Assembly: GCA_039679815.1 (NCBI GenBank)
Contig: JBDKUG010000191.1
Location: 1 to 51,322 of the forward strand
DNA from: Smithella sp.
Lineage (GTDB): Bacteria; Desulfobacterota; Syntrophia; Syntrophales; Smithellaceae
Direction of reading: 5' to 3'
DNA: 51,322 nt
Below the pieces are notes generated by a model. That model did not search any database. It worked only from the letters and a program-made list of their open reading frames with translations, and had not been told where the DNA came from. This document shows, piece by piece, positions 1 through 51,322 of this stretch. Every line of letters starts with the position of its first letter. Within the stretch, counting starts at the first letter, position 1. Both the position numbers and the translations under genes were made by a program.

Positions 1-1
1 G

Positions 2-562
2 CCGCGGCCGGAGACTACCATGGAGGGTCTTGCCAAGCTCCCGCCGGTGTTCGGACATCTCAGTACCGTCACCGGACAACCGGGAAGTGTCACGGCAGGG
101 AATGCCCCGGGTGTTAATGACGGCGGAGATGTCTGTCTGGTGATGAGCCGGGAAAAAGCCGATGAACTGGGTCTTAAGCCTATCTTTACCATTGTCGATT
201 ATGCTGAAGTGTCGCAGCCGACGAAAGATATCGCGACCGTACCGGGATTAGCCATCAAAAAGATTCTGGAACAAAACGACATGACGCTCGAACAGATGGA
301 TGTGATCGAGATCAATGAAGCCTTCGCCGCGGTAGCGCTGGTGAGCTGCCGCTCCATTCTGGGGATGACGAAAGAAGAGATGTTTAAAAAGGTGAACATC
401 AACGGCGGAGCGGTGGCCTACGGCCATCCCATCGGCGCGACCGGCGCCCGGATCGCCATGACGCTGGGGTATGAACTGAAGCGACGAGGCGGCGGCTGGG
501 GGGTCTGCGGCATTTGCTCGGGTCACGCTCAGGGCGACGCGATGCTGATTCGCGTAGATTAA
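2..562 (+). CDS. acetyl-CoA acetyltransferase (thiolase), C-terminal part; 5' end lies outside the window
   Basis: The frame is open from the window edge. The translation (...VTAGNAPGVNDGG...EINEAFAAVAL...NINGGAVAYGHPIGATGARI...) is typical of the thiolase C-terminal domain. Stop at 560-562. Confidence 0.85.
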   Translation, partial: PRPETTMEGLAKLPPVFGHLSTVTGQPGSVTAGNAPGVNDGGDVCLVMSREKADELGLKPIFTIVDYAEVSQPTKDIATVPGLAIKKILEQNDMTLEQMDVIEINEAFAAVALVSCRSILGMTKEEMFKKVNINGGAVAYGHPIGATGARIAMTLGYELKRRGGGWGVCGICSGHAQGDAMLIRVD

Positions 563-575
563 TCACATAGCGGTT

Positions 576-1223
576 ATGATGACAACCCTGTTCACTATTT
601 TTGCTTCTTCCTTTATCATTGCACTCTCCGGCGCTTTAATGCCGGGGCCGCTTTTGACCGCGACGATCAGTGAAAGTTCGCAGCGCGGCTTTATCGCCGG
701 ACCGCTGATGATTGCCGGACACGCCGTTCTGGAGCTGGCGCTTGTCATCGCTCTCCTTGCGGGTCTCGCACCGTTCTTTCAGCTGCCGGTTGTATTTGTG
801 GCTGTAGCTCTAAGCGGTGCAGCCATCCTCCTCTGGATGGCCGTCGGAATGTTTCGGGGTCTGCCAACACTTACCCTGTCGTGGGAAGGAAAGCAAAAAC
901 GGCTGAAACATCCGATGATCAGCGGCATATTGATGAGCGTCTCGAATCCTTACTGGATTATCTGGTGGGCAACAATCGGTTTGGGGTATATTCTTTATTC
1001 ATGGCAGTTTGGCGTCTGGGGCATAGCTTTTTTCTTTGCCGGACATATCCTGGCGGACCTGATCTGGTATTCATTCATCTCGGCTGCCGTCTCCGGGGGA
1101 CGGCAGTTTCTGACGGATCGTCTTTACCGCGGCCTGATTGCCTGTTGCGCTGTTTTTCTGGTGGTGTTTGCCGGCTACTTTGCCTACGCGGGTTTCGCCC
1201 GCTTGCAGGCCATCATTTCATAG
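576..1223 (+). CDS. LysE/RhtB-family amino-acid exporter-like membrane protein
   Basis: 215-aa ORF that is hydrophobic throughout. The N-terminus (...ALSGALMPGPLLTATI...) resembles LysE-type translocators. It starts 13 nt after the thiolase stop. Confidence 0.65.
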   Translation: MMTTLFTIFASSFIIALSGALMPGPLLTATISESSQRGFIAGPLMIAGHAVLELALVIALLAGLAPFFQLPVVFVAVALSGAAILLWMAVGMFRGLPTLTLSWEGKQKRLKHPMISGILMSVSNPYWIIWWATIGLGYILYSWQFGVWGIAFFFAGHILADLIWYSFISAAVSGGRQFLTDRLYRGLIACCAVFLVVFAGYFAYAGFARLQAIIS

Positions 1224-1257
1224 TTGTGATTTGATCAGGACAAATCATTATTCAATA

Positions 1258-1695
1258 TTAAGATTCGGTTATATCCACCTGTATCTCTTTCGGCAATGGT
1301 TCAAAGGTTGCCTTAACCGCCCCCGGAATGGAGCGCAGTGTGCCTTTCCGGGCATCCACGAAAACCCAGTTGGTTTCTCCCTCCGCCAGCACGGCCTTGT
1401 CTGCCGGACGCAGGATTTTGTATTTACGCAGCGACTGCACGCGGCGTAAATCGGCAATCCAGGTTTCCACCACAATCCTGTCGCCGGCAAATGCAGGTTT
1501 GAAATATTCAATTTTGTGCGCGCGCACCACCCAGGTGGCACCGGCGGCTTCTGTCGCCTGCGTGCACCCGACCGTGTCCGAGTGTTTCATCGCGGCATCC
1601 TGCATCCAGCGCAGATATTCAACATTATTCACATGTCCGTTTTGATCCTCCGCCTCTTCCGGCACGGTGAATTCATAACGATAGATCCTCTGCAT
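1258..1695 (-). CDS. acyl-CoA thioesterase, 4HBT/YbgC-like hotdog fold
   Basis: Translation MQRIYRYEFTVPEEAEDQNGHVNNVEYLRWMQDAA... is typical of YbgC-type thioesterases. The ATG at 1695 is preceded by AGGAG; the ORF track extends to 1713. Confidence 0.75.
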   Translation of the reverse strand: MQRIYRYEFTVPEEAEDQNGHVNNVEYLRWMQDAAMKHSDTVGCTQATEAAGATWVVRAHKIEYFKPAFAGDRIVVETWIADLRRVQSLRKYKILRPADKAVLAEGETNWVFVDARKGTLRSIPGAVKATFEPLPKEIQVDITES

Positions 1696-1805
1696 AGGAC
1701 TCCTGAAAAACATGCAATTTGTTCAGTGCTGCGACAAAGTATAAGGCTGTCTGGCAGGAGTGTCAAATATATTTCAGCCAACACGTATGCAATCACGGAC
1801 ATGAA

Positions 1806-1847
1806 AACAAGAAACCGTGTCAGATATATCCGGCACGGTTTCTTGTT
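1806..1847 (-). terminator. intrinsic terminator downstream of the DegT/Fe-ADH operon
   Basis: Perfect 14-bp stem AACAAGAAACCGTG / CACGGTTTCTTGTT. On the minus strand it runs into TTTTCAT, about 58 nt after the stop of the 1905-3113 gene. Confidence 0.5.
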
Positions 1848-1904
1848 CATTAAAAATAATTGCGGGGCCCGACCGGTCTCAATATGACCGGTAAAGATAA
1901 TTAT

Positions 1905-3113
1905 TTAGATATTCTTTGCGGCCTTTTCGATGGCCTTTCTGATGGTGTCAAGTCTCTCATTGCTCATCCTGACGGAAATTCCCATCACCAGTGTCCGCCC
2001 CAGAATATCCTCCGCATGGGGAATGGTTTCCCGCGAATACTGAACCTTGCCTTTGTACAGCGGATCGGTAAACGGATGCTTCCTGGAGTTGGCTGTTGAA
2101 AACGCCAGGAAATGCTCCCAGTTGGGAACATAGTGCCACAGGTTATTTTTGTAGCAGGTCGTATCAACGCCTTCGGCGTCCAGCAGTTTCTGGAATGTGA
2201 GCGCCGTCTGCTCTTCAGGCAAATTGAATGCCAGAAAAGTCGCGGAATCCCCCTCGGGATCCTGCTTGGCGCGGAATCCCACACCGGGTATGGCGGCAAG
2301 CGCATCCATAATAATCTTTTTGTTCTTCTTCTGCTCGCCGATGAGGTAATCCAGTTTCCTTAGCTGCGCCAGTCCTAAAGCGCCCTGAAGTTCATTCATC
2401 CGGTAGTTGAATCCGAGAATGGTCCTGCCTTCGAGTGCACGGCCGACATTGGGATTGTGATCGTGACCGTGATCGGAGTACCATTCCGAACGGAGGTAAA
2501 GATCGCGGTTGTTGGTGATCACCATTCCGCCTTCACCGGTTGTTACGGTTTTGACATAGTCAAAACTGAAGGTTCCCATATCGCCGAAGCCGCCCAGTTT
2601 TTTGCCTTTGAAGCTCGCTCCGCAGCCCTGTGCATTGTCTTCCAGTACCAGCAGGTTGTTTTTCCGGGCAACCTCGACGATCCGGTCGATGTTGGCGGCC
2701 AGTCCGCACATGTGGACAGGAATGACGGCCTTGGTATAGGCGGTCTTCTTCTTTTCAATTTCATCGGGATCCAGGTTCAGCGTGTCGTCAATATCCACCA
2801 TGATCGGAATTGCGCCGACTTCCAGCACCGCTTCGTATGTGGCCAAAAACGTGAAGGCTGGCACCAGCACATCATCGCCGCGCCCGACATCCATCGCTTC
2901 CAGAGCGACTTTCAGCGCCGAAGAACCGGACGTAACACCCAATGCGTGGGTGACACCGCAGTATCTGGCAAAATCCTCTTCAAATTGACGAACCTTGTAG
3001 ACACCCTTTCTTTCTTTGTCAAACCCGTATCGCATCAGGACGCCGGTTTCCAGCACATCCATGACTTCCTTGATTTCTTCCTTGCCGATCAGTTCAGCTC
3101 CTGCCATATTCAT
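1905..3113 (-). CDS. DegT/DnrJ/EryC1/StrS-family PLP-dependent aminotransferase
   Basis: 402-aa ORF with ...FEEDFARYCGVTHALGVTSGSSALKVAL...VLVPAFTFLATYEAV...SFDYVKTVTTGEGGMV..., the family-typical layout including the Lys-containing SFxxxK segment. Confidence 0.85.
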   Translation of the reverse strand: MNMAGAELIGKEEIKEVMDVLETGVLMRYGFDKERKGVYKVRQFEEDFARYCGVTHALGVTSGSSALKVALEAMDVGRGDDVLVPAFTFLATYEAVLEVGAIPIMVDIDDTLNLDPDEIEKKKTAYTKAVIPVHMCGLAANIDRIVEVARKNNLLVLEDNAQGCGASFKGKKLGGFGDMGTFSFDYVKTVTTGEGGMVITNNRDLYLRSEWYSDHGHDHNPNVGRALEGRTILGFNYRMNELQGALGLAQLRKLDYLIGEQKKNKKIIMDALAAIPGVGFRAKQDPEGDSATFLAFNLPEEQTALTFQKLLDAEGVDTTCYKNNLWHYVPNWEHFLAFSTANSRKHPFTDPLYKGKVQYSRETIPHAEDILGRTLVMGISVRMSNERLDTIRKAIEKAAKNI

Positions 3114-3127
3114 CTATCCTTTCTGGT

Positions 3128-4285
3128 TTAAAAAGCCTGCGCGTAAATCGCAATCATTTCTTCTTTTGTCATTTTGCGCGGATTGTTCTCCAGCGGCCGC
3201 GCAACGGTCATGGCCACATCCGCCAGTGACGGAAAATCGTCCTCCTTCACGTCAAAATCCCGTATCGAGGAAGTGATACCGCAATCTTCAATCAATGATT
3301 CAACCGCGTCCACGGCCAGGTAGGCGGCTTCACGCAGCGGGAGCCCGTCGATGCATTCCCCCATCGCCTCGGCAACGTCGGCAAACTTTTCCAGCGCTCC
3401 GGGCAGATTAAACGCCATGACCGGTGCCAGCAGGATCGTATTGGCCAGTCCGTGACCAACGCCAAACTTCCCTCCCAGCGGGTAAGACAGGGAATGAAGG
3501 GCGGTGACGCCCGCGTTGGCCAGGCCGATGCCCGCATAAAGGCTGCCCAGCAGCATTCTTTCCCGGGCGGTAATGTTTTTGCCGTCATGCACACAGGTGC
3601 GCAGATTCTCGGCAATCAGCGCGATGGCTTCGAGTGAAAACATTTCGCTGAGCGGTGAAGCGTTGATTGACGTATAGGATTCGATCGCGTGGCACAAAGC
3701 GTCCAGACCGGTGTACGCCGTGGGCTCCGGCGGGAGGCTGAGCGTAAGTTCCGGATCCAGAAGCGCCAGATCGGGATAAAGATGCGGACTGTTCATTCCT
3801 TCTTTCTTTTTGAGGTTCTTGCGAATAAAAACCGCGGTGAATGTCACTTCGCTACCGGTGCCCGCAGTCGTGGGAATCATGATTTTGGGCAGACCCGGTT
3901 TCGGGACTTTATTCAACCCCAGATAATCTACCGCAGCACCCTTATTGGTTGCAATCACGGCAATGGCCTTAGCCACGTCCATGGCGGAACCGCCGCCTAT
4001 GCCGATCACACTGTCGCATTTATTTTTCAGAGACAGCGCTGCGCCTTCATCCGCCAGTTCGATGCGGGGTTCCGGTTCCACCCTGTCAAATAAGGTAAAC
4101 TTGATGCCCTCGGACACCAGAATGCTGGCGATTTTTTCCTGCAGTCCGGTTTTCGCGAGATTTTTATCCATAACAACCAGAGGATTTTGTGCGTGATGTT
4201 CTTTAAGATGTGAAGCAAGGGTTAGAAGCGATCCGTTGCCGAAGATAATTTTTTTGGCGCCGGTAAACGAAAATATTTTTCTCAT
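3128..4285 (-). CDS. iron-containing (group III) alcohol dehydrogenase
   Basis: 385-aa ORF with GIGGGSAMDVAKAIA and ...TGLDALCHAIESYTS... motifs. It sits 14 nt upstream of the aminotransferase on the same strand. Confidence 0.85.
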   Translation of the reverse strand: MRKIFSFTGAKKIIFGNGSLLTLASHLKEHHAQNPLVVMDKNLAKTGLQEKIASILVSEGIKFTLFDRVEPEPRIELADEGAALSLKNKCDSVIGIGGGSAMDVAKAIAVIATNKGAAVDYLGLNKVPKPGLPKIMIPTTAGTGSEVTFTAVFIRKNLKKKEGMNSPHLYPDLALLDPELTLSLPPEPTAYTGLDALCHAIESYTSINASPLSEMFSLEAIALIAENLRTCVHDGKNITARERMLLGSLYAGIGLANAGVTALHSLSYPLGGKFGVGHGLANTILLAPVMAFNLPGALEKFADVAEAMGECIDGLPLREAAYLAVDAVESLIEDCGITSSIRDFDVKEDDFPSLADVAMTVARPLENNPRKMTKEEMIAIYAQAF

Positions 4286-4372
4286 AATAAACGACCTCCA
4301 TCGTTACGGATTTAAGGTTTGGTTACTCTTTAAATTTCAAGGTTTTTCTTTCACGCCAAATCAGGCCTAAAG

Positions 4373-5116
4373 TCAAGTTTTTTTGTGTCTTGCATACCAA
4401 TCCATCTGACGGCAGACACCCCGGATAATCTTGACTTCGCGCGACAGAAGGCCGGAACGGGCAAAAAACCGGCGCAGGTCCAGCATCCAGTATTCCGGGT
4501 TTTCCGGATTTAAAAATCCGATTCCGGACAGCAGATCTTTGATTTGCCGATACATGCCTTCCGTCTCAGACGATAAAGCAAGTTTGGGAGAAGCCTCCGC
4601 CGCGGTTGCCGCAGCCGGCGATGCAACAAATATCTCATAGCAGAGAATCATGACCGCCTGGGAAAGGTTCAGCGAAGTGAATTCGCGCGACGTCGGAATG
4701 GTGACCACGCTGTGACAGAGGCGCAGCTGATCATTGGCCAGCCCCGTGTCTTCCGGACCGAACAAAAGTGCGATTTTGTTGTTTTGCGAAAGACCGGCGA
4801 TATTTTGCGCCGCCGTACGTGGAGATACAAACGGCCCGCGGGCCTTGCCGATGCGTGCTGTTGTGCCCACAATGTAATTGAAACCGCCCAGCGCCTCTTC
4901 GATCGAACGCTCATAAACGATCCGATCCAAAACGTCTGCCGCAAGATGCGTGGAGCGCTGCTCCATTTCCTCACGATCAAATTCCTTTGCACCCACCACA
5001 ACGATTCGGGTTATTCCCATATTCTTGGCCGCCCGCGCCACCGAACCGATATTGCCGGCATACTTTGGCCTGAATAAAACAATACTGATATTTTTCGTTT
5101 TGGCTTTGAGTGACAT
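4373..5116 (-). CDS. trmJ: SpoU/TrmH-class tRNA 2'-O-methyltransferase, TrmJ-like
   Basis: Contains NISIVLFRPKYAGNIGSVARAAKNMG...ALLFGPEDTGL...SLNLSQAVMILCYEI plus a C-terminal extension. The ATG at 5116 is preceded by GGAGGAGG; the ORF track extends to 5203. Confidence 0.75.
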   Translation of the reverse strand: MSLKAKTKNISIVLFRPKYAGNIGSVARAAKNMGITRIVVVGAKEFDREEMEQRSTHLAADVLDRIVYERSIEEALGGFNYIVGTTARIGKARGPFVSPRTAAQNIAGLSQNNKIALLFGPEDTGLANDQLRLCHSVVTIPTSREFTSLNLSQAVMILCYEIFVASPAAATAAEASPKLALSSETEGMYRQIKDLLSGIGFLNPENPEYWMLDLRRFFARSGLLSREVKIIRGVCRQMDWYARHKKT

Positions 5117-5206
5117 CAGCCACCTCCTCCAAACTGGTAGAGGCCTTATAAAACCGCCCGAAAAGAAATGCACGAAGAATTTACGGTGGTCAGGGGAAGT
5201 CAATCT

Positions 5207-5893
5207 TCAACAAAACTCAATCTGACCGAAGCTTGTCGGATCGTGAAAATTCCTCTCCCGAAGCGGTGACCAGGAAAGCCAGTGGGGATGAGAGGTCTCA
5301 TTGCCGCATTTATAAAAATTAGCTTGCCAGATTTGTCCCGCCACGGCGCCAATCGGCCCTGTGTATTTTTCTAAAACTGCAAAAGGAATTGAAAATTCCA
5401 GATGCCAGACCATCGGTGTCGGAATTTCCGGCTCGACCATTCGGGGCAGAGTTGAAAAACGCCGGATTTGCCGGTCATCACTCGATGCCAGCGGCTGAAA
5501 TTCTTTCAAACGGCCATCCCTACGCACAGGATTGGTCACATGGGAGGCGAGAAGTGCGCCGCCGCCATTAAACTCAAAATTAAAGTAGCCTCCGTCAACG
5601 TTCGGCTGCACAAAAAACTCCACACAGCTGTCTTTCCAGACATCGCTTTGAAAACCGGTATGGACCGAGCGCACGTACTGATCTTCCACACGGAAAATGC
5701 CATAAATATTCCGGTCATTATACAGCAGTTTACACAGTGTTCGGGGTTGATGAGAGCTCCCTTCAGGCCGGCGGCAATCCACGGCGAGAGGCGGAGCATG
5801 ACGCCAGACGGCGCCCTGCCATATCCCCTGCATTTCGGGAAGTTGGCGGGTAAATAATATTTTGTAGGATGGCTGATTTATGACATTTATCAT
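5207..5893 (-). CDS. carbohydrate-binding family 9-like domain protein (hypothetical)
   Basis: ~228-aa ORF. Segments ...DSCVEFFVQP...YFNFEFN...ANFYKCGNETSHPHWLSWSP... resemble CBM9-like/DOMON-like proteins. The assignment is from memory of the family only. Confidence 0.45.
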   Translation of the reverse strand: MINVINQPSYKILFTRQLPEMQGIWQGAVWRHAPPLAVDCRRPEGSSHQPRTLCKLLYNDRNIYGIFRVEDQYVRSVHTGFQSDVWKDSCVEFFVQPNVDGGYFNFEFNGGGALLASHVTNPVRRDGRLKEFQPLASSDDRQIRRFSTLPRMVEPEIPTPMVWHLEFSIPFAVLEKYTGPIGAVAGQIWQANFYKCGNETSHPHWLSWSPLRERNFHDPTSFGQIEFC

Positions 5894-5929
5894 TTGCTGC
5901 AATGCCTGTTTTTTGCTAATTCAACATTC

Positions 5930-6592
5930 ATGAACCCGGATATGCTCTACCTTCAGCAGAACGCCAGACTCCTGGGCGTCGAACTTGATGAAAAACAACT
6001 CGCCCTTTTTGATTTATACCAAAATGAGCTCTTAAAGTGGAACGAGAAAACCAACCTGATCTCTGAAAAAACGACAGGCGATATCGTAAAGCGTCATTTT
6101 CTGGATTCGCTGACGGCGGCCCGTTTTATCACTCTTCCACACTCCAGGATCGTGGATGTAGGTTCCGGCGCAGGGTTTCCGGGCATCCCTTTAAAAATTT
6201 CTCTTCCGTCCATACAACTTTACCTTCTGGAATCCAATCGCAAAAAGGTATCTTTTTTAAAACAGGTTATACGCCTTTTGAAACTGGAAAACACGTTCAT
6301 CATCCATGACCGGACGGAAAACGTCACCCGCACGGATGCGTGGCGTGAAAAATTTGAAATGGTCATCTCACGGGCCGCTTTTAAACTATCCGATCTGCTG
6401 CCCCTGGGACGGTATTTTCTCGTCCCGGAAGGCCTGTTGATAACTCTAAAGGGCCAGGACGTTTCCTCCGAATTGAAAACAGCTTTAGAAGACGAAAACA
6501 CATCAAAAATATATCAAATAAATCAATATGATATAAATAAATCGCTTTTGGGTCCGCCTCGCAAAATTATTATTGCCCGAAAGACAAAATAA
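5930..6592 (+). CDS. rsmG: 16S rRNA (guanine527-N7)-methyltransferase RsmG (GidB)
   Basis: Contains ...LLKWNEKTNLIS...IVKRHFLDSL...VDVGSGAGFPGIPLKI... and lies directly upstream of parA-parB. The start is uncertain (TTG 5894, ATG 5930 or ATG 5942). Confidence 0.85.
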   Translation: MNPDMLYLQQNARLLGVELDEKQLALFDLYQNELLKWNEKTNLISEKTTGDIVKRHFLDSLTAARFITLPHSRIVDVGSGAGFPGIPLKISLPSIQLYLLESNRKKVSFLKQVIRLLKLENTFIIHDRTENVTRTDAWREKFEMVISRAAFKLSDLLPLGRYFLVPEGLLITLKGQDVSSELKTALEDENTSKIYQINQYDINKSLLGPPRKIIIARKTK

Positions 6593-6682
6593 AGCAAAAA
6601 ACCCTTCTAAAAAACCCTTTTTTGTGTTACTCATTGCCAAAGTTTTTCAAAAAGAAATTTTCGAAAGACTTACACAAAAATA

Positions 6683-7450
6683 ATGAATAAAATCATATGC
6701 ATCGCAAATCAAAAGGGCGGCGTCGGCAAAACAACGACAGCGGTTAATTTATCTGCAGCACTTGCTGCAGCAGGAAAGAAAACTCTGCTCATCGATGCCG
6801 ACTCTCAAGGCAATGCCACCAGCGGGCTGGGCATCGACAGAATCCTTCATGGACAATCTAATTTTTACCATGCCATGATCGGACAGGTAACACTGGATTC
6901 CGTAATTGTCGAAACAGCTCTGCCCTATCTGCATATGGTTCCGTCCAATCAGGACCTGATTGGGATGGAAGTTGAATTTGTTCATCTGGAAGATCGTGAA
7001 GTGCGGCTGCGCAAGTTGTTGCAATCCATGAACGGATCCTATGATTTTATTATTATTGACTGCCCGCCGTCACTGGGTTTCATGACGGTCAACGCTCTCG
7101 TTGCCGCTCACGCTTTGATTGTTCCGCTGCAGTGCGAGTACTATGCGTTGGAGGGTCTGAGCTACCTGCTCAATACCGTCAAGCTGGTAAAAGCGAATTT
7201 AAATCCCGATCTGTCTCTGGACGGTATTTTGCTGACCATGTTTGATGCTCGAAATTCACTGGCGCATCGCGTTGCGGAGGATGTGCGCAAACATCTGGGC
7301 AGTAAGGTTTTAAAAACCATTATCCCGCGAAACGTCAGGCTTTCCGAAAGTCCGAGTCATGGATTGCCGATTATCCTGTATGACGTCAAATCGCGGGGAG
7401 CATTTGCGTATATGGCTCTGGCGGAAGAAATTCTTCGGAGGGGAATGTAA
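6683..7450 (+). CDS. parA: chromosome partitioning ATPase ParA/Soj
   Basis: Deviant Walker A IANQKGGVGKTTTAVNLS, with ...IIIDCPPSLG... Followed immediately by parB. Confidence 0.92.
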   Translation: MNKIICIANQKGGVGKTTTAVNLSAALAAAGKKTLLIDADSQGNATSGLGIDRILHGQSNFYHAMIGQVTLDSVIVETALPYLHMVPSNQDLIGMEVEFVHLEDREVRLRKLLQSMNGSYDFIIIDCPPSLGFMTVNALVAAHALIVPLQCEYYALEGLSYLLNTVKLVKANLNPDLSLDGILLTMFDARNSLAHRVAEDVRKHLGSKVLKTIIPRNVRLSESPSHGLPIILYDVKSRGAFAYMALAEEILRRGM

Positions 7451-8308
7451 ATGGCGCAAAAAAAAGACGCGCTGGGCAAGGGACTGGGTGCTATTTTTCC
7501 CGATTTACTCGAAAAAAATAACGGCAAAAGTGTACCAACCAGCACTTGCGGTATTGAGGAGCTGCGCCCGAACCGGTATCAACCCCGGAAAACGTTTAAC
7601 GACGAAGACCAGAAGAGACTCGTCGCTTCCATAAAGCAAACCGGCATCATTCAGCCGATCATTGTCCGCAAAACCGAACAGGGTTATGAAATTATTGCCG
7701 GAGAGCGGCGGTGGAGAGCGGCACAAATGGCAGGTTTAAAGGACGTTCCGATTGTCGTGCGGAAAGCCTCGGATCTGGAGGTGGCCCAATTATCTCTGAT
7801 TGAAAATTTGCTGCGCGAAGAGCTCAATCCCCTGGAAGAAGCCGATGCCTACCTCACACTGATGGAAAAGTTCAACCTTTCGCAGGAGTCGATATCTGCA
7901 CAGGTCGGTAAAGATCGTTCGACGATTGCCAATACTGTCCGGCTTTTAAAGCTGCCAGCCAGGGCCAAGACCGCTCTGGTGGAAAAAAAAATCACGTCGG
8001 GTCATGCACGCTGTCTTTTGGCGCTTTCCTCAATGGAAGAACAGTTGACCATGTTGGATCTTATTTTAAAACGAGATCTTAACGTCCGGGAAACAGAAAA
8101 ATTGATAACCCGGTTAAAGCAAAAGCCCGGTGAAAAAAAGGCCATTGTAAAAGATCGTTACATGTCGGATCTTGAAAAATCCCTGACGGTCAAATGTATG
8201 GCGAGGGTGCAGATCAAAGGGTCAGCCAATAAAGGTGCAATTGAAATCACATACAAATCCATGGATGAATTAAACCGTCTGGCGCGCTATCTGCTGGATG
8301 AACTGTAA
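7451..8308 (+). CDS. parB: chromosome partitioning protein ParB/Spo0J
   Basis: Contains ...NRYQPRK.F....L..L..SI...G..QPI.VR...YEIIAGERRWRAA... (the ParB box GERRWRAA). The start abuts the parA stop. Confidence 0.92.
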   Translation: MAQKKDALGKGLGAIFPDLLEKNNGKSVPTSTCGIEELRPNRYQPRKTFNDEDQKRLVASIKQTGIIQPIIVRKTEQGYEIIAGERRWRAAQMAGLKDVPIVVRKASDLEVAQLSLIENLLREELNPLEEADAYLTLMEKFNLSQESISAQVGKDRSTIANTVRLLKLPARAKTALVEKKITSGHARCLLALSSMEEQLTMLDLILKRDLNVRETEKLITRLKQKPGEKKAIVKDRYMSDLEKSLTVKCMARVQIKGSANKGAIEITYKSMDELNRLARYLLDEL

Positions 8309-8320
8309 TAGAGACAATAT

Positions 8321-8348
8321 CAACCTATCCACAGTTGTTGATAGGTTG
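8321..8348. promoter_or_regulatory. DnaA-box-like 9-mer embedded in a 9-bp inverted repeat just upstream of dnaA
   Basis: CTATCCACA (8325-8333) has one mismatch to TTATCCACA. The flanking arms CAACCTATC (8321-8329) and GATAGGTTG (8340-8348) are perfectly complementary. Confidence 0.4.
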
Positions 8349-8365
8349 TTTACTAAAGGGTGAAG

Positions 8366-9721
8366 ATGGAATCAGTTTGGGACAAAGCTACTAAAATCAT
8401 TCAGGATAAAGTTTCAAAACAGAACTTTGACACCTGGATAAAACCCATCAAAATCATGGCAATGGAAGATAAGTGTATTCAGTTGGCTGTTCCGAATAAA
8501 TTTTTTAAGGACTGGCTGATGGATAATTATTTATCCATGATTAAAAATACCCTGCACAATGTAATCGGCATCAATGTTGATATTGATTTTATTTTAAGCA
8601 GGGATAAGGAAAAAAAGCCGGAAGCAGCGGTATTGCCGTTTGAACAGGACCGTAATCAGGCTGGAAACAGTCACGCCAACCGTAATAAGAACATTTCGTT
8701 TTTAAACGGCAATTATACATTTGACCGTTTCGTTGTTGGTCCGTCCAACCAGTTTGCTCATGCTGCTTCCATTGCCGTGGCCAAGCAGCCGGCAAAAAAC
8801 TATAATCCCCTTTTTATTTACGGCGGTTCAGGGCTGGGAAAAACACATCTGCTCAATGCTATTGGTCTGATGACAACCGCCTCTCATCCCGATTTGAATG
8901 TCATGTATGTGTCGGCGGAAGCCTTCATGAATGAAATGATCAATTCCATCCGTTACGACCGAATGTCGAAATTTCGCGAAAAATATCGGAACATCGGATC
9001 ATTGCTGATTGATGATATTCATTTTCTGGCCGGTAAGGACAGAACGCAGGAAGAATTTTTCCATACGTTCAATACCCTGCATGATTCCGGCAAGCAGATT
9101 GTCGTCACTTCCGATAAATTTCCCAAAGATATCCCAAACCTGGAGGGAAGATTACGGTCCCGGTTCGAATGGGGGTTAATTGCCGATATTCAACCACCGG
9201 AAATTGAAACAAAAATCGCTATTATCGAAAAGAAAATGCACGAAATTAAAATCGAGCTTACTCCCGCCGTTGCTCATTATATCGCGTCGTATGTGGAGTC
9301 CAACATCCGGGAACTGGAAGGTTTCCTGATCCGAATATCCGCTTATTCCTCTTTAACCAACAGGGAGATTGATCTGGATCTGGTAAAAGAAGTGCTGAAA
9401 AAACTGGTTAAACACAACAACAAAGAAGAAGTGAGTGTGGAAGAAATTATTAAAGTGGTTGCCGGAAAAATGAATGTGAAGATCGCAGATATCAAAGCCC
9501 ATAACAAGAATAAAAATCTTGTATTAGCCCGACAGGTTTCTATGTACCTTGCAAGGAAGTTAACGAACTTTTCATATCCTGATATCGGGCAGAAGATCGG
9601 CGGACGCGATCATTCAACGGTTATTTATGCAAACAATAAAATCTTAAAATCGATGGAATCAAATTTAAATTTTACAAAAATGGTTCAGGATATTGAAGAC
9701 AGTATTATCAACAAAGCGTAA
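8366..9721 (+). CDS. dnaA: chromosomal replication initiator DnaA
   Basis: Contains ...FDRFVVGPSNQFAHAA...NPLFIYGGSGLGKTHLL... and C-terminal ...ARQVSMYLARKLTNFSYPDIG..GGRDHSTV.YA... An alternative GTG start lies at 8360 (ORF track). Confidence 0.95.
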   Translation: MESVWDKATKIIQDKVSKQNFDTWIKPIKIMAMEDKCIQLAVPNKFFKDWLMDNYLSMIKNTLHNVIGINVDIDFILSRDKEKKPEAAVLPFEQDRNQAGNSHANRNKNISFLNGNYTFDRFVVGPSNQFAHAASIAVAKQPAKNYNPLFIYGGSGLGKTHLLNAIGLMTTASHPDLNVMYVSAEAFMNEMINSIRYDRMSKFREKYRNIGSLLIDDIHFLAGKDRTQEEFFHTFNTLHDSGKQIVVTSDKFPKDIPNLEGRLRSRFEWGLIADIQPPEIETKIAIIEKKMHEIKIELTPAVAHYIASYVESNIRELEGFLIRISAYSSLTNREIDLDLVKEVLKKLVKHNNKEEVSVEEIIKVVAGKMNVKIADIKAHNKNKNLVLARQVSMYLARKLTNFSYPDIGQKIGGRDHSTVIYANNKILKSMESNLNFTKMVQDIEDSIINKA

Positions 9722-9878
9722 AATAATTTTACATGTTTATTCCACAAGGGTTCTTTATTGAAAGAATTGAAATTAAAAAAGAATTTATAGCAATCAACAT
9801 ATCCACAGGGCTTATTACTATTACTAATTATTTATATATGAAAAAAATAAGAGAGAAATAAGAGAATGGGAGGAGAGG
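9722..9878. other. candidate oriC / DNA-unwinding region in the dnaA-dnaN spacer
   Basis: 157-nt non-coding spacer. ATATCCACA (9799-9807) has one mismatch to the DnaA box, and TATTCCACA (9738-9746) is a relaxed match. These are followed by a very AT-rich run, CTTATTACTATTACTAATTATTTATATATGAAAAAAATAAG (9811-9851). Confidence 0.45.
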
Positions 9879-13452
<3,574 letters not shown>

Positions 13453-13524
13453 CAGTAACAGGAAAGAAAACGATTCAACCGGCTGTTTTGGCCGTTTTGT
13501 TGTCACAAGAGAGGAAAGAAGAAA

Positions 13525-16035
13525 ATGGAACGAGATATCCACCATAAGCAAACCCTGGTGAATATAGAAGATGAAATGAAGAAATCCTACATGGATTACT
13601 CCATGAGCGTTATCATTGGCCGGGCGATTCCAGATGTGCGTGACGGCCTGAAGCCGGTGCACCGGCGGATATTGTACGCTATGTATGAAATGGGCTATCG
13701 TCACAATAAGCCCTACAAGAAATGCGCCCGCGTTGTCGGCGATATCATGGGTAAATATCATCCGCATGGTGATGCGGCCATTTATGACACGCTGGTGCGG
13801 ATGGCGCAGGATTTTTCTCTGCGTTATATGCTTATTGATGGACAGGGCAACTTCGGTTCGATTGATGGCGATCCTCCAGCAGCCATGCGTTACACGGAAA
13901 GCCGTCTGGCGCGCATTTCCGACGAGGTGATGGCCGATCTGGAAAAAGATACGGTCGATTACGTGCCCAACTATGATGAATCCCTTACAGAGCCATCGAT
14001 TCTCGCGACACGCCTTCCGCTTTTACTGTTGAACGGGACATCAGGTATCGCCGTCGGCATGGCGACCAACGTCCCGCCCCATAATTTAAAAGAAATCATC
14101 AACGGCACCATCGCGCTCATCAACAATCCCAAGATGATTATTGAAGAGCTGATGAAGTACATTCCCGGACCGGACTTTCCGACGGCCGGTTTCATCAACG
14201 GCCGTGAGGGAATTCTCTCAGCCTATAAAACAGGGCGCGGCATTATCCGTGTCCGGGCGCGGGCGCTGATTGAAAAGAATGCCCGCAACGACAAGGAAAC
14301 AATAGTTGTTACCGAGCTGCCGTATCAGGTCAATAAAGCGGTCCTGATTGAAAAAATAGCCGAACTGGTGCGTGACAAGAAAATAGCCGGAATTTCTGAT
14401 TTGCGCGACGAATCAGACCGGGAAGGCATCCGCGTCGTGATTGAGCTCAAGCGTGATGAGAATTCTGCTATTATTCTAAATCAGCTTTATAAATTCACCC
14501 AGATGGAAGTCTCGTTCGGCATTATCATGCTGGCTATTTCTGAAAACCGTCCGCAGGTTTTCAATCTCAAAGAAGTTCTCGAGAAGTTTATTGCTTTTCG
14601 CCAGGAAGTAGTTGTCCGCCGCACGCAGTTTGATCTGGCGCGCGCAAAAGAACGGGCGCATATTCTGGAAGGCTATATCATAGCCTTGAACAATATCGAT
14701 GAAATCATTAAAGTCATCAAGGCGTCCAAAAACCCAAACGAAGCATCGGTGGCGTTATGTGCGAAATTCAATTTGTCGGAGATTCAGGCCAAAGCCATTC
14801 TGGAAATGAGACTGCAACGCCTTACCGGACTGGAAAGAGACAAGATTGATGCCGAATATGCGGAAGTGACTTCATTGATTGCAAAGCTGGCCGGCATCCT
14901 GGCTGACCCGAAGAAAGTCCTGCAGGTGATTATTGACGAACTCAATGATATAAAAAATAAATATGGTGATGAACGCCGCACGGAAATTGTCGCCAGCACC
15001 GAAGACATCAATATTGAAGACATGATCGTAGAAGAAGATGTGGTGGTCACGATATCTCACGCCGGATACATCAAGCGCAACGCGGTCAGTTTATATAAGA
15101 GCCAGCACCGCGGGGGACGGGGCAAAGTCGGCATGGGGACCAAAGAAGAGGACTTTGTAGAAAAGATCTTTATCGCCTCCACGCATCATTACCTTTTAGT
15201 CTTCACCAGCGCGGGCAAAGTGCACTGGCTGAAAGTGTATCAGATTCCGCAGGCAGGCCGGGCCGCCAAAGGCAAGGCAATGGTTAATCTGGTCAGCCTG
15301 GCGCCCGGAGAGCGCGTCAGCGCGACCCTGCCAGTCAAGGAATTTGTTTCGGATAAATTCGTAGTGATGGTAACCAGAAAGGGCATTATCAAAAAGACCG
15401 ATCTGGCGGCTTATTCCAATCCGCGGGCAGGGGGCATTATCGCAATATCCATAGACGATGATGACGAACTGGTAGATGTTCAGCTGACTAACGGTGATCA
15501 GGATATTTTCCTCGCGACGAAACTCGGCATGGCGATTCGTTTCCGGGAAGATGATGTCCGCGATATGGGCCGGACGGCACGCGGCGTGCGCGGCATCAAT
15601 CTGGATGAGGGTGACGACGTTATCGGTGTGGATATTCCCGCTCAAAACACTTACATGCTGACCATTTCGGAAAACGGTTTCGGCAAATGTACACCGATTG
15701 ATGAATATCGTGTGCAGTCACGAGGTGGCAAGGGCACCATCAACCTGAAAACGGTGGCAAAGATCGGCAATGTCTCCGGTGTTTTGCAGGTGCAGGGCGA
15801 AGAGAACATCATGCTCATCAGCAATGCCGGCAAGGTCATCCGGCTGAAGGTGCAGGAGGTCCCGATTAATCATCGTGTGACCCAGGGCGTCAAACTCATT
15901 GACCTGGAGCCGGAAGAAAAACTCGTCGGCGTCGCCCGCACAACGCAGGAAGCCGAAGGCCCGGATGACGGAGCTAACGGCGATGATGAGACGGATGTGA
16001 CGACAGAAGAAAACAGCACACCGGAAGAAGACTAG
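13525..16035 (+). CDS. gyrA: DNA gyrase subunit A
   Basis: 836-aa ORF with ...[29 protein letters not shown]...[22 protein letters not shown]...MRYTE.RL... and an acidic C-terminal tail. Confidence 0.97.
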
Positions 16036-16054
16036 ACCATCGTTTCATCATTAT

Positions 16055-16084
16055 AAAAAGGGCGCTTCGAGGCGCCCTTTTTTA
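16055..16084 (+). terminator. intrinsic terminator after gyrA (A-run/T-run flanked, potentially bidirectional)
   Basis: AAAAAGGGCGC-TTCGAG-GCGCCCTTTTTTA lies 20 nt after the gyrA stop. Confidence 0.7.
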
Positions 16085-16161
16085 TGGCAGTTTGTGCATT
16101 CCGTCCATGTGTGAAGACAAGGCTTCTTGTTGATGCCGGCATAATAGGTTATACTACCTGT

Positions 16162-16599
16162 ATGCTGAACTACACATTTTTTGATCACACCGCGGATATA
16201 GGGGTTGAAATATTCGGGCGCACGAAGAAAGATCTGTTTGCCCATGCCGTCCATGCTTTGTTTGATATCATGATTCAGACCGCCGCCCATAAAAGCGGGA
16301 AAAGCCAGGAGGCAAAAGGGAGGCAAATCATTAAGAAGGTAGACGGGGCGGACGTGGAGGACCTGTTCATTAACTTTTTGCGCGAGCTTCTTTACCTGTT
16401 CAACGGCACGGGATGGGTGGTTGATCACTGTGAGATGATCGAATGCAGAAATACAAGACTCGTTGCGACGTTATGGGTTGAGCCATACAATAAAAAAAAA
16501 CATTCAATGAAAACAGAGATCAAGGCGGTGACTTACTCCGGCTTAAGCGTTAAAAAGTTTAAATCAGGCTGGATGGCCAGGGTGATTTTCGATGTCTGA
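16162..16599 (+). CDS. archease (RtcB activator/chaperone family)
   Basis: The N-terminus MLNYTFFDHTADIGVEIFG.TKKDLF..A..AL is the archease signature. Its stop overlaps the rtcB start. The ORF track extends upstream to 16084. Confidence 0.8.
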   Translation: MLNYTFFDHTADIGVEIFGRTKKDLFAHAVHALFDIMIQTAAHKSGKSQEAKGRQIIKKVDGADVEDLFINFLRELLYLFNGTGWVVDHCEMIECRNTRLVATLWVEPYNKKKHSMKTEIKAVTYSGLSVKKFKSGWMARVIFDV

Positions 16600-18034
16600 A
16601 ATTAAACTGGAAAAACTCGATGAAAACAGATGGCTTCTTCCGCAGACCGGCTTGATGCGTGTGCCGGGGATCATCTACGCCAACGACAAAATCCACGATC
16701 TGCTTCAACACGACGAAAGCACCAGACAGGTGGCCAACGTTGCCCATCTACCGGGCATCGTCAATTTCTCGCTGGCCATGCCGGATATTCACTGGGGGTA
16801 CGGTTTTCCCATAGGCGGGGTGGCGGCTTTTGATCTGGACGGGGGCGTAGTGTCGCCGGGCGGCGTGGGTTACGACATTAACTGCGGCTGCCGCCTGATG
16901 GCTACGGGGCTTGCCCTTGACGATATCCGGGGGAAAATAAAGGATCTGACTGCCGCTTTGTATCAGCGCATTCCGACGGGTGTGGGTTCCACAGGCTATG
17001 TCAAGCTCTCCGGTAAAGATCAGAAAAAAGTGCTTGAGGAAGGCGCAAAATGGGCTGTGCGAAACGGTTTCGGATCCCTACAGGACCTGGAAACAACGGA
17101 AGACGGCGGCTGTCTGAACGGTGCGGATCCGGAGCAGGTTTCAGCGCGGGCTCTCGAGCGCGGCAAGCAGCAGCTCGGCACACTGGGTTCCGGCAATCAC
17201 TTTCTGGAAATTGAAGTCGTGCAGGACATTTATGACGAACAAGCGGCCGGCGCGTTTGGGCTGCGCAAGGGGCAGATTGTCGTCATGATCCATAGCGGGT
17301 CGCGGGGGCTGGGCTACCAGATCTGCGATGATTATCTGGCGCTTATGGTGAAGCATCAATCGGAAACCGGCATCGCACTGCCGGACAGGCAGCTGGCCTG
17401 CACCTATCTGGCCTCGCAGCGTGGGAAGAATTATCTGGCGGCCATGGCCTGCGGTGCCAATTACGCCTGGGCCAACCGGCAGATTCTGATGCACCTCACG
17501 CAGGAGGTTTTTGAAAAAACGCTGAGAATTGCGCCGCGTGAACTGGGGATGCGACTGGTCTATGATGTTTGCCATAACATCGCCAAAATTGAGTCGTTCA
17601 AAATTAATGGTGTCGAGAAAAAACTGTGTATTCATCGTAAGGGTGCGACACGGGCTTATCCTGCAGGTCACGAAGCAGTGCCCGCAAGATATAAAAGTGT
17701 CGGCCAGCCCGTGCTGATTCCCGGGGATATGGGAGCTGGTTCTTATATATTAGTGGGTCAGGAAAAAGCCATGCAGGAGACCTTTGGCAGCGCCTGTCAT
17801 GGCGCAGGACGGGTCATGAGCCGAACCCAGGCCATCAAGACCAGCCGGGGCCGTTCCATCAGCCGCGAACTGGCCGACCAAGGTGTTTTGGTGATGGCCG
17901 GCAGCAAAGGAACATTAGGCGAAGAAATGCCGGAAGCCTATAAGAATTTGAACGACGTCGTCCAGGTGGTTCACGATGCGGGAATTGCCCGTAAAGTGGC
18001 AAAACTCAAATCAGTGGCCTGCATAAAAGGTTGA
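16592..18034 (+). CDS. rtcB: RNA 3'-phosphate/5'-OH ligase RtcB
   Basis: 480-aa ORF with ...LPGIVNFSLAMPDIHWGYGFPIGGVAAF...GGVGYDINCG...GSGNHFLEI...HSGSRGLG...GSACHGAGR... Confidence 0.95.
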   Translation: MSEIKLEKLDENRWLLPQTGLMRVPGIIYANDKIHDLLQHDESTRQVANVAHLPGIVNFSLAMPDIHWGYGFPIGGVAAFDLDGGVVSPGGVGYDINCGCRLMATGLALDDIRGKIKDLTAALYQRIPTGVGSTGYVKLSGKDQKKVLEEGAKWAVRNGFGSLQDLETTEDGGCLNGADPEQVSARALERGKQQLGTLGSGNHFLEIEVVQDIYDEQAAGAFGLRKGQIVVMIHSGSRGLGYQICDDYLALMVKHQSETGIALPDRQLACTYLASQRGKNYLAAMACGANYAWANRQILMHLTQEVFEKTLRIAPRELGMRLVYDVCHNIAKIESFKINGVEKKLCIHRKGATRAYPAGHEAVPARYKSVGQPVLIPGDMGAGSYILVGQEKAMQETFGSACHGAGRVMSRTQAIKTSRGRSISRELADQGVLVMAGSKGTLGEEMPEAYKNLNDVVQVVHDAGIARKVAKLKSVACIKG

Positions 18035-18165
18035 CTACCGAAACCGTTATGTTCGATGCTTTAATCCCGCTGCTGCGGGACGAGCGTTAATTCTCCGAAG
18101 CTTGCGGAGATATAATAACGTTCATTTCATACCTCGAAAGCTTGCAGCTAGGTGGTTGATTGAAG

Positions 18166-18341
18166 CAGCCGGATGAGCATACCTTTTGCTCAGCATCCCC
18201 TGCAACTGTGGCTCTAATGCTTATTTCGCGACAGTCGAAGACTCGCCCTGCGGGCTCAAACAGTTCGACTGTCTGATGCTCCATTACGCAAAGAGCCACA
18301 ATGTTTCGGGGATATTCGCTCAAGGTATGCCCATCCGGCTG
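18166..18341. repeat. nested long-hairpin element, copy 1 (candidate structured ncRNA or recombinase-recognised element)
   Basis: The 18-nt outer arms at 18166-18183 and 18324-18341 pair at 17 of 18 positions. Inner perfect stems are 18207-18215/18292-18300 and 18230-18239/18264-18273, with an apical GCCC-TGC-GGGC. It is homologous to 47680-47933 (reverse orientation), with conserved loops and covarying stems. Confidence 0.55.
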
Positions 18342-18433
18342 ATTATTTTAGTTTAATTAAATGTTCCTGTTCGAATTGACTTTTTTACAGGCTCGGCATA
18401 AGAAGACCATATGAATAAAATGCGGAGAACAGC

Positions 18434-18748
18434 ATGGCCGAAATTATTTTAGACGAAAGTGAAGACTGGGATAAACGCGTTTTGTGCAGTGACGAGTCCT
18501 GCATCGGCACGATCGGTGCGGACGGAAAATGCAGGGAATGCGGTAAAACTTATGAGGGCGTTCTCCCCCAGGGTCACGATAAAGAAACTGCTGAACCTGT
18601 CATCATAGAGAAAACAAATCCTGTTTCATCGGAAGACTTCGCCTCCGATGATGAATGGGACAAAAGGGTTTTGTGCAGTGACGGCACCTGCATAGGCGTG
18701 ATCGGACCGGACGGCAAGTGCAGGGAATGCGGGAAACCATTATCGTAA
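18434..18748 (+). CDS. small acidic protein with two tandem CxxxxC...CxxC zinc-ribbon modules (hypothetical)
   Basis: 104-aa ORF. The module WDKRVLCSD(E/G)(S/T)CIG(T/V)IG(A/P)DGKCRECGK occurs twice (nt 18467-18547 and 18656-18736). A strong terminator hairpin follows. Confidence 0.6.
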   Translation: MAEIILDESEDWDKRVLCSDESCIGTIGADGKCRECGKTYEGVLPQGHDKETAEPVIIEKTNPVSSEDFASDDEWDKRVLCSDGTCIGVIGPDGKCRECGKPLS

Positions 18749-18786
18749 ATTTTGCAATAGCTCATCATTAAGAGATAAATAGCCAT

Positions 18787-18875
18787 CAGCTGGTTCAGTC
18801 ATGTTGACTGAACCAGCTGTTTTGTATGATTAAACTTAAACTAAGGATTCAATCTACAAGATTGAACCCGCAAGG
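18787..18875. repeat. double-hairpin repeat, copy 1; the first hairpin doubles as the intrinsic terminator of the zinc-ribbon gene
   Basis: Hairpin 1 is CAGCTGGTTCAGTCA-TGT-TGACTGAACCAGCTG followed by TTTTG. Hairpin 2 is GGATTCAATCT-ACA-AGATTGAACCC followed by GCAA. The same unit recurs at 48723-48806, and split at 47659-47957. Confidence 0.75.
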
Positions 18876-18877
18876 AT

Positions 18878-18918
18878 AAAGAAAGAGGCAGGTGGAAATT
18901 GCATCTGCCTCTTTCTTT
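18878..18918. terminator. A/T-flanked hairpin between convergent transcription units (bidirectional terminator candidate)
   Basis: AAAGAAAGAGGCAG (18878-18891) and CTGCCTCTTTCTTT (18905-18918) form a perfect 14-bp stem. It lies between the + zinc-ribbon gene and the minus paaK-ACT operon. Confidence 0.55.
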
Positions 18919-18962
18919 ATATCAAGATATTTATGAATTTTTAGCCGGAGCTTTTTTCAAAT

Positions 18963-19199
18963 TTAGCGGACATACCTTGAGGCATTCATCGCAGCCAATC
19001 CAGTAATTGTGTCCGGCGATTTGAGTATTCCGCGGGGAACGGTAATGCCAAAGACAATAACGGTTTGTGCATTCCGGCAAACACGGGCCGGATGATGTGC
19101 CTCGGGTGCGGCGGCAAATCGATCTACAGATGCGAAACCAAAATCGGTTACCATCGGTTTTAAAAAATTGATAATGGTATGCTTTAAGATAGCACTCAT
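18963..19199 (-). CDS. 78-aa ORF translationally coupled to the ACT gene; resembles only the N-terminal part of larger Fe-S/QueG-like proteins (possibly truncated)
   Basis: Its ATG overlaps the ACT gene stop (TAATG). The sequence ...DFGFASVDRFAAAPEAHHPARV...TVIVFGITVP.G... resembles N-termini of longer proteins, and no Cys-cluster region follows. Confidence 0.35.
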   Translation of the reverse strand: MSAILKHTIINFLKPMVTDFGFASVDRFAAAPEAHHPARVCRNAQTVIVFGITVPRGILKSPDTITGLAAMNASRYVR

Positions 19200-19630
19200 T
19201 AAAACTCGTAGAGCTGTGCCCCCGGCACCACCGTAAACTTGTGTTTCAATAAAACGTCTATTGCCTTTTCCGGATCGTCAAAGCGGAAGATAATAACGGC
19301 GTTCTGGCCGCTTTTTTCGACGAAGGCATAGAGATATTCAACATTGATGGCTTTCTGGGTCAGGACTTCCATGATGCTGTGCAGGCCACCCGGCTGATCG
19401 GGAACTTCAACGGCCACAACAACGGTCTTGCTGACGCGAAACCCTGCGTCCTTGAGGACCTTGTTGGTTTTTTCCACATCGTTGACGATTAAACGCAAAA
19501 TGCCGAAGTCCACGGTTTCCGCCAGCGACAGGGTGCGGATATTGATATTGTTTTCCTTCAGCACACGGGTGGCGTGTTCAAGTGAACCGGGTTTGTTTTC
19601 CAGAAAAACAGAGATTTGTTCGACTTTCAT
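19199..19630 (-). CDS. ACT domain-containing (amino-acid-binding) protein
   Basis: Two ACT-like halves ([17 protein letters not shown]... and ...[20 protein letters not shown]...). The ATG at 19630 is preceded by GGAGGA. This is the usual partner of PaaK-type ligases in anaerobes. Confidence 0.8.
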
Positions 19631-19742
19631 ATTTCCTCCAGAATTCTTTCGTTCATGTTGTCGGCAGAAGCCGCCGGGCACCCTTAAAGCATATCGGGCC
19701 ATTTCCCGCGGGATGCCGTGTTTCCCTGAAAAATGAACAGCA

Positions 19743-21041
19743 TCAAATGATGCGTTTGTCGATGACCTTCCTGCCTTGTTCCTTCAAGGTTTGCGGGGCA
19801 ACCAGTTTGACGCGTGGAGATATGCTTAAATAATCCTTCATATCTTTCACAATTCTTTTTTCAATGATCTGCAATTCCTTGACGCCGCCCGATTCGCTGA
19901 AGAATTTATCGCTGACTTCCACATGCAGTTCGACGGCGTCCAGGGCTCCGACTTTGTCGATAATCAGTTGATAGTCCGGTTCGACGCCCTGGATCTCTTT
20001 CAGGATCGCTTCCACCTGTGAGGGATAGATATTGATGCCTCGGATCGTCAGCATGTCGTCGCTGCGCCTGAGTATGCGTTCCATCCGGATATGGGTGCGG
20101 CCGCAGCGGCAGGGTTCGGGAATCAAGCGTGAGATATCGCCTGAACGGTAACGGACCAGCGGAAACGCTTCTTTGGTCAGACTGGTAAAGACCAGTTCGC
20201 CTTCTTCTCCTTCGGGCAGGGCCTCGCCTGATGCCGGATTGACGGTTTCCACGAGAAAATGATCTTCGCAGATGTGCATACCATGCCGGCCCTCCAGGCA
20301 TTCACCCGCGAGACCGGGCCACAGCATTTCCGAAAGGCCGAAAATATTGATGGCCTTGATGCCGAATGCGTTTTCAATGGCGTCGCGGGTCTTTTCGCTC
20401 CACAGTTCCGCTCCAAAGATGCCGACGCGAAGCTGCAGGGATTTCATATCCACGCCCATTGCCCTGCCTTCCTCGGCAAGATGCAGGGCGTAGGAGGGCG
20501 TTGAACACAATACGGTCGGTCCGAAATCCTGCAGGAGGGTGATTTGACGTTTGGTGTTGCCGTCAGACATGGGAATGACGCTGGCCCCGATTTTTTCCGC
20601 CCCGTAATGCAGGCCGAGGCCTCCGGGAAGCAATCCGTAGCTGAATGCGTTATGGACGATGTCGTTTTTGGTCAGGCCGGCGGCGACAAGGGAACGGGCG
20701 GTTAGTTCTGTCCAGGTATCCAGGTCCCGCCGCGTGTAACTGAACACGGAGGACCGACCGGAGGTGCCGGATGATGCGTGCAGGCGGACGATGTTGCTCA
20801 TCGGAACGGCAAAAAGCCCAAAGGGATAGTTGTTGCGCAGGTCCTGACGCGTTATAAAGGGAAGCTTTTTTAAATCATCAAGGGAACGAAAATCATCCGG
20901 CGATATTTTGGCTGCATCCAGCGACTTTTTGTAAAAACCGACGGAGTGATAAACCCGCTGCAGGACCCGCTGGAGTCTTTTGACTTGCAGTGCCTTCAGT
21001 GCCTCGCGCGGCAGGGTTTCAAATTCTTCATTATAAATCAT
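19743..21041 (-). CDS. paaK: phenylacetate--CoA ligase family protein (PaaK / F390 synthetase-like adenylate-forming enzyme)
   Basis: Contains [27 protein letters not shown]...[19 protein letters not shown]...[10 protein letters not shown]...YRSGDISRL... The ATG at 21041 has an AAGGGAG RBS. Confidence 0.85.
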
Positions 21042-21166
21042 AAATAGCGTCTCCCTTACTAGGATAATCAATGCAGGCAACGAATGTTGCCTGATCAAAT
21101 CGGTTTTCCAGGATGAATGAAAGTGCAGCCTTTTTCCTGAAAGAAGCTTAACAAAACTTTACGTTC

Positions 21167-22705
21167 GTGGCAAGAAGCTTTCCATTTTTCAAAAAAGGAA
21201 AAAATCCGGCATTAAAATTAAATTATTCTTTACGGAAACACACCGGTTGTGTTACGGAGAAACAAAGGGTGCGGTGTGAATATCATGACGCAATTACAGA
21301 AATTTCCACAGGTTTTAGAAAATTGAAACTCACGATCAGCCGCAAATTGTTGCTGGGTTATTTGTTCATGGCTTTTTTGACCATACTGGCCAGCGCTTAT
21401 GCGTTGTTCAGCCTGCAGCGACTCAGTGGTGTGGCGTATAATCTTGCCACACAGAAATTTGTTCTGGTTGAAAATTCAAAAACGCTGATGGATACACTTT
21501 TGGCCCAGGAAGGTGTTGAAAAGAAATACCTGATCCTGAAAGACCCCCTTCTGGAACAGATCTTCTGGCAGCGCAGCAGTGAATTTAATGAGGTGCTGAC
21601 GGGGATGCACAATGGAAGTCTTGACCCGAAAACAAAAAAAACCGTTGATGAACTGGACAAACTGCAGAATCGCTTAAAGAAGTTGTTTTCAGAAGAAATT
21701 GTTTTGCTGAAAAGCGGCAAAATGCCGGAAGCGCAGGCCCTTTCCGATATGTCGGCCAGAGCCACGGTTGATGAGATGGCGTCAAAGATCAGATATATCC
21801 AAATCAATGTGGATCAGGCCATCACTGATGAAATGAACAGGATTGCCCAGCAGGGTATAAAAGATACGCACATGACCATTGGCATTGCCTTGTTCAGCTT
21901 GATCCTGGGCATTGCCTTCGCGCTGATCCTGACTCGCAATATTTCCAAGCCTCTGAAACAGCTGCAAACGGCCGCGGGAATCATTGCGGAAGGCAACCTG
22001 GATCATAAAATAGAAGCAAGACGGGATGATGAGATTGGCGCGCTGGCCAAATCTTTTGCCGAAATGACCCAGAGGCTCAAAGAGCTGGAAGAGCTGAACC
22101 TCGATGCCAGCCCGCTTACCGGTCTGCCGGGAAACCTGGCTATAGAAAACAGGATCGAACAGATGATGGCGGAGGGGAAAAGATTCTCTCTGTGTCAGGT
22201 GGATCTTGATAATTTCAAGCCGTTTGCCGATAATTATGGATATGCATGGGGCAGCGAAGTGATCAAAGAAGTAGCCAGTTTGCTTACAGGATACATCAGC
22301 GACGAGCAGATGAAAGGAATATTTATCGGCCATATCGGCGGAGATGATTTTGTCGTCATCGGCAATCCGGATCAGGTCCAGAGCATCTGCCGGAAACTGG
22401 TGGTTGATTTTGAAAAGAGCATCATGAGTTATTACGCAAGAGAGGATGCGGAAAACGGATATTTTATCGGGAAAAACCGTCAGGGAATGATGCAGAAATT
22501 CCCGCTAATTACCATTACGGCGGCGATTGTCACAGATGATGGATCGCGTTTTAAAAATCCGCTGGATATGGCCAGAATGGCCGCGGAGTTGAAGGAATAC
22601 GCAAAAATGTTGCCCGGCAGCAATTATGTAACGGAACAAGATGTAGAAAAGAGACGATTATTGCAACCGAAGACCCTGCAAAGCACGCTGGAGCTTGACT
22701 CATGA
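21167..22705 (+). CDS. membrane sensor with HAMP domain and a divergent GGDEF-like domain (GGDDF)
   Basis: Two hydrophobic segments flank a ~150-aa sensor region. A HAMP-like segment (...ISKPLKQLQTAAGIIAEGNLDHKIEARRDDEIGALAKSFAEM...) is followed by PLTGLPGN...VDLDNFKPFADNYGY...GHIGGDDFVVIG. The start codon is uncertain (GTG 21167). Confidence 0.7.
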   Translation: MARSFPFFKKGKNPALKLNYSLRKHTGCVTEKQRVRCEYHDAITEISTGFRKLKLTISRKLLLGYLFMAFLTILASAYALFSLQRLSGVAYNLATQKFVLVENSKTLMDTLLAQEGVEKKYLILKDPLLEQIFWQRSSEFNEVLTGMHNGSLDPKTKKTVDELDKLQNRLKKLFSEEIVLLKSGKMPEAQALSDMSARATVDEMASKIRYIQINVDQAITDEMNRIAQQGIKDTHMTIGIALFSLILGIAFALILTRNISKPLKQLQTAAGIIAEGNLDHKIEARRDDEIGALAKSFAEMTQRLKELEELNLDASPLTGLPGNLAIENRIEQMMAEGKRFSLCQVDLDNFKPFADNYGYAWGSEVIKEVASLLTGYISDEQMKGIFIGHIGGDDFVVIGNPDQVQSICRKLVVDFEKSIMSYYAREDAENGYFIGKNRQGMMQKFPLITITAAIVTDDGSRFKNPLDMARMAAELKEYAKMLPGSNYVTEQDVEKRRLLQPKTLQSTLELDS

Positions 22706-23226
22706 TCATCCATTTGAAAAGATTGATTTGTTTGGCAGTGCTTACCGTAATTTTACTGGGTTGCGCAACAACCGGCGGAATCAGTAACAATACAGATCAA
22801 AAAGATACCAATCAGCATTCAAACGGCTTTTTCAGCATAAAACCCTCAGACAAAGAAATCTTCACGGAGGCGCTGTCCTTTTTGAGCAATGACGGAAAAG
22901 AACCGCAATACAATGAGGCAAAAATAAGACTGGAAAATTTGATCCAGCAATATCCAAAAAGTAAATGGACCGACGCCGCGAAGGCTTTGCTTATCAGTCT
23001 GAACAGGATTTCCGAACTGGAACTAAAACAGGAACAGGCAGAACAAAAGCAGGAAAAACTTACGCATGATTTGGCGGCGTTAAGCAACAAAAGCAGACAG
23101 ACGGAAGAAAGACATACATCTGAAATATCAAGATTGCAGCAGGAAAATGAAGAACTTGCAAAAGGGCTTCAGCAATTGAAGAACCTGGAAATTCAGCTGG
23201 AAAAAAGAAAAAAGAGACGGCGTTGA
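22702..23226 (+). CDS. lipoprotein with a coiled-coil C-terminal half (hypothetical)
   Basis: The signal peptide plus lipobox is ...VLTVILLGC. The C-terminal half is Q/E/K-rich heptad-like sequence. The start ATGA overlaps the stop of the GGDEF-like gene. Confidence 0.6.
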   Translation: MIIHLKRLICLAVLTVILLGCATTGGISNNTDQKDTNQHSNGFFSIKPSDKEIFTEALSFLSNDGKEPQYNEAKIRLENLIQQYPKSKWTDAAKALLISLNRISELELKQEQAEQKQEKLTHDLAALSNKSRQTEERHTSEISRLQQENEELAKGLQQLKNLEIQLEKRKKRRR

Positions 23227-23230
23227 TCTT

Positions 23231-23779
23231 TCAAGCCGGCCAGGAAAAATTCACGACGTTGTTTAGATGGTTGCGGGCCAGCATGATGCCCAAAACCGTT
23301 TTGGCGTCATTCAATTCGCCGCTTTTCAAAAGTTCGGCAGCCCGTGCAAAACTGACCGGTATGACTTCAATGCATTCGTCTTCATCCGGCGTCAGCGGTG
23401 CGTAAACCAGATCCTGTGCCAGGAAAAAATGCATAAATTCATTGCAGTAACCAGGCAGAAGGTATCCGGCAAAAAGCTTTGTCAGTTTCCCGGCCCGATA
23501 CCCTGTTTCTTCGGCAAGCTCCCATTGTGCGCAGTTTACAGGCGATTCGCCGTCGTCATCAAACGAGCCGGCCGGAATTTCCAGAAGGTTTTGTCCCGTC
23601 GGGACACGGAATTGTCTGATCAGCAGAAGCTCATTGTGTGCGTTGACTGCAACAATTGCGACGGTTGGTTTATGGTCAATCCAGCTTTGCCGCGTTTTTT
23701 TACCCGTGGCAAGTTCAATTTCTTCTTCCCAGACGGTGAATATTTTACAGGTATAGGATTTTTCCTTGTGCTTTCCCAT
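23231..23779 (-). CDS. NUDIX hydrolase (ADP-ribose pyrophosphatase-like)
   Basis: The Nudix box region is ...GSFDDDGESPVNCAQWELAEETGY... The ATG at 23779 avoids overlap with the upstream thioredoxin gene; the ORF track extends to 23953. Confidence 0.8.
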   Translation of the reverse strand: MGKHKEKSYTCKIFTVWEEEIELATGKKTRQSWIDHKPTVAIVAVNAHNELLLIRQFRVPTGQNLLEIPAGSFDDDGESPVNCAQWELAEETGYRAGKLTKLFAGYLLPGYCNEFMHFFLAQDLVYAPLTPDEDECIEVIPVSFARAAELLKSGELNDAKTVLGIMLARNHLNNVVNFSWPA

Positions 23780-23795
23780 GGACAGCTTTTCCACA

Positions 23796-24353
23796 TTAGT
23801 TTGTTTTAATGATGGCGAGAAGATGCTTCTCAATTTCCTGTTTCGGTTGGGCGCCCACAAGGCGTTCCACGAGTCTTCCTTCCCGGAAAAAAAGCAAGGT
23901 GGGAATGCTGCGAATTCCATACTGGGTTGCGGTAACCGGATTTTCGTCCACATTCAGTTTGACGACTTTGACGCCGTTGGCATAATCGGACGCGAGTTCG
24001 TCAATGACAGGAGCAAGGCTTTTGCAGGGGCCGCACCAGGGGGCCCAGCAATCGACAAGAACGGAAGTTTCAGTGGTCAGCACTTCACGGGTAAACGAAT
24101 CATCGGTGACATCGACAGGTTTGATGTCCTGCTTGGCGATAACAAGCGGTTCACCGCATTTGCCGCAAAGCGGTTTTGCATTGAGGCGCTCTTCAGGCAT
24201 CCGGTTTTTCGTTCCGCATTTCAGGCATCGGATAATCAGGTCATCCAGGGGAGCGTGGCAATTGCCGCATGTTGGACGGCCCTGAAACTTCTGTTTCGGT
24301 ATGCGATTTTTGGTACCGCAGTTCAGGCAGCGGATAATGACATTGTCCGGCAT
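23796..24353 (-). CDS. trxC: thioredoxin with two N-terminal zinc-ribbon modules (TrxC/Trx2-like)
   Basis: Active site WAPWCGPCK. The N-terminus carries [14 protein letters not shown]...[10 protein letters not shown] and then [14 protein letters not shown]...[10 protein letters not shown]. Confidence 0.85.
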
Positions 24354-24409
24354 AAATATCCCCTCAAAACTATTAAAATATTATCTCTTTTTTTATCCAA
24401 AAAGGCAAA

Positions 24410-24892
24410 TTATATCGCAACACTGACTTCACGGGGCTCCAGAATGCGAACCAGCTCGGAGGGCGGCATTTTTGCGAGCAAACCCCGGGATCCGGCATTG
24501 ATAAATATTTCGGACAAGTCAGCGATGGTCTTTTCCATGCAAACAGTCAATGGTTTCCTGGTTCCGAACGGGGATGTCCCTCCCACCATGTAGCCGGTGT
24601 GTTTGTGAGCGGTTTCCGGTTTACAGGGTGTGATGGATTTTACTCCCAGTACGCGGGCCAGCGCTTTTGTGGAGACTTCCTTATCCCCGTGCATCAGGAT
24701 GATAAGCGGTTTGGCGGTTTCATCTTCCATTACCAGAGTCTTAATTATGAAATGCTCATCGACACCAAGTCTGGCAGATGATACCCGGGTTCCCCCTTTA
24801 TCCTCATATTTATAGGAATGCAGTGTAAAAACTGCGTTATTTGCTTTTAAGGCCAGAATAGCCGGTGTTGTTGGAATCTTCTCCTTCGACAT
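24410..24892 (-). CDS. ybaK: Cys-tRNA(Pro)/Cys-tRNA(Cys) deacylase YbaK
   Basis: 160-aa ORF with ...TPAI..L......F.LH.Y.....G...........G.....IKTLV...........HGD.EVS.K.LA... and ...GYMVGGTSPFG..K.L... Confidence 0.85.
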   Translation of the reverse strand: MSKEKIPTTPAILALKANNAVFTLHSYKYEDKGGTRVSSARLGVDEHFIIKTLVMEDETAKPLIILMHGDKEVSTKALARVLGVKSITPCKPETAHKHTGYMVGGTSPFGTRKPLTVCMEKTIADLSEIFINAGSRGLLAKMPPSELVRILEPREVSVAI

Positions 24893-24953
24893 AAAGTAAT
24901 TATAATGATGGTCGATTAGAAAGGCAAGAGGGGAGAAAAGAAGGATAAAGAAT

Positions 24954-25094
24954 CCAGGTGCAAGGTTAAAGGTTAAAGGAGCAAGGTAAAAAAGAAAGGC
25001 GCTAAAACGCCGTCAATAAAAAAGCCGCCGCTCCGAAGGAGCATGCGGCTCACAAAGTAATCCTTGTTCCTTTTCCCTTTTCCCTTGATCCTTG
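24954..25094. repeat. imperfect purine-rich/pyrimidine-rich inverted repeat enclosing a terminator
   Basis: Arm 1 is CCAGGTGCAAGGTTAAAGGTTAAAGGAGCAAGG (24954-24986). Arm 2 is CCTTGTTCCTTTTCCCTTTTCCCTTGATCCTTG (25062-25094). Most positions are complementary, and each arm contains an internal tandem 7-mer. Confidence 0.45.
25015..25049 (-). terminator. intrinsic terminator of the decarboxylase gene
   Basis: On the minus strand the hairpin is GCCGC-AT-GCTCC-TTC-GGAGC-G-GCGGC, followed by TTTTTTATT. It lies about 50 nt after the stop at 25099. Confidence 0.65.
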
Positions 25095-25098
25095 TCTT

Positions 25099-26364
25099 TC
25101 AGACCTTGAATCTTTTTAATCCTATAAAATCCAGTGTTGCAAAATAGTCCTTCACCGTTTCGGCACGGCGTATGGGTACCACGGACCCGTCTTCTCTGAG
25201 AAGCAGCTCGGCGGAACGGAGTTTGCCGTTATAATTGAAGCCCATGGCATGGCCATGCGCTCCCGCATCATGGATTACCACAATATCACCCGGTGCAAGT
25301 TTGGGTAGCTTGCGGTCAATGGCAAATTTGTCGTTGTTTTCGCAAAGTGATCCGGTAACGTCATACATAAAATCATAGGGATGCTTTTCTTTGCCCAAAA
25401 CGGTGATGTGATGATAAGCGCCATAGAGAGCCGGCCGCATCAGGTTGGCCATGCAGGCACCGAGACCTGCGAATTGTTTGTAAGTGTCTTTGATATGCAG
25501 GACTTTTGAAATGAGATAGCCATAGGGCCCTGTGATGTAACGTCCGCATTCGGTGAAGATTTTCAGAGGTGCAAAACCGCCTCCGACAATAATTTGGTCA
25601 TATTTTTCCTTGATGCCCCGGTTCATGGCCGGCAGGTCAATGCGATCCTGCTCGGGCCGGTAGGGGATGCCGATCCCTCCGCTCAGATTGGCGAATTCGA
25701 AACGGATATTCAGAGAACGGGAAATATCAACAATCACTTTAAAAAGAATATCAGCTGTTTCGACAAAATAGTTCGGATCAAGTTCGTTAGAGGCCACAAA
25801 GATGTGAATACCGAAACGTTTGATACCCTTATCCCTGCAGATGCGGTAGCCCTCAAAGAGCTGGTCGCGCGTAAATCCGTACTTGGATTCTTCAGGATGG
25901 CCGATAATCACATTGCCTTTCTTAAGCGGGCCGGGATTGTAGCGGAAACAGATCATGTCGGGAAGACCGGCATTTTTTTCCAGGTATGCGATATGGGAAA
26001 AGTCGTCCAGATTGATCGTAGCGTTCAGCTTCCTTGCTTTAACAAATTCTTCGGCCGGAGTGTCATTGGAGGAAAACATGATTTCCTCACCGGTGAAGCC
26101 GGTTTTTTCCGCCATCACCAGTTCCGCCAGTGAACTGCAGTCCGCGCCGAATCCTTCGGCATGAAGAATTTTCATGATATATGGATTGGGACAGGCCTTG
26201 ACTGCGAAGTATTCTTTGAATCCCTTATTCCATGCAAAGGCCTTTTTGAAGTCGCGCGCATTCTTCCGGATGGCTTTTTCATCATATATATGGAAGGGAG
26301 TCGGATATTTTTCGATGATTGTGTCCATCTGTTTTTTGGTAAAGAACAGTCTTTTTTCCGGCAT
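25099..26364 (-). CDS. lysA: PLP-dependent group IV decarboxylase, diaminopimelate decarboxylase-like
   Basis: Contains ...YPTPFHIYDE.AIR.N...F..AF......KEYFAVKACPNP.I...L...G.GADCSS..EL...SGGIGIPY...CENND.F... The ATG at 26364 has a GGGAGA RBS. Substrate was not verified. Confidence 0.7.
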   Translation of the reverse strand: MPEKRLFFTKKQMDTIIEKYPTPFHIYDEKAIRKNARDFKKAFAWNKGFKEYFAVKACPNPYIMKILHAEGFGADCSSLAELVMAEKTGFTGEEIMFSSNDTPAEEFVKARKLNATINLDDFSHIAYLEKNAGLPDMICFRYNPGPLKKGNVIIGHPEESKYGFTRDQLFEGYRICRDKGIKRFGIHIFVASNELDPNYFVETADILFKVIVDISRSLNIRFEFANLSGGIGIPYRPEQDRIDLPAMNRGIKEKYDQIIVGGGFAPLKIFTECGRYITGPYGYLISKVLHIKDTYKQFAGLGACMANLMRPALYGAYHHITVLGKEKHPYDFMYDVTGSLCENNDKFAIDRKLPKLAPGDIVVIHDAGAHGHAMGFNYNGKLRSAELLLREDGSVVPIRRAETVKDYFATLDFIGLKRFKV

Positions 26365-26455
26365 ACATTTGTCTCCCGCATTCAATTTGTCATGAACATT
26401 TACGGTAAAACCTTGAATTTATCAATGGTATTTTTAAAAACGACCGAAAGCATAT

Positions 26456-27457
26456 TTATTGGAAAAAATAATGAACGGAAAAGTAAATGGCTGCGGAGAT
26501 AACGGCGGAGATGGGTATGGTCAAAAGCCAGGCCCAAATGATATTACCAGCAACGCCCCAGCGGACGGCGGAAAGCCTTTTAGTGGCGCCGACACCGACA
26601 ATTGCGCCGGTGATGGTGTGGGTGGTGCTGACCGGAATACCCGCCACAGTTGCACCGATGATTGAGCAGGCAGCAGCTGTTTCGGCGCTGAAACCGCCGA
26701 TGGGTTCAAGCTTGGTTATTTTAGTTCCCATTGTTTTCACGATTCGCCACCCGCCAAGCATGGTGCCCAGAGAAATCATCGAATAGCAGACGATAATCAC
26801 CCAGACGGGAATATGAAAGGTATTGCCAAGCAACCCTTTGCTGAAAAGCGCCATGGCGATGATCCCCATGGTTTTTTGCGCATCATTCATACCGTGTGAT
26901 AACGAATAAACCGCTGCGGATAAGAGCTGAAGTTTCCGAAAAATAAAGTCCGATTTAGCAATAGTGGAATTGCGACTCAGATTCATGGCCAGAACCATGA
27001 AAACAAAACCCAACGCCATGCCGAGTGCCGGTGAAACAATGATAAAAAGCGTTGTTTTCGTAATGCCCGACCAGACCAGAGTTCCAGTGCCGGCTTTGGA
27101 TACCGCCGCTCCGATCAGGCCGCCAATCAATGCATGCGACGAACTGCTGGGCAATCCGTAATACCACGTCACAATATTCCAGATGATTGCCCCGCCCAGA
27201 GCGGACAGAATGACAAGATTATCGACAATGTCGATATGGATGATGCCTTTGCCGACGGTGTGGGCGACCTCCGTGCCTACAAAAAAAACGGCAGCAAAAT
27301 TAAAAAAAGCAGCCCAGATGACAGCATGTTTTGGTGAAAGAACACGAGTGGACACAACAGTGGAAATGGAATTGGCTGAATCATGAAACCCGTTTAGAAA
27401 ATCAAAAATCAGCGCAATTGCCACCAGGACAAAAACAAATGCCATCGAATCAAGCAT
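26456..27457 (-). CDS. inorganic phosphate transporter, PiT family
   Basis: 333-aa polytopic ORF with N-terminal ...FDFLNGFHDSANSI.T.VSTR.L and a second ...SHGMNDAQKTMGII... repeat. Confidence 0.85.
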   Translation of the reverse strand: MLDSMAFVFVLVAIALIFDFLNGFHDSANSISTVVSTRVLSPKHAVIWAAFFNFAAVFFVGTEVAHTVGKGIIHIDIVDNLVILSALGGAIIWNIVTWYYGLPSSSSHALIGGLIGAAVSKAGTGTLVWSGITKTTLFIIVSPALGMALGFVFMVLAMNLSRNSTIAKSDFIFRKLQLLSAAVYSLSHGMNDAQKTMGIIAMALFSKGLLGNTFHIPVWVIIVCYSMISLGTMLGGWRIVKTMGTKITKLEPIGGFSAETAAACSIIGATVAGIPVSTTHTITGAIVGVGATKRLSAVRWGVAGNIIWAWLLTIPISAVISAAIYFSVHYFFQ

Positions 27458-28070
27458 GTTTCAGGACGATCCCTTCCACGGTGTTGGACACATCTTCACA
27501 AACATCAATTGCTTCTTCGATCCGCTCAAAGATTTCTTTCCACTTAATCAACTCAATGGCGTCTTTTTCTTTGATGAAGAGATCGGTAATGATGCTTCTT
27601 AAAACAACATCGCCGGCATTTTCCAGGGTGTTGATTTCCACGCAACCGTCAAGAATCATTTTGGAGTTTTTCATGTCGCGCAAACCGTGAATGATCTCTT
27701 TGATTTTTTTTATGGCCTGAAAAAGGATTTCCGCCTGCTTGATGATTTCATCATCCGGCTTTTTGACCTTATACATGTGAATGCGGATGGCGGTGGCTTC
27801 GATGACGTCCATAATGCTGTCCATCTTATTGACCAGGGCATAAATATCTTCACGGTCGATCGGCGTCAGGAAGGTCTTGTGCATTCTTTCATACGTTTTA
27901 TGCGTAATGCCATCCGCTTCATGCTCAATTTCTTTGAGACGGGAAACTTTTTCGGCGGAATAATCGCGATTTTTGGTCATTTCAAGAAAGAATTGGCCGC
28001 CTTCTTCAATTTTGTCGGCCAGCTCTTCAAAGTAATTAAAGAAATTTTCTTCTTTAGGAAACAGGCGCAT
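27450..28070 (-). CDS. DUF47/TIGR00153 PhoU-like putative phosphate transport regulator
   Basis: 206-aa helical ORF starting MRLFPKEENFFNYFEELADKI... Its 3' end overlaps the PiT start by 8 nt, the usual PiT partner arrangement. Confidence 0.75.
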   Translation of the reverse strand: MRLFPKEENFFNYFEELADKIEEGGQFFLEMTKNRDYSAEKVSRLKEIEHEADGITHKTYERMHKTFLTPIDREDIYALVNKMDSIMDVIEATAIRIHMYKVKKPDDEIIKQAEILFQAIKKIKEIIHGLRDMKNSKMILDGCVEINTLENAGDVVLRSIITDLFIKEKDAIELIKWKEIFERIEEAIDVCEDVSNTVEGIVLKHA

Positions 28071-28198
28071 AAGCAGATTCTCCTTTTTTCCTCAGATATG
28101 CATTTGGACATCTTAAAGTCAGGAGTGCTCTAGCGAATTATCGGGGAAAATGCAAGGACTTATGAGAATTCCAACGGGGGGTTCCGCCTTAATATTTG

Positions 28199-28684
28199 TT
28201 ATTTAAGGACTTTGGAGTAAATAATTTTACTGTCACCGGGAGCATAAAAGTCTTTGAGAGTTGCTTCGGCAATATATCCGCAGTTTTGATAAAAACGCTG
28301 AGTAGATGCGTATTGAGAGCGCGAAGATGTTTCTGCATACAGGCGTTTGCCGTCCATGCCGCGGATGAGGTCTTCTGTTTTTTGCAGGAGCATTGTGCCC
28401 AGTTTTTTGCCGCGTGAGACTTCAGACACGGCAATCCAGTAAAGATCGTAGCTGGCAGCGGTGGCCGGTATCAAGCCGTAACAGGTATATCCGACAACCT
28501 GACCATGATTTTCGGCAAACAGGAATTGATAGGAACTCCGCTGTCCGTTTTCAAGCCGATCTGTGGCCAGTTCACATGCCAGTTCCACTTCCGCCGTGGA
28601 AAAGAAGCCGCTCGACTGAACGATATTTAAGATAGCCCCCAGATCTGAAGGTACTATCTCCTGTCTGTAAAGCAGGGCGATCAT
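28199..28684 (-). CDS. GNAT-family N-acetyltransferase
   Basis: 161-aa ORF. The acetyl-CoA binding segment ...IAVSEVSRGKKLGTMLLQK.E... matches the R/Q-x-x-G-x-G/A pattern. It is the last gene of the kamA operon. Confidence 0.75.
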   Translation of the reverse strand: MIALLYRQEIVPSDLGAILNIVQSSGFFSTAEVELACELATDRLENGQRSSYQFLFAENHGQVVGYTCYGLIPATAASYDLYWIAVSEVSRGKKLGTMLLQKTEDLIRGMDGKRLYAETSSRSQYASTQRFYQNCGYIAEATLKDFYAPGDSKIIYSKVLK

Positions 28685-28714
28685 AAGGATCCTCCGTTAT
28701 TGGGAATACGGATG

Positions 28715-29698
28715 CTATTGGATGGCGCTCCGAATGATTTTATCGATCGCATCAACATAACCGATCGAGGCCTGTTCCAGGGCGGCGGCAAACCCCGCAT
28801 CCGGAGACAGGCAGGGATTGGCATTAATTTCCAGAACAAGTGGATTCCCCTGTTGATCAATGCGGAAATCTATGCGGGCGTATCCGCGCAGACCGAATAG
28901 ATGCCAGATCGCAAGAGCAATATCCCTCAAGGAGCCAACGAGGGCGGTATCATGAGGACCCATATCAAAAGAGCGTATTGTATTGTCATATTCAAATGAG
29001 TCTTCAACCCATTTGGCACGGTAATCGAGAAATTTTAATTTTCCTGCCGGGAAATTCTGAAAAAGGATTTCCGCAGCCGGCAGAATCTGTACATCCCCGC
29101 CGGCAGCCATAAGGGTGATATTGAATTCACGGCCGTCAATGTAGGCTTCGGCAAAACAGTCCATGCCGAGAGTTTGCCCGCGATTCTGCAGGGTGTTGAG
29201 CAGGATTTCACGGTTTGTTGTCTGAAGGACGGCTCCGCCATCAAGACCCACGGAAGCATCCTCCCAGGACGGCTTTACAATATAAGTATCGGTATCGGTA
29301 TGACCGATAGCGATGCCTTCGGAGGTCAGCCATGGCGGTGTGGCAATGCCGGCACCCTGCAGCATTTGTTTCGCGAGCGGTTTATTGGATGTCAAAAACA
29401 TGGCATCCGTCCTGCAGCCCGTGTAGGGAATCTGCAGGAAATCCAAGAGCGCTGTGGCGAAGTAAACCATGCTGCCCCTTCCGGCAAAGGTTTCTACAAG
29501 ATTGAACACGACATCCGGCTGAAGAGCGCGGAGTCTGGCGATCGTTTCATTGAAATCCATCCCAAAGGGAAGCATGACTGTTTCGTAGCCCAGCGAGAGC
29601 GCCGCCTCGCTGACGCTTTCGGCCTGCTTCAGGCAATCGAGCTCGTCAATGCCCGCGTTCGGGGCCACGTCTGTATGCAAAATGACAATTCGTTTCAT
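28715..29698 (-). CDS. D-alanine--D-alanine ligase-like ATP-grasp enzyme (paralogue 1)
   Basis: 327-aa ORF with ...VVFNLVETFAGRGSMVYFATALLDFLQIPYTGC...NK...K..L...GI.TPP...IVKPSWEDASVGL...REF.I.L...YARIDFR.D..GNP.VLEINANP... Confidence 0.75.
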   Translation of the reverse strand: MKRIVILHTDVAPNAGIDELDCLKQAESVSEAALSLGYETVMLPFGMDFNETIARLRALQPDVVFNLVETFAGRGSMVYFATALLDFLQIPYTGCRTDAMFLTSNKPLAKQMLQGAGIATPPWLTSEGIAIGHTDTDTYIVKPSWEDASVGLDGGAVLQTTNREILLNTLQNRGQTLGMDCFAEAYIDGREFNITLMAAGGDVQILPAAEILFQNFPAGKLKFLDYRAKWVEDSFEYDNTIRSFDMGPHDTALVGSLRDIALAIWHLFGLRGYARIDFRIDQQGNPLVLEINANPCLSPDAGFAAALEQASIGYVDAIDKIIRSAIQ

Positions 29699-29738
29699 GA
29701 GGGATTCTTCCGTCCGCCGGAATTTTGAGTTCGGCCTT

Positions 29739-30770
29739 TCATGTCATAATGATTCCGGCGCGCTTCAGTGCTGAATTCAGGATGTCGGTAATGAGACGGT
29801 CATAGGGGATACCTGCAAGTCTGCAAAGAATGGGCAGATCAGAGCGGATTGGATTCAGGCCCGCCAGAGAATTGACTTCCATAAAATGAGGAAGGCCGTC
29901 AGCATCAGAGCGCAGATCAATGCGTCCCCCGTCTTTCAACCCGAGGCCCCGCCAGGCCCGTAGTGATATTTCCATGGCCTGCCTGGCTTCGGCATCATCC
30001 ACGGCGGCATATTGCACGAGGTTTTCGTAATGCTCCTTGTTTTCGTAGGAGTAAGCATTCTGTTCGGCATCGGGGTTCAGGAGAACCTCCATGGCGCCGA
30101 GGGCTCTGGCTTCTTTTCCCGTTCCAACGATTCCCACGGTGAACTCCCGTCCGGGCAGAAAGGTTTCCACCAGCACCGGCTGACAAAATGTCTTGAGAAG
30201 GTTTACGCAAACCCTGTGCAGGTCTTCGGTGTTGTTGATCTTGGAAAGAGCTGTGATGCCCTTGCCCGTTCCTTCCGCGACGGGTTTGGCAAAAAGGGGA
30301 TAGGGAAGTGAAACGAGGCCGATATCCTCCGGATCGGAAACAACATCAAAGTCGGGTGTGGGGATTCCCAGGTCGCGCACAACATGCTTGGTCATGCCCT
30401 TGTGAAGGGTCAGGGCCTGCCCGAGGGCGTCGGAGAAGGTGTAGGGGATTTTGTAGGCATCCAGAAGCGCGGGAACCTGCGCCTCCCTTCCGAAGCCGTG
30501 AAGGCCCTCGGCGATGTTGAAGACAAGATCCCAGCGATCGCCTGCGGCAAGACGACGGGTCAATGATTGAATATGGCCGATCCGGTCGGTCGCATAACCG
30601 TTTTTCAAAATGACTTTTTCAATGGCTTCGATGGTATCAGGCTTGTCGAACTCAGCAGTTTCTTCCAGGCTGTAGCCTTCATGCAGATAGTCGTCGCGCA
30701 AATCGTAGGTCAGGCCGACCGTTATTTTTTGAGGGGTGCTGGTTGACGAACAGTTTATGTTACCGGACAT
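29739..30770 (-). CDS. D-alanine--D-alanine ligase-like ATP-grasp enzyme (paralogue 2)
   Basis: 343-aa ORF with ...LVFNIAEGLHGFGREAQVPALLDAYKIPYTFSD...HKGMTKHVVRDLGIPTPDF...FAKPVAEGTGKGI...REFTVGIVGTG...GGRIDLRSDADGLPHFMEVN... Confidence 0.75.
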   Translation of the reverse strand: MSGNINCSSTSTPQKITVGLTYDLRDDYLHEGYSLEETAEFDKPDTIEAIEKVILKNGYATDRIGHIQSLTRRLAAGDRWDLVFNIAEGLHGFGREAQVPALLDAYKIPYTFSDALGQALTLHKGMTKHVVRDLGIPTPDFDVVSDPEDIGLVSLPYPLFAKPVAEGTGKGITALSKINNTEDLHRVCVNLLKTFCQPVLVETFLPGREFTVGIVGTGKEARALGAMEVLLNPDAEQNAYSYENKEHYENLVQYAAVDDAEARQAMEISLRAWRGLGLKDGGRIDLRSDADGLPHFMEVNSLAGLNPIRSDLPILCRLAGIPYDRLITDILNSALKRAGIIMT

Positions 30771-30784
30771 AAATATTCACGATC

Positions 30785-32095
30785 CTAATGGATATCTTTC
30801 GATTCGGCGTGATTGTCCGGATAGCGGAAAATATTACCTTCGTAATTGCGCATCATCAGATCGCCCTTGTCCCAGCCGATGGCATATTCGGGAAGAAGCG
30901 GAATCTTACCTCCTCCGCCGGGGGCATCAACGACATAAGTTGGCACGGCATATCCGGTTGTGTGACCCCGCAGGCCCTGGATGATTTCCAGACCCTTGCT
31001 GATAGGTGTGCGAAAATGAGAGGAGCCGGGAATCGGATCGCATTGATACAGGTAGTAGGGGCGGACCCGAATCTGCAGGAGGCCGTGCACCAGCCGGGTC
31101 ATTGTGGAGACCGAGTCATTAATGCCGGCGAGCAGAACCGTCTGGCTGCCCAGGGGAATGCCGGCATCGGCCAGGCGAATGCAGGCGGCGCTCATCTCGG
31201 GGGTCAGTTCGTCGGGATGCGTGATGTGGATGCTCATCCAGAGAGGGTGATATTTTTTTAGCATGGAAACAAGCGTCGGCGAAATGAGCTGCGGCATGAC
31301 AACGGGTGCCTTGGTGCCGATTCTTACCAGATCAACATGTGGAATGTCCTTGAGCCTTGAAAGCAGCCATTCGAGCTTATCGTCGGGCAGAGTGAGGGGG
31401 TCGCCGCCGGACAGCAGCACATCGCGAATATTCGGATTCGATTCGATGTAGGCCAGGGCTTTTTCCCATTTGGCCGTGTCAATAAAACATTGATGCTGCC
31501 GTCCGAAGATTCGGGATCGGGTGCAATAACGGCAATACGTCGAGCAGATATCAGTAACAAGGAACAGAACGCGGTCGGGATAACGATGGATGATGCCGGG
31601 AACGGGAGAGTCGGCATCTTCACAAAGAGGATCTTCTTCTTCGCCTTTGGTATGCAGGCATTCGTCAACCACCGGGACGACGGTGCGGCGAAGCGGATCA
31701 GAAGGATCCTGCACGGAAAGGAGACTGGCGTAGTAAGGGGTAATGGCGACAGGAAGATCACCCGACGGGTGCATCATTGCCTGTCGTTCATTGTCGGAAA
31801 GATGAATAATGGCATCCAGAGAATGGACAGCGCGGATCGCGTTTTGAAACTGCCACCGCCAGTCAAACCATTCAATACGGCTGATCTCAGGATAATGTTT
31901 TTTGCGGAAGGCGCGTGATCGGGGTGAATCTTTGAAAGGGAAATAAAGTCTCTCCGGCTTTGATTTTGCCAGGGAAGGTTGCTGTCTGTTCATGGGCAAC
32001 GAAAACAGCCTCGTTGCTGAGTCTTGAATCGCAGCAAGGTCGGTCGTTGGACCAGGAGGTTCCGCCTCCTCATTAAACAGCGTTTCGTTCTCCAT
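30785..32095 (-). CDS. kamA: KamA-family radical SAM amino acid 2,3-aminomutase (lysine 2,3-aminomutase-like)
   Basis: Radical SAM motif CSTYCRYCTRS, with ...WFDWRWQFQNAI... upstream and ...RVRPYYLYQCD...G..HFRT... downstream. These are typical of KamA/AblA/EpmB-type enzymes. Substrate was not determined. Confidence 0.85.
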   Translation of the reverse strand: MENETLFNEEAEPPGPTTDLAAIQDSATRLFSLPMNRQQPSLAKSKPERLYFPFKDSPRSRAFRKKHYPEISRIEWFDWRWQFQNAIRAVHSLDAIIHLSDNERQAMMHPSGDLPVAITPYYASLLSVQDPSDPLRRTVVPVVDECLHTKGEEEDPLCEDADSPVPGIIHRYPDRVLFLVTDICSTYCRYCTRSRIFGRQHQCFIDTAKWEKALAYIESNPNIRDVLLSGGDPLTLPDDKLEWLLSRLKDIPHVDLVRIGTKAPVVMPQLISPTLVSMLKKYHPLWMSIHITHPDELTPEMSAACIRLADAGIPLGSQTVLLAGINDSVSTMTRLVHGLLQIRVRPYYLYQCDPIPGSSHFRTPISKGLEIIQGLRGHTTGYAVPTYVVDAPGGGGKIPLLPEYAIGWDKGDLMMRNYEGNIFRYPDNHAESKDIH

Positions 32096-32467
32096 TCATT
32101 CTCCTTCCGGAACAATGTCTCCGTAAAAAAAACCAACCAAGAAAATACATTGTTTTTTTTGAATTTACGCACACAGAAAAATTTGTCAACAATTATTTTG
32201 CATTTTGGGGGAAAAAGTGAAAAAAATTTTTAAGAAAAAGTCGAAACTGTATCTGGTGATGCAAATGATGCGGCATAATGTTAAGAAGCAAAAAGAAAAG
32301 AGTCCGGAGAAAATCTCATTGTCACCGCAGCGGGAAGCATCAGGCGCAAAGGTAAGTGACGGTGATCTTCTTCATGGTCAAATGCAGGCGGGCAAAGGAT
32401 ATGGCGCGACGCATTCTCCAGGAGGCCCACTGGAAGATTTGAAATAAAGAAAAGCAGGAGACAGCAA

Positions 32468-33241
32468 ATGCCCGAACTTCCGGAAGTAGAAACGCTTTGC
32501 CGTCAGCTTCGTCAGAAGGCAGCAGGAGCAAAAATATTACGGACAGCCGTCTATGATAAAAAACTGACAGGGCAGGAAAGCATCAGAGGTTGTGTCATTC
32601 AAGACGTACGTCGGTGCGGGAAAACAATACACATGATCCTCAATGACGGCAGAAGCGTCTTGATTCATTTGCGCATGACGGGGCGGTTGTTCTGGCGGGA
32701 TCACGAACTGAAAGAACCGCATACCCGATGGAGGATGACGACAGACTGCGGAAATGTTGATCTGATCGATCCGCGACGCTTCGCAACGGTGAAGATTGAG
32801 AAGACGCGACCAGAAAGGGACAATAAAGATATTCTGCTGAACTTCAGCATGAAGACTTTTCTGGAGAGGCAGGCTAAAAGAAAAGTCAGCGTCAAAATAT
32901 TACTGATGGATCCGCAGGCTATATCCGGCATCGGTAATATTTACGCCTGTGAGATTTTGCACAGGGCGGGTATTTCACCTTTTCGCCAGGCAACGGCGAT
33001 AAGCGACGATGAATGGATACTGATTTTCCGGCACGCGAAGCGTATTTTGAAAAAAGGAATTGAAAACAGGGGAACATCCATTTCCGACTGGCGTGATCTT
33101 TACGGATGTTCAGGAGAGAACCAGAAACAGCTTAAGGTTTACGGACAGGAGGGAAAGACTTGTCGTACATGCGGAAGCATCATTGAGAGAGTCAGGCAAT
33201 CCGGTCGCAGCACTTATTACTGTCCCCTTTGTCAGGCATAG
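32468..33241 (+). CDS. mutM: formamidopyrimidine-DNA glycosylase (Fpg/MutM)
   Basis: N-terminus MPELPEVETL and a C-terminal zinc finger ...CRTCGS.I.......GRSTYYCPLCQ. Confidence 0.9.
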   Translation: MPELPEVETLCRQLRQKAAGAKILRTAVYDKKLTGQESIRGCVIQDVRRCGKTIHMILNDGRSVLIHLRMTGRLFWRDHELKEPHTRWRMTTDCGNVDLIDPRRFATVKIEKTRPERDNKDILLNFSMKTFLERQAKRKVSVKILLMDPQAISGIGNIYACEILHRAGISPFRQATAISDDEWILIFRHAKRILKKGIENRGTSISDWRDLYGCSGENQKQLKVYGQEGKTCRTCGSIIERVRQSGRSTYYCPLCQA

Positions 33242-33737
33242 AATTTTATAACATACCAGGGACTTTTTGTCTGAATGACTTTTCCTTTTTACTAAAACAC
33301 TACACTAGGCAATTGGAGTGTTCCAGATTGTCCGTCGTGGTAAGTTGCAAGAAGAGGAAAGCAAGTTCCACGACAAGAATGTTTCTTAAAAAACAACAAT
33401 AATATAATAAAATCAATAAGATAAGAAAAACAGAAGCTATCGGTAAGTTTAATGCGTATAAAAAAATCATGGATGAAATAATGAAAATTCCCTTATAAAA
33501 CGACAAAACAATTCTGTATCACACTTGATGTTTGTGTTCGTATCAGAGTGAATAAAATGGGTTTTCAGCAACCCTTCTGGGGGAAATTATGGAGGAATCT
33601 ATGCCGGATATCAAGGGAAGAGATTTTGAAAAACAAGTGCGGTGGCTGTAGTGGTTACATTAACATGTCTTTGCGGGTTAAAATGAATGGTACTCCACTT
33701 AAAGAGCGTCGCCGCTTGCAGAAAGAGAAACAGACAA

Positions 33738-34820
33738 TTAATGAACAAAGATAGGATTGGAAAAGATCCAGGGCCTGAATATGCCGGCTGATTTTAAGAA
33801 AATTTCGACACGATAGACCCCGGCTTCCTCAACCGGTGCAGAAAAACGACTGCCAACCCCATGAAGCCATTCGCGTCCGTTTCTAATAATCCGAATCAAT
33901 GCTTTTTCCGGACATGATACCGATAAGTGCGCGGTGTTCGAGAGCTTGAAAGAGTCTCCCTGATAAAATTCCTGATTTTCCTGTTCAATGGAAAATTGAA
34001 ACCCCTGAGCGGGGCGGAAATATTCCAGGGCAAAATAACAGCGTCCATGAATCAATGATTGAAATACCATGTCGGTGTCCTGCCGGCTGTTGCCGGTGAA
34101 ACTCTCCGCAGTTAAGACATGTGTGCGTATAAACCGGAAAGCCCGGTCGAAGGGAAAGGCTACAAAGGAAATGCCCAAGAGGGTTTTCACGCTGGCGTGA
34201 TTGTCCAGTTCTCCTATACCCACAGTTTTTTTAATCCGGTTCAGGGCGTCCCATCTTTCCAGGGTAATGCGGCTCGGCCCTTTTAGAAAATAGGCCGGAA
34301 AAAGAAAACACATAAGACCGCTTATGTAACCATGCAGGCTTTTTTGCCAGTCCGTCATAAAATCCCAGACGCTTATTGCCTTATAACCATTGACTTTCCA
34401 GTCATTCCAGCAATAATGTTTCACGTGAAACATTTTGGTTCCTTCGTGATCTGGATGGGCAATAATTCCAAAACCTCCCTGATCCCTGACGGCATCGATA
34501 TATTTTTGGGGATTTTTCCCTTCAGGATCGTCAGAACAAACGATAGGTTCCTTGATGTTAAATGCAAGGTAATGGTTGAAGCGAGGTGCTATTTCTTCTC
34601 CGACAATGATCAGTGTTTTTCCTTGCCACCCCTCCCATCCCTCATTTCTGGCTTGCAGGTTATCATGATCGGTGAGCATTAAAAAATCAATGCTGTTTTT
34701 TTGAGCGGCGGAAAGGATGTGTTCCATCGGGGCATGGCCGTCAAAAGAATATGAAGAGTGCAGGTGAATAACACCTGTATAATCGTAGAATTTCATAAGG
34801 ATGGTATTAGATTGTTTCAT
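33738..34820 (-). CDS. PHP-domain (CehA/McbA-like) metal-dependent phosphoesterase family protein
   Basis: 360-aa ORF. The N-terminus ...GVIHLHSSYSFDGH......A......DFLMLTDHD... plus ...IIAHPDHEG... is a PHP-type His/Asp pattern. Confidence 0.6.
   Translation of the reverse strand: MKQSNTILMKFYDYTGVIHLHSSYSFDGHAPMEHILSAAQKNSIDFLMLTDHDNLQARNEGWEGWQGKTLIIVGEEIAPRFNHYLAFNIKEPIVCSDDPEGKNPQKYIDAVRDQGGFGIIAHPDHEGTKMFHVKHYCWNDWKVNGYKAISVWDFMTDWQKSLHGYISGLMCFLFPAYFLKGPSRITLERWDALNRIKKTVGIGELDNHASVKTLLGISFVAFPFDRAFRFIRTHVLTAESFTGNSRQDTDMVFQSLIHGRCYFALEYFRPAQGFQFSIEQENQEFYQGDSFKLSNTAHLSVSCPEKALIRIIRNGREWLHGVGSRFSAPVEEAGVYRVEIFLKSAGIFRPWIFSNPIFVH
34417..34432. promoter_or_regulatory. parS centromere-like site (perfect consensus)
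   Basis: TGTTTCACGTGAAACA is an exact match to the 16-bp palindromic parS consensus bound by Spo0J/ParB. It lies inside the PHP-domain gene. Confidence 0.7.
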
Positions 34821-34833
34821 CCGTTTTGTCCAT

Positions 34834-34867
34834 AAAAAAGGGCAGACCGGTTGGCCTGCCCTTTTTT
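34834..34867 (-). terminator. intrinsic terminator after degP (A/T flanked)
   Basis: AAAAAAGGGCAGACC-GGTT-GGCCTGCCCTTTTTTA: a 9-bp stem with one mismatch and T-runs on both strands. It lies between the degP stop (34888) and the PHP gene start (34820). Confidence 0.65.
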
Positions 34868-34887
34868 ATGGTTTAAGATGCTCTAAA

Positions 34888-36381
34888 CTATTGTGTCCGA
34901 AGTGCTACAAAGAAGCTCGCCCGGCCGCGTTTGACCAACAGGGTGACACTCTTCTTTTGAACCGCTTTTGAGATCTCCCGGTTATAATCATTCATCGAAG
35001 ATACTTTCACCCGGTTAACTTGAACAATGATGTCCTGCGGCTGCATGCCGACTTCATCCGCCGGGCTTCCTTCCTGTATATCTGTAATGATGACACCTTC
35101 AGATTTGATGCCTAATTGTCTCGCTATTTCCGGCGTGATTTCCTGAGCTGAAATTCCAAAATGACCTTTTTCCGACTTTTCAGCTGTTACCGCCACATTG
35201 TCTTTTCGTTCCGCTACCGTTACCCGGAAAGTCATTTCTTTGCCATCTCGAATGGCTTTTATATTCATTTTCTGTCCAACTTGCAGCGCTGCAATGGTCA
35301 GCAATAACTCATGAGTGTCTTTTATGGGTTTTCCGTTTATTTCCGTGATAATATCACCAACTTTTATGCCGGCCTGATCTGCAGGATCTCCTTTGAAGAC
35401 ATCCGATACCAAGGCTCCGCCCTTGTTTTGATGATTCAGATTTTTAGCGATATCGTCAGAGATATCCTGAACGGAGATTCCCAGCCAACCGCGTGTGACT
35501 TTACCCTTTGTTTTCAAGTCCGCTAAAATACTTTTTGCCATGTTGATGGGTATGGCAAATCCGATGCCCTGACCCTGAGCGACAATAGCCGTATTGATGC
35601 CAATGACTTTTCCCTCCATGTTAAACAGCGGCCCGCCGCTGTTGCCGGGATTAATGGAGGCATCGGAGTGAATAAAATTGTCGTACGGCCCGGCTCCGAT
35701 AACACGGCCTTTGGCACTGACGATGCCGGCTGTCACGGTAGCATCTAAACCGAACGGGTTGCCGATAGCAATCACCCATTCACCGACTTTTACTTTTTCT
35801 GAATCTCCGATTTCCGCGACCGGAAGGCTATTGCTCGGATTGATTTTAATCAGAGCGATGTCCGTATTGGCATCTGTTCCGATCACCTTGGCTTCGTATT
35901 CCTTGCCGTCAGATATTTTTACAAGAATTGTATCAGCCTGTTCCACAACATGATTGTTGGTAAAAATGTATCCATCATTACTGATGATGAACCCGGATCC
36001 GAGGCTGCGCTGCTTAAATTCGCGTCGCGGCATGTCTCCGAAAAACCGATCGAAAAAATCATCTCCGAAAGGCGATCCCCCGAAAGGTGAGCCTCCAAAT
36101 GGCGATCTTCCGAAGGGTGTGCCAAAACTGCGGCCCTTATAAGTCTTGGAAGTGCTGATGTTGACGACTGCGGGTTTAACACGTTCTGTCAGCTCGGAAA
36201 AAGAAAGGGGTGTTTTGACGGCTGCATCCGGAATAGCGGGAACGGCTTGAGCAACCGGAATTTCCGGCGCGCCGGAAGTGGTAAACGATGATCGCAGAAC
36301 TCCCACCAGGGATACAATAAAAAAAGCAACAAGAAATGCCATTAAAAACATGAAAAATGTTTTTCGATTTGAATTTTTCAT
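34888..36381 (-). CDS. degP: periplasmic serine endoprotease DegP/HtrA (Do family, two PDZ domains)
   Basis: 497-aa ORF with a signal/anchor segment, the catalytic segments ...TNNHVV..., ...DIALIKI... and ...GNSGGPL..., and two PDZ-like regions. Confidence 0.9.
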   Translation of the reverse strand: MKNSNRKTFFMFLMAFLVAFFIVSLVGVLRSSFTTSGAPEIPVAQAVPAIPDAAVKTPLSFSELTERVKPAVVNISTSKTYKGRSFGTPFGRSPFGGSPFGGSPFGDDFFDRFFGDMPRREFKQRSLGSGFIISNDGYIFTNNHVVEQADTILVKISDGKEYEAKVIGTDANTDIALIKINPSNSLPVAEIGDSEKVKVGEWVIAIGNPFGLDATVTAGIVSAKGRVIGAGPYDNFIHSDASINPGNSGGPLFNMEGKVIGINTAIVAQGQGIGFAIPINMAKSILADLKTKGKVTRGWLGISVQDISDDIAKNLNHQNKGGALVSDVFKGDPADQAGIKVGDIITEINGKPIKDTHELLLTIAALQVGQKMNIKAIRDGKEMTFRVTVAERKDNVAVTAEKSEKGHFGISAQEITPEIARQLGIKSEGVIITDIQEGSPADEVGMQPQDIIVQVNRVKVSSMNDYNREISKAVQKKSVTLLVKRGRASFFVALRTQ

Positions 36382-36452
36382 ACTTATCCTCCAAAAAGAA
36401 ATATGCTTAGCCTTCTTTTCATTCCAGGCAAGAACATATTATATTGTAATAG

Positions 36453-36480
36453 AATATAACGATATGATCTTATTTGTCAA
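36453..36480 (-). promoter_or_regulatory. candidate sigma70-type promoter for degP
   Basis: On the minus strand, TTGACA (36480-36475), a 16-nt spacer, then TATATT (36458-36453). This is about 70 nt upstream of the degP ATG. Sequence match only. Confidence 0.3.
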
Positions 36481-36558
36481 TCAAAAACGTTTTAATAATG
36501 GCCGTTTGAAGTCTCTTTCATCCTGTGTTAGGATAAATACCTGTTCGGAGATCGATAG

Positions 36559-37344
36559 ATGAAAAGCTTCTGGGAAAAACTGGGGCGTGCCGCCATCGGA
36601 ATTTTTGAAGATTCCGCTGATACGATTGTATTTGCAGGCAGGGTTTTTGCGCGCATTTTTCAACGTAAAACATATTCCAGCGCCATGCGTGAAGTCCTGG
36701 TGAACCAGATCTACTTTACCTCTGTGCAGATTCTGCCGGTTTTTATCGTTGTTTCTGCCTTTTTCGGCTCACTGCTGATCGGCATTGTTTTTACAATGCT
36801 CAAGGATCTGGGTCTTACCGAATTCATTGGCCATGTTTTGATGGGACTGATCGTAACGGAATTATCCCCTTTTTTGACAGTGCTGCTCATCACATTGCGA
36901 TCGGCCTCTGCGATCAATACGGAAATGGCTGTTATGAAAGTGAACCGTGAACTGAAAACACTGGAGACGTTCCGGATTGACATTGTCGATTATCTTCTGG
37001 CTCCCAGGGTTCTCAACGGGATCATCTCCATCGTATTATTGAGCAGTCTTTTCTCTATTGTGCTGCTGATCAGCGGGATTCTTTTTGCCAAACTTATTTT
37101 TGGTATGAATATCAATGTTTATACAAATATGGTGTTAAATTCGACCCGTTTTTCTGATATAATATTAATGTTATTCAAATGTGCGATTTACGGGTTTTTT
37201 ATCACTTTGATCCCGATACGTTTCGGCCTGCGGGCATCGCACGAACTGACCAGTATTCCCGTTGCCGTTTCCAGAGGTATGGTTAACGTTTTTGCAGCCA
37301 TTGTGATTATCGAGGTGCTGTCATTACTAATAAAATTATATTAA
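36559..37344 (+). CDS. mlaE: MlaE-family ABC transporter permease
   Basis: 261-aa polytopic ORF with ...QIYFTSVQILPVF.V......G..... and ...LR.ASAI..E...MKV..E...L..... It is followed by an MlaD-type gene. Confidence 0.8.
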   Translation: MKSFWEKLGRAAIGIFEDSADTIVFAGRVFARIFQRKTYSSAMREVLVNQIYFTSVQILPVFIVVSAFFGSLLIGIVFTMLKDLGLTEFIGHVLMGLIVTELSPFLTVLLITLRSASAINTEMAVMKVNRELKTLETFRIDIVDYLLAPRVLNGIISIVLLSSLFSIVLLISGILFAKLIFGMNINVYTNMVLNSTRFSDIILMLFKCAIYGFFITLIPIRFGLRASHELTSIPVAVSRGMVNVFAAIVIIEVLSLLIKLY

Positions 37345-37391
37345 ATTTTTTTGAAAATGATCAGGCGCTCAATCAGTCTCTGGAGGGGTTT

Positions 37392-37796
37392 ATGCGAGAA
37401 TTTGCCACGCAGGCGGCACCGGTGTCCGTGGACGTTCCGTTGATTTCCAATCAGGATGTGTATATGAATATAGCCCTGATTAAAGAATATCACGAGAACA
37501 TGCCCAGGCAGCAGGCCGAGCGACTGGCTGTTCATTGTCTCGGGAGAATAGGTCTTGAACACATTGCGTATAAACGTAATCCCTCGTTGACGTTCGAAGA
37601 GAGATTTGGTGTAATGCTGCTGCGGGCCGCCATGGTAAAAGATGCCATGATTCTGATTGACAAGCCCTTTGAGCTTATTCCCCATTTGCAGGATAGTCAA
37701 ATGATCACATCCATGCTGAAAACCATAGGTGATTTATACTTGAGTTGTCATATATATGATTATCAATGGATGCAGGAAAAGTATGGTGAACTATGA
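37392..37796 (+). CDS. half-size ABC-ATPase-like protein lacking Walker A, with degenerate signature and Walker B motifs
   Basis: 134-aa ORF in the position where mlaF is expected. It aligns by eye to the C-terminal half of ABC ATPases: LTFEERFGVMLLRAAM (in place of LSGGQ.QRVA.ARAL) and AMILIDKPF (in place of ILLLDEP). The RBS is GGAGGGG, and its stop overlaps the mlaD ATG. Confidence 0.55.
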   Translation: MREFATQAAPVSVDVPLISNQDVYMNIALIKEYHENMPRQQAERLAVHCLGRIGLEHIAYKRNPSLTFEERFGVMLLRAAMVKDAMILIDKPFELIPHLQDSQMITSMLKTIGDLYLSCHIYDYQWMQEKYGEL

Positions 37797-38746
37797 CCAT
37801 GAGCCGCGAATATAAAGTCGGTCTTTTTATTGGCTGCACAGTATTCATTATTGTGACAGCCCTGCTTTATCTTGCGTTCAGTAAGGGGACTTTTGAAAGA
37901 ATACATACCTTTACCCTTTCATCACGATCCGGTGAAGGTTTTATGGAAAACATGCCGGTTGTTTTTTCCGGATTCAATATCGGGTATGTGCATACGCTGG
38001 AACTTAACGAAGAGGGAGTTGTTTTGATATATATCAAGATCCCTGACCGTCATGTAAAGTGGATTCGAGCGGACAGTTCTTTTGTTCTGTATCGTCCCCT
38101 GATCGGGTCAGCCAGAATTATAATCAATACGGATAATCTGAAAAGCCCTCCGCTCGACCCGCAAAAGATCCCGGAAGTCATCACGGTAAATGATATTAAT
38201 GATGCTATTGCGAAAATTGAACCGGTTCTGGACAGAATAACAGAAATAGCTGAAAATATTCATGTACTTACGAGCAATCTTTCCGATCCCAAAGGAGATT
38301 TTCATCGTGTGTTGGGCAATGCTGAAAAAATTACAGCCAATTTTGCATCCAAAAAATCATTGGTGGAAATGGCTGTGTCCGATAAAGAAAGTGTCGAAGC
38401 CCTGAATGAATCCCTGAAAAAACTAAAAGATATTACAAACAATATCGATCGCGTTCTTGTTAAAGTCGATAAGATAGCGGATAAAACAGACAAGGAAATT
38501 TACGGAGAGAACGGTGCCCTGCCGCAGATCAACATCATCCTCAAGGATATTGTCATCAAGTTGAAAAAACTGGATAAAACCGTTGATAATATTAACAGCA
38601 TCAGCACGGATGCGTCGCAAGGGATGAAAGATCTGCACATTCTGCGTTCCGATATTGATGACGCTGTCAAATCAATTGATGATGTCGCGAAAAAACTTGA
38701 CGCGATCATCGGCTCGAAAAAAGCTCCGGAGTTTAGAGTTCCATGA
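37793..38746 (+). CDS. mlaD: MlaD/MCE-domain protein with a long helical C-terminal region
   Basis: An N-terminal TM segment is followed by ...GLFIGCTVFIIV......F.L.S..G.G......V.FSGF.IG.V..L.L...G.V...I.I... (MCE domain). Confidence 0.8.
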   Translation: MTMSREYKVGLFIGCTVFIIVTALLYLAFSKGTFERIHTFTLSSRSGEGFMENMPVVFSGFNIGYVHTLELNEEGVVLIYIKIPDRHVKWIRADSSFVLYRPLIGSARIIINTDNLKSPPLDPQKIPEVITVNDINDAIAKIEPVLDRITEIAENIHVLTSNLSDPKGDFHRVLGNAEKITANFASKKSLVEMAVSDKESVEALNESLKKLKDITNNIDRVLVKVDKIADKTDKEIYGENGALPQINIILKDIVIKLKKLDKTVDNINSISTDASQGMKDLHILRSDIDDAVKSIDDVAKKLDAIIGSKKAPEFRVP

Positions 38747-39420
38747 AGAAAACGCTGCCAGTCATGTTTGTATTACTAATATGCGCCTGCGGGTCGCTTA
38801 TGCCGGTACCCGACTGGAAGGACAAAGCCGGCAGGTATCTGGAGGAATATACAACCGCTTTCCTGACCGGCAGAGAACTGTCCACCGATCCTCACTTTGT
38901 TAAAGCCACAAGAGAAATTGCGGCTGGTAATGATATGCGGCTTTTAGCCATTGCCTACCTTACAAAATATGCCCTGCACACTGCATCGCTCGAGCGTTTT
39001 GATGACAGTGAGTTTCTCAAAATAGAACGTCTGGAACCTGATGCTGCCGATATGGCCTACTGCCGTTTTTTACAGGGTAATTTTGCAGACGTAGATGCGG
39101 CTGCTCTGCCGTCTCGCTACGCCGGTGTACTGAAAGCCGCAGCGCGCAGGGATGTGGCGCTCGCTGCCCATGAAATTTCCGCTATGGGCGATCCGTTGTC
39201 CCGGCTGGTTGCAGCGGGTGTCTGGGTAAACCACATGCCTTTTGATGAAACAATTTTACAGACAGCCATTGACACGGCTGCTGCCAACGGCTGGCGTAGG
39301 CCGCTCTGGGCCTATTTGGAAAAATTGCATGCCTTTTATCTTGAAGGCGGGGATCAAAGTAAAGCCCGGGCCGTCAAAAACAGGCTGGAACTTTTGAAAA
39401 AGGGAAAGGATAAAAAGTGA
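38743..39420 (+). CDS. lipoprotein, hypothetical (last gene of the Mla-like operon)
   Basis: Signal peptide plus lipobox MKKTLPVMFVLLICAC. Its start overlaps the mlaD stop (ATGA). I recognise no family. Confidence 0.55.
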   Translation: MKKTLPVMFVLLICACGSLMPVPDWKDKAGRYLEEYTTAFLTGRELSTDPHFVKATREIAAGNDMRLLAIAYLTKYALHTASLERFDDSEFLKIERLEPDAADMAYCRFLQGNFADVDAAALPSRYAGVLKAAARRDVALAAHEISAMGDPLSRLVAAGVWVNHMPFDETILQTAIDTAAANGWRRPLWAYLEKLHAFYLEGGDQSKARAVKNRLELLKKGKDKK

Positions 39421-39827
39421 ATCGAGACGAAATTCTGGAATTCCTGAACGCAAATCCCGGCTGCCATCTGGCTACGATGGAAGGTGATCAGCCGCGTGTG
39501 CGCGGAATGTTCATGTACCGGGCAGATGAAAAAGGCATAATTTTTCACACCGGCGCCTTCAAGTCACTTTATTCCCAACTGCAGAACAATAAAAATGTCG
39601 AAGTTTGCTTCAACAGTCCGGATAAACAGGTGAGGGTTGCCGGCGTTGCTGAAGTATTACGTGATGAGGATTTGAAAAAAGAAATCCTTGAAGCCAGGCC
39701 CTGGTTAAAACCGTTGATGGGGCAGCAGGGTCAAGATGCTCTGATCGTGTTTCGTATAACCGCCTGCACGGTCTCCGTATGGACAATGGAAACCAACCTG
39801 GAGCGGACAACTTACGTGAGTCTATAG
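39417..39827 (+). CDS. pyridoxamine 5'-phosphate oxidase-like FMN-binding split-barrel protein
   Basis: 136-aa ORF (GTG start) with ...EILEFLNANPGCHLATMEGDQPRVRGM......GIIFHTG..K..Y.QL..N..VE.CF... Confidence 0.65.
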   Translation: MNRDEILEFLNANPGCHLATMEGDQPRVRGMFMYRADEKGIIFHTGAFKSLYSQLQNNKNVEVCFNSPDKQVRVAGVAEVLRDEDLKKEILEARPWLKPLMGQQGQDALIVFRITACTVSVWTMETNLERTTYVSL

Positions 39828-39836
39828 GAGGTCATC

Positions 39837-40394
39837 ATGAAAGCAACCCGGCAGTTAAAGGACGAGCATGAAGGCGTCCTGTTGATGCTTCGTATTTTAG
39901 GTGAAGTCAGTCGGCAACTGCAGGCCGAAGGCCATGTGGAGAATGAACATTTTGAAAGCATCCTTGAATTCCTCAAGGTCTTTGTCGATAAATGCCATCA
40001 TGGAAAAGAGGAAGAACTTTTATTTCCTGCCCTTATGCATGTCGGCATTCCCCAGGACGGGCCGATTGCTGTTATGCTTTTTGAACACGAAATGGGACGA
40101 AAATATATCCGGGTGATGACAGACGCATTTGAACGCTATAAACTGAGGGATGCATCGGCGGCTTCAGCGATTGCGGAAAACGCCAGGGATTATATCGAGC
40201 TTCTTACCGATCACATTGATAAAGAAAATAACATTCTTTTTGCCATGGCCGATGATCGGCTGGTGGAAAAAACCCAGGAAGAGTTGTTTGAGGGTTTTGA
40301 AAAAATTGAAACTGCCCGGATCGGAGCGGGGAAGCATCAGGAATTTCATGATCTGCTGCATCATTTGAGCGATATTTATTTAAAGGGGAAATAG
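39837..40394 (+). CDS. hemerythrin domain-containing protein
   Basis: 185-aa ORF with ...L..EH..........FV..CHHGKEEELLFPAL... and ...HI.KEN..LF.MA... Confidence 0.7.
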   Translation: MKATRQLKDEHEGVLLMLRILGEVSRQLQAEGHVENEHFESILEFLKVFVDKCHHGKEEELLFPALMHVGIPQDGPIAVMLFEHEMGRKYIRVMTDAFERYKLRDASAASAIAENARDYIELLTDHIDKENNILFAMADDRLVEKTQEELFEGFEKIETARIGAGKHQEFHDLLHHLSDIYLKGK

Positions 40395-40705
40395 TACATC
40401 GTGTAAGTAGGCATAGGGACGGCAAATGCCTATCGCAAAGCGCCACCCGGCGCTATGGCCGCATCCAGGGGCAGCGTTATGACCTCTTTGCACAAAGGCA
40501 TGGTTCGCACCATGAATATGGCCCGGTGTTGCTCAGCTATGCGCAAGAATTCATCGAATTTTACCATGGGGAGAAATGACATACCGTCCTTAAGAGGATG
40601 CCTGTTTTCCCGTCAGTGATGAACATGCCGGCGGTACCCAGCCAGGTCATACGCACACTGCCCTGCCGCAGGCCGTTTGTATCCAGAAGCAGGCTCTCAT
40701 AATGA

Positions 40706-42448
40706 TTATTTGGTGTCACTGTCTCCGCCTGCGAATTTTCCTTCCGCTTTCAATTTTTTGATTTCCTCCTCTTCAAGAACTTTGAACGCTATCTTGCCGA
40801 CAAGGGTCTTCGGCAGCTCTTTCACGAACTCCACCTCTCTCGGACAGCTCCATTTGATCAGGTCTTTCTGGGCGTGGTTAATTATCTCTTTTTCCATCTC
40901 CGGACAGGCTTTGGAAGGGTCTTTTAGAACGACGAACGCTTTTACCTTTTCCACCTGCTGAATATCCGGCACTCCAATGACACAAACTTCGGCCACATCG
41001 GGGTGAGTATAGATCTGATCTTCGACCTGAGCCGGATATACGTTCATTCCGGAAGATTTGATCATCCGTTTTTCTCTTAATTTAAAATAGAAGAAACCGT
41101 CCTGGTCCATATAACCGATATCTCCTGTATGGAGCCATGATCTTCCGTCCGCGTGTTTTTTTATGGTCTTCGCTGTCTCTTCAGGCTCGTCGAGATAACC
41201 CATCATGACAGCCGGACCCTCAACGCATATTTCCCCTTCTTGTCCGGGTTCGGCTTCCTCAATCGTATCTTTTTTAACAATTTTTGCACGCATGTCGGGG
41301 AAAGGCACACCGATGCTGTTTTCACGATATTCATTGAGTGGCATCGCCATGATCGCGGTTACCGCTTCCGTCAATCCATAGCCTTCGAGGAGTTTAACTT
41401 TTCCTCCTCTTGCCTTGACAATGTCTTCAAATTCCTGCTTGACCTTCCTGGGAAGAGTATCCGCTCCGCTGAAAGCGGCTTTGAAGCAGCCCAGATTCGC
41501 TTTCTGAAAATTTTCATTTTTATTCAAAGCGGCATAGAGGGTCGGGGGGCCGATCAGGTAATTGGGTTCTTTCTGCTTAATTAATTTTGCAACATTGTTC
41601 GGTTCAAATATCGGGACCATGATGCATCTCCCGCCTGCCATCAAAACGGCGTTTATGCATACCCCGAGTCCGAATCCGTGGAAGATCGGGAGTACGGCCA
41701 GCATCTTTGGATACTTTCTGTCGATGCCGCCCCATTGAGCGACCATTTGCCCTTCCGCAATAAAGTTGTAGTTGGAAAGCATGATCCCTTTCGGTTTGCC
41801 GGTCGTTCCCCCGCTGTAGAGGATTACTGCAAGCTCTTCTGCTTTGACATCAATCTTTGGATGTTCAGGGTATTTCGTTGTCATCATGGTCGACATTAAA
41901 ATTACTTTATCCGTGTTTGTAACTTTCGGATTCTTCCTTCCCTGTTTGAGCCAGTACAGGATTTTCAGATAGGACGGGAGATAGTCGGGTATTTTGGCGA
42001 TAATCAGTTTTTCAAAACCGGTTTTTTTCTGAACGGCAATCAATTTATCATAAAAAATATCAAGGGTGAGGACCATGCGGCTTTTACTTTTTGTCACGTA
42101 AAATTCAATTTCGCTCTGGGTCGATAAAGGGTGGATCATGCTCGCGATGACCCCGATTTTATTTGCGGCATAAAAGGCGATAACCCCCTGGGGGGATGTG
42201 GGCATCGATATGGTGATCGTATCGCCTTTTCTCAATCCAATTCCGTAAAGCGCTCCGGCGAACTGATCAATATCCGTTATGAAATTTTTGTAAGTCCTGC
42301 AGGTTCCCATGAAATCGTATGCGATCTCATCCGGATATTCGTCCGCAGTTCTTCTCACGCATTCATACATGCTGATTTTCGGATAATCGATGCTCGCCGG
42401 CACATAATCGTAAAACTTCAACCATGGTTTGCTTTCTGATATTGACAT
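40706..42448 (-). CDS. long-chain-fatty-acid--CoA ligase / AMP-dependent acyl-CoA synthetase
   Basis: Contains ...ILYSGGTTGKPKGIMLSNYN... (AMP-binding motif), ...GYGLTE..., ...WLHTGDIGYMD.DGFFY...R.K..IK.SG..V.P..VE... The ATG at 42448 has a GAGGTG RBS. Confidence 0.88.
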   Translation of the reverse strand: MSISESKPWLKFYDYVPASIDYPKISMYECVRRTADEYPDEIAYDFMGTCRTYKNFITDIDQFAGALYGIGLRKGDTITISMPTSPQGVIAFYAANKIGVIASMIHPLSTQSEIEFYVTKSKSRMVLTLDIFYDKLIAVQKKTGFEKLIIAKIPDYLPSYLKILYWLKQGRKNPKVTNTDKVILMSTMMTTKYPEHPKIDVKAEELAVILYSGGTTGKPKGIMLSNYNFIAEGQMVAQWGGIDRKYPKMLAVLPIFHGFGLGVCINAVLMAGGRCIMVPIFEPNNVAKLIKQKEPNYLIGPPTLYAALNKNENFQKANLGCFKAAFSGADTLPRKVKQEFEDIVKARGGKVKLLEGYGLTEAVTAIMAMPLNEYRENSIGVPFPDMRAKIVKKDTIEEAEPGQEGEICVEGPAVMMGYLDEPEETAKTIKKHADGRSWLHTGDIGYMDQDGFFYFKLREKRMIKSSGMNVYPAQVEDQIYTHPDVAEVCVIGVPDIQQVEKVKAFVVLKDPSKACPEMEKEIINHAQKDLIKWSCPREVEFVKELPKTLVGKIAFKVLEEEEIKKLKAEGKFAGGDSDTK

Positions 42449-42639
42449 ATCTTCACCTCGGCTTTCATGAATTCGATCATTTGGCGTATGATACAACATT
42501 CAAACCAGGAATGCATACAAATTTATTCATTTTTTATATGAATCCGTAAGTATATTCTTGCAATATTCTGTTTTCTCAATATAAAATATAATCAATTATA
42601 CCGGCAATTTCAGATCATATGAAATGGAGCTATTTATTC

Positions 42640-44199
42640 ATGGAGAATGCTTTCACCAAAATGACCAGAAGGCAATTACTGCAAACAGCGGCGGCAACCA
42701 CCTTAGTGTTGGGAACGTCGAATATAAGCGGTTGCTCATCCATTCCCAAGTATCAACCTTCGGGAAGTGCTAAAGGCAAAGCACTTTATCTCACGCATAG
42801 CGATGTTGTTGATGTTGCCCATGGCGTAATTCTTCATGACCGGACGATTGCCATCCGGAACGGCATCATTGAAGCAATTTACAATCAGCTTCCTTCCATG
42901 CGGGAAGGCGATATGATTCTGGATTTGAAAAATAAATTCGTCATCCCCGGCTTAATTGACGCGCATTGCCATGCAACCATGCCCGGTGAATCAGCGTTCA
43001 ATCCTTTGGGCGTTTTGACAACAATGAATCAACTGAAAAGAAATTACGTTCAGCAGATCAAACATGGCGTAACCACCGTCCGCGACATGGGTGCGATGCC
43101 GAAAATACTGCATGACTTTATCGCGCAAATCAAAAAAGGTGAACTCACCGGTCCGCGCGTTGTTTACTGCAATTCTTTCACCAATGTATACCGCGGCCAT
43201 CCTTCCATTGATCCCGCGGACGTCAGTATTTTTCTGCCGATGGGTGCGGCGCTGACCGGCGATATGAATTTATGGTTCAAAGACACTAAAGAACTGGCAG
43301 ATAAGATGCATCAAAACAGCTCCCGGGGTGCCTCATTTATTAAGTTGACCATGGACAAAAAATCCTGCCTGGCCGGGAAGTCCGAGATTCCTGTGTACGC
43401 GGATGAACACTTAAACATGATATTTGACTTTGCGCAAAAAAACAATCTGGCGACCTCCGGACATGTTCATACGAAATTCGGGTTTGACCGCGCCCTGCAA
43501 TATGGCATCGGCTCGATGGAACATTCCATCGCCGATGCGGTGCTGACCGAAAAGGACGTAGCTGCCATGGCCAGAAAGAAGATCGCCATTGTTCCAACTA
43601 TGATTATCGGGCAGATGCTTGCCGCACCGGAAGCCTATGATGAACTGCCCCAAAAATACCGCACCGATTTCATTGACCGGGAAATGAAGCTCCGGCAAGA
43701 ATACATCAACTCTTTATTGGATGATTACACGGAAAGATCCATTCATGAACGTAATATCGCTTATCTGAAAACCTATCGAAAATACGGTTTGGATAACTTG
43801 TACCAAAAAGGCAAGTATATGGCCAATCCGGAAATCTATTTCAATATTCTAAATGTTGGACCCGGTAATTTAATGGCAATGAAAGATCAAGGCATTTTGA
43901 TTGGCTGCGGTACGGATGCCGGGGTTCCTCTAGCTTATCACGGGACATTGTGGCGTGAAATGGAGATGCTGGGACGCATCGGATTTACAAACGCCGAAGT
44001 CCTGCAATGTGCCACGATCAACAATGCGAGAATCATCGGAATGGCCGATAAGATCGGTTCTGTGGAGGCAGGGAAATACGCTGATCTGACGATTCTGCAG
44101 GAAAATCCTCTGAAAAAAATCGAGACGTGCCGCAACCCGCAGATGGTCATCAAAAACGGTGAGATTTACGATGTCGGCAAAATTAGATTTAACATGTAA
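42640..44199 (+). CDS. exported amidohydrolase-family metallohydrolase (Tat-like signal plus lipobox)
   Basis: Contains ...MTRRQLLQTAAATTLVLGTSNISGCSS... followed by ...PGLIDAHCHA... and ...GCGTDAGV... Alternative starts lie at 42619 and 42661. Confidence 0.8.
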   Translation: MENAFTKMTRRQLLQTAAATTLVLGTSNISGCSSIPKYQPSGSAKGKALYLTHSDVVDVAHGVILHDRTIAIRNGIIEAIYNQLPSMREGDMILDLKNKFVIPGLIDAHCHATMPGESAFNPLGVLTTMNQLKRNYVQQIKHGVTTVRDMGAMPKILHDFIAQIKKGELTGPRVVYCNSFTNVYRGHPSIDPADVSIFLPMGAALTGDMNLWFKDTKELADKMHQNSSRGASFIKLTMDKKSCLAGKSEIPVYADEHLNMIFDFAQKNNLATSGHVHTKFGFDRALQYGIGSMEHSIADAVLTEKDVAAMARKKIAIVPTMIIGQMLAAPEAYDELPQKYRTDFIDREMKLRQEYINSLLDDYTERSIHERNIAYLKTYRKYGLDNLYQKGKYMANPEIYFNILNVGPGNLMAMKDQGILIGCGTDAGVPLAYHGTLWREMEMLGRIGFTNAEVLQCATINNARIIGMADKIGSVEAGKYADLTILQENPLKKIETCRNPQMVIKNGEIYDVGKIRFNM

Positions 44200-44655
44200 C
44201 AACGCCGCACTCTTTTCCGCTTTGCCGCAGGCTGCAATCATCAAGACAGCAACCAACAGGATGACTCCTATGCACAAAAGCTTCATCAGCCATGTCACAG
44301 GCCGATTCGACAGAACCGGAAAACAACACCAGCTTGGGCTCTTCATATGTCCGTCCGGCTTGCTGAAATGTTTCGTTCCACACATCTTCGGTTTCGGCCA
44401 GCACGACGGCAACAAAATTGCGCATGTCATCATTGGGGGGGGAGATGTCGTCTGTTCTGTGGACACAGAGGAGGATTGCGTGCTCTGTCCGACGACCTGC
44501 AAAAGGGCAGTCGGATCGACGCCGAGAAACATGCTGATGACCACAACCGCTACAAGGCCGAGGCCGCCTATGCTGCCGACTTTTACGCCGCGGGAAACCG
44601 ACATTCCTCTGCGGTCTTCAACATTGTCGCTTTGCCGTTCGCCTCGCCAGCGCAT
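44200..44655 (-). pseudogene. ypfJ-like putative zinc metallopeptidase, frameshifted and 3'-truncated
   Basis: The N-terminus MRWRGERQSDNVEDRRG...FLGVDP... runs into a C8 tract (G8 on +, 44435-44442). Homology then continues in another frame (...FVAVVLAETEDVWNETFQQAGRTYEEPKLVLFSGSVESAC...). It stops well short of the HExxH region expected in this family. Confidence 0.6.
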
Positions 44656-44664
44656 TGCAACCTC

Positions 44665-46563
44665 CTAGTCTTCTGGTTTCAAATCAGCCGTCATTTCCTG
44701 CTTCTTCAGCATAATCAGCACAGCTGAGATCGCGCCTTCGGTCATGCCGGGGATTCGCTCCATCTGGCCGATAGTGGCGGGTGCGATACGGGTGAGCTTG
44801 GTCTTGAGTTCATTGGAAAGGCCCGGAACCTCGGAGTAATCGAAATCCGGGGGAATCTTCTTTTTTTCCAGGTCCTTCAGCTTTTTTGTTGCTTCGAACT
44901 GGCGCTTGATATAGCCTTCGTACTTGGTTTCGATTTCTATCTGTTTTTTGACAAAAGGATCAGGCTCGGATTCCCATCCGGGAAAACCGCTCAAATCATC
45001 ATAAGCAATTTCATGCCTTTTCAGAAGGTTATACAGATTCGTAGCCTGGGTAATCGGCGGCGAAGATAATGCATTGAGCTTTTCATTGATTTGAGCCGAG
45101 GGTTTGACGGACGAAATCTTTAGGTGCGTGATGCCCTGATCGATTTTCTTCATTTGATCCTGAAGATCCAGATAATACGCCCGGTCGATCAAACCCAGTT
45201 CACAGCCCTTAGCCATCAGGCGGATGACGGCGTTATCTTCCCTCAGAATCAGGCGATATTCAGCGCGTGAGGTAAACATCCGGTAGGGTTCATCCACGCC
45301 CCGCGTGACCAGGTCATCAATCATTACCGCCATGTATGCTTCAGAACGATCCAACACAAAAGGCGGACCTTCCTGCAGGGCGCGAACGGCGTTGATTCCC
45401 GCCCAGATCCCCTGTGCAGCCGCTTCTTCGTAACCGGATGTGCCGTTGATTTGACCGGCCAGATACAGGCCGGATACTAATTTTGTCTCCAGCGTCAGCT
45501 TGAGCTGGCTGGGCTGAACAAAATCATATTCGATGGCATAGGCAGGCCGCATGATCTCTGCCTGTTCCAGGCCCCTGACGCTGTGGACAATCTGATATTG
45601 GAGTTCCAGCGGCAGGGAGTTGCCCAGACCCTTGGCGTAAACTTCCTGGGTTTCGAGGCCCTCATGTTCCAGGACCACAGGGTGACTCAGACGGTCGCCA
45701 AAGCGCATGACTTTGTCTTCCAGAGATGGACAGTAGCGGGCGCCGACTCCTTTAATAGCGCCGGAATAAAGCGGAGAATGCTGAATGTTGTTTCGGATCA
45801 CCCTGTGCGTTTCCGGAGATGTCGCTGAAAAATATGAAGGCAGACGCTCCGGCCGCAAATTTCTGGTAGCAAAGGAAAAAGGTTCCGGCGCGGGATCACT
45901 ATCCTGCCGCTCCAGGCAGGAAAAATCAATAGATGAGGCGCGCAGCCTGGGCGGTGTTCCGGTTTTCATCCGTCCCATTTCAAAGCCGAGGCTTTTGAGA
46001 TGGTTGGCAAGGCCTTCCGATGCCAGCTCTCCCGCGCGTCCCGACGGGGTTTGTGACGAACCGATGTGAACCAGCCCGTTCAGAAAAGTTCCCGTGGTGA
46101 TAATGACTTTTTTTGCACCATAGAAATAGCCGCTGCTGTCCCTTGCACCTTTGACTGTGCCGTCTTCGATGACAAGGTTTTCCACCATGGCCTGGCGCAG
46201 GTGAAGATTTTGCTGATTTTCCACAGTGGCTTTCATGGCCAGGCGGTAGAGCTGTTTATCGCACTGCATTCTCGTCGATTGAACCGCAGGTCCCTTGGAA
46301 GCGTTCAACAATCGGAAATGCACGGCGGTTTTGTCTGTCACCCTGCCCATTTCACCGCCAAGAGCATCAATTTCCTTTACAAGCTGGCTTTTAGCCAGAC
46401 CGCCGATGGCCGGATTGCAGGACATGAGTGCTATGGAATCGAGATTGATGTTGAACAGCAGCGTCCGGCAACCCATGCGCGCCGCGGCAAGCGCAGCCTC
46501 GCAGCCGGCATGCCCGCCGCCGATAACCAGAATGTCGTATTGATCTGACACGTCTTTCTCCAC
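44665..46563 (-). CDS. mnmG: tRNA uridine 5-carboxymethylaminomethyl modification enzyme MnmG (GidA)
   Basis: 632-aa ORF with ...[26 protein letters not shown]......I...[19 protein letters not shown]... Confidence 0.95.
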
Positions 46564-46637
46564 AACCTATTGCTTGCACTTGTTCTGTTTTAATAGTATT
46601 CCGGCTCAAAAAACACAACACAAAAAAAGAGGCGACT

Positions 46638-47567
46638 TTGGCCAAACCGGATTTCTGGAAAAACAATAAACGGTATTACGATCTGAAAAATTACTGGCGC
46701 AACCTGTTTGGCTGCACCGTCCACAAGCTCCAGATCGATGCGGGATTTACCTGTCCCAACCGCGACGGGTATGTGGCCACCGGAGGCTGCATTTACTGCG
46801 ACGGCCGCGGCTCGAAGCTGCGTCAACAGGGGCCGTTGCCCTCCGTAACCGATCAGATTCTTTCCGGCAAAAAATATTATTCACCGTCCGCCTCCAAATT
46901 TATCGCTTATTTCCAGACCTTTACCAATACGTACGCGCCCGTGGAGAAATTGAAGGCGCTTTATGATGAAGCACTGGCGCAGGAGAATGTGATCGGCCTG
47001 TCCATCGGCACAAGGCCGGACTGCCTCCCGCCGGAAGTTATCGACCTGCTGGCAGGCTATGCGCAAAAATATCACGTTTGGGTCGAACTTGGCCTGCAGT
47101 CCGTACACGACAAAACTTTGAAAGTTATCAACCGGGGCCATACCTGTCAGCAATTTCTGGACGCAGTCAACAACCTGTCCGGAAGAGGCCTGAACATTTG
47201 TGTACATATTATTATAGGGCTGCCGGGCGAAAGTGACAAAGATGTATTAGTTACTGCAAAAACCCTGGCTGCTTTGCCGGTGAACGGCATTAAAATACAC
47301 ACTCTTCTGGCGCTGGACGGTACGTTGATGGGAGAGATGTATAAAAAAGGATCAATTCCTATAATCAGCAAGGGAAAATACGTGGCGCTGACAGTGGATG
47401 TTCTTGAACTCCTGCCGCAGGACTTTGTTATTCAGCGCCTGACTGCCGATGGATACCGTGATATCTTTCTTGCCCCTGCCTGGGCGGCCAACAAACTGGA
47501 TGTGCTCAATGCCATTCATAAGGAATTGGAAAGACGGAACAGTTATCAGAGCATGCACTATAAGTAA
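46638..47567 (+). CDS. TIGR01212-family radical SAM protein (YhcC-like)
   Basis: 309-aa ORF (TTG start) with ...YYDLKNYWRNLFGCTVHKLQIDAGFTCPNRDG....GGCIYC... Confidence 0.8.
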   Translation: MAKPDFWKNNKRYYDLKNYWRNLFGCTVHKLQIDAGFTCPNRDGYVATGGCIYCDGRGSKLRQQGPLPSVTDQILSGKKYYSPSASKFIAYFQTFTNTYAPVEKLKALYDEALAQENVIGLSIGTRPDCLPPEVIDLLAGYAQKYHVWVELGLQSVHDKTLKVINRGHTCQQFLDAVNNLSGRGLNICVHIIIGLPGESDKDVLVTAKTLAALPVNGIKIHTLLALDGTLMGEMYKKGSIPIISKGKYVALTVDVLELLPQDFVIQRLTADGYRDIFLAPAWAANKLDVLNAIHKELERRNSYQSMHYK

Positions 47568-47597
47568 AAACGCGAATTCGGGACGGTAAAATGGTCC

Positions 47598-47653
47598 CTT
47601 CGACAGGCTCAGGGACCGAATAATAATGGAGACGGTAGCTGAGCTTGTCGAAG
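47598..47653. repeat. long palindromic repeat with variable centre, copy 1
   Basis: Arms CTTCGACAGGCTCAG (47598-47612) and CTGAGCTTGTCGAAG (47639-47653) pair at 14 of 15 positions plus one G-T. The same arms and the GGGACCG..ATAAT.GAGA.GG core recur at 48942-49016. Confidence 0.6.
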
Positions 47654-47658
47654 CTCCC

Positions 47659-47957
47659 GCTGGTTCAGTCATGTTCGGGCTGTTGCCCAAACGATATCCC
47701 TTTGAGTGGCCATTGAAAGCGTTTTGTTTCATAACTGAAGGCCTGTGGCCTTCCCGGTAAGGAATATACGAATTATTGCGCTTCGCAAATGCTGCGCGCT
47801 TCCGGTCAAGGCGCAGTGAAAGATCAGTAATGACAACTGTTTGAGCCGCAGGCGAGTTTTGTCATTACCTTTCGCAAGCTTTAGATTTATTCAAAACACT
47901 TTCAGGCGAGCGAAAAGGATATTTGGGCAACAGACCGTGCAACGATTGAACCCGCAA
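47659..47957. repeat. double-hairpin repeat, split copy whose centre is replaced by the nested-hairpin element
   Basis: GCTGGTTCAGTCATGT (47659-47674) and ATTGAACCCGCAA (47945-47957) match the two ends of the 18787-18875 and 48723-48806 units. The interior is different sequence. Confidence 0.5.
47680..47933. repeat. nested long-hairpin element, copy 2 (reverse orientation relative to 18166-18341)
   Basis: The outer arms are CTGTTGCCCAAACGATATCCC (47680-47700) and GGATATTTGGGCAACAG (47917-47933). The inner perfect stem is GTAATGACAA (47827-47836) / TTGTCATTAC (47859-47868). The loop CTGTTTGAGCCGCAGGCGAGT is the reverse complement of the copy-1 loop apart from a paired C/G deletion. Confidence 0.55.
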
Positions 47958-48143
47958 AGATAACATAATAAAGAATTGCGACGCAGTCTCTCCGCCAGAA
48001 TGGCATTATTTAAGGTTATATCGGAGTAATAACTTGGTCAGTAAATCGGAAGAGATGCGTTTTACGGTAAACGAAAGCCAGAGGGCCTGCGGATTGATGT
48101 GTTTGTGGTAGTGAGTTTTTTGACTCGCGATTGCGCGCATGTT

Positions 48144-48419
48144 TTAAATTCTGGTATTGATGTCTTTGTAGACAGATTTTCGATGCTTGATGCCTAGGAT
48201 CCATACTTCAGACGCCAGCAATTTGAATACAATCCGATAATCGCCAACTCGCAGCTTCCAATAGCCTTTAAGCGACTTACGCAATGGTTCTCCGTAGTCT
48301 TGTGGCGCAGTTTGCAATCTTTCCTCAATTGCCTTGCGGATTCTGTTTCTTGTTTTTTGATCGATCAGCGGTAAATCTTCCGTGTGTACGGCCTGATGAT
48401 AACGCAAAGTGAAAAACAT
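48144..48419 (-). CDS. type II toxin, RelE/ParE superfamily
   Basis: 91-aa ORF with ...RIRKAIEERLQTAPQDYGEPLRKSLKGYWKLRVGDYRIVFKL..SEVWILGIKHRK.VY.. It lies 3 nt downstream of an RHH antitoxin ORF. Confidence 0.8.
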   Translation of the reverse strand: MFFTLRYHQAVHTEDLPLIDQKTRNRIRKAIEERLQTAPQDYGEPLRKSLKGYWKLRVGDYRIVFKLLASEVWILGIKHRKSVYKDINTRI

Positions 48420-48422
48420 AGA

Positions 48423-48650
48423 TTATTTCCAAACGTCTTCGTGTGATAGAGCCGATTTTTTATGGAATGTTTTTATCCGTTTGTCGGCAAGAGCCGCAAG
48501 TGCAATATCTTCACGCAATTCAAGTGCCTCACGAATCAGATCTCGGGCAAGAGTGGACATAGAGACACCTCCATTAGCTGCCAGATCGGACATAGCTTTA
48601 TATAGTGGCGGTTCAACGACAACATTTACCCTGGGGCTTTTTGTAGGCAT
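48423..48650 (-). CDS. type II antitoxin, ribbon-helix-helix (CopG/RelB-like)
   Basis: MPTKSPRVNVVVEPPLYKAMSDLAANGGVSMSTLARDLIREAL... shows a beta-strand then helix-helix pattern. The ATG at 48650 has an AAGGAG RBS; the ORF track extends to 48701. Confidence 0.7.
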   Translation of the reverse strand: MPTKSPRVNVVVEPPLYKAMSDLAANGGVSMSTLARDLIREALELREDIALAALADKRIKTFHKKSALSHEDVWK

Positions 48651-48722
48651 ATTTTTATCTCCTTTGAAAACAAGTGTAACACTTATGATACACCACGTCA
48701 AGGCGAAATAATTTTCTCCGGG

Positions 48723-48806
48723 CTGGTTCAGTCATATGACTGAACCAGATGTTTTGCATGATTAAACTCACAACCAAGGGTTCAATCTGCAAGATTGAAC
48801 CCGCAA
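48723..48806. repeat. double-hairpin repeat, copy 3
   Basis: CTGGTTCAGTCA-TA-TGACTGAACCAG, then TGTTTTGCATGATTAAACT, then GGGTTCAATCT-GCA-AGATTGAACCC followed by GCAA. Most positions are identical to 18787-18875. Confidence 0.75.
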
Positions 48807-48941
48807 AAATTTCTCCCCCTGATCTTAACTCACCCATGGGGTGATCCCCTCCTCAGATAAATTCCCGTCACTCCCCTTATATTTCAAAGATCTATCCGAT
48901 TTGCAAGATCCTCAACTGCTGTTTTTAGGATTAAACGCGCC

Positions 48942-49016
48942 CTTCGACAAGCTCAGGGACCGGACGATAATAGAGAGGGTGCCTGAATATAGCGAGGGTC
49001 GCTGAGCCTGTCGAAG
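48942..49016. repeat. long palindromic repeat with variable centre, copy 2
   Basis: Arms CTTCGACAAGCTCAG (48942-48956) and CTGAGCCTGTCGAAG (49002-49016). It has the same orientation as copy 1, and the central part is about 20 nt longer. Confidence 0.6.
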
Positions 49017-49115
49017 CGTCGAAGCCCCTGTGTAAAAAAATATTGGCGCTTGAGCATAAAAGTTGCTAGTAAAGCTTTGGAAACGTTTATGACTGTTACC
49101 GAAGGATTTAAAGAC

Positions 49116-49748
49116 ATGATCGCCATTATCAATTATAACGCCGGAAATATTACCAGTGTGGCGCGCGCTCTGCACAGCATCGGGCAGGAGTATATCATTA
49201 CTGATGATACAAAAATGCTCAATTCGGCGTCGCATATCATTTTTCCGGGTGTGGGTGCGGCGGGTGAGGCGATGGCTTACCTGAAGCAAAAAGGCTTGGA
49301 TGCGTGGTTGAAAATCTGCTTCCAATCCGGAAAGCCGCTCATGGGTATCTGCCTGGGCACTCAAATTATCCTTGATCACTCCGAAGAAAACGGTACCGAG
49401 TGCATCGGTCTGGTTGCAGGTTCGACCAAACGATTCCCTGAACAGTTAACATCATCCGGCCAGGTTTTGAAGATTCCCCACATGGGTTGGAACAGCGTAA
49501 ATTTCAGACGGGCACATCCGGTGTTCGCAGGTATCGATCCCGCGGCAGAATTTTATTTTGTGCACTCCTACTATCCTTCACCTTCTGATGACGCGGCGGT
49601 TTTAGGCACAACGGATTACGGCATGACCTTTTGTTCTGTGCTGGCAGTCAAGAATCTGGTTGCCATGCAGTTCCACCCGGAAAAAAGCGGCAGACCCGGT
49701 TTGCAGATTCTGAAGAATTTCTGCTCGTGGAGGGGCAATGATCTCTAA
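49116..49748 (+). CDS. hisH: imidazole glycerol phosphate synthase, glutamine amidotransferase subunit HisH
   Basis: Contains [19 protein letters not shown]...IIFPGVGA...[14 protein letters not shown]...HMGWN...FYFVHSY...QFHPEKSG..G... The ORF track extends upstream to TTG 49050. Confidence 0.9.
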
Positions 49749-50517
49749 ACGAATTATTCCCTGCCTGGACGTGCGAGACGGCAAGTTGACAAAGGGCATT
49801 AAATTTAAGGGCAATATCGATATCGGCGACCCGGTGGAAGCCGCCCGTGAGTACTATGAACAGGGTGCGGATGAAATTGTCTTCTATGACATTACGGCAT
49901 CATCGGATCAGCGCGACATCATGATTGATGTGGTGAGACGCGTGGCGGAAACCATTTTTATTCCCTTTTCGGTGGGTGGCGGGATCCGCAATCTGGAAGA
50001 CATGCGCAGGGTCATTGGGGCCGGGGCGGAAAAAGTAAGCGTCAATTCGGCGGCAGTGGTCGAACCGGACATCATTGCGCAGGGTGCCAGGGCGTTCGGC
50101 AGCCAGTGTGTTGTTCTAGGCATGGACGTTAAGAAAGTTGATGTCTGCAGCCAGACCCCTTCGGGTTATGAAATCGTGATTGAAGGGGGCAGAAAATTTA
50201 CCGGCATCGATGTGCTGTGGTGGGCAAAAGAGGCTGAAAACCTGGGCGCGGGAGAAATTTGCCTCAATTCGATCGACGCAGACGGCATGCAGGATGGCTA
50301 TGAGCTTGATATGACAGCTCTTATTTCAGATAATGTGCACATTCCAGTCATCGCCTCCGGAGGCGCGGGAAAGCCCGGACATCTGGCGGATGTCCTGACA
50401 AAAGGAAAAGCCGACGCCGCACTGATTGCCTCAATGGTGCATTACCGGACCTACACCATCCGGGAAATTAAAACATACCTGCGCGGACAGGGTATTCAGA
50501 CTCGGATGCTCTGGTAG
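49738..50517 (+). CDS. hisF: imidazole glycerol phosphate synthase, cyclase subunit HisF
   Basis: Contains [22 protein letters not shown]....D.GDPVE.A..Y...GADE.VF.DITAS......M...V......IPF.VGGGIR... It overlaps the hisH end by 11 nt. Confidence 0.95.
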
Positions 50518-50639
50518 AGAGCTAATTATTATACTTGACGAAAATCAATTTGTATTCTTAATATCCGATGATTAAATTATATTATATTTCTTCGAACCAT
50601 TAGGGATTATTCTTTATAAAGTCAGGAGGCGTATTGAAA

Positions 50640-51322
50640 GTGGATGCAAAAAGATATGAATTAAATATCCAGCTGGCGCAGATGCTCAAAGGCGGCGTCA
50701 TCATGGATGTGACCAATGTGGAACAGGCCAAAATCGCGGAAGAAGCGGGAGCTGTTGCCGTGATGGCTCTGGAACGCGTGCCGGCTGATATCCGTAAACA
50801 GGGTGGAGTTGCCCGAATGTCCGATCCGGCGATGATCACCGAAATCAAGAAAGTCGTATCCATTCCGGTAATGGCCAAGGCCAGAATCGGCCATTTTGTG
50901 GAAGCACAGTTGCTGGAAGCCATGCGCATAGACTACATTGATGAAAGCGAAGTTCTGACTCCGGCCGATGAAGAATGCCACATTGATAAAACAAAGTTTT
51001 TGATTCCGTTTGTCTGCGGAGCGCGCAACCTGGGCGAAGCCCTGCGAAGGATTGCCGAAGGCGCGGCCATGATCCGCACCAAGGGTGAAGCAGGAACAGG
51101 AAATGTTGTGGAAGCGGTCCGCCACATGAGGACCATGAATCGGGAAATCCGCCAGCTCGCACAAATGCCGGTGGAAGAAGTCACAGGATTTGCCAAAACC
51201 AACGGTCTGCCTTATGAACTGGCTCTCAAAGTGAAAGAACTGGGACGCCTGCCGGTTGTAAACTTCGCCGCAGGTGGCATCGCGACCCCGGCCGACGCGG
51301 CGCTCATGATGCAACTGGGATG
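50640..51322 (+). CDS. pdxS: pyridoxal 5'-phosphate synthase lyase subunit PdxS, N-terminal ~227 aa; 3' end lies outside the window
   Basis: This is not in the ORF track because it has no stop in the window. My translation is ...[55 protein letters not shown]...[22 protein letters not shown]...[13 protein letters not shown]...[18 protein letters not shown]... The RBS is AGGAGG at 50624-50629; the start is GTG 50640 or TTG 50634. Confidence 0.9.

Follow-up and report, generated by a model that had tools for sequence, protein, structure and literature searches.

Among the described systems closest to the element reported here, the ERIC/IRU, Correia (NEMIS), and QMITE repeats are protein-less and intergenic, measure 100–350 bp, and fold as one long imperfect hairpin, and they are found as insertion polymorphisms at orthologous sites in either orientation. 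REP/REPIN sequences are likewise hairpins without an adjacent gene, thought to be read as folded single-stranded DNA (ssDNA) by a single-copy enzyme acting in trans (RAYT), and they form inverted doublets and mosaics. The sites ssoA, ssi/Frpo, and RSF1010 ssiA/ssiB are orientation-specific ssDNA hairpins of 150–300 nt with conserved loops or bulges and variable stems, ssiA and ssiB being an inverted pair on opposite strands. Each of two loci in the replication-origin region of a metagenome-assembled Smithellaceae genome is a copy of a dispersed, protein-less, mobile, MITE-like hairpin element that has all of the features named for the ERIC, Correia, and QMITE repeats; some members of its family also share terminal inverted repeats and target duplications with them, and its betaproteobacterial composites resemble the inverted doublets and mosaics of REP/REPIN. 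Neither exact-sequence nor keyword searches of the literature turned up a description of the element, and its apical sequence (the tip) was absent from the checked supplementary sequences of Geobacter-group work on ‘multicopy nucleotide sequences’.

The window (the whole 51,322-nt stretch of Smithella sp. DNA that was analysed) includes the genes parAB, dnaA, dnaN, gyrB, gyrA, archease, and rtcB, and its GC skew changes sign at about 6–8 kb. The two copies are solitary, 29 kb apart, and in opposite orientations within one replichore (Table 1). Copy 1 occupies the spacer from rtcB (stop at 18034) to orf104, a conserved 104-aa ORF without a Pfam match, while the neighbours of copy 2 are a radical SAM gene on one side and a parDE-like toxin-antitoxin pair (ParE) on the other. 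The earlier note had described both loci as one long nested hairpin, with inner perfect stems and a GCCC-TGC-GGGC mini-helix in copy 1 and the second copy at 47680–47933 on the other strand, and a re-check of the sequence bore out this description. The outer stem of copy 1 (CAGCCGGATGAGCATACC / GGTATGCCCATCCGGCTG) pairs at 17 of 18 positions, the one mismatch reading A·C on the + strand and G·U on the − strand. As had been claimed, the loops TTTTGCTCAGC / TTTTCGCTCGCC and a CTCAA ahead of the 3′ outer arm are common to the two copies, the stems are unrelated in sequence yet paired, and the mini-helix of copy 2 has lost a C together with its partner G, its tip (ACTCGCCTGCGGCTCAAACAG) being shorter than that of copy 1 by one C–G pair. 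The loop segment at 18184–18194, one among several ‘TGAGC’ loop motifs, is conserved in the alignments of both the copy1-type and copy2-type subfamilies and sits opposite the segment at 18314–18323 in copy 1. The additional stretch in one arm of copy 2 is missing from the Smithella homologues and is predicted to form small hairpins of its own. Sequence homologues of copy 1 are loci of Geobacter/Desulfuromonadales and Acidithiobacillus, and the close homologues of copy 2 are from Smithella MAGs (L023, L072, L104, L110, and L119), plus locus L128.

Table 1. Features of the two window copies and content of the rtcB–orf104 spacer in related genomes
Feature	Position or locus	Probable folded strand	Description	Basis
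Copy 1, complete nested hairpin element	18166–18341	−	176 nt; copy1-type subfamily	Sequence, fold energies
Copy 1, outer stem arm	18166–18183	−	Pairs with 18324–18341	Sequence, fold
Copy 1, outer stem partner arm	18324–18341	−	Followed by ATTATTTTAG on the + strand	
Copy 1, invariant tip	18241–18263	−	Folded strand: CTGTTTGA-GCCC(GCA)GGGC-GAGT	
Copy 1, conserved internal-loop segment	18184–18194	−	TTTTGCTCAGC on the + strand, GCTGAGCAAAA on the folded strand	
Copy 1, conserved internal-loop segment	18314–18323	−	ATTCGCTCAA on the + strand, TTGAGCGAAT on the folded strand	
Copy 2, hairpin element	47680–47933	+	254 nt; copy2-type subfamily	Sequence, folds
Copy 2, invariant tip	47837–47857	+	Folded strand: CTGTTTGA-GCC(GCA)GGC-GAGT; 3-bp mini-helix	
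Copy 2, extra stretch in one arm	47735–47805	+	~71 nt	Alignment, fold
rtcB–orf104 spacer	L129, L134–L136		Plain terminator AACAAGGGGTTGCAACCCCTTGTT only, ahead of the orf104 promoter	
rtcB–orf104 spacer	L132 (orf104 88% identical)		Same element as in the window	
rtcB–orf104 spacer	L127, L133		Unrelated GTCATTCCCGC-type repeat at the same point	
rtcB–orf104 spacer	L130		Different long hairpin	
rtcB–orf104 spacer	L128		L130-type hairpin and a copy2-type member in opposite orientation	

Both copies fold far more stably than expected from their composition. For copy 1, the minimum free energy (MFE) as RNA is −85.8 kcal/mol on the + strand (z = −9.0; −46.2 as DNA) and −95.9 kcal/mol on the − strand (z = −10.5; −51.0 as DNA, z = −9.2); for copy 2, the MFE is −94.4 on the − strand (z = −7.0) and −94.1 on the + strand (z = −5.0). 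With 200 dinucleotide shuffles per locus, none of the 200 reached the native MFE for either copy (copy 1 on the + strand, copy 2 on the − strand). In the window there are exactly two occurrences of the tip, ACTCGCC(C)TGCGG(G)CTCAAACAG, where 0 are expected, and a covariance model of the inner stem and tip matches just the two loci there (52.9 and 40.8 bits). Rfam 15 returned nothing at the gathering threshold for the window, with only chance-level matches for both copies at E ≤ 10, or for 17 diverse loci of the family, in agreement with the earlier note, which recognised no named RNA family in the element. No tRNA or tmRNA genes were found in the window. The noted absence of a transposase was upheld as well, in that the ORFs beside both copies have no reverse transcriptase, transposase, or integrase domain.

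The earlier note had called for homologues to be sought and a covariance model to be built, and the outcome was a large family. In a collection with one genome per species, the exact tip was found in at least 119 genome stretches, and a slightly relaxed pattern recovered it in at least 120 stretches from metagenomes, human-gut assemblies among them, and in 14 from viruses. Among the matches listed, the carriers belong to the Beta-, Gamma-, and Deltaproteobacteria, Bacteroidota, Rokubacteria, and CPR, with those on the Bacteroidota side including Prolixibacteraceae, Rikenellaceae, Dysgonomonas, Flectobacillus, and Saprospiraceae, and others being Polaromonas, Variovorax, Rhodoferax, Zoogloea, Denitromonas, Acidithiobacillus, Geobacter/Desulfuromonadales, and Smithella; the same matches include no Firmicutes, Actinobacteria, or Alphaproteobacteria. 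Every copy has the tip flanked by mutually pairing arms whose sequence differs between copies, and what members of the superfamily have in common is an apical module of 21–23 nt, all else being different. The covariance model of the inner stem and tip gave 128 matches from 100 sources. Across 93 distinct sequences, the stem is paired in 94.4% of cells, compared to 57.6% for column shuffles and 33–52% for slid partners, and changes on both sides occur at 10 of the 10 inner-stem pairs (451 cells). For the copy1-type subfamily, an alignment of 11 rows (one of them a fragment) from the window, Geobacter-type MAGs, and Acidithiobacillus has compensatory changes at 21 of the 42 pairs of the full hairpin, with conserved internal loops. 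The structural claim is solid because of these pairing statistics, the changes on both sides, and the compensatory pairs of the copy1-type, which also back the earlier view of selection on a folded nucleic acid as opposed to a decaying duplicate. Selection for single-strand folding of the element is well supported.

The strand that folds is probably the complement of the ACTCGCC…CAAACAG strand (the motif strand), which means that copy 1 would fold on the minus strand and copy 2 on the plus strand, as judged from stability, mismatch spectra, tip variants, and C(GNA)G loops. The complement is more stable than the motif strand in 58 of 70 non-redundant copies (mean, −72.2 compared to −65.9 kcal/mol; Wilcoxon p = 3e-8), with copy 1 favouring the − strand and copy 2 giving a tie. 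Isolated stem mismatches on the motif strand are A·C more often than G·U (41 vs 23, p = 0.03) and pyrimidine-pyrimidine more often than purine-purine (65 vs 19); on the complement, the A·C and pyrimidine-pyrimidine mismatches become G·U and purine-purine. All of the pair-breaking mini-helix variants in the tip are C·A on the motif strand, and one lineage passes from GCC/GGC through ACC/GGC to ACC/GGT, via G·U on the complement. Variation in the tip is mostly limited to the middle base of the triloop (GCA, GAA, and GTA on the complement, though two variants read ACA, a change of an outer base), compensatory swaps in the mini-helix, the length of which ranges from 2 to 5 bp, and two loop positions. 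On the complement, the tip reads 5′-YTGTYTGA-(2–5 bp helix, C(GNA)G triloop)-GAGT, with a possible tandem G·A beside the helix; for copy 1, this corresponds to a 4-bp mini-helix with a C(GNA)G triloop and tandem G·A on its flanks. Larger members carry, on the complement, a mini-hairpin CCC(GAA)GGG and a hairpin B with GCGAAGC. Reading the motif strand as UNCG tetraloops suits only some of the loops and fails for the 2-bp tips and hairpin B. For copy 1, the fold of the earlier note stands but its strand probably does not: the + strand had been folded, and because several lines of evidence across the family favour the complement, this was probably the wrong one.

The identity of the loci as a mobile hairpin element is secure. 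The copies are insertions that some orthologous sites have and others lack, which sets them apart from a resident, gene-like locus. The ORF orf104 is well conserved among the Smithellaceae and the rtcB–orf104 synteny is retained in every relative with a readable upstream flank (L127–L130 and L133), while the spacer between the two genes differs in content (Table 1), and the site of copy 1 appears to be a hot spot for palindromic repeats directly downstream of rtcB. None of the genes neighbouring the window copies recurs at other copies. Acidithiobacillus loci have only a ~150-nt element in common and their flanks are unrelated, with the exception of one syntenic pair (L093/L096). Local inverted duplication of flanking DNA was rejected as the source of the arms, since unrelated loci carry the element together with its arms. 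No constant flanking sequence was seen, save for AAGGTG at three Geobacter-type loci, and A- and T-runs border some copies, in the manner of bidirectional terminators.

The architecture of the element varies between lineages. Copies in the Prolixibacteraceae are ~330-bp MITEs with terminal inverted repeats (ATGAATATCCGGTTG…CAACGGATACTCAT) and clear AT-rich target duplications of 8–10 bp. The two arms of each window copy are themselves inverted repeats, as the terminal repeats of a MITE are, though no target duplication is visible for the window copies or the betaproteobacterial composites, the flanks of which tend to be mutually complementary. Betaproteobacterial members measure 550–650 bp, consist of two inverted modules that both face outward, and have ends GGCCGGG…CCCGGCC. 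One such composite is present on the megaplasmid of Ralstonia GMI1000, at 756.6–757.1 kb, and one is inserted in the structural operon of a tailed phage, with the scaffold gene on one side and the portal gene on the other; some hold one or two small cargo ORFs between the modules, none with a Pfam or PADLOC assignment. The centre of Rhodocyclales composites contains GTAG…CTAC doublets. In the searches made, the plasmid-type replicons carrying the element were chromids and megaplasmids only, with no small plasmid among them. An ssDNA-phage origin was rejected, as capsid, portal, and terminase genes mark L007 and the rest of the viral loci as fragments of tailed phages.

No specific protein partner emerged from clustering of the ORFs within 3–4 kb of 119 and then 253 loci. 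The neighbour clusters were generic only (ABC ATPases, RND pumps, and tyrosine recombinases, the last near 7 of 253 loci, about chance expectation), with no recurring transposase or HUH enzyme at those loci and no reverse transcriptase in the clusters, and tblastn with an IS200-type TnpA query found nothing in ~136 loci. Orientation relative to the flanking genes is random (16 co-directional compared to 21), and the motif strand falls on the G-rich strand at 60 loci compared to 41 (p = 0.09), without significant replication bias. At the borders of the element, outside the hairpin, there is no conserved promoter or terminator. The random orientation, the lack of conserved border signals, and the lack of a recurring protein argue against a conventional sRNA gene or a UTR element, the latter being rejected on orientation, and the same points fit a selfish element with a fold that is needed in cis. 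A link to RtcB, as a Y-RNA-like or ligase substrate, was also rejected because no other locus has RtcB, archease, or any other window neighbour and the spacer is empty in relatives.

Our tentative preference is for a cis-acting single-stranded DNA hairpin module with a tip that docks a trans-acting factor. The stems would only need to pair and so be free in sequence, and the invariant tip and the TGAGC-type internal loops would form the docking surface for a factor encoded elsewhere and not beside the element. The relevant form would be folded ssDNA, used in cis while the element is moved or copied, in a mode that may resemble that of attC sites, REP/REPIN, or IS200/IS605 ends. As between DNA and RNA, the balance tips slightly to DNA. 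All three of the recurrent hairpin loops are C(GNA)G on the folded strand, including the exact GCGAAGC, and such loops are reportedly a hallmark of very stable DNA mini-hairpins (Hirao’s work); it is for this signature that we lean to folded ssDNA. The G·U pairs, purine-rich loops, and putative pyrimidine-motif triple helix described below are equally compatible with RNA.

A structured RNA module, with the folded strand transcribed within composites or by read-through, is a serious contender, though on balance we consider it rather unlikely. The fold could then act as a 3′-end, stability, or processing element, as a protein decoy, or even as a small ribozyme, with the invariant tip bound by a conserved host RNA-binding factor. 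The strong covariation includes G·U pairs, the internal loops are purine-rich with possible tandem G·A, and the larger members have a U-rich tract that mirrors the A/G pattern of the adjacent hairpin-B arm. When mirror and direct arrangements were compared on the purine cores only, 15 copies fell into two exact-mirror classes and none into the exact-direct class, which fits a U·A-U triple helix, a feature of RNA stability elements. Because both modules of a composite face outward, any transcript leaving the cargo in either direction ends in the folded strand, which favours an RNA role, and the patchy, multi-copy, cross-phylum distribution is typical for small ribozymes. Against an RNA stand the lack of any Rfam match or conserved border signal, the random orientation of solitary copies relative to neighbouring genes, the placement of copy 1, whose folded strand runs antisense to rtcB and diverges from orf104, and the triloops themselves, which are GNA and not the GNRA or UNCG tetraloops usual in RNAs.

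A further reading, which is improbable, places the element among ordinary palindromic intergenic repeats such as ERIC, Correia, or REP, without a specific partner; the hairpin would then be merely tolerated or serve as a generic transcription barrier, and the tip would be shared through descent and horizontal spread. The location in intergenic spacers near gene ends, one of which also gathers other palindromic repeats, the terminator-like A- and T-runs at some copies, and the MITE features in the Bacteroidota agree with such a repeat. However, the tip is identical across phyla where every stem position has been replaced many times, its variants are confined mostly to the three kinds of change given above, and the strand-asymmetric mismatch spectra would not be expected for a neutral DNA palindrome.

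An attC-like site, or another substrate of integron-integrase or Xer-type tyrosine recombinases, is very improbable: such enzymes are known to act on folded single strands, L053 has a true integron integrase (TIGR02249, 468 bits) with an element fragment placed as a non-coding cassette would be, exactly between two genuine attC sites, L016 has an IntI/Xer-like recombinase of 577 aa between its copies, and the taxa among the matches listed are those where integrons occur, but the base of the hairpin is 5′-GTTG…CAAC-3′ (GCWGYTG…CARCWGC) and not the 5′-RYYYAAC…GTTRRRY-3′ with which the L053 attC sites show their cores, the conserved tip is the part that varies in attC, tyrosine recombinases are near the copies at only the chance-level frequency given above, and both window copies are solitary, far from any integrase, and outside any same-orientation array. 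The fragment in the L053 integron is read as capture, not kinship.

The folded ssDNA module that we prefer and the RNA alternative can each be extended to a broader proposal, which we regard as conceivable but doubtful, that the tip, the TGAGC loops, and the intramolecular triple helix of the larger members define a new class of functional single-stranded nucleic acid. This would be either a folded-ssDNA site for a conserved enzyme, of the host or acting in trans, by which small cargo cassettes pass between chromosomes and phages, or else a structured RNA or ribozyme of a new kind, carried on mobile elements in at least five phyla. The tip is unchanged from gut and sediment Bacteroidota to Betaproteobacteria, Acidithiobacillus, Smithella, Rokubacteria, and CPR while every surrounding pair has been replaced, and this constancy across phyla points to a specific conserved partner that is not yet named. 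Should the partner prove to be a DNA enzyme, the family would represent a new means of transfer for small gene cassettes and non-coding modules, with phage genomes among the destinations; for an RNA-binding factor, or a catalytic fold, it would represent a widespread RNA class absent from Rfam. Because the family is large and easily modelled and has culturable carriers, among them Ralstonia pseudosolanacearum GMI1000, Variovorax paradoxus (CP063167), Acidithiobacillus, and Polaromonas, these options are directly testable. For annotation of the window the practical gain is modest, in that both loci are mobile intergenic insertions outside the rtcB and parDE units.

Compared to the known systems, the element departs from each in a different respect. 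The ERIC, Correia, and QMITE repeats are confined to a genus or family and conserved over their whole sequence, whereas the element conserves only the tip and a few loops and does so across phyla, and its window copies are without the target duplication. A MITE would be expected to share its ends with an autonomous IS, which was not found near the element, nor was a transposase within 3–4 kb of the 119 and then 253 loci. REP sequences are species-specific, unlike a tip that spans phyla; the GTAG head of REP is absent from both window copies, and no RAYT or IS200-like gene was near the copies in the ~136 loci searched with the TnpA query. The PATE derived from IS200/IS605 differ in that the element is a single symmetric hairpin without a TnpA-like match or a fixed flank, and retron msr-msd differs in that the copies adjoin the RtcB, orf104, radical SAM, and ParE ORFs and no reverse transcriptase. 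Single-strand origins reside on plasmids or phages beside replication or transfer genes, whereas the element is chromosomal, dispersed, and MITE-like. A 6S RNA is likewise a rod-like hairpin of ~180 nt with a large central internal loop and sometimes two copies per genome, but it is without an invariant apical sequence, which the element has, and the element has no Rfam 6S match and is insertion-polymorphic, with an empty locus in related Smithellaceae. An attC site is, like the element, a structure-defined and strand-specific ssDNA hairpin with a variable sequence and a G·T-tolerant stem, but it conserves the base of the stem (R''/R' core sites and extrahelical bases) and varies the top, while the element does the reverse. 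Overall, the element behaves as a palindromic MITE-like repeat with a conservation pattern, an invariant tip on stems that are free to change, that is unlike that of ERIC, Correia, or REP.

In larger members of the mobile hairpin-element family, a hairpin of pyrimidine/purine type, such as CTTTCTTTTG-loop-CAAAAGAAAG, precedes a purine tract, with hairpin and tract located 40–150 nt from the almost invariant apical module, or tip (L022, L063, L007, L016, L131 and many other compared loci). In its A/G pattern the tract mirrors the purine arm of the hairpin, and the two co-vary, such that A4GA3 occurs with A3GA4 and vice versa. Judged from sequence, this mirrored, co-varying pattern is a signature of an intramolecular triple helix, which would be of the pyrimidine-motif type on the folded strand. 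No pyrimidine/purine hairpin with a purine tract was seen in the two window copies.

One arm of copy 2 is ~71 nucleotides longer than in its Smithella homologues; the additional stretch, possibly a nested insertion, forms small GC-rich hairpins of its own. On the strand that carries its motif, copy 2 has a ParE/RelE-family toxin ORF immediately upstream, itself preceded by a 92-aa ORF, which probably encodes the antitoxin. The gap that holds copy 1, between rtcB and a conserved 104-aa ORF (orf104), is a hot spot shared by unrelated palindromic repeats in the window and in the orthologous spacers (Table). Repeats of the GTCATTCCCGC...GCGGGAATGAC type are one kind, and L087 and L126 have them nearby as well; a second kind, perhaps distantly related to the hairpin-element family, is a long hairpin with the tip GTA(C/T)...AAAAAGTACGC and with CGCT-type loops in both arms. 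TCTCCG-AAGCTT-GCGGAGA forms a small hairpin upstream of copy 1, where two occurrences of AAGCTTGC also lie (as CGAAGCTTGCGGAG and CGAAAGCTTGCAGC); the interior of copy 2 also contains AAAGCTTGCGAAAGG.

Coordinates of elements, repeats and neighbouring genes in the window and the compared loci
Feature	Location	Strand	Remark
Extra ~71 nt of copy 2	window 47735-47805		
ParE/RelE-family toxin ORF	window 48144-48701	minus	Pfam ParE_toxin, E = 2e-8
rtcB-orf104 spacer	window 18035-18433; L127 3816-4000; L128 3501-4000; L130 3790-4000; L133 2566-2818		
Small hairpin and AAGCTTGC repeats	window 18090-18150		
Complete integron	L053 1255-7020		
ORF-less cassette	L053 2736-3066		
Clustered members	L017 4090-5120	reverse	
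Clustered members	L016 2261-7011; L109 4390-4625		
Module pairs enclosing small ORFs	L079 1300-2560; L074 3030-4170; L113 260-1400; L143 7363-8877; L147 364-1147		
Complementary outer flanks	L010, L128		copy2-type copies
Complementary outer flanks	L038, L043, L063, L118		composites
GTAG-headed palindrome pair	L038, L043, L070, L094		centres
GTAG-headed palindrome pair	L053 2740-2818		

Locus L053 holds a complete integron: its integron integrase scores 468 bits, an attI-like GTTAGGT is present, and its attC sites show RYYYAAC/GTTRRRY cores. One of its cassettes, 330 bp long and without an ORF, is made up of a hairpin-element fragment. Some Bacteroidota loci contain head-to-tail clusters with members a few hundred bases apart, and at L016 copies are separated by a tyrosine recombinase of 577 aa that is IntI/Xer-like and scores 222 bits, short of the integron-integrase cutoff.

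Around the copy2-type copies of L010 and L128 and the composites of L038, L043, L063 and L118, the few bases just beyond the conserved ends vary from copy to copy, yet are mutually complementary (for example TTAACGGG...CCCGTTAA and TCCGGG...CCCGGA), and look as if the centres of short palindromes were insertion targets or as if the stem were extended.

Two inverted modules can also enclose one or two small ORFs, none of which had a Pfam or PADLOC match. Such units sit beside the portal gene in L143 and L147, which come from related tailed phages; their cargo differs, and by analogy they appear similar to mobile ‘moron’ cassettes. At the centre of the Rhodocyclales composites, units of two inverted modules, two GC-rich palindromes with GTAG heads lie in inverted orientation to each other (GTAGGGCGGGTTTCAACCCGCC ... 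GGCGGGTTAAAACCCGCCCTAC), forming a REPIN-like doublet nested within the composite.

Follow-up and report, generated by a model that had tools for sequence, protein, structure and literature searches.

Two routes to beta-lysine derivatives are among the closest described relatives of the operon analysed here. [quoted passage not shown] ATP-grasp enzymes are a second group to consider. Those of the Ddl/VanA family make small-molecule dipeptides, the bifunctional Ngg (GNAT plus ATP-grasp) makes the N-acetylated peptide NAGGN together with AsnO, and stand-alone enzymes such as BacD/YwfE, RizA, TabS and LdmS join unprotected amino acids. Dipeptide antibiotics, for example bacilysin, are made by ATP-grasp ligases, and protein-tailing and polymer-forming members are also found among ATP-grasp enzymes. 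Streptothricin acetyltransferases acetylate the amine of beta-lysine. We have analysed a locus in which a KamA-family aminomutase, two ATP-grasp ligases and a GNAT are encoded together. The preliminary description knew of no characterised pathway that combines these genes; none was found in the literature that we searched, and NCBIfam, PADLOC and PDB give only generic names.

Organization of the locus

The window is the whole stretch of DNA analysed, 51,322 nucleotides of Smithella sp. (contig JBDKUG010000191.1). Its relevant features are as follows.

32162..32189, (-) strand: candidate sigma70-type promoter of the operon, TTGACA-16-TAAATT, consensus match
30785..32095, (-) strand: KamA-family aminomutase gene, 436 aa, contains CSTYCRYCTR
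29739..30770, (-) strand: ligase 1 gene, Ddl-fold ATP-grasp carboxylate-amine ligase, 343 aa
28715..29698, (-) strand: ligase 2 gene, Ddl-fold ATP-grasp, 327 aa
28685..28714, (-) strand: junction between ligase 2 and GNAT, 30 nt, scar of a DMT_6 gene deletion
28199..28684, (-) strand: GNAT N-acetyltransferase gene, 161 aa
25099-26385 with a TTG start, or to 26364 with ATG: diaminopimelate-decarboxylase-like ORF

The preliminary description had four same-strand genes 14-40 nt apart, and the list of open reading frames agrees: all four are on the (-) strand, with spacers of 14 nt (KamA/ligase 1), 40 nt (ligase 1/ligase 2) and 30 nt (ligase 2/GNAT). Its naming of a KamA-family mutase, two Ddl-like ATP-grasp ligases and a GNAT is borne out by profile matches above the cut-offs. 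The four genes are presumably co-transcribed. The candidate promoter lies about 67 nt 5' of the KamA start codon and matches 10 of 12 consensus positions; such sites are no commoner in the region than expected from shuffled sequence, so it is the position that argues for this one. The KamA ATG is preceded by an AAGGAG ribosome-binding site. There is no sigma54 -24/-12 element at the operon in the window (best match 6/10). There is also no clear terminator 3' of the GNAT gene in the window, and the PhoU_div/PHO4 genes may therefore share the transcript.

The operon belongs to the core chromosome, with dnaA about 20 kb away, and synteny is kept across Smithellaceae. Alignment with two relatives that are 96% identical (L022 and L004) shows that a gene for a DMT_6 (PF04342) membrane protein, carried by the closest relatives at the 30-nt junction and found in nine Smithellaceae loci, has been cleanly deleted. 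In the junction the GNAT gene still has its GGAGG ribosome-binding site.

The aminomutase and the acetyltransferase

The mutase matches the KamA family model TIGR00238 (346.3 bits; cut-off 199.2) as well as Radical_SAM and LAM_C, and it matches the Clostridium LAM structure 2A5H with E = 3e-134. C125/C129/C132, R134, D293, D330 and K337 are kept in the window mutase and in all 73-76 cluster-linked orthologs. D293 and D330, the aspartates that bind the epsilon-ammonium of lysine in LAM, are invariant (76/76 cluster-linked mutases); glutamate 2,3-aminomutase reportedly has Lys and Asn at these positions. Judged by its sequence, the mutase is a lysine-type radical SAM/PLP enzyme with every lysine-specific residue of Clostridium LAM, and it is predicted to turn L-lysine into beta-lysine.

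The best equivalog is AblA. The score (490.9 bits) is just under the cut-off of 525.4, so another basic substrate is conceivable, and in three phyla the mutase scores under this cut-off. An EpmB identity, one of the outcomes that the preliminary description had asked about, is ruled out by a score far under the cut-off (254.8 bits against 369.3) and the residues are of the lysine type. The glutamate aminomutase model (411 bits; cut-off 650) and the arginine aminomutase model (382 bits; cut-off 600) are also far from being reached. The former identity is rejected, the lysine-binding aspartates being present, and the latter is disfavoured.

The GNAT matches Acetyltransf_1 (PF00583; 46.6 bits, cut-off 20.7) and is an ortholog of PDB 2R7H (E = 2e-37), a structure without an assigned function. 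Its sequence contains RGKKLG, which is consistent with the acetyl-CoA loop motif R/Q-x-x-G-x-G/A. The sole NCBIfam match is RimI (41.9 bits; cut-off 86.4), and no AblB-type NCBIfam model matches at E <= 0.001. AblB-type enzymes are much longer than 161 aa. The predicted role of the GNAT is to acetylate a free amine, either on the product or on an intermediate.

The ligases

Both ligases match Dala_Dala_lig_C (PF07478), ligase 1 with 87.9 bits and ligase 2 with 67 bits (cut-off 24). They are paralogues, as had been proposed, with the qualification that their 27% identity makes them ancient paralogues and not the result of a recent duplication. Both are far under every Ddl/Van model cut-off (ligase 1 scores 142.7 bits with the best Ddl model, cut-off 243) and are 18-27% identical to Ddl. 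The cyanophycin synthetase model gave 35 bits (cut-off 877). With the residue numbering of the alignment checked, K97, K144, E180, E187, K215, R255, D257, E270 and N272 are all present in ligase 1, and the catalytic residues are present in ligase 2.

The substrate pockets are different. In ligase 1 the replacements S150T, Y216E and L282D are (near-)invariant among 70 orthologs, and in ligase 2 the same is true of E15D, S150A, Y216W, G276C and L282G among 54 orthologs. The predicted pocket of ligase 1 has acidic substitutions and that of ligase 2 would be different and uncharged. The AF2 model of ligase 1 (pTM 0.77) has only Ddl as fold neighbours (Foldseek TM 0.62-0.77); its substrate loops are of low confidence, and the reading of the pockets is therefore taken from the alignment. 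The preliminary description had left it to be seen whether these enzymes group with cell-wall Ddl. Because each family has its own invariant replacements at the D-Ala-binding positions, a cell-wall Ddl identity is ruled out. There are no mur/fts cell-wall genes in the context of the ligases.

Distribution and gene context

Relatives of ligase 1 were found in at least 589 species genomes. The loci inspected are the best 80 of these by similarity to the window's ligase 1, so more distant relatives may have other contexts. Among these best 80 the order KamA-ligase 1-ligase 2-GNAT is common to at least 10 phyla (taken from record titles). Of 83 independent loci, drawn from many phyla, most share this order and strand, an arrangement far beyond chance. 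Outside Smithellaceae, linkage to ligase 1 is 85-90%: KamA is linked in 47/52 loci, and downstream there is ligase 2 in 45/52 and the GNAT in 34/40. Several loci have the pair of KamA and ligase 1 without any GNAT. KamA and ligase 1 are under strong purifying selection. In Desulfovibrio loci the operon genes overlap and are translationally coupled, and an organism near Desulfovibrio alaskensis G20 has the operon. By these comparisons the four genes are a conserved unit of anaerobic bacteria from many phyla, and the neighbourhood that the preliminary description proposed to follow across genomes is kept. The relatives come from peat, fen, groundwater, freshwater lake, reactors and marine biofilm (record titles), a spread that does not point specifically to saline habitats.

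There are sigma54 promoters 5' of KamA in 16/75 loci, against 11/430 control windows, and sigma54 activators adjoin the operon sporadically. An ammonium transporter gene adjoins the operon at one locus. Other sporadic companions encode DMT_6, MarC/NAAT, AzlC-like and MFS transporters and an M20 deacylase. A gene fusing a GNAT-like domain to an HDAC-type deacetylase, absent from the window, is present in 11 loci and in D. mangrovi; its best PDB matches are acetylpolyamine amidohydrolases (E = 2e-71). The APAH-type deacetylase, the M20 deacylase and the small-molecule transporters of other lineages agree with a small amine or peptide that is N-acetylated. A search of the loci for conserved small ORFs gave no candidate for a carrier or precursor peptide, no efp or EpmA homologue recurs among the operon neighbours and there is no immunity or target-duplicate gene at the operon. 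The diaminopimelate-decarboxylase-like gene, to which lysine supply had been ascribed, scores 285.5 bits with lysA (cut-off 297.9). It is near the operon only within Syntrophales and the association is lost outside the order, which points to synteny instead.

Proposed pathway and alternatives

From the enzyme identities and the gene linkage we infer the roles of the enzymes, the structure of the product and its physiological role. The reading that we prefer, to which we give somewhat better than an even chance, is that a dedicated four-enzyme operon makes a soluble small molecule derived from beta-lysine. In the first step the radical SAM/PLP aminomutase would make beta-lysine (3,6-diaminohexanoate) from L-lysine, and the isomer is probably 3S, as with LAM/AblA-type enzymes. 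In the second, the two catalytically intact Ddl-derived ligases would form two different amide bonds by an acyl-phosphate mechanism. Ligase 1 would most likely act on beta-lysine itself, because it is found with KamA where ligase 2 and the GNAT are missing and has acidic replacements at the Ddl substrate positions; ligase 2 would join on another partner (amino acid or amine). In the third, the GNAT would acetylate an amine that is still free, and the terminal epsilon-amine is the likeliest one, since the operons of about a dozen lineages carry a deacetylase whose closest solved structures are acetylpolyamine amidohydrolases. The roles of both ligases and of the GNAT are deduced from residue changes and linkage.

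These steps would yield an N-acetylated di- or tripeptide of beta-lysine or, alternatively, an amide whose partner resembles a polyamine. The probable product of the operon is a small acetylated derivative of beta-lysine, as yet undescribed; its structure (di- or tripeptide, acetylated amine, osmolyte or not) is conjecture. Synthesis seems to take place on demand, since a sigma54 promoter and adjacent activator serve some lineages, in contrast to the sigma70-like promoter of the window. Transport and recycling of the compound are likewise suggested by the companion genes, which encode DMT_6, MarC, AzlC and MFS transporters as well as APAH-type and M20 deacylases.

The first alternative is that the ligases put beta-lysine on a macromolecule or build oligomers on one, either a protein (by analogy with EF-P beta-lysylation or RimK/LysX-type tailing) or a cell-wall precursor; a further candidate is an acetyl-capped beta-lysine homopolymer, a cyanophycin-like nitrogen store. 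Of the four genes, that for ligase 1 is the best conserved (60-67% identity across phyla), which is unusually high for a small-molecule ligase, so the enzyme could have a macromolecular partner. Control of the sigma54/NtrC type in some lineages would suit nitrogen storage, and the ammonium transporter counts on the same side. However, no carrier, substrate protein or small ORF is conserved alongside the operon, efp and EpmA are not recurrent, the mutase is far from EpmB and the fold is of the Ddl type, known for small-molecule dipeptide synthesis, and not that of RimK or cyanophycin synthetase. The accessory genes are transporters and deacylases of small molecules. We consider these possibilities, taken together, to be unlikely.

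A secreted, antibiotic-like beta-lysine peptide or antimetabolite, with the GNAT as a self-resistance or pro-drug acetyltransferase and the deacetylase activating the compound on export, is rather unlikely. The exporter-type neighbours (MarC/NAAT, AzlC-like, DMT_6, MFS) and the existence of an acetylation/deacetylation pair would suit it, but the transporters are sporadic and dispensable, as the clean loss of DMT_6 from the window illustrates, and no immunity gene is present. The core-chromosome position and the Smithellaceae synteny also count against it, and occurrence in at least 589 species, with KamA and ligase 1 under strong purifying selection, is unlike patchy, fast-evolving biosynthetic clusters. 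A protective or nitrogen-rich solute of the cytoplasm seems to us more likely than an antibiotic.

It is quite improbable that the operon is a classical AblA/AblB pathway for N-epsilon-acetyl-beta-lysine in which the ligases are passengers or cell-wall Ddl paralogues. The AblA score of the mutase, its lysine-type active site and a GNAT in the same operon are consistent with this, and AblA/AblB has been assumed for related anaerobes (PMC3543383; PMC11201294). Against it, the short GNAT has only a weak RimI match, the mutases of three phyla miss the AblA cut-off, the ligases lie between mutase and GNAT, often in overlapping frames, with ligase 1 the best conserved and pockets that are not Ddl-like, and several loci have KamA and ligase 1 but no GNAT. 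Finally, a different beta-amino-acid peptide made from glutamate, arginine or ornithine is very improbable: the missed AblA cut-off and the substantial glutamate and arginine scores (expected for any KamA-family member) would allow it, but these scores are far under their cut-offs and D293/D330, although compatible with arginine or ornithine too, are invariant, which also disfavours the beta-glutamate and beta-arginine variants suggested in the preliminary description.

Comparison with known systems

AblA/AblB and Ngg had been put forward as precedents, and they are analogies rather than homologues, since the GNAT does not resemble AblB, nor the ligases Ngg. Like AblA/AblB, the operon pairs a lysine-type KamA-family 2,3-aminomutase with a presumably co-transcribed GNAT, beta-lysine is the predicted intermediate and the end product is likely to be an acetylated, charge-balanced lysine derivative. 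In contrast with AblA/AblB, it has two ATP-grasp ligases between mutase and GNAT that are better conserved than the GNAT, its mutase is under the AblA equivalog cut-off, its GNAT belongs to a different 161-aa family (the 2R7H ortholog) with no AblB match, and its distribution is not salt-specific. NAGGN synthesis also combines an acetyltransferase with an ATP-grasp peptide bond to give an N-acetylated small peptide, often with a peptidase or deacylase encoded close by. In the operon, however, acetyltransferase and ligase are encoded as individual proteins, from other subfamilies (Ddl-type, not cyanophycin-synthetase-type), there is no sign of an AsnO-like amidotransferase and a radical SAM aminomutase would supply a beta-amino acid.

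Both ligases share with the Ddl/VanA family the three-domain ATP-grasp fold, the complete set of ATP, Mg and acyl-phosphate catalytic residues and, by family, the chemistry of small-molecule dipeptide synthesis; they differ in their low identity, the replaced D-Ala-binding positions and the lack of mur/fts context. BacD/YwfE, RizA, TabS and LdmS are likewise stand-alone dipeptide-forming enzymes, sometimes encoded beside exporters, but are from other ATP-grasp subfamilies, and we know of none that uses beta-lysine or is paired with KamA. As in EpmB/EpmA, a KamA-family mutase would make beta-lysine for ATP-dependent ligation, whereas here the ligase is an ATP-grasp enzyme and not a LysRS paralogue, the mutase is not EpmB, efp is not nearby and genes for acetylation and deacetylation are present. 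About 12 operon loci resemble the system of a SpeG-type GNAT and an acetylpolyamine amidohydrolase in having a deacetylase of that kind with a small GNAT, which implies reversible acetylation of a terminal alkyl-amine. In contrast with polyamine acetylation and deacetylation, the deacetylase of these loci has an additional GNAT-like domain fused to its N terminus and is encoded inside a beta-lysine/ligase operon.

Organization of the operon and its surroundings

The preliminary description had proposed four consecutive same-strand ORFs encoding a KamA-family aminomutase, two ligases and a GNAT, and the ORF list together with the Pfam and NCBIfam matches confirmed this arrangement. The intergenic gaps, from the mutase to the GNAT, are 14, 40 and 30 nt.

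Features of the operon in the window (position, strand, description)
32189-32162, minus strand: sigma70-like promoter TTGACA-16-TAAATT 5' of the KamA gene, consensus match
30785-32095, minus strand: KamA-family aminomutase, 436 aa, Radical_SAM and LAM_C domains (Pfam/NCBIfam)
29739-30770, minus strand: ligase 1, 343 aa, Dala_Dala_lig_C ATP-grasp
28715-29698, minus strand: ligase 2, 327 aa, Dala_Dala_lig_C ATP-grasp
28199-28684, minus strand: GNAT, 161 aa, Acetyltransf_1

There is an AAGGAG ribosome-binding site 5' of the KamA gene and a plausible ribosome-binding site before each downstream gene. Internal terminators and promoters were sought within the operon and none rose above shuffled expectation. 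No Rfam element was found in the window at gathering thresholds, and a riboswitch or other RNA element was rejected.

A PhoU_div (DUF47) gene (27450-28070) and a PHO4 phosphate-transporter gene (26456-27457) follow 128 nt past the GNAT gene with no evident terminator, and in Syntrophales they may be co-transcribed with the operon. Both stay linked to it throughout that order (also in L029 and L042, two loci from other genomes found via ligase-1 relatives) and not in other orders. A phosphate link was rejected because the pairing is confined to Syntrophales synteny, and a recurrent 'PstB-like' neighbour was discarded as a mixture of unrelated ABC ATPases. The diaminopimelate-decarboxylase-like gene, suggested in the preliminary description as the lysine supply, also accompanies the operon in Syntrophales only; this is local synteny, and the gene is not part of the system. 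Its protein (25099-26385) scores 285.5 bits against lysA, just below the cut-off of 297.9. A TTG starts the listed ORF, and the previously chosen ATG at 26364 gives a protein seven residues shorter.

The proteins most similar to those of the window carry Smithellaceae (Syntrophales) names, which places its organism in that family. The window is core chromosome and spans the replication-origin region, because dnaA, dnaN, gyrB and gyrA are located at 8360-16035 and mnmG/gidA at 44665-46563, about 30 kb away. The G+C minimum (38.7 %) is at 8-10 kb, around dnaA. Three further loci deserve mention. A 171-aa ORF (16084-16599) overlaps the downstream gene for an RtcB RNA ligase (16592-18034) and might encode an archease-type partner. 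The HAMP-GGDEF protein at 21167-22705 has GGDDF in place of GGDEF and matches the GGDEF domain only partially (profile positions 5-110 of 161); this protein may represent a diguanylate cyclase that is degenerate or regulatory. Finally, the thioredoxin at 23796-24353 has two tandem N-terminal zinc-ribbon repeats, the CxxC...CxxC pattern being duplicated in the translation, and Zn_ribbon_Thio2 is annotated twice in its syntenic homologue in locus L001.

The aminomutase

The mutase belongs to the KamA family (TIGR00238; 346.3 bits, cut-off 199.2) and its CSTYCRYC sequence is the CxxxCxxC Fe-S motif. The best curated match is the AblA-type lysine 2,3-aminomutase model TIGR03820, at 490.9 bits, just below the equivalog cut-off of 525.4. 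Orthologues from Bacteroidota and Planctomycetota score 464.4 and 463.2 bits against the same cut-off; the subfamily stays below it in three phyla. Every alternative NCBIfam model is farther from its own cut-off: glutamate 2,3-aminomutase (TIGR04368; 411.4 bits, cut-off 650), arginine 2,3-aminomutase (TIGR04468; 382.5 bits, cut-off 600) and EpmB (254.8 bits, cut-off 369.3). A recurrent LysRS-like or efp neighbour was sought in 83 loci and none was present.

The protein aligns to the lysine 2,3-aminomutase (LAM) of Clostridium subterminale (PDB 2A5H) with E = 3e-134. It keeps the Fe-S cysteines C125, C129 and C132 (2A5H numbering), the carboxylate-binding R134, the two aspartates that bind the epsilon-ammonium group of lysine (D293 and D330) and the PLP-binding K337. 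All these residues are invariant in the 73-76 aligned cluster-linked orthologues. Glutamate 2,3-aminomutase is said by Ruzicka and Frey to have Lys and Asn at the positions of D293 and D330. Because the LAM residues are kept and the alternative models are farther below their cut-offs, the enzyme is predicted to be a lysine 2,3-aminomutase, i.e. a lysine-type enzyme.

The two ligases

Both ligases carry the Dala_Dala_lig_C domain (PF07478; 87.9 bits for ligase 1 and 66.6 bits for ligase 2), their best PDB E-values are 4e-26 and 4e-15, respectively, and they are 27 % identical to each other. We aligned 70 ligase-1 and 54 ligase-2 sequences with E. coli DdlB (identical to 2DLN), whose numbering is used here. 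The nine ATP/Mg/acyl-phosphate residues K97, K144, E180, E187, K215, R255, D257, E270 and N272 are invariant in the 70 ligase-1 sequences. Eight of the nine are invariant in the 54 ligase-2 sequences, E270 being D in one of them. The domain and these residues place both proteins in the ATP-grasp superfamily with a Ddl-type fold.

The D-Ala-binding positions are different. S150, Y216 and L282 are changed in both families, and E15 and S281 are changed in ligase 2 as well. The substitutions, which are invariant or nearly so, are S150T, Y216E and L282D in ligase 1 and E15D, S150A, Y216W, G276C and L282G in ligase 2. Scores against the Ddl model are 142.7 bits (ligase 1) and 112 bits (ligase 2), with a cut-off of 243. 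D-alanine--D-alanine ligase function was rejected because of these scores and the replaced binding residues. Since the catalytic residues are kept and the D-Ala-binding positions are replaced family-specifically, both proteins are predicted to be active carboxylate-amine ligases of Ddl fold with two different non-Ddl specificities. The preliminary description, which predicted an acetylated beta-amino-acid peptide pathway, had named an EpmB-type mutase and cell-wall Ddl ligases as the cases that would count against it; neither is what we found, and the mutase residues that it singled out for inspection proved to be of the lysine type.

An AlphaFold2 model of ligase 1 has a mean pLDDT of 73 and a pTM of 0.77, with low confidence in the substrate and lid loops. 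A Foldseek search with this model retrieved Ddl structures only (TM 0.62-0.77, 18-27 % identity). The three ligase-1 substitutions add acidic side chains, and the resulting acidic pocket would receive a cationic substrate such as beta-lysine.

We also considered a ligase of the Ngg or cyanophycin-synthetase type. The score against cyanophycin synthetase is 35.4 bits (cut-off 877), no Rosetta-stone fusion of ligase 2 was found among its 120 best relatives, and no amidotransferase recurs among the clustered ORFs neighbouring the operon. This type was rejected because there is no GNAT fusion, no CphA-like score and no AsnO partner.

The GNAT

The fourth protein is a member of the GNAT superfamily (Acetyltransf_1, 46.6 bits, cut-off 20.7) with an RGKKLG acetyl-CoA-loop motif. 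Its sole NCBIfam match at E <= 0.001 is RimI (41.9 bits, cut-off 86.4). It matches PDB 2R7H (E = 2e-37, about 47 % identity), a structural-genomics entry described as a 'putative D-alanine N-acetyltransferase of GNAT family', and this identity is at the level of the cluster-linked GNATs of other phyla. A protein 99 % identical to 2R7H sits in the same operon in Desulfovibrio-type contigs, where the order is sigma54 activator, KamA, ligase 1, ligase 2 and GNAT and the reading frames overlap. The nearest named relative is an Oleidesulfovibrio. The source organism of 2R7H is, we take it, the genetically tractable Desulfovibrio (now Oleidesulfovibrio) alaskensis G20.

Conservation and distribution

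The ligase-1 alignment was scanned against one genome per species. Relatives were found in at least 589 species genomes, and the best 80 of these loci were examined. According to their record names they belong to Thermodesulfobacteriota, Bacteroidota, KSB1, Acidobacteriota, Planctomycetota, Bacillota, Fibrobacterota, WOR-3, Bdellovibrionota, Sumerlaeota, Marinimicrobia and Alphaproteobacteria, and across all these taxa ligase 1 is 60-67 % identical to the window protein. The record titles name peat, fen, groundwater, freshwater lake, anaerobic reactors, sulfidic cave and marine biofilms as habitats. With tblastn, the window proteins recovered the same gene order and strand almost everywhere, so within these best 80 of at least 589 loci the four-gene neighbourhood recurs across phyla.

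Linkage and conservation in loci that lie outside the Smithellaceae-like set and have sufficient flanking sequence (gene, loci linked, median identity to the window protein)
KamA, upstream of ligase 1: 47/52, 61 %
Ligase 1: reference gene, 62 %
Ligase 2, downstream of ligase 1: 45/52, 43 %
GNAT, downstream of ligase 1: 34/40, 47.5 %

The unequal conservation speaks against a single recent horizontal sweep and indicates that the mutase and ligase 1 are under stronger constraint. KamA and ligase 1 stand alone in a few loci (L026, L059 and L064). Locus L046 (7161-10502), on the complete Bacteroidota chromosome OY969556.1, has both ligases without an adjacent KamA gene, and its GNAT appears split into two short ORFs of 78 and 92 aa. 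This locus may represent an operon copy that is decaying or has been rearranged.

Outside Smithellaceae, the neighbouring ORFs include no conserved small ORF for a precursor peptide or carrier protein. Apparent small-ORF families were alternate-frame artefacts among close relatives, and the 'conserved' ORF clusters 19 and 20 were antisense artefacts over the ligase genes.

Accessory genes and regulation

We clustered the neighbouring ORFs of the loci and scanned those that were recurrent or abutting. In 11 loci and in Desulfovibrio mangrovi there is a same-strand gene for a fusion protein of about 590 aa (e.g. L032:10002-11777, L070:10145-11902 and L086:9629-11386), in which a GNAT-like N-terminal domain is joined to a histone-deacetylase-family domain. 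The best solved relatives of the latter are acetylpolyamine amidohydrolases (APAH; E = 2e-71 to 2e-58), and the fusion matches no NCBIfam family. For a protein encoded within a biosynthetic operon, this joining of acetyltransferase-like and deacetylase domains is unusual, and it is uncharacterised. Neither the fusion nor any of the four proteins matches a PADLOC anti-phage model, and a defence system was rejected.

A DMT_6 (PF04342/DUF486) membrane-protein gene lies between ligase 2 and GNAT in nine Smithellaceae loci. Comparison of window positions 28685-28714 with the 96 %-identical relatives L022 (9290-9667) and L004 (4040-4416) shows that about 350 nt, and with them this gene, have been cleanly deleted. 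The ribosome-binding site of the GNAT is left intact, and ligase 2 now ends one codon earlier at a newly formed TAG stop. The gene is missing from several other Smithellaceae as well, which makes this a presence/absence polymorphism in the family. Elsewhere, a MarC/NAAT transporter and an AzlC-like protein come after KamA-ligase-1 pairs, an MFS transporter comes after GNAT in one locus, and an M20 peptidase/deacylase gene overlaps the GNAT stop codon in one locus.

Sigma54 activators are encoded upstream of the operon in nine loci (cluster 12, e.g. L035:4357-5826) and in the Desulfovibrio loci. They resemble NtrC, and their receiver domain is weak or degenerate (L084:3874-5310 and L086:3857-5293). 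The Desulfovibrio and other Thermodesulfobacteriota that carry them have matching -24/-12 promoters upstream of KamA. In total, 16 of 75 loci have a -24/-12 element with at least nine of ten consensus matches upstream of KamA, compared with 11 of 430 control windows. The element is absent in the window and in other Smithellaceae, which seem to have changed over to a sigma70-type promoter. That some lineages place the operon under conditional sigma54 control suggests that a stress or nutrient signal induces it.

Proposed pathway and product

What the enzymes are, the state of their active sites and the linkage of the genes are established, and from these we infer the remaining steps. L-Lysine would be converted to beta-lysine by the mutase. 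Ligase 1 would join beta-lysine to a first partner; this choice of substrate is suggested because ligase 1 is tied to KamA even without the other two genes and because its pocket is acidic. Ligase 2 would make a second, different amide bond, and the GNAT would acetylate a remaining amine. Amino acids or polyamine-like amines may serve as the partners. Since an APAH-type deacetylase accompanies the operon in some lineages, the acetyl group is suggested to be on a terminal alkyl-amine (the epsilon-amine in beta-lysine) and the acetylation to be reversible.

Taken together, these predictions make it somewhat probable that the operon produces an acetylated beta-lysine peptide or amide as a soluble small molecule. 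The transporter and deacylase companions and the lack of a carrier or substrate protein favour such a soluble product, and a macromolecule-directed or polymer-forming system, which ranks first among the alternatives, is unlikely. Next comes a secreted antimetabolite, also unlikely, in which acetylation would be self-protection. Plain acetyl-beta-lysine synthesis, with the ligases as passengers, is less probable again. A mutase substrate other than lysine is very improbable given the retained LAM residues.

We put at about even the chance that the acetylated beta-lysine product represents an undescribed metabolite class, namely a reversibly N-acetylated beta-lysine peptide or amide made by two dedicated Ddl-derived ligases, and a common physiological compound of anaerobes in at least 10 phyla. 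Such a metabolite would be a protective solute, or a nitrogen or cation-balance compound.

Significance and comparison with known systems

The preliminary description knew of no characterised pathway with this four-gene set. This still holds: we found none in a literature search conducted mostly outside subscription journals, and the public annotations of the relatives are generic ('lysine 2,3-aminomutase', 'D-alanine--D-alanine ligase' and 'GNAT'). Each enzyme class is a familiar one; what is new, and probably uncharacterised, is the combination, and the predicted metabolite is new as well. The operon is very widespread.

If the model is correct, a four-gene unit in hundreds of anaerobe species encodes a metabolite missing from metabolic maps. 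Its carriers include environmentally important anaerobes, among them syntrophs, sulfate reducers, Bacteroidota, Planctomycetota and Acidobacteriota. With the current annotation, metagenome studies are easily led to infer lysine fermentation, cell-wall synthesis or acetyl-beta-lysine osmoadaptation wrongly. Ligases 1 and 2 would be two new functional ATP-grasp families, the substrate range of the Ddl fold would extend to beta-amino acids, and PDB 2R7H would gain a function. The finding is directly testable with the operon in the organism whose GNAT is 99 % identical to 2R7H.

The operon differs from EpmB systems in a mutase below the EpmB cut-off and in having no EpmA/efp context, and from Ddl in that both ligases fail the Ddl cut-offs and have replacements at D-Ala-binding positions. 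In contrast with NAGGN synthesis by Ngg, there is neither a GNAT-ATP-grasp fusion nor an AsnO partner. With AblA/AblB it shares acetylation and, as predicted here, beta-lysine, but its mutase is below the AblA cut-off, its GNAT is not of the AblB type, and two ligase genes lie between them. By analogy, the operon would work like a hybrid of AblA/AblB, ATP-grasp amino-acid ligases and NAGGN-type acetyl-peptide solute synthesis.

Follow-up and report, generated by a model that had tools for sequence, protein, structure and literature searches.

A double-hairpin repeat with a nested-hairpin element between its ends in the replication-origin region of a Smithella genome

Results

Gene content and repeats of the window

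The window, which is the whole stretch of 51,322 nt analyzed here (Smithella sp., contig JBDKUG010000191.1 of assembly GCA_039679815.1), covers a replication-origin region with rsmG, parA, parB, dnaA, dnaN, gyrB, gyrA, archease and rtcB and, farther along, mnmG, a TIGR01212 radical-SAM gene, hisH and hisF. Its source was assigned to Smithellaceae from the names that databases give to close homologues. The spacer between the radical-SAM gene and hisH holds a cluster of repeats, in which a hairpin of a third repeat type (D2), a split copy of a double-hairpin repeat (DH), a cassette of a ParE-type toxin and a ribbon-helix-helix (RHH) antitoxin, an intact DH and a second D2 hairpin follow one another (Table 1), with the toxin-antitoxin cassette sitting between the split copy and the next intact DH. 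The split copy, which encloses a copy of a nested-hairpin element (NH), lies just after a gene and in the same orientation as that gene.

The initial annotation had remarked on the lack of a transposase or recombinase gene nearby, and our searches agree: Pfam found neither among the 49 ORFs of the window, and a profile of REP-associated tyrosine transposases (RAYTs) run on all window ORFs of at least 45 aa found no RAYT. A small toxin-antitoxin cassette beside imperfect hairpins, present or absent between relatives, is also what integron cassettes look like. We rejected an integron attC cassette on finding no R''/R' core sites (GTTRRRY/RYYYAAC), no integrase among the 49 ORFs, no attI and no array.

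Table 1. Positions of the repeats, their parts and the associated cassette in the window
Feature	Position	Strand	Basis or remark
NH-A, subfamily A of the nested-hairpin element (copy 1 of the initial annotation)	18163..18344	-	Inverted repeat I2; fold -96.4 kcal/mol, z = -8.8
Intact DH, copy A	18787..18875	+	Follows the stop codon of a conserved 104-aa gene and precedes that gene's terminator hairpin (18876-18920)
D2 hairpin, third repeat type, arms 47598-47618 / 47633-47653	47576..47653	+	Inverted repeat I7, direct repeat D2; directly 5' of the split copy
DH left flank CTCCC	47654..47658	+	CTCC(C/G) precedes GCTGG in the window copies, L125, L128, L145, L173, L181, L185 and L162
DH left end GCTGGTTCAGTCATGTT	47659..47675	+	Identical to 18789-18805; junction with NH common to L127, L128 and L129
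NH-B, subfamily B of the nested-hairpin element, 262 nt	47676..47937	+	Terminal inverted repeat CGGnCTGTTGCCCAAA ... TTTGGGCAACAGnCCG; limits set by homology to other copies
Extra 70-nt segment within NH-B	47735..47804	+	Alignment with L048; common to L079 at a different locus
NH apical motif ACTGTTTGAGCCGCAGGCGAGT	47836..47857	+	Common to NH-A at 18241-18264 (minus strand)
DH right end TGCAACGATTGAACCCGCAA, loop and right arm of hairpin 2	47938..47957	+	Orthologous to AACCCGCAAAGAA in L125
ParE-type toxin (48144-48419) and ribbon-helix-helix antitoxin (48423-48701)	48144..48701	-	Pfam PF05016, PF07878
Intact DH, copy B	48721..48806	+	DNA fold -24.4 kcal/mol, z = -7.3; missing in L128
Second D2 hairpin, arms 48942-48961 / 48997-49016	48933..49028	+	Closes the repeat cluster before hisH

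Anatomy of the split copy

The split copy consists of the DH left end, NH-B and the DH right end, and reads ...gaagCTCCC GCTGGTTCAGTCATGTT / CGGGCTGTTGCCCAAACGATATCC ... GGATATTTGGGCAACAGACCG / TGCAACGATTGAACCCGCAA agataac..., with slashes at the two junctions. Its left end is the left arm and loop of hairpin 1, and its right end is the loop and right arm of hairpin 2 (TGCAA-C-GATTGAACCCGCAA, with one extra C), which places both junctions in hairpin loops. Between them 56 nt are absent, namely the inner arm of each hairpin (right for hairpin 1, left for hairpin 2) together with the spacer. This bears out the nested architecture described in the initial annotation, with corrections to its limits: the end matches given there as 16 and 13 nt are present but both are longer, taking in the loops and running to 47675 and from 47938; the missing center is 56 rather than 57 nt; and NH occupies 47676-47937 rather than 47680-47933.

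Shuffle tests agree with the sequence read by eye in placing DH ends on either side of NH. The left-end 16-mer GCTGGTTCAGTCATGT lies at 18789, 47659 and 48722 and has four window matches at no more than two mismatches, as against 0.00 expected from shuffles, while the right-end 13-mer ATTGAACCCGCAA has three matches (18861, 47945 and 48794) as against 0.19 expected, a number that no shuffle reached. The two ends pair with each other and lengthen the stem of NH, giving a single hairpin of ~300 nt (-119.9 kcal/mol, z = -6.2), and the fold of the opposite strand is just as good. Five independent read-level assemblies (L001-L005) are 100% identical to the window over the left junction, which is therefore not an assembly artefact of the window. 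All five contigs end at 47705, and these breaks are consistent with a dispersed repeat that begins at 47676.

The double hairpin and a flanking RAYT gene

The DH is ~90 nt long; each of its halves is a near-perfect palindrome of ~30 nt, and the halves are related to each other (GGTTCAGTCA and GGTTCAATCT). Upon DNA folding both intact copies form two strong hairpins (-23.9 kcal/mol and z = -8.1 for copy A; Table 1 for copy B). The two outer arms (GCTGGTTCAGTC and GATTGAACCCGC) are near-copies of each other in inverted orientation, and it is these that are paired together in the split copy. In all, the 51 kb of the window hold two intact copies and the split one. Downstream of the 104-aa gene, orthologous DHs are found in L089 and L181-L184, and the outgroups L187, L189 and L190 have the terminator hairpin only, so the DH is a gained element. 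The hairpins also occur singly, hairpin 1 in L125/L126 and hairpin 2 in L153 and L158/L162.

A metagenome scan with the arm of hairpin 2 as the query returned 51 loci, 7 of which are members of the family, the remainder being mostly chance matches inside genes. In L162 an ORF (7296-7799) begins 17 nt after a full DH (7195-7279) and is closely followed by a solo hairpin 2 (7816-7844); L158, which is 96.8% identical, has the same layout of DH, ORF and solo hairpin 2. The ORF of L162 encodes 167 aa once a single frameshift is corrected. In this form it scores 86 bits with NCBIfam NF047646 (REP-associated tyrosine transposase), above the cut-off of 80, at E = 2e-24, and is aligned with positions 7-146 of the 146 in the profile; its match to Pfam Y1_Tnp is weak (16.9 bits). 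Of the intact 167-aa homologues, the closest (97% identity) is recorded as Smithella sp. at NCBI and as RayT at JGI, and the family conserves the HUH motif (NHLH) and the tyrosines. RAYTs are HUH/Y1 enzymes that act on hairpins in single-stranded DNA. The initial annotation had proposed to look for a RAYT gene that could act in trans, and the gene flanked by DH and solo hairpin 2 in these related contigs belongs to the RAYT family.

We file the DH as a REPIN-type doublet because the hallmark of REPIN-RAYT systems is a RAYT gene with copies of its own REP or REPIN on either side (PMC3116915). The DH largely qualifies, with the flanking evidence taken from the related metagenome contigs L158/L162 rather than from the window's own genome. 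Like REPINs, it measures ~90 nt, has a spacer between two related short palindromes whose outer halves are inverted, can be folded as two hairpins or as one long hairpin, lies in intergenic positions after genes, occurs (in the related contigs) on either side of a single RAYT gene, and shows compensated changes in its arms. REPINs are able to fold as a hairpin or a 'clover', and compensatory changes have been shown in them (PMC3116915, Bertels & Rainey 2011). Unlike described REPs, which typically carry a GTAG or CGTC tag, none of the DH copies examined has such a tag adjoining either hairpin. Further differences are that both RAYT copies here are defective, through the frameshift in L162 and a TAT-to-TAG change in L158, and that the RAYT family reaches Patescibacteria and anammox bacteria. 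REPIN-RAYT systems characteristically comprise one RAYT gene and tens to hundreds of repeat copies in a genome, for comparison with the two intact copies and the split one counted in 51 kb.

The nested-hairpin element as an independent repeat

The NH-B of the split copy is 94-96% identical to copies in L010, L021, L032, L036, L048, L079, L092, L093 and L121, all with unrelated flanks. Since NH-B thus lies at ~10 other Smithellaceae loci, there without DH ends, it is independent of those ends. A typical copy measures ~190 nt. Most others are missing the 70-nt segment of the window copy, which is a further level of nesting. NH-A has diverged from NH-B, and the two have in common only their architecture and the apical motif, ACTGTTTGAGCC(C)GCAGG(G)CGAGT. 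The spacer between RtcB and the 104-aa gene is colonized independently by NH: the window and L181/L183 have NH-A there, L184 lacks NH, and L185 has an NH-B that faces the other way.

Just outside both ends of NH-B the usual sequence is TTAA or TCAA (TTAA/TTAA in L007, TCAA/TCAA in L010, imperfect elsewhere), and because TTAA is self-complementary it may belong to the inverted repeat or else be a duplication. On the window copy the left flank is TGTT and the right flank TGCA, which are the two loop sequences of the DH. We rejected the idea that NH-B is generally flanked by copy-specific palindromes, as 6.67 of 12 positions against 5.56 lay within the range of the controls.

With terminal inverted repeats, no coding capacity and multiple copies at unrelated sites, NH resembles a large REPIN or a bacterial MITE such as Correia/NEMIS, ERIC, RUP and Nezha. 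NH-B shares with the MITEs its size (190-260 nt), its lack of an ORF, its long hairpin and its many copies with differing flanks; the TTAA or TCAA often present on both sides may be a further likeness. It differs in that no parent IS is visible, in that the apex rather than the termini is most conserved, and in reach, since MITE families usually stay within a genus or family whereas the NH apex is invariant across many phyla. We saw no parent IS or transposase with NH ends, and ORF clustering found no protein family common to the neighbors of the 118 matches listed; a RAYT-profile search at the NH loci gave one weak match, in L024, which is probably coincidental. As to empty sites, the difference between the window and L128/L129 was the only one found among the loci collected. 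NH is a non-autonomous and probably mobile palindromic element.

An apical motif across phyla

We scanned one genome per GTDB species for the apical motif, a search in which ~0.3 matches would be expected by chance by our own estimate. Exact matches lie at more than 118 loci, a lower bound, in many phyla. Among the matches listed, the carriers are Smithellaceae, Syntrophaceae, Geobacteraceae, Desulfuromonadales, Acidithiobacillus and many Burkholderiales; Zhongshania, Spongiibacter and Luminiphilus in the Gammaproteobacteria; Flavobacterium, Dysgonomonas, Flectobacillus, Nafulsella, Rikenellaceae and Saprospiraceae in the Bacteroidota; and Lachnospiraceae, other Clostridia, Acidobacteriota, Nitrospirota, Myxococcota and two lineages of Patescibacteria. 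These loci are often multi-copy within a genome and often stand at contig ends.

The motif is 22-24 nt long and essentially invariant, with ACT/AGT closing pairs, a GUUUGA/G internal loop and a mini-hairpin that reads GCC-GCA-GGC or GCCC-GCA-GGGC. The stems around it covary freely: they are almost wholly different between loci, and complementarity is kept. Over the 10 positions adjoining the motif, 7.86 are paired as against 5.85 with the arms swapped (97 instances), and in an Acidithiobacillus subfamily the outer 26 nt covary copy by copy (20.6 vs 15.1 of 26). NH copies recovered by their arms alone carry the motif with 0-2 changes.

The motif had no match in PLSDB plasmids (one chance partial match aside), INPHARED phages, all complete E. 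coli genomes or IMG/VR. Rfam 15 had no match at gathering score, either in the window or at the motif of 18 diverse loci; with the limit relaxed to E = 10 for the surroundings of both regions, the search returned only noise (c-di-GMP-I-UAU at E = 8, and miRNA-like matches on a terminator). A full-text literature search with strings of the motif and peptide strings derived from D2 found nothing relevant, and the motif is not among the 'multicopy nucleotide sequences' listed in the supplements of two Geobacter genome papers. Candidates compared with the apex by eye, apart from Rfam, were 6S RNA, hammerhead, K-turn, group II intron domain V and retron msd; their core positions do not fit.

The cognate RAYT of the DH in related contigs, the solo hairpins and the extent of the NH family over many phyla all go beyond what the initial annotation had noted.

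History of the locus in relatives

The spacer from the radical-SAM gene to hisH was compared in L192 (88% protein identity), L125/L126 (90%) and L127-L129 (87-89%). In L192 a single D2 hairpin is the sole repeat, and DH, NH and the toxin-antitoxin cassette are absent. L125 and L126 have no D2 at the point where the window has it (L125 reads aaacg/ctccc there) and no cassette; their hairpin 1 is whole, with a compensated change in the arms (GCTGG..CCAGC to GCAGG..CCTGC), and is followed by half a D2 repeat and then by AACCCGCAAAGAA, the ortholog of the window's right end. L127-L129 have the D2 hairpin and then a left end of the window type fused to CGGGCTGTTG(C/A)CCAAATA, after which comes the toxin-antitoxin cassette, present in L128 and L129. 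Just ~18-27 nt of NH are retained in these three.

The junction of left end and NH is common to the window and L127-L129; it is therefore older than their split, and NH was later eroded by deletion in L127-L129. Against L128 the window has three extra segments: 47692-48059, which comprises most of NH, the right end and ~100 nt and is bounded by a short T-run; DH copy B; and 48807-49035. Compared with L192, all the extra sequence of L128 in turn lies between the DH left end and CCCGCA, a remnant of the right one.

A similar replacement is found at a second locus, behind the 104-aa gene. In place of the intact DH of the window, L181 and L184, L185 reads ctctcc GCTGGTTCAGTCAACAT / CGGGCTGTTGCCCAAAC / AAA ATTGAACCCGG there, so that left end, NH-B (a stump in L185) and right end stand together at two unrelated loci. 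In addition, an NH-B end fragment is fused to an intact DH, with the same junction recurring in L145/L180 and L173, and L145 has two DHs 95 nt apart. The initial annotation had inferred past mobility or recombination of non-coding elements and had advised comparing the locus in close relatives; both element types do occur elsewhere with different flanks, and repeats have been gained, lost and swapped at orthologous sites.

Discussion

Our analysis describes a place where two families of palindromic repeats meet. The region is probably a nested composite of two non-autonomous palindromic elements, a REPIN-type DH and an NH-B of the MITE/REPIN kind. The anatomy of the split copy, the independence of the two families, the link between DH and a RAYT, and the turnover at orthologous loci are shown by the data.

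How did one palindrome come to lie between the two loops of another? For the order of events and the enzymology of NH, we infer a route from these observations. The DH would have been spread by a RAYT encoded elsewhere in the genome. In the ancestor of the window and its closest relatives, NH-B would then have been placed between the loops of the two REP hairpins, with loss of the 56 nt of inner arms and spacer, leaving a single long hairpin in which the two remaining REP halves form the outermost stem. One possible route is that NH-B inserted into both hairpin loops, which would be exposed when the doublet folds in single-stranded DNA, and that recombination between the two direct NH copies then deleted the inner arms and the spacer; such a sequence of events would reproduce the junctions exactly. 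That the window NH-B is bordered by TGTT and TGCA, not by TTAA or TCAA, suggests a recombinant origin rather than a simple insertion. Among the loci seen, none has a DH with NH in one loop or an NH pair flanking the center. The composite would subsequently have been inherited vertically, decaying by deletion in sister lineages. Because both REP hairpins are destroyed in it, the split copy is probably no longer a RAYT substrate.

IS1397, ISKpn1 and IS621 insert into REP and BIME sequences. The present case differs from these insertions in that the inserted NH is a non-coding palindrome rather than an IS with a transposase, in that the inner half of the host repeat is gone, and in that the same replacement is found at two loci. 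There is also a likeness to BIME-type mosaics, in which, as in the window, unrelated palindromic families cluster in a spacer, one lies inside another, and junctions fall at hairpin loops. REP dimers are regularly nested in longer palindromes, and spacers may hold mosaics of several repeat families (PMC3733652, Di Nocera et al. 2013).

The initial annotation had offered two readings, insertion of NH into a pre-existing repeat with partial deletion, and a double-hairpin unit whose halves are the ends of a carrier with variable content. Each accounts for part of the data and neither fits alone. For the first speak the independence of NH from DH ends and the whole hairpin 1 of L125/L126; for the second, the recurrence of the same ends around other contents in L185, L125 and L128/L129. 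Taken to its full extent, the second reading would make the DH ends the working termini of one mobile unit with variable cargo (the 56-nt center, NH, a repeat piece or the toxin-antitoxin genes), and such composites would move about or take each other's place whole, whether by transposition or through gene conversion at their common ends. We consider this rather unlikely, although it accounts for several features. The ends enclose an NH-B stump at the second locus of L185, in contrast to the ordinary center of the window, L181 and L184; in L125 they enclose the right arm of hairpin 1 and half a D2 repeat; and what L128/L129 have beyond L192, an NH stump and the ParE/RHH genes, lies between the left end and the CCCGCA remnant. 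The recurrent junction of NH-B fragment and intact DH in L145/L180 and L173 also speaks for it, as does a likeness to composite transposons, seen in the closely spaced DHs of L145 and in the window DH copies that flank the toxin-antitoxin cassette. Yet NH-B occurs at ~10 loci without DH ends and each hairpin is found alone; the split copy has no intact REP hairpin, so it should escape a RAYT that recognizes hairpins; most of the contents are fragmentary (stumps and half repeats), as decay and illegitimate recombination would leave; and common ends of 17-20 nt are short for homologous exchange. Within the nested-composite reading that we prefer, the recurrence in L185 counts against independent insertion and deletion, because the same outcome would be needed twice, and favors a site-specific process (for example, a preference of NH-B for these loops), exchange between copies by gene conversion, or the spreading of the whole composite.

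Could the ~300-nt hairpin instead be a structured non-coding RNA, such as a 3'-UTR stabilizer or an sRNA gene, its DH-like stem reflecting a shared RNA function? The fold is very stable (z = -6.2), the apical motif stays invariant on covarying stems across phyla, and the element follows a gene in the same orientation. Against this stand the equally good folding of both strands, arm mismatches with no excess of G-U over A-C (260 vs 251), and an orientation to neighboring ORFs that is random by a crude count and differs between lineages within one spacer. Copies are gained and lost between close relatives, and, as with dispersed repeats, assemblies are interrupted at the element. The lack of a G-U excess, the random orientation and the lack of a shared neighboring family argue that NH is a DNA-level element rather than an RNA gene, as do the lack of an Rfam match even at E up to 10 and the absence of the motif from the plasmids, phages, E. 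coli genomes, IMG/VR and literature searched. An RNA role for the hairpin is thus improbable.

That the end matches are chance similarities or an assembly chimera is scarcely credible, for although they measure just 16 and 13 nt and only the window shows the right junction, they far exceed the shuffle expectations of 0.00 and 0.19 and run on into the loops, the left junction is identical in five independent assemblies and kept in three relatives, the right end is orthologous to that of L125, and the same architecture is present in L185.

As a repeat within a repeat, the composite clearly illustrates something already known, and what may be new is the NH family. Its invariant apex on freely covarying stems points to a conserved partner. 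We tentatively raise the possibility, short of an expectation, that NH represents an undescribed family of chromosomal palindromic elements in at least 10 bacterial phyla, including Thermodesulfobacteriota, Pseudomonadota (Acidithiobacillus among them), Bacteroidota, Bacillota, Acidobacteriota, Nitrospirota, Myxococcota and Patescibacteria, with the apex as the putative docking site of a widely conserved protein. If so, that protein would be either a trans-acting mobilizing enzyme or a host factor, and the composite in the window would be one meeting place of the NH family and a RAYT-driven REPIN.

In conclusion, our study adds a new REPIN family, together with a RAYT, for the uncultured syntroph family Smithellaceae, and traces the gain, nesting and erosion of repeats base by base between close relatives, including around a toxin-antitoxin cassette. 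Such repeats break short-read assemblies, as the five contigs ending at one base illustrate, and knowing them aids genome closure in this group. NH is the more valuable lead, as its apex is exact across phyla while its surroundings are variable and yet paired, which is unlike ordinary REPs and MITEs.

Repeat turnover around the two double-hairpin loci

The window carries the chromosomal origin region (rsmG, parA, parB, dnaA, dnaN, gyrB and gyrA, 5894-16035), and its intergenic repeats include palindromic families other than the double hairpin. D2 is a third repeat family. Compared with L125, a relative at the split-copy locus that reads aaacg directly followed by ctccc, its first copy is cleanly inserted, and D2 is the sole repeat in the corresponding spacer of L192. 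Half copies lie within the double hairpin of L125 and after a double hairpin in locus L173. A fourth palindromic repeat turns up repeatedly in these spacers across genomes of Smithellaceae.

The window and the relatives L128 and L129 carry the ParE/RHH toxin-antitoxin cassette of the split-copy locus, which is missing from L125, L126 and L192. Two double-hairpin units flank the cassette in the window; that of L128 sits within a single bracket formed by a left end and a right-end remnant.

At double hairpin A, the ferredoxin-like Fer4_16 gene 3' of the repeat is truncated in the window: compared with L181, about 489 nt are missing from its central part (19012-19018). The 104-aa protein encoded at the same locus is 98% identical between the window and L181. 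This protein, which has no Pfam family, contains an internal duplication with CxxC pairs (18460-18547 and 18649-18736), is conserved beside rtcB across Smithellaceae and has more than 1000 homologues at E < 1e-10. In another relative, L185 (1866-1882), the loop of hairpin 1 is flipped, reading AACAT versus ATGTT in the window (18802-18806), a pattern that inversion of the palindrome about its own centre would give.

Features of the window and of related loci
Feature	Position or loci	Strand	Remark
D2, CTTCGACAGGCTCAGGGACC hairpins	47576-47653; 48933-49028
Fourth palindromic repeat, GGATTCCCGCCT(G/T)CGCGGGAATGAC	L184 1330-1415; right flanks of L029, L053, L073
104-aa protein gene	18434-18748	+	adjoins rtcB
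ParE/RHH cassette	48144-48701	-
70-nt insert in NH-B	47735-47804		holds small hairpins of its own
NH apical motif, ACTGTTTGAGCC(C)GCAGG(G)CGAGT	47836-47857	+	further copy 18241-18264 (-); loci L007-L124
RAYT-like gene region, Geobacteraceae MAG L024	3612-4121; 5526-6479
Downstream modules, Betaproteobacteria	L013, L014, L016, L071, L075, L088, L123
Downstream modules, Zhongshania	L046, L109
Downstream modules, Bacteroidota	L082, L098, L103
Downstream modules, Patescibacteria	L072, L104

A nested-hairpin apical motif shared across phyla

The insert within NH-B, the nested-hairpin (NH) copy inside the split double hairpin, is missing from most copies and is shared with L079, at a different locus; L074 carries a similar piece, CTTCCCGGTAAGGAA. 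In L024, a partial second copy of a gene resembling REP-associated tyrosine transposases (RAYT) directly adjoins an NH. The gene scores 76 bits against the NCBIfam profile NF047646, just under the cut-off, and is bounded by TGGGGTCAGGTCTTGCATCGCC inverted repeats; this proximity, seen at one locus only, may be coincidence.

Among the matches listed, exact occurrences of the NH apical motif mark more than 118 loci in genomes of about ten phyla, where it is carried by covarying stems. The motif had no match in Rfam, plasmids, phages, E. coli or the literature. Beyond Smithellaceae, NH is followed by additional conserved hairpin modules 60-200 nt 3' of the motif, one of which comprises ..GGGGTCGCC TTTTCTTTGGTTACTTTCTTT-loop-AAAGAAAGTGAC and then a GC-rich hairpin. 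The conservation of these modules suggests that NH and its downstream hairpins form larger mosaic units that likewise cross phylum boundaries.
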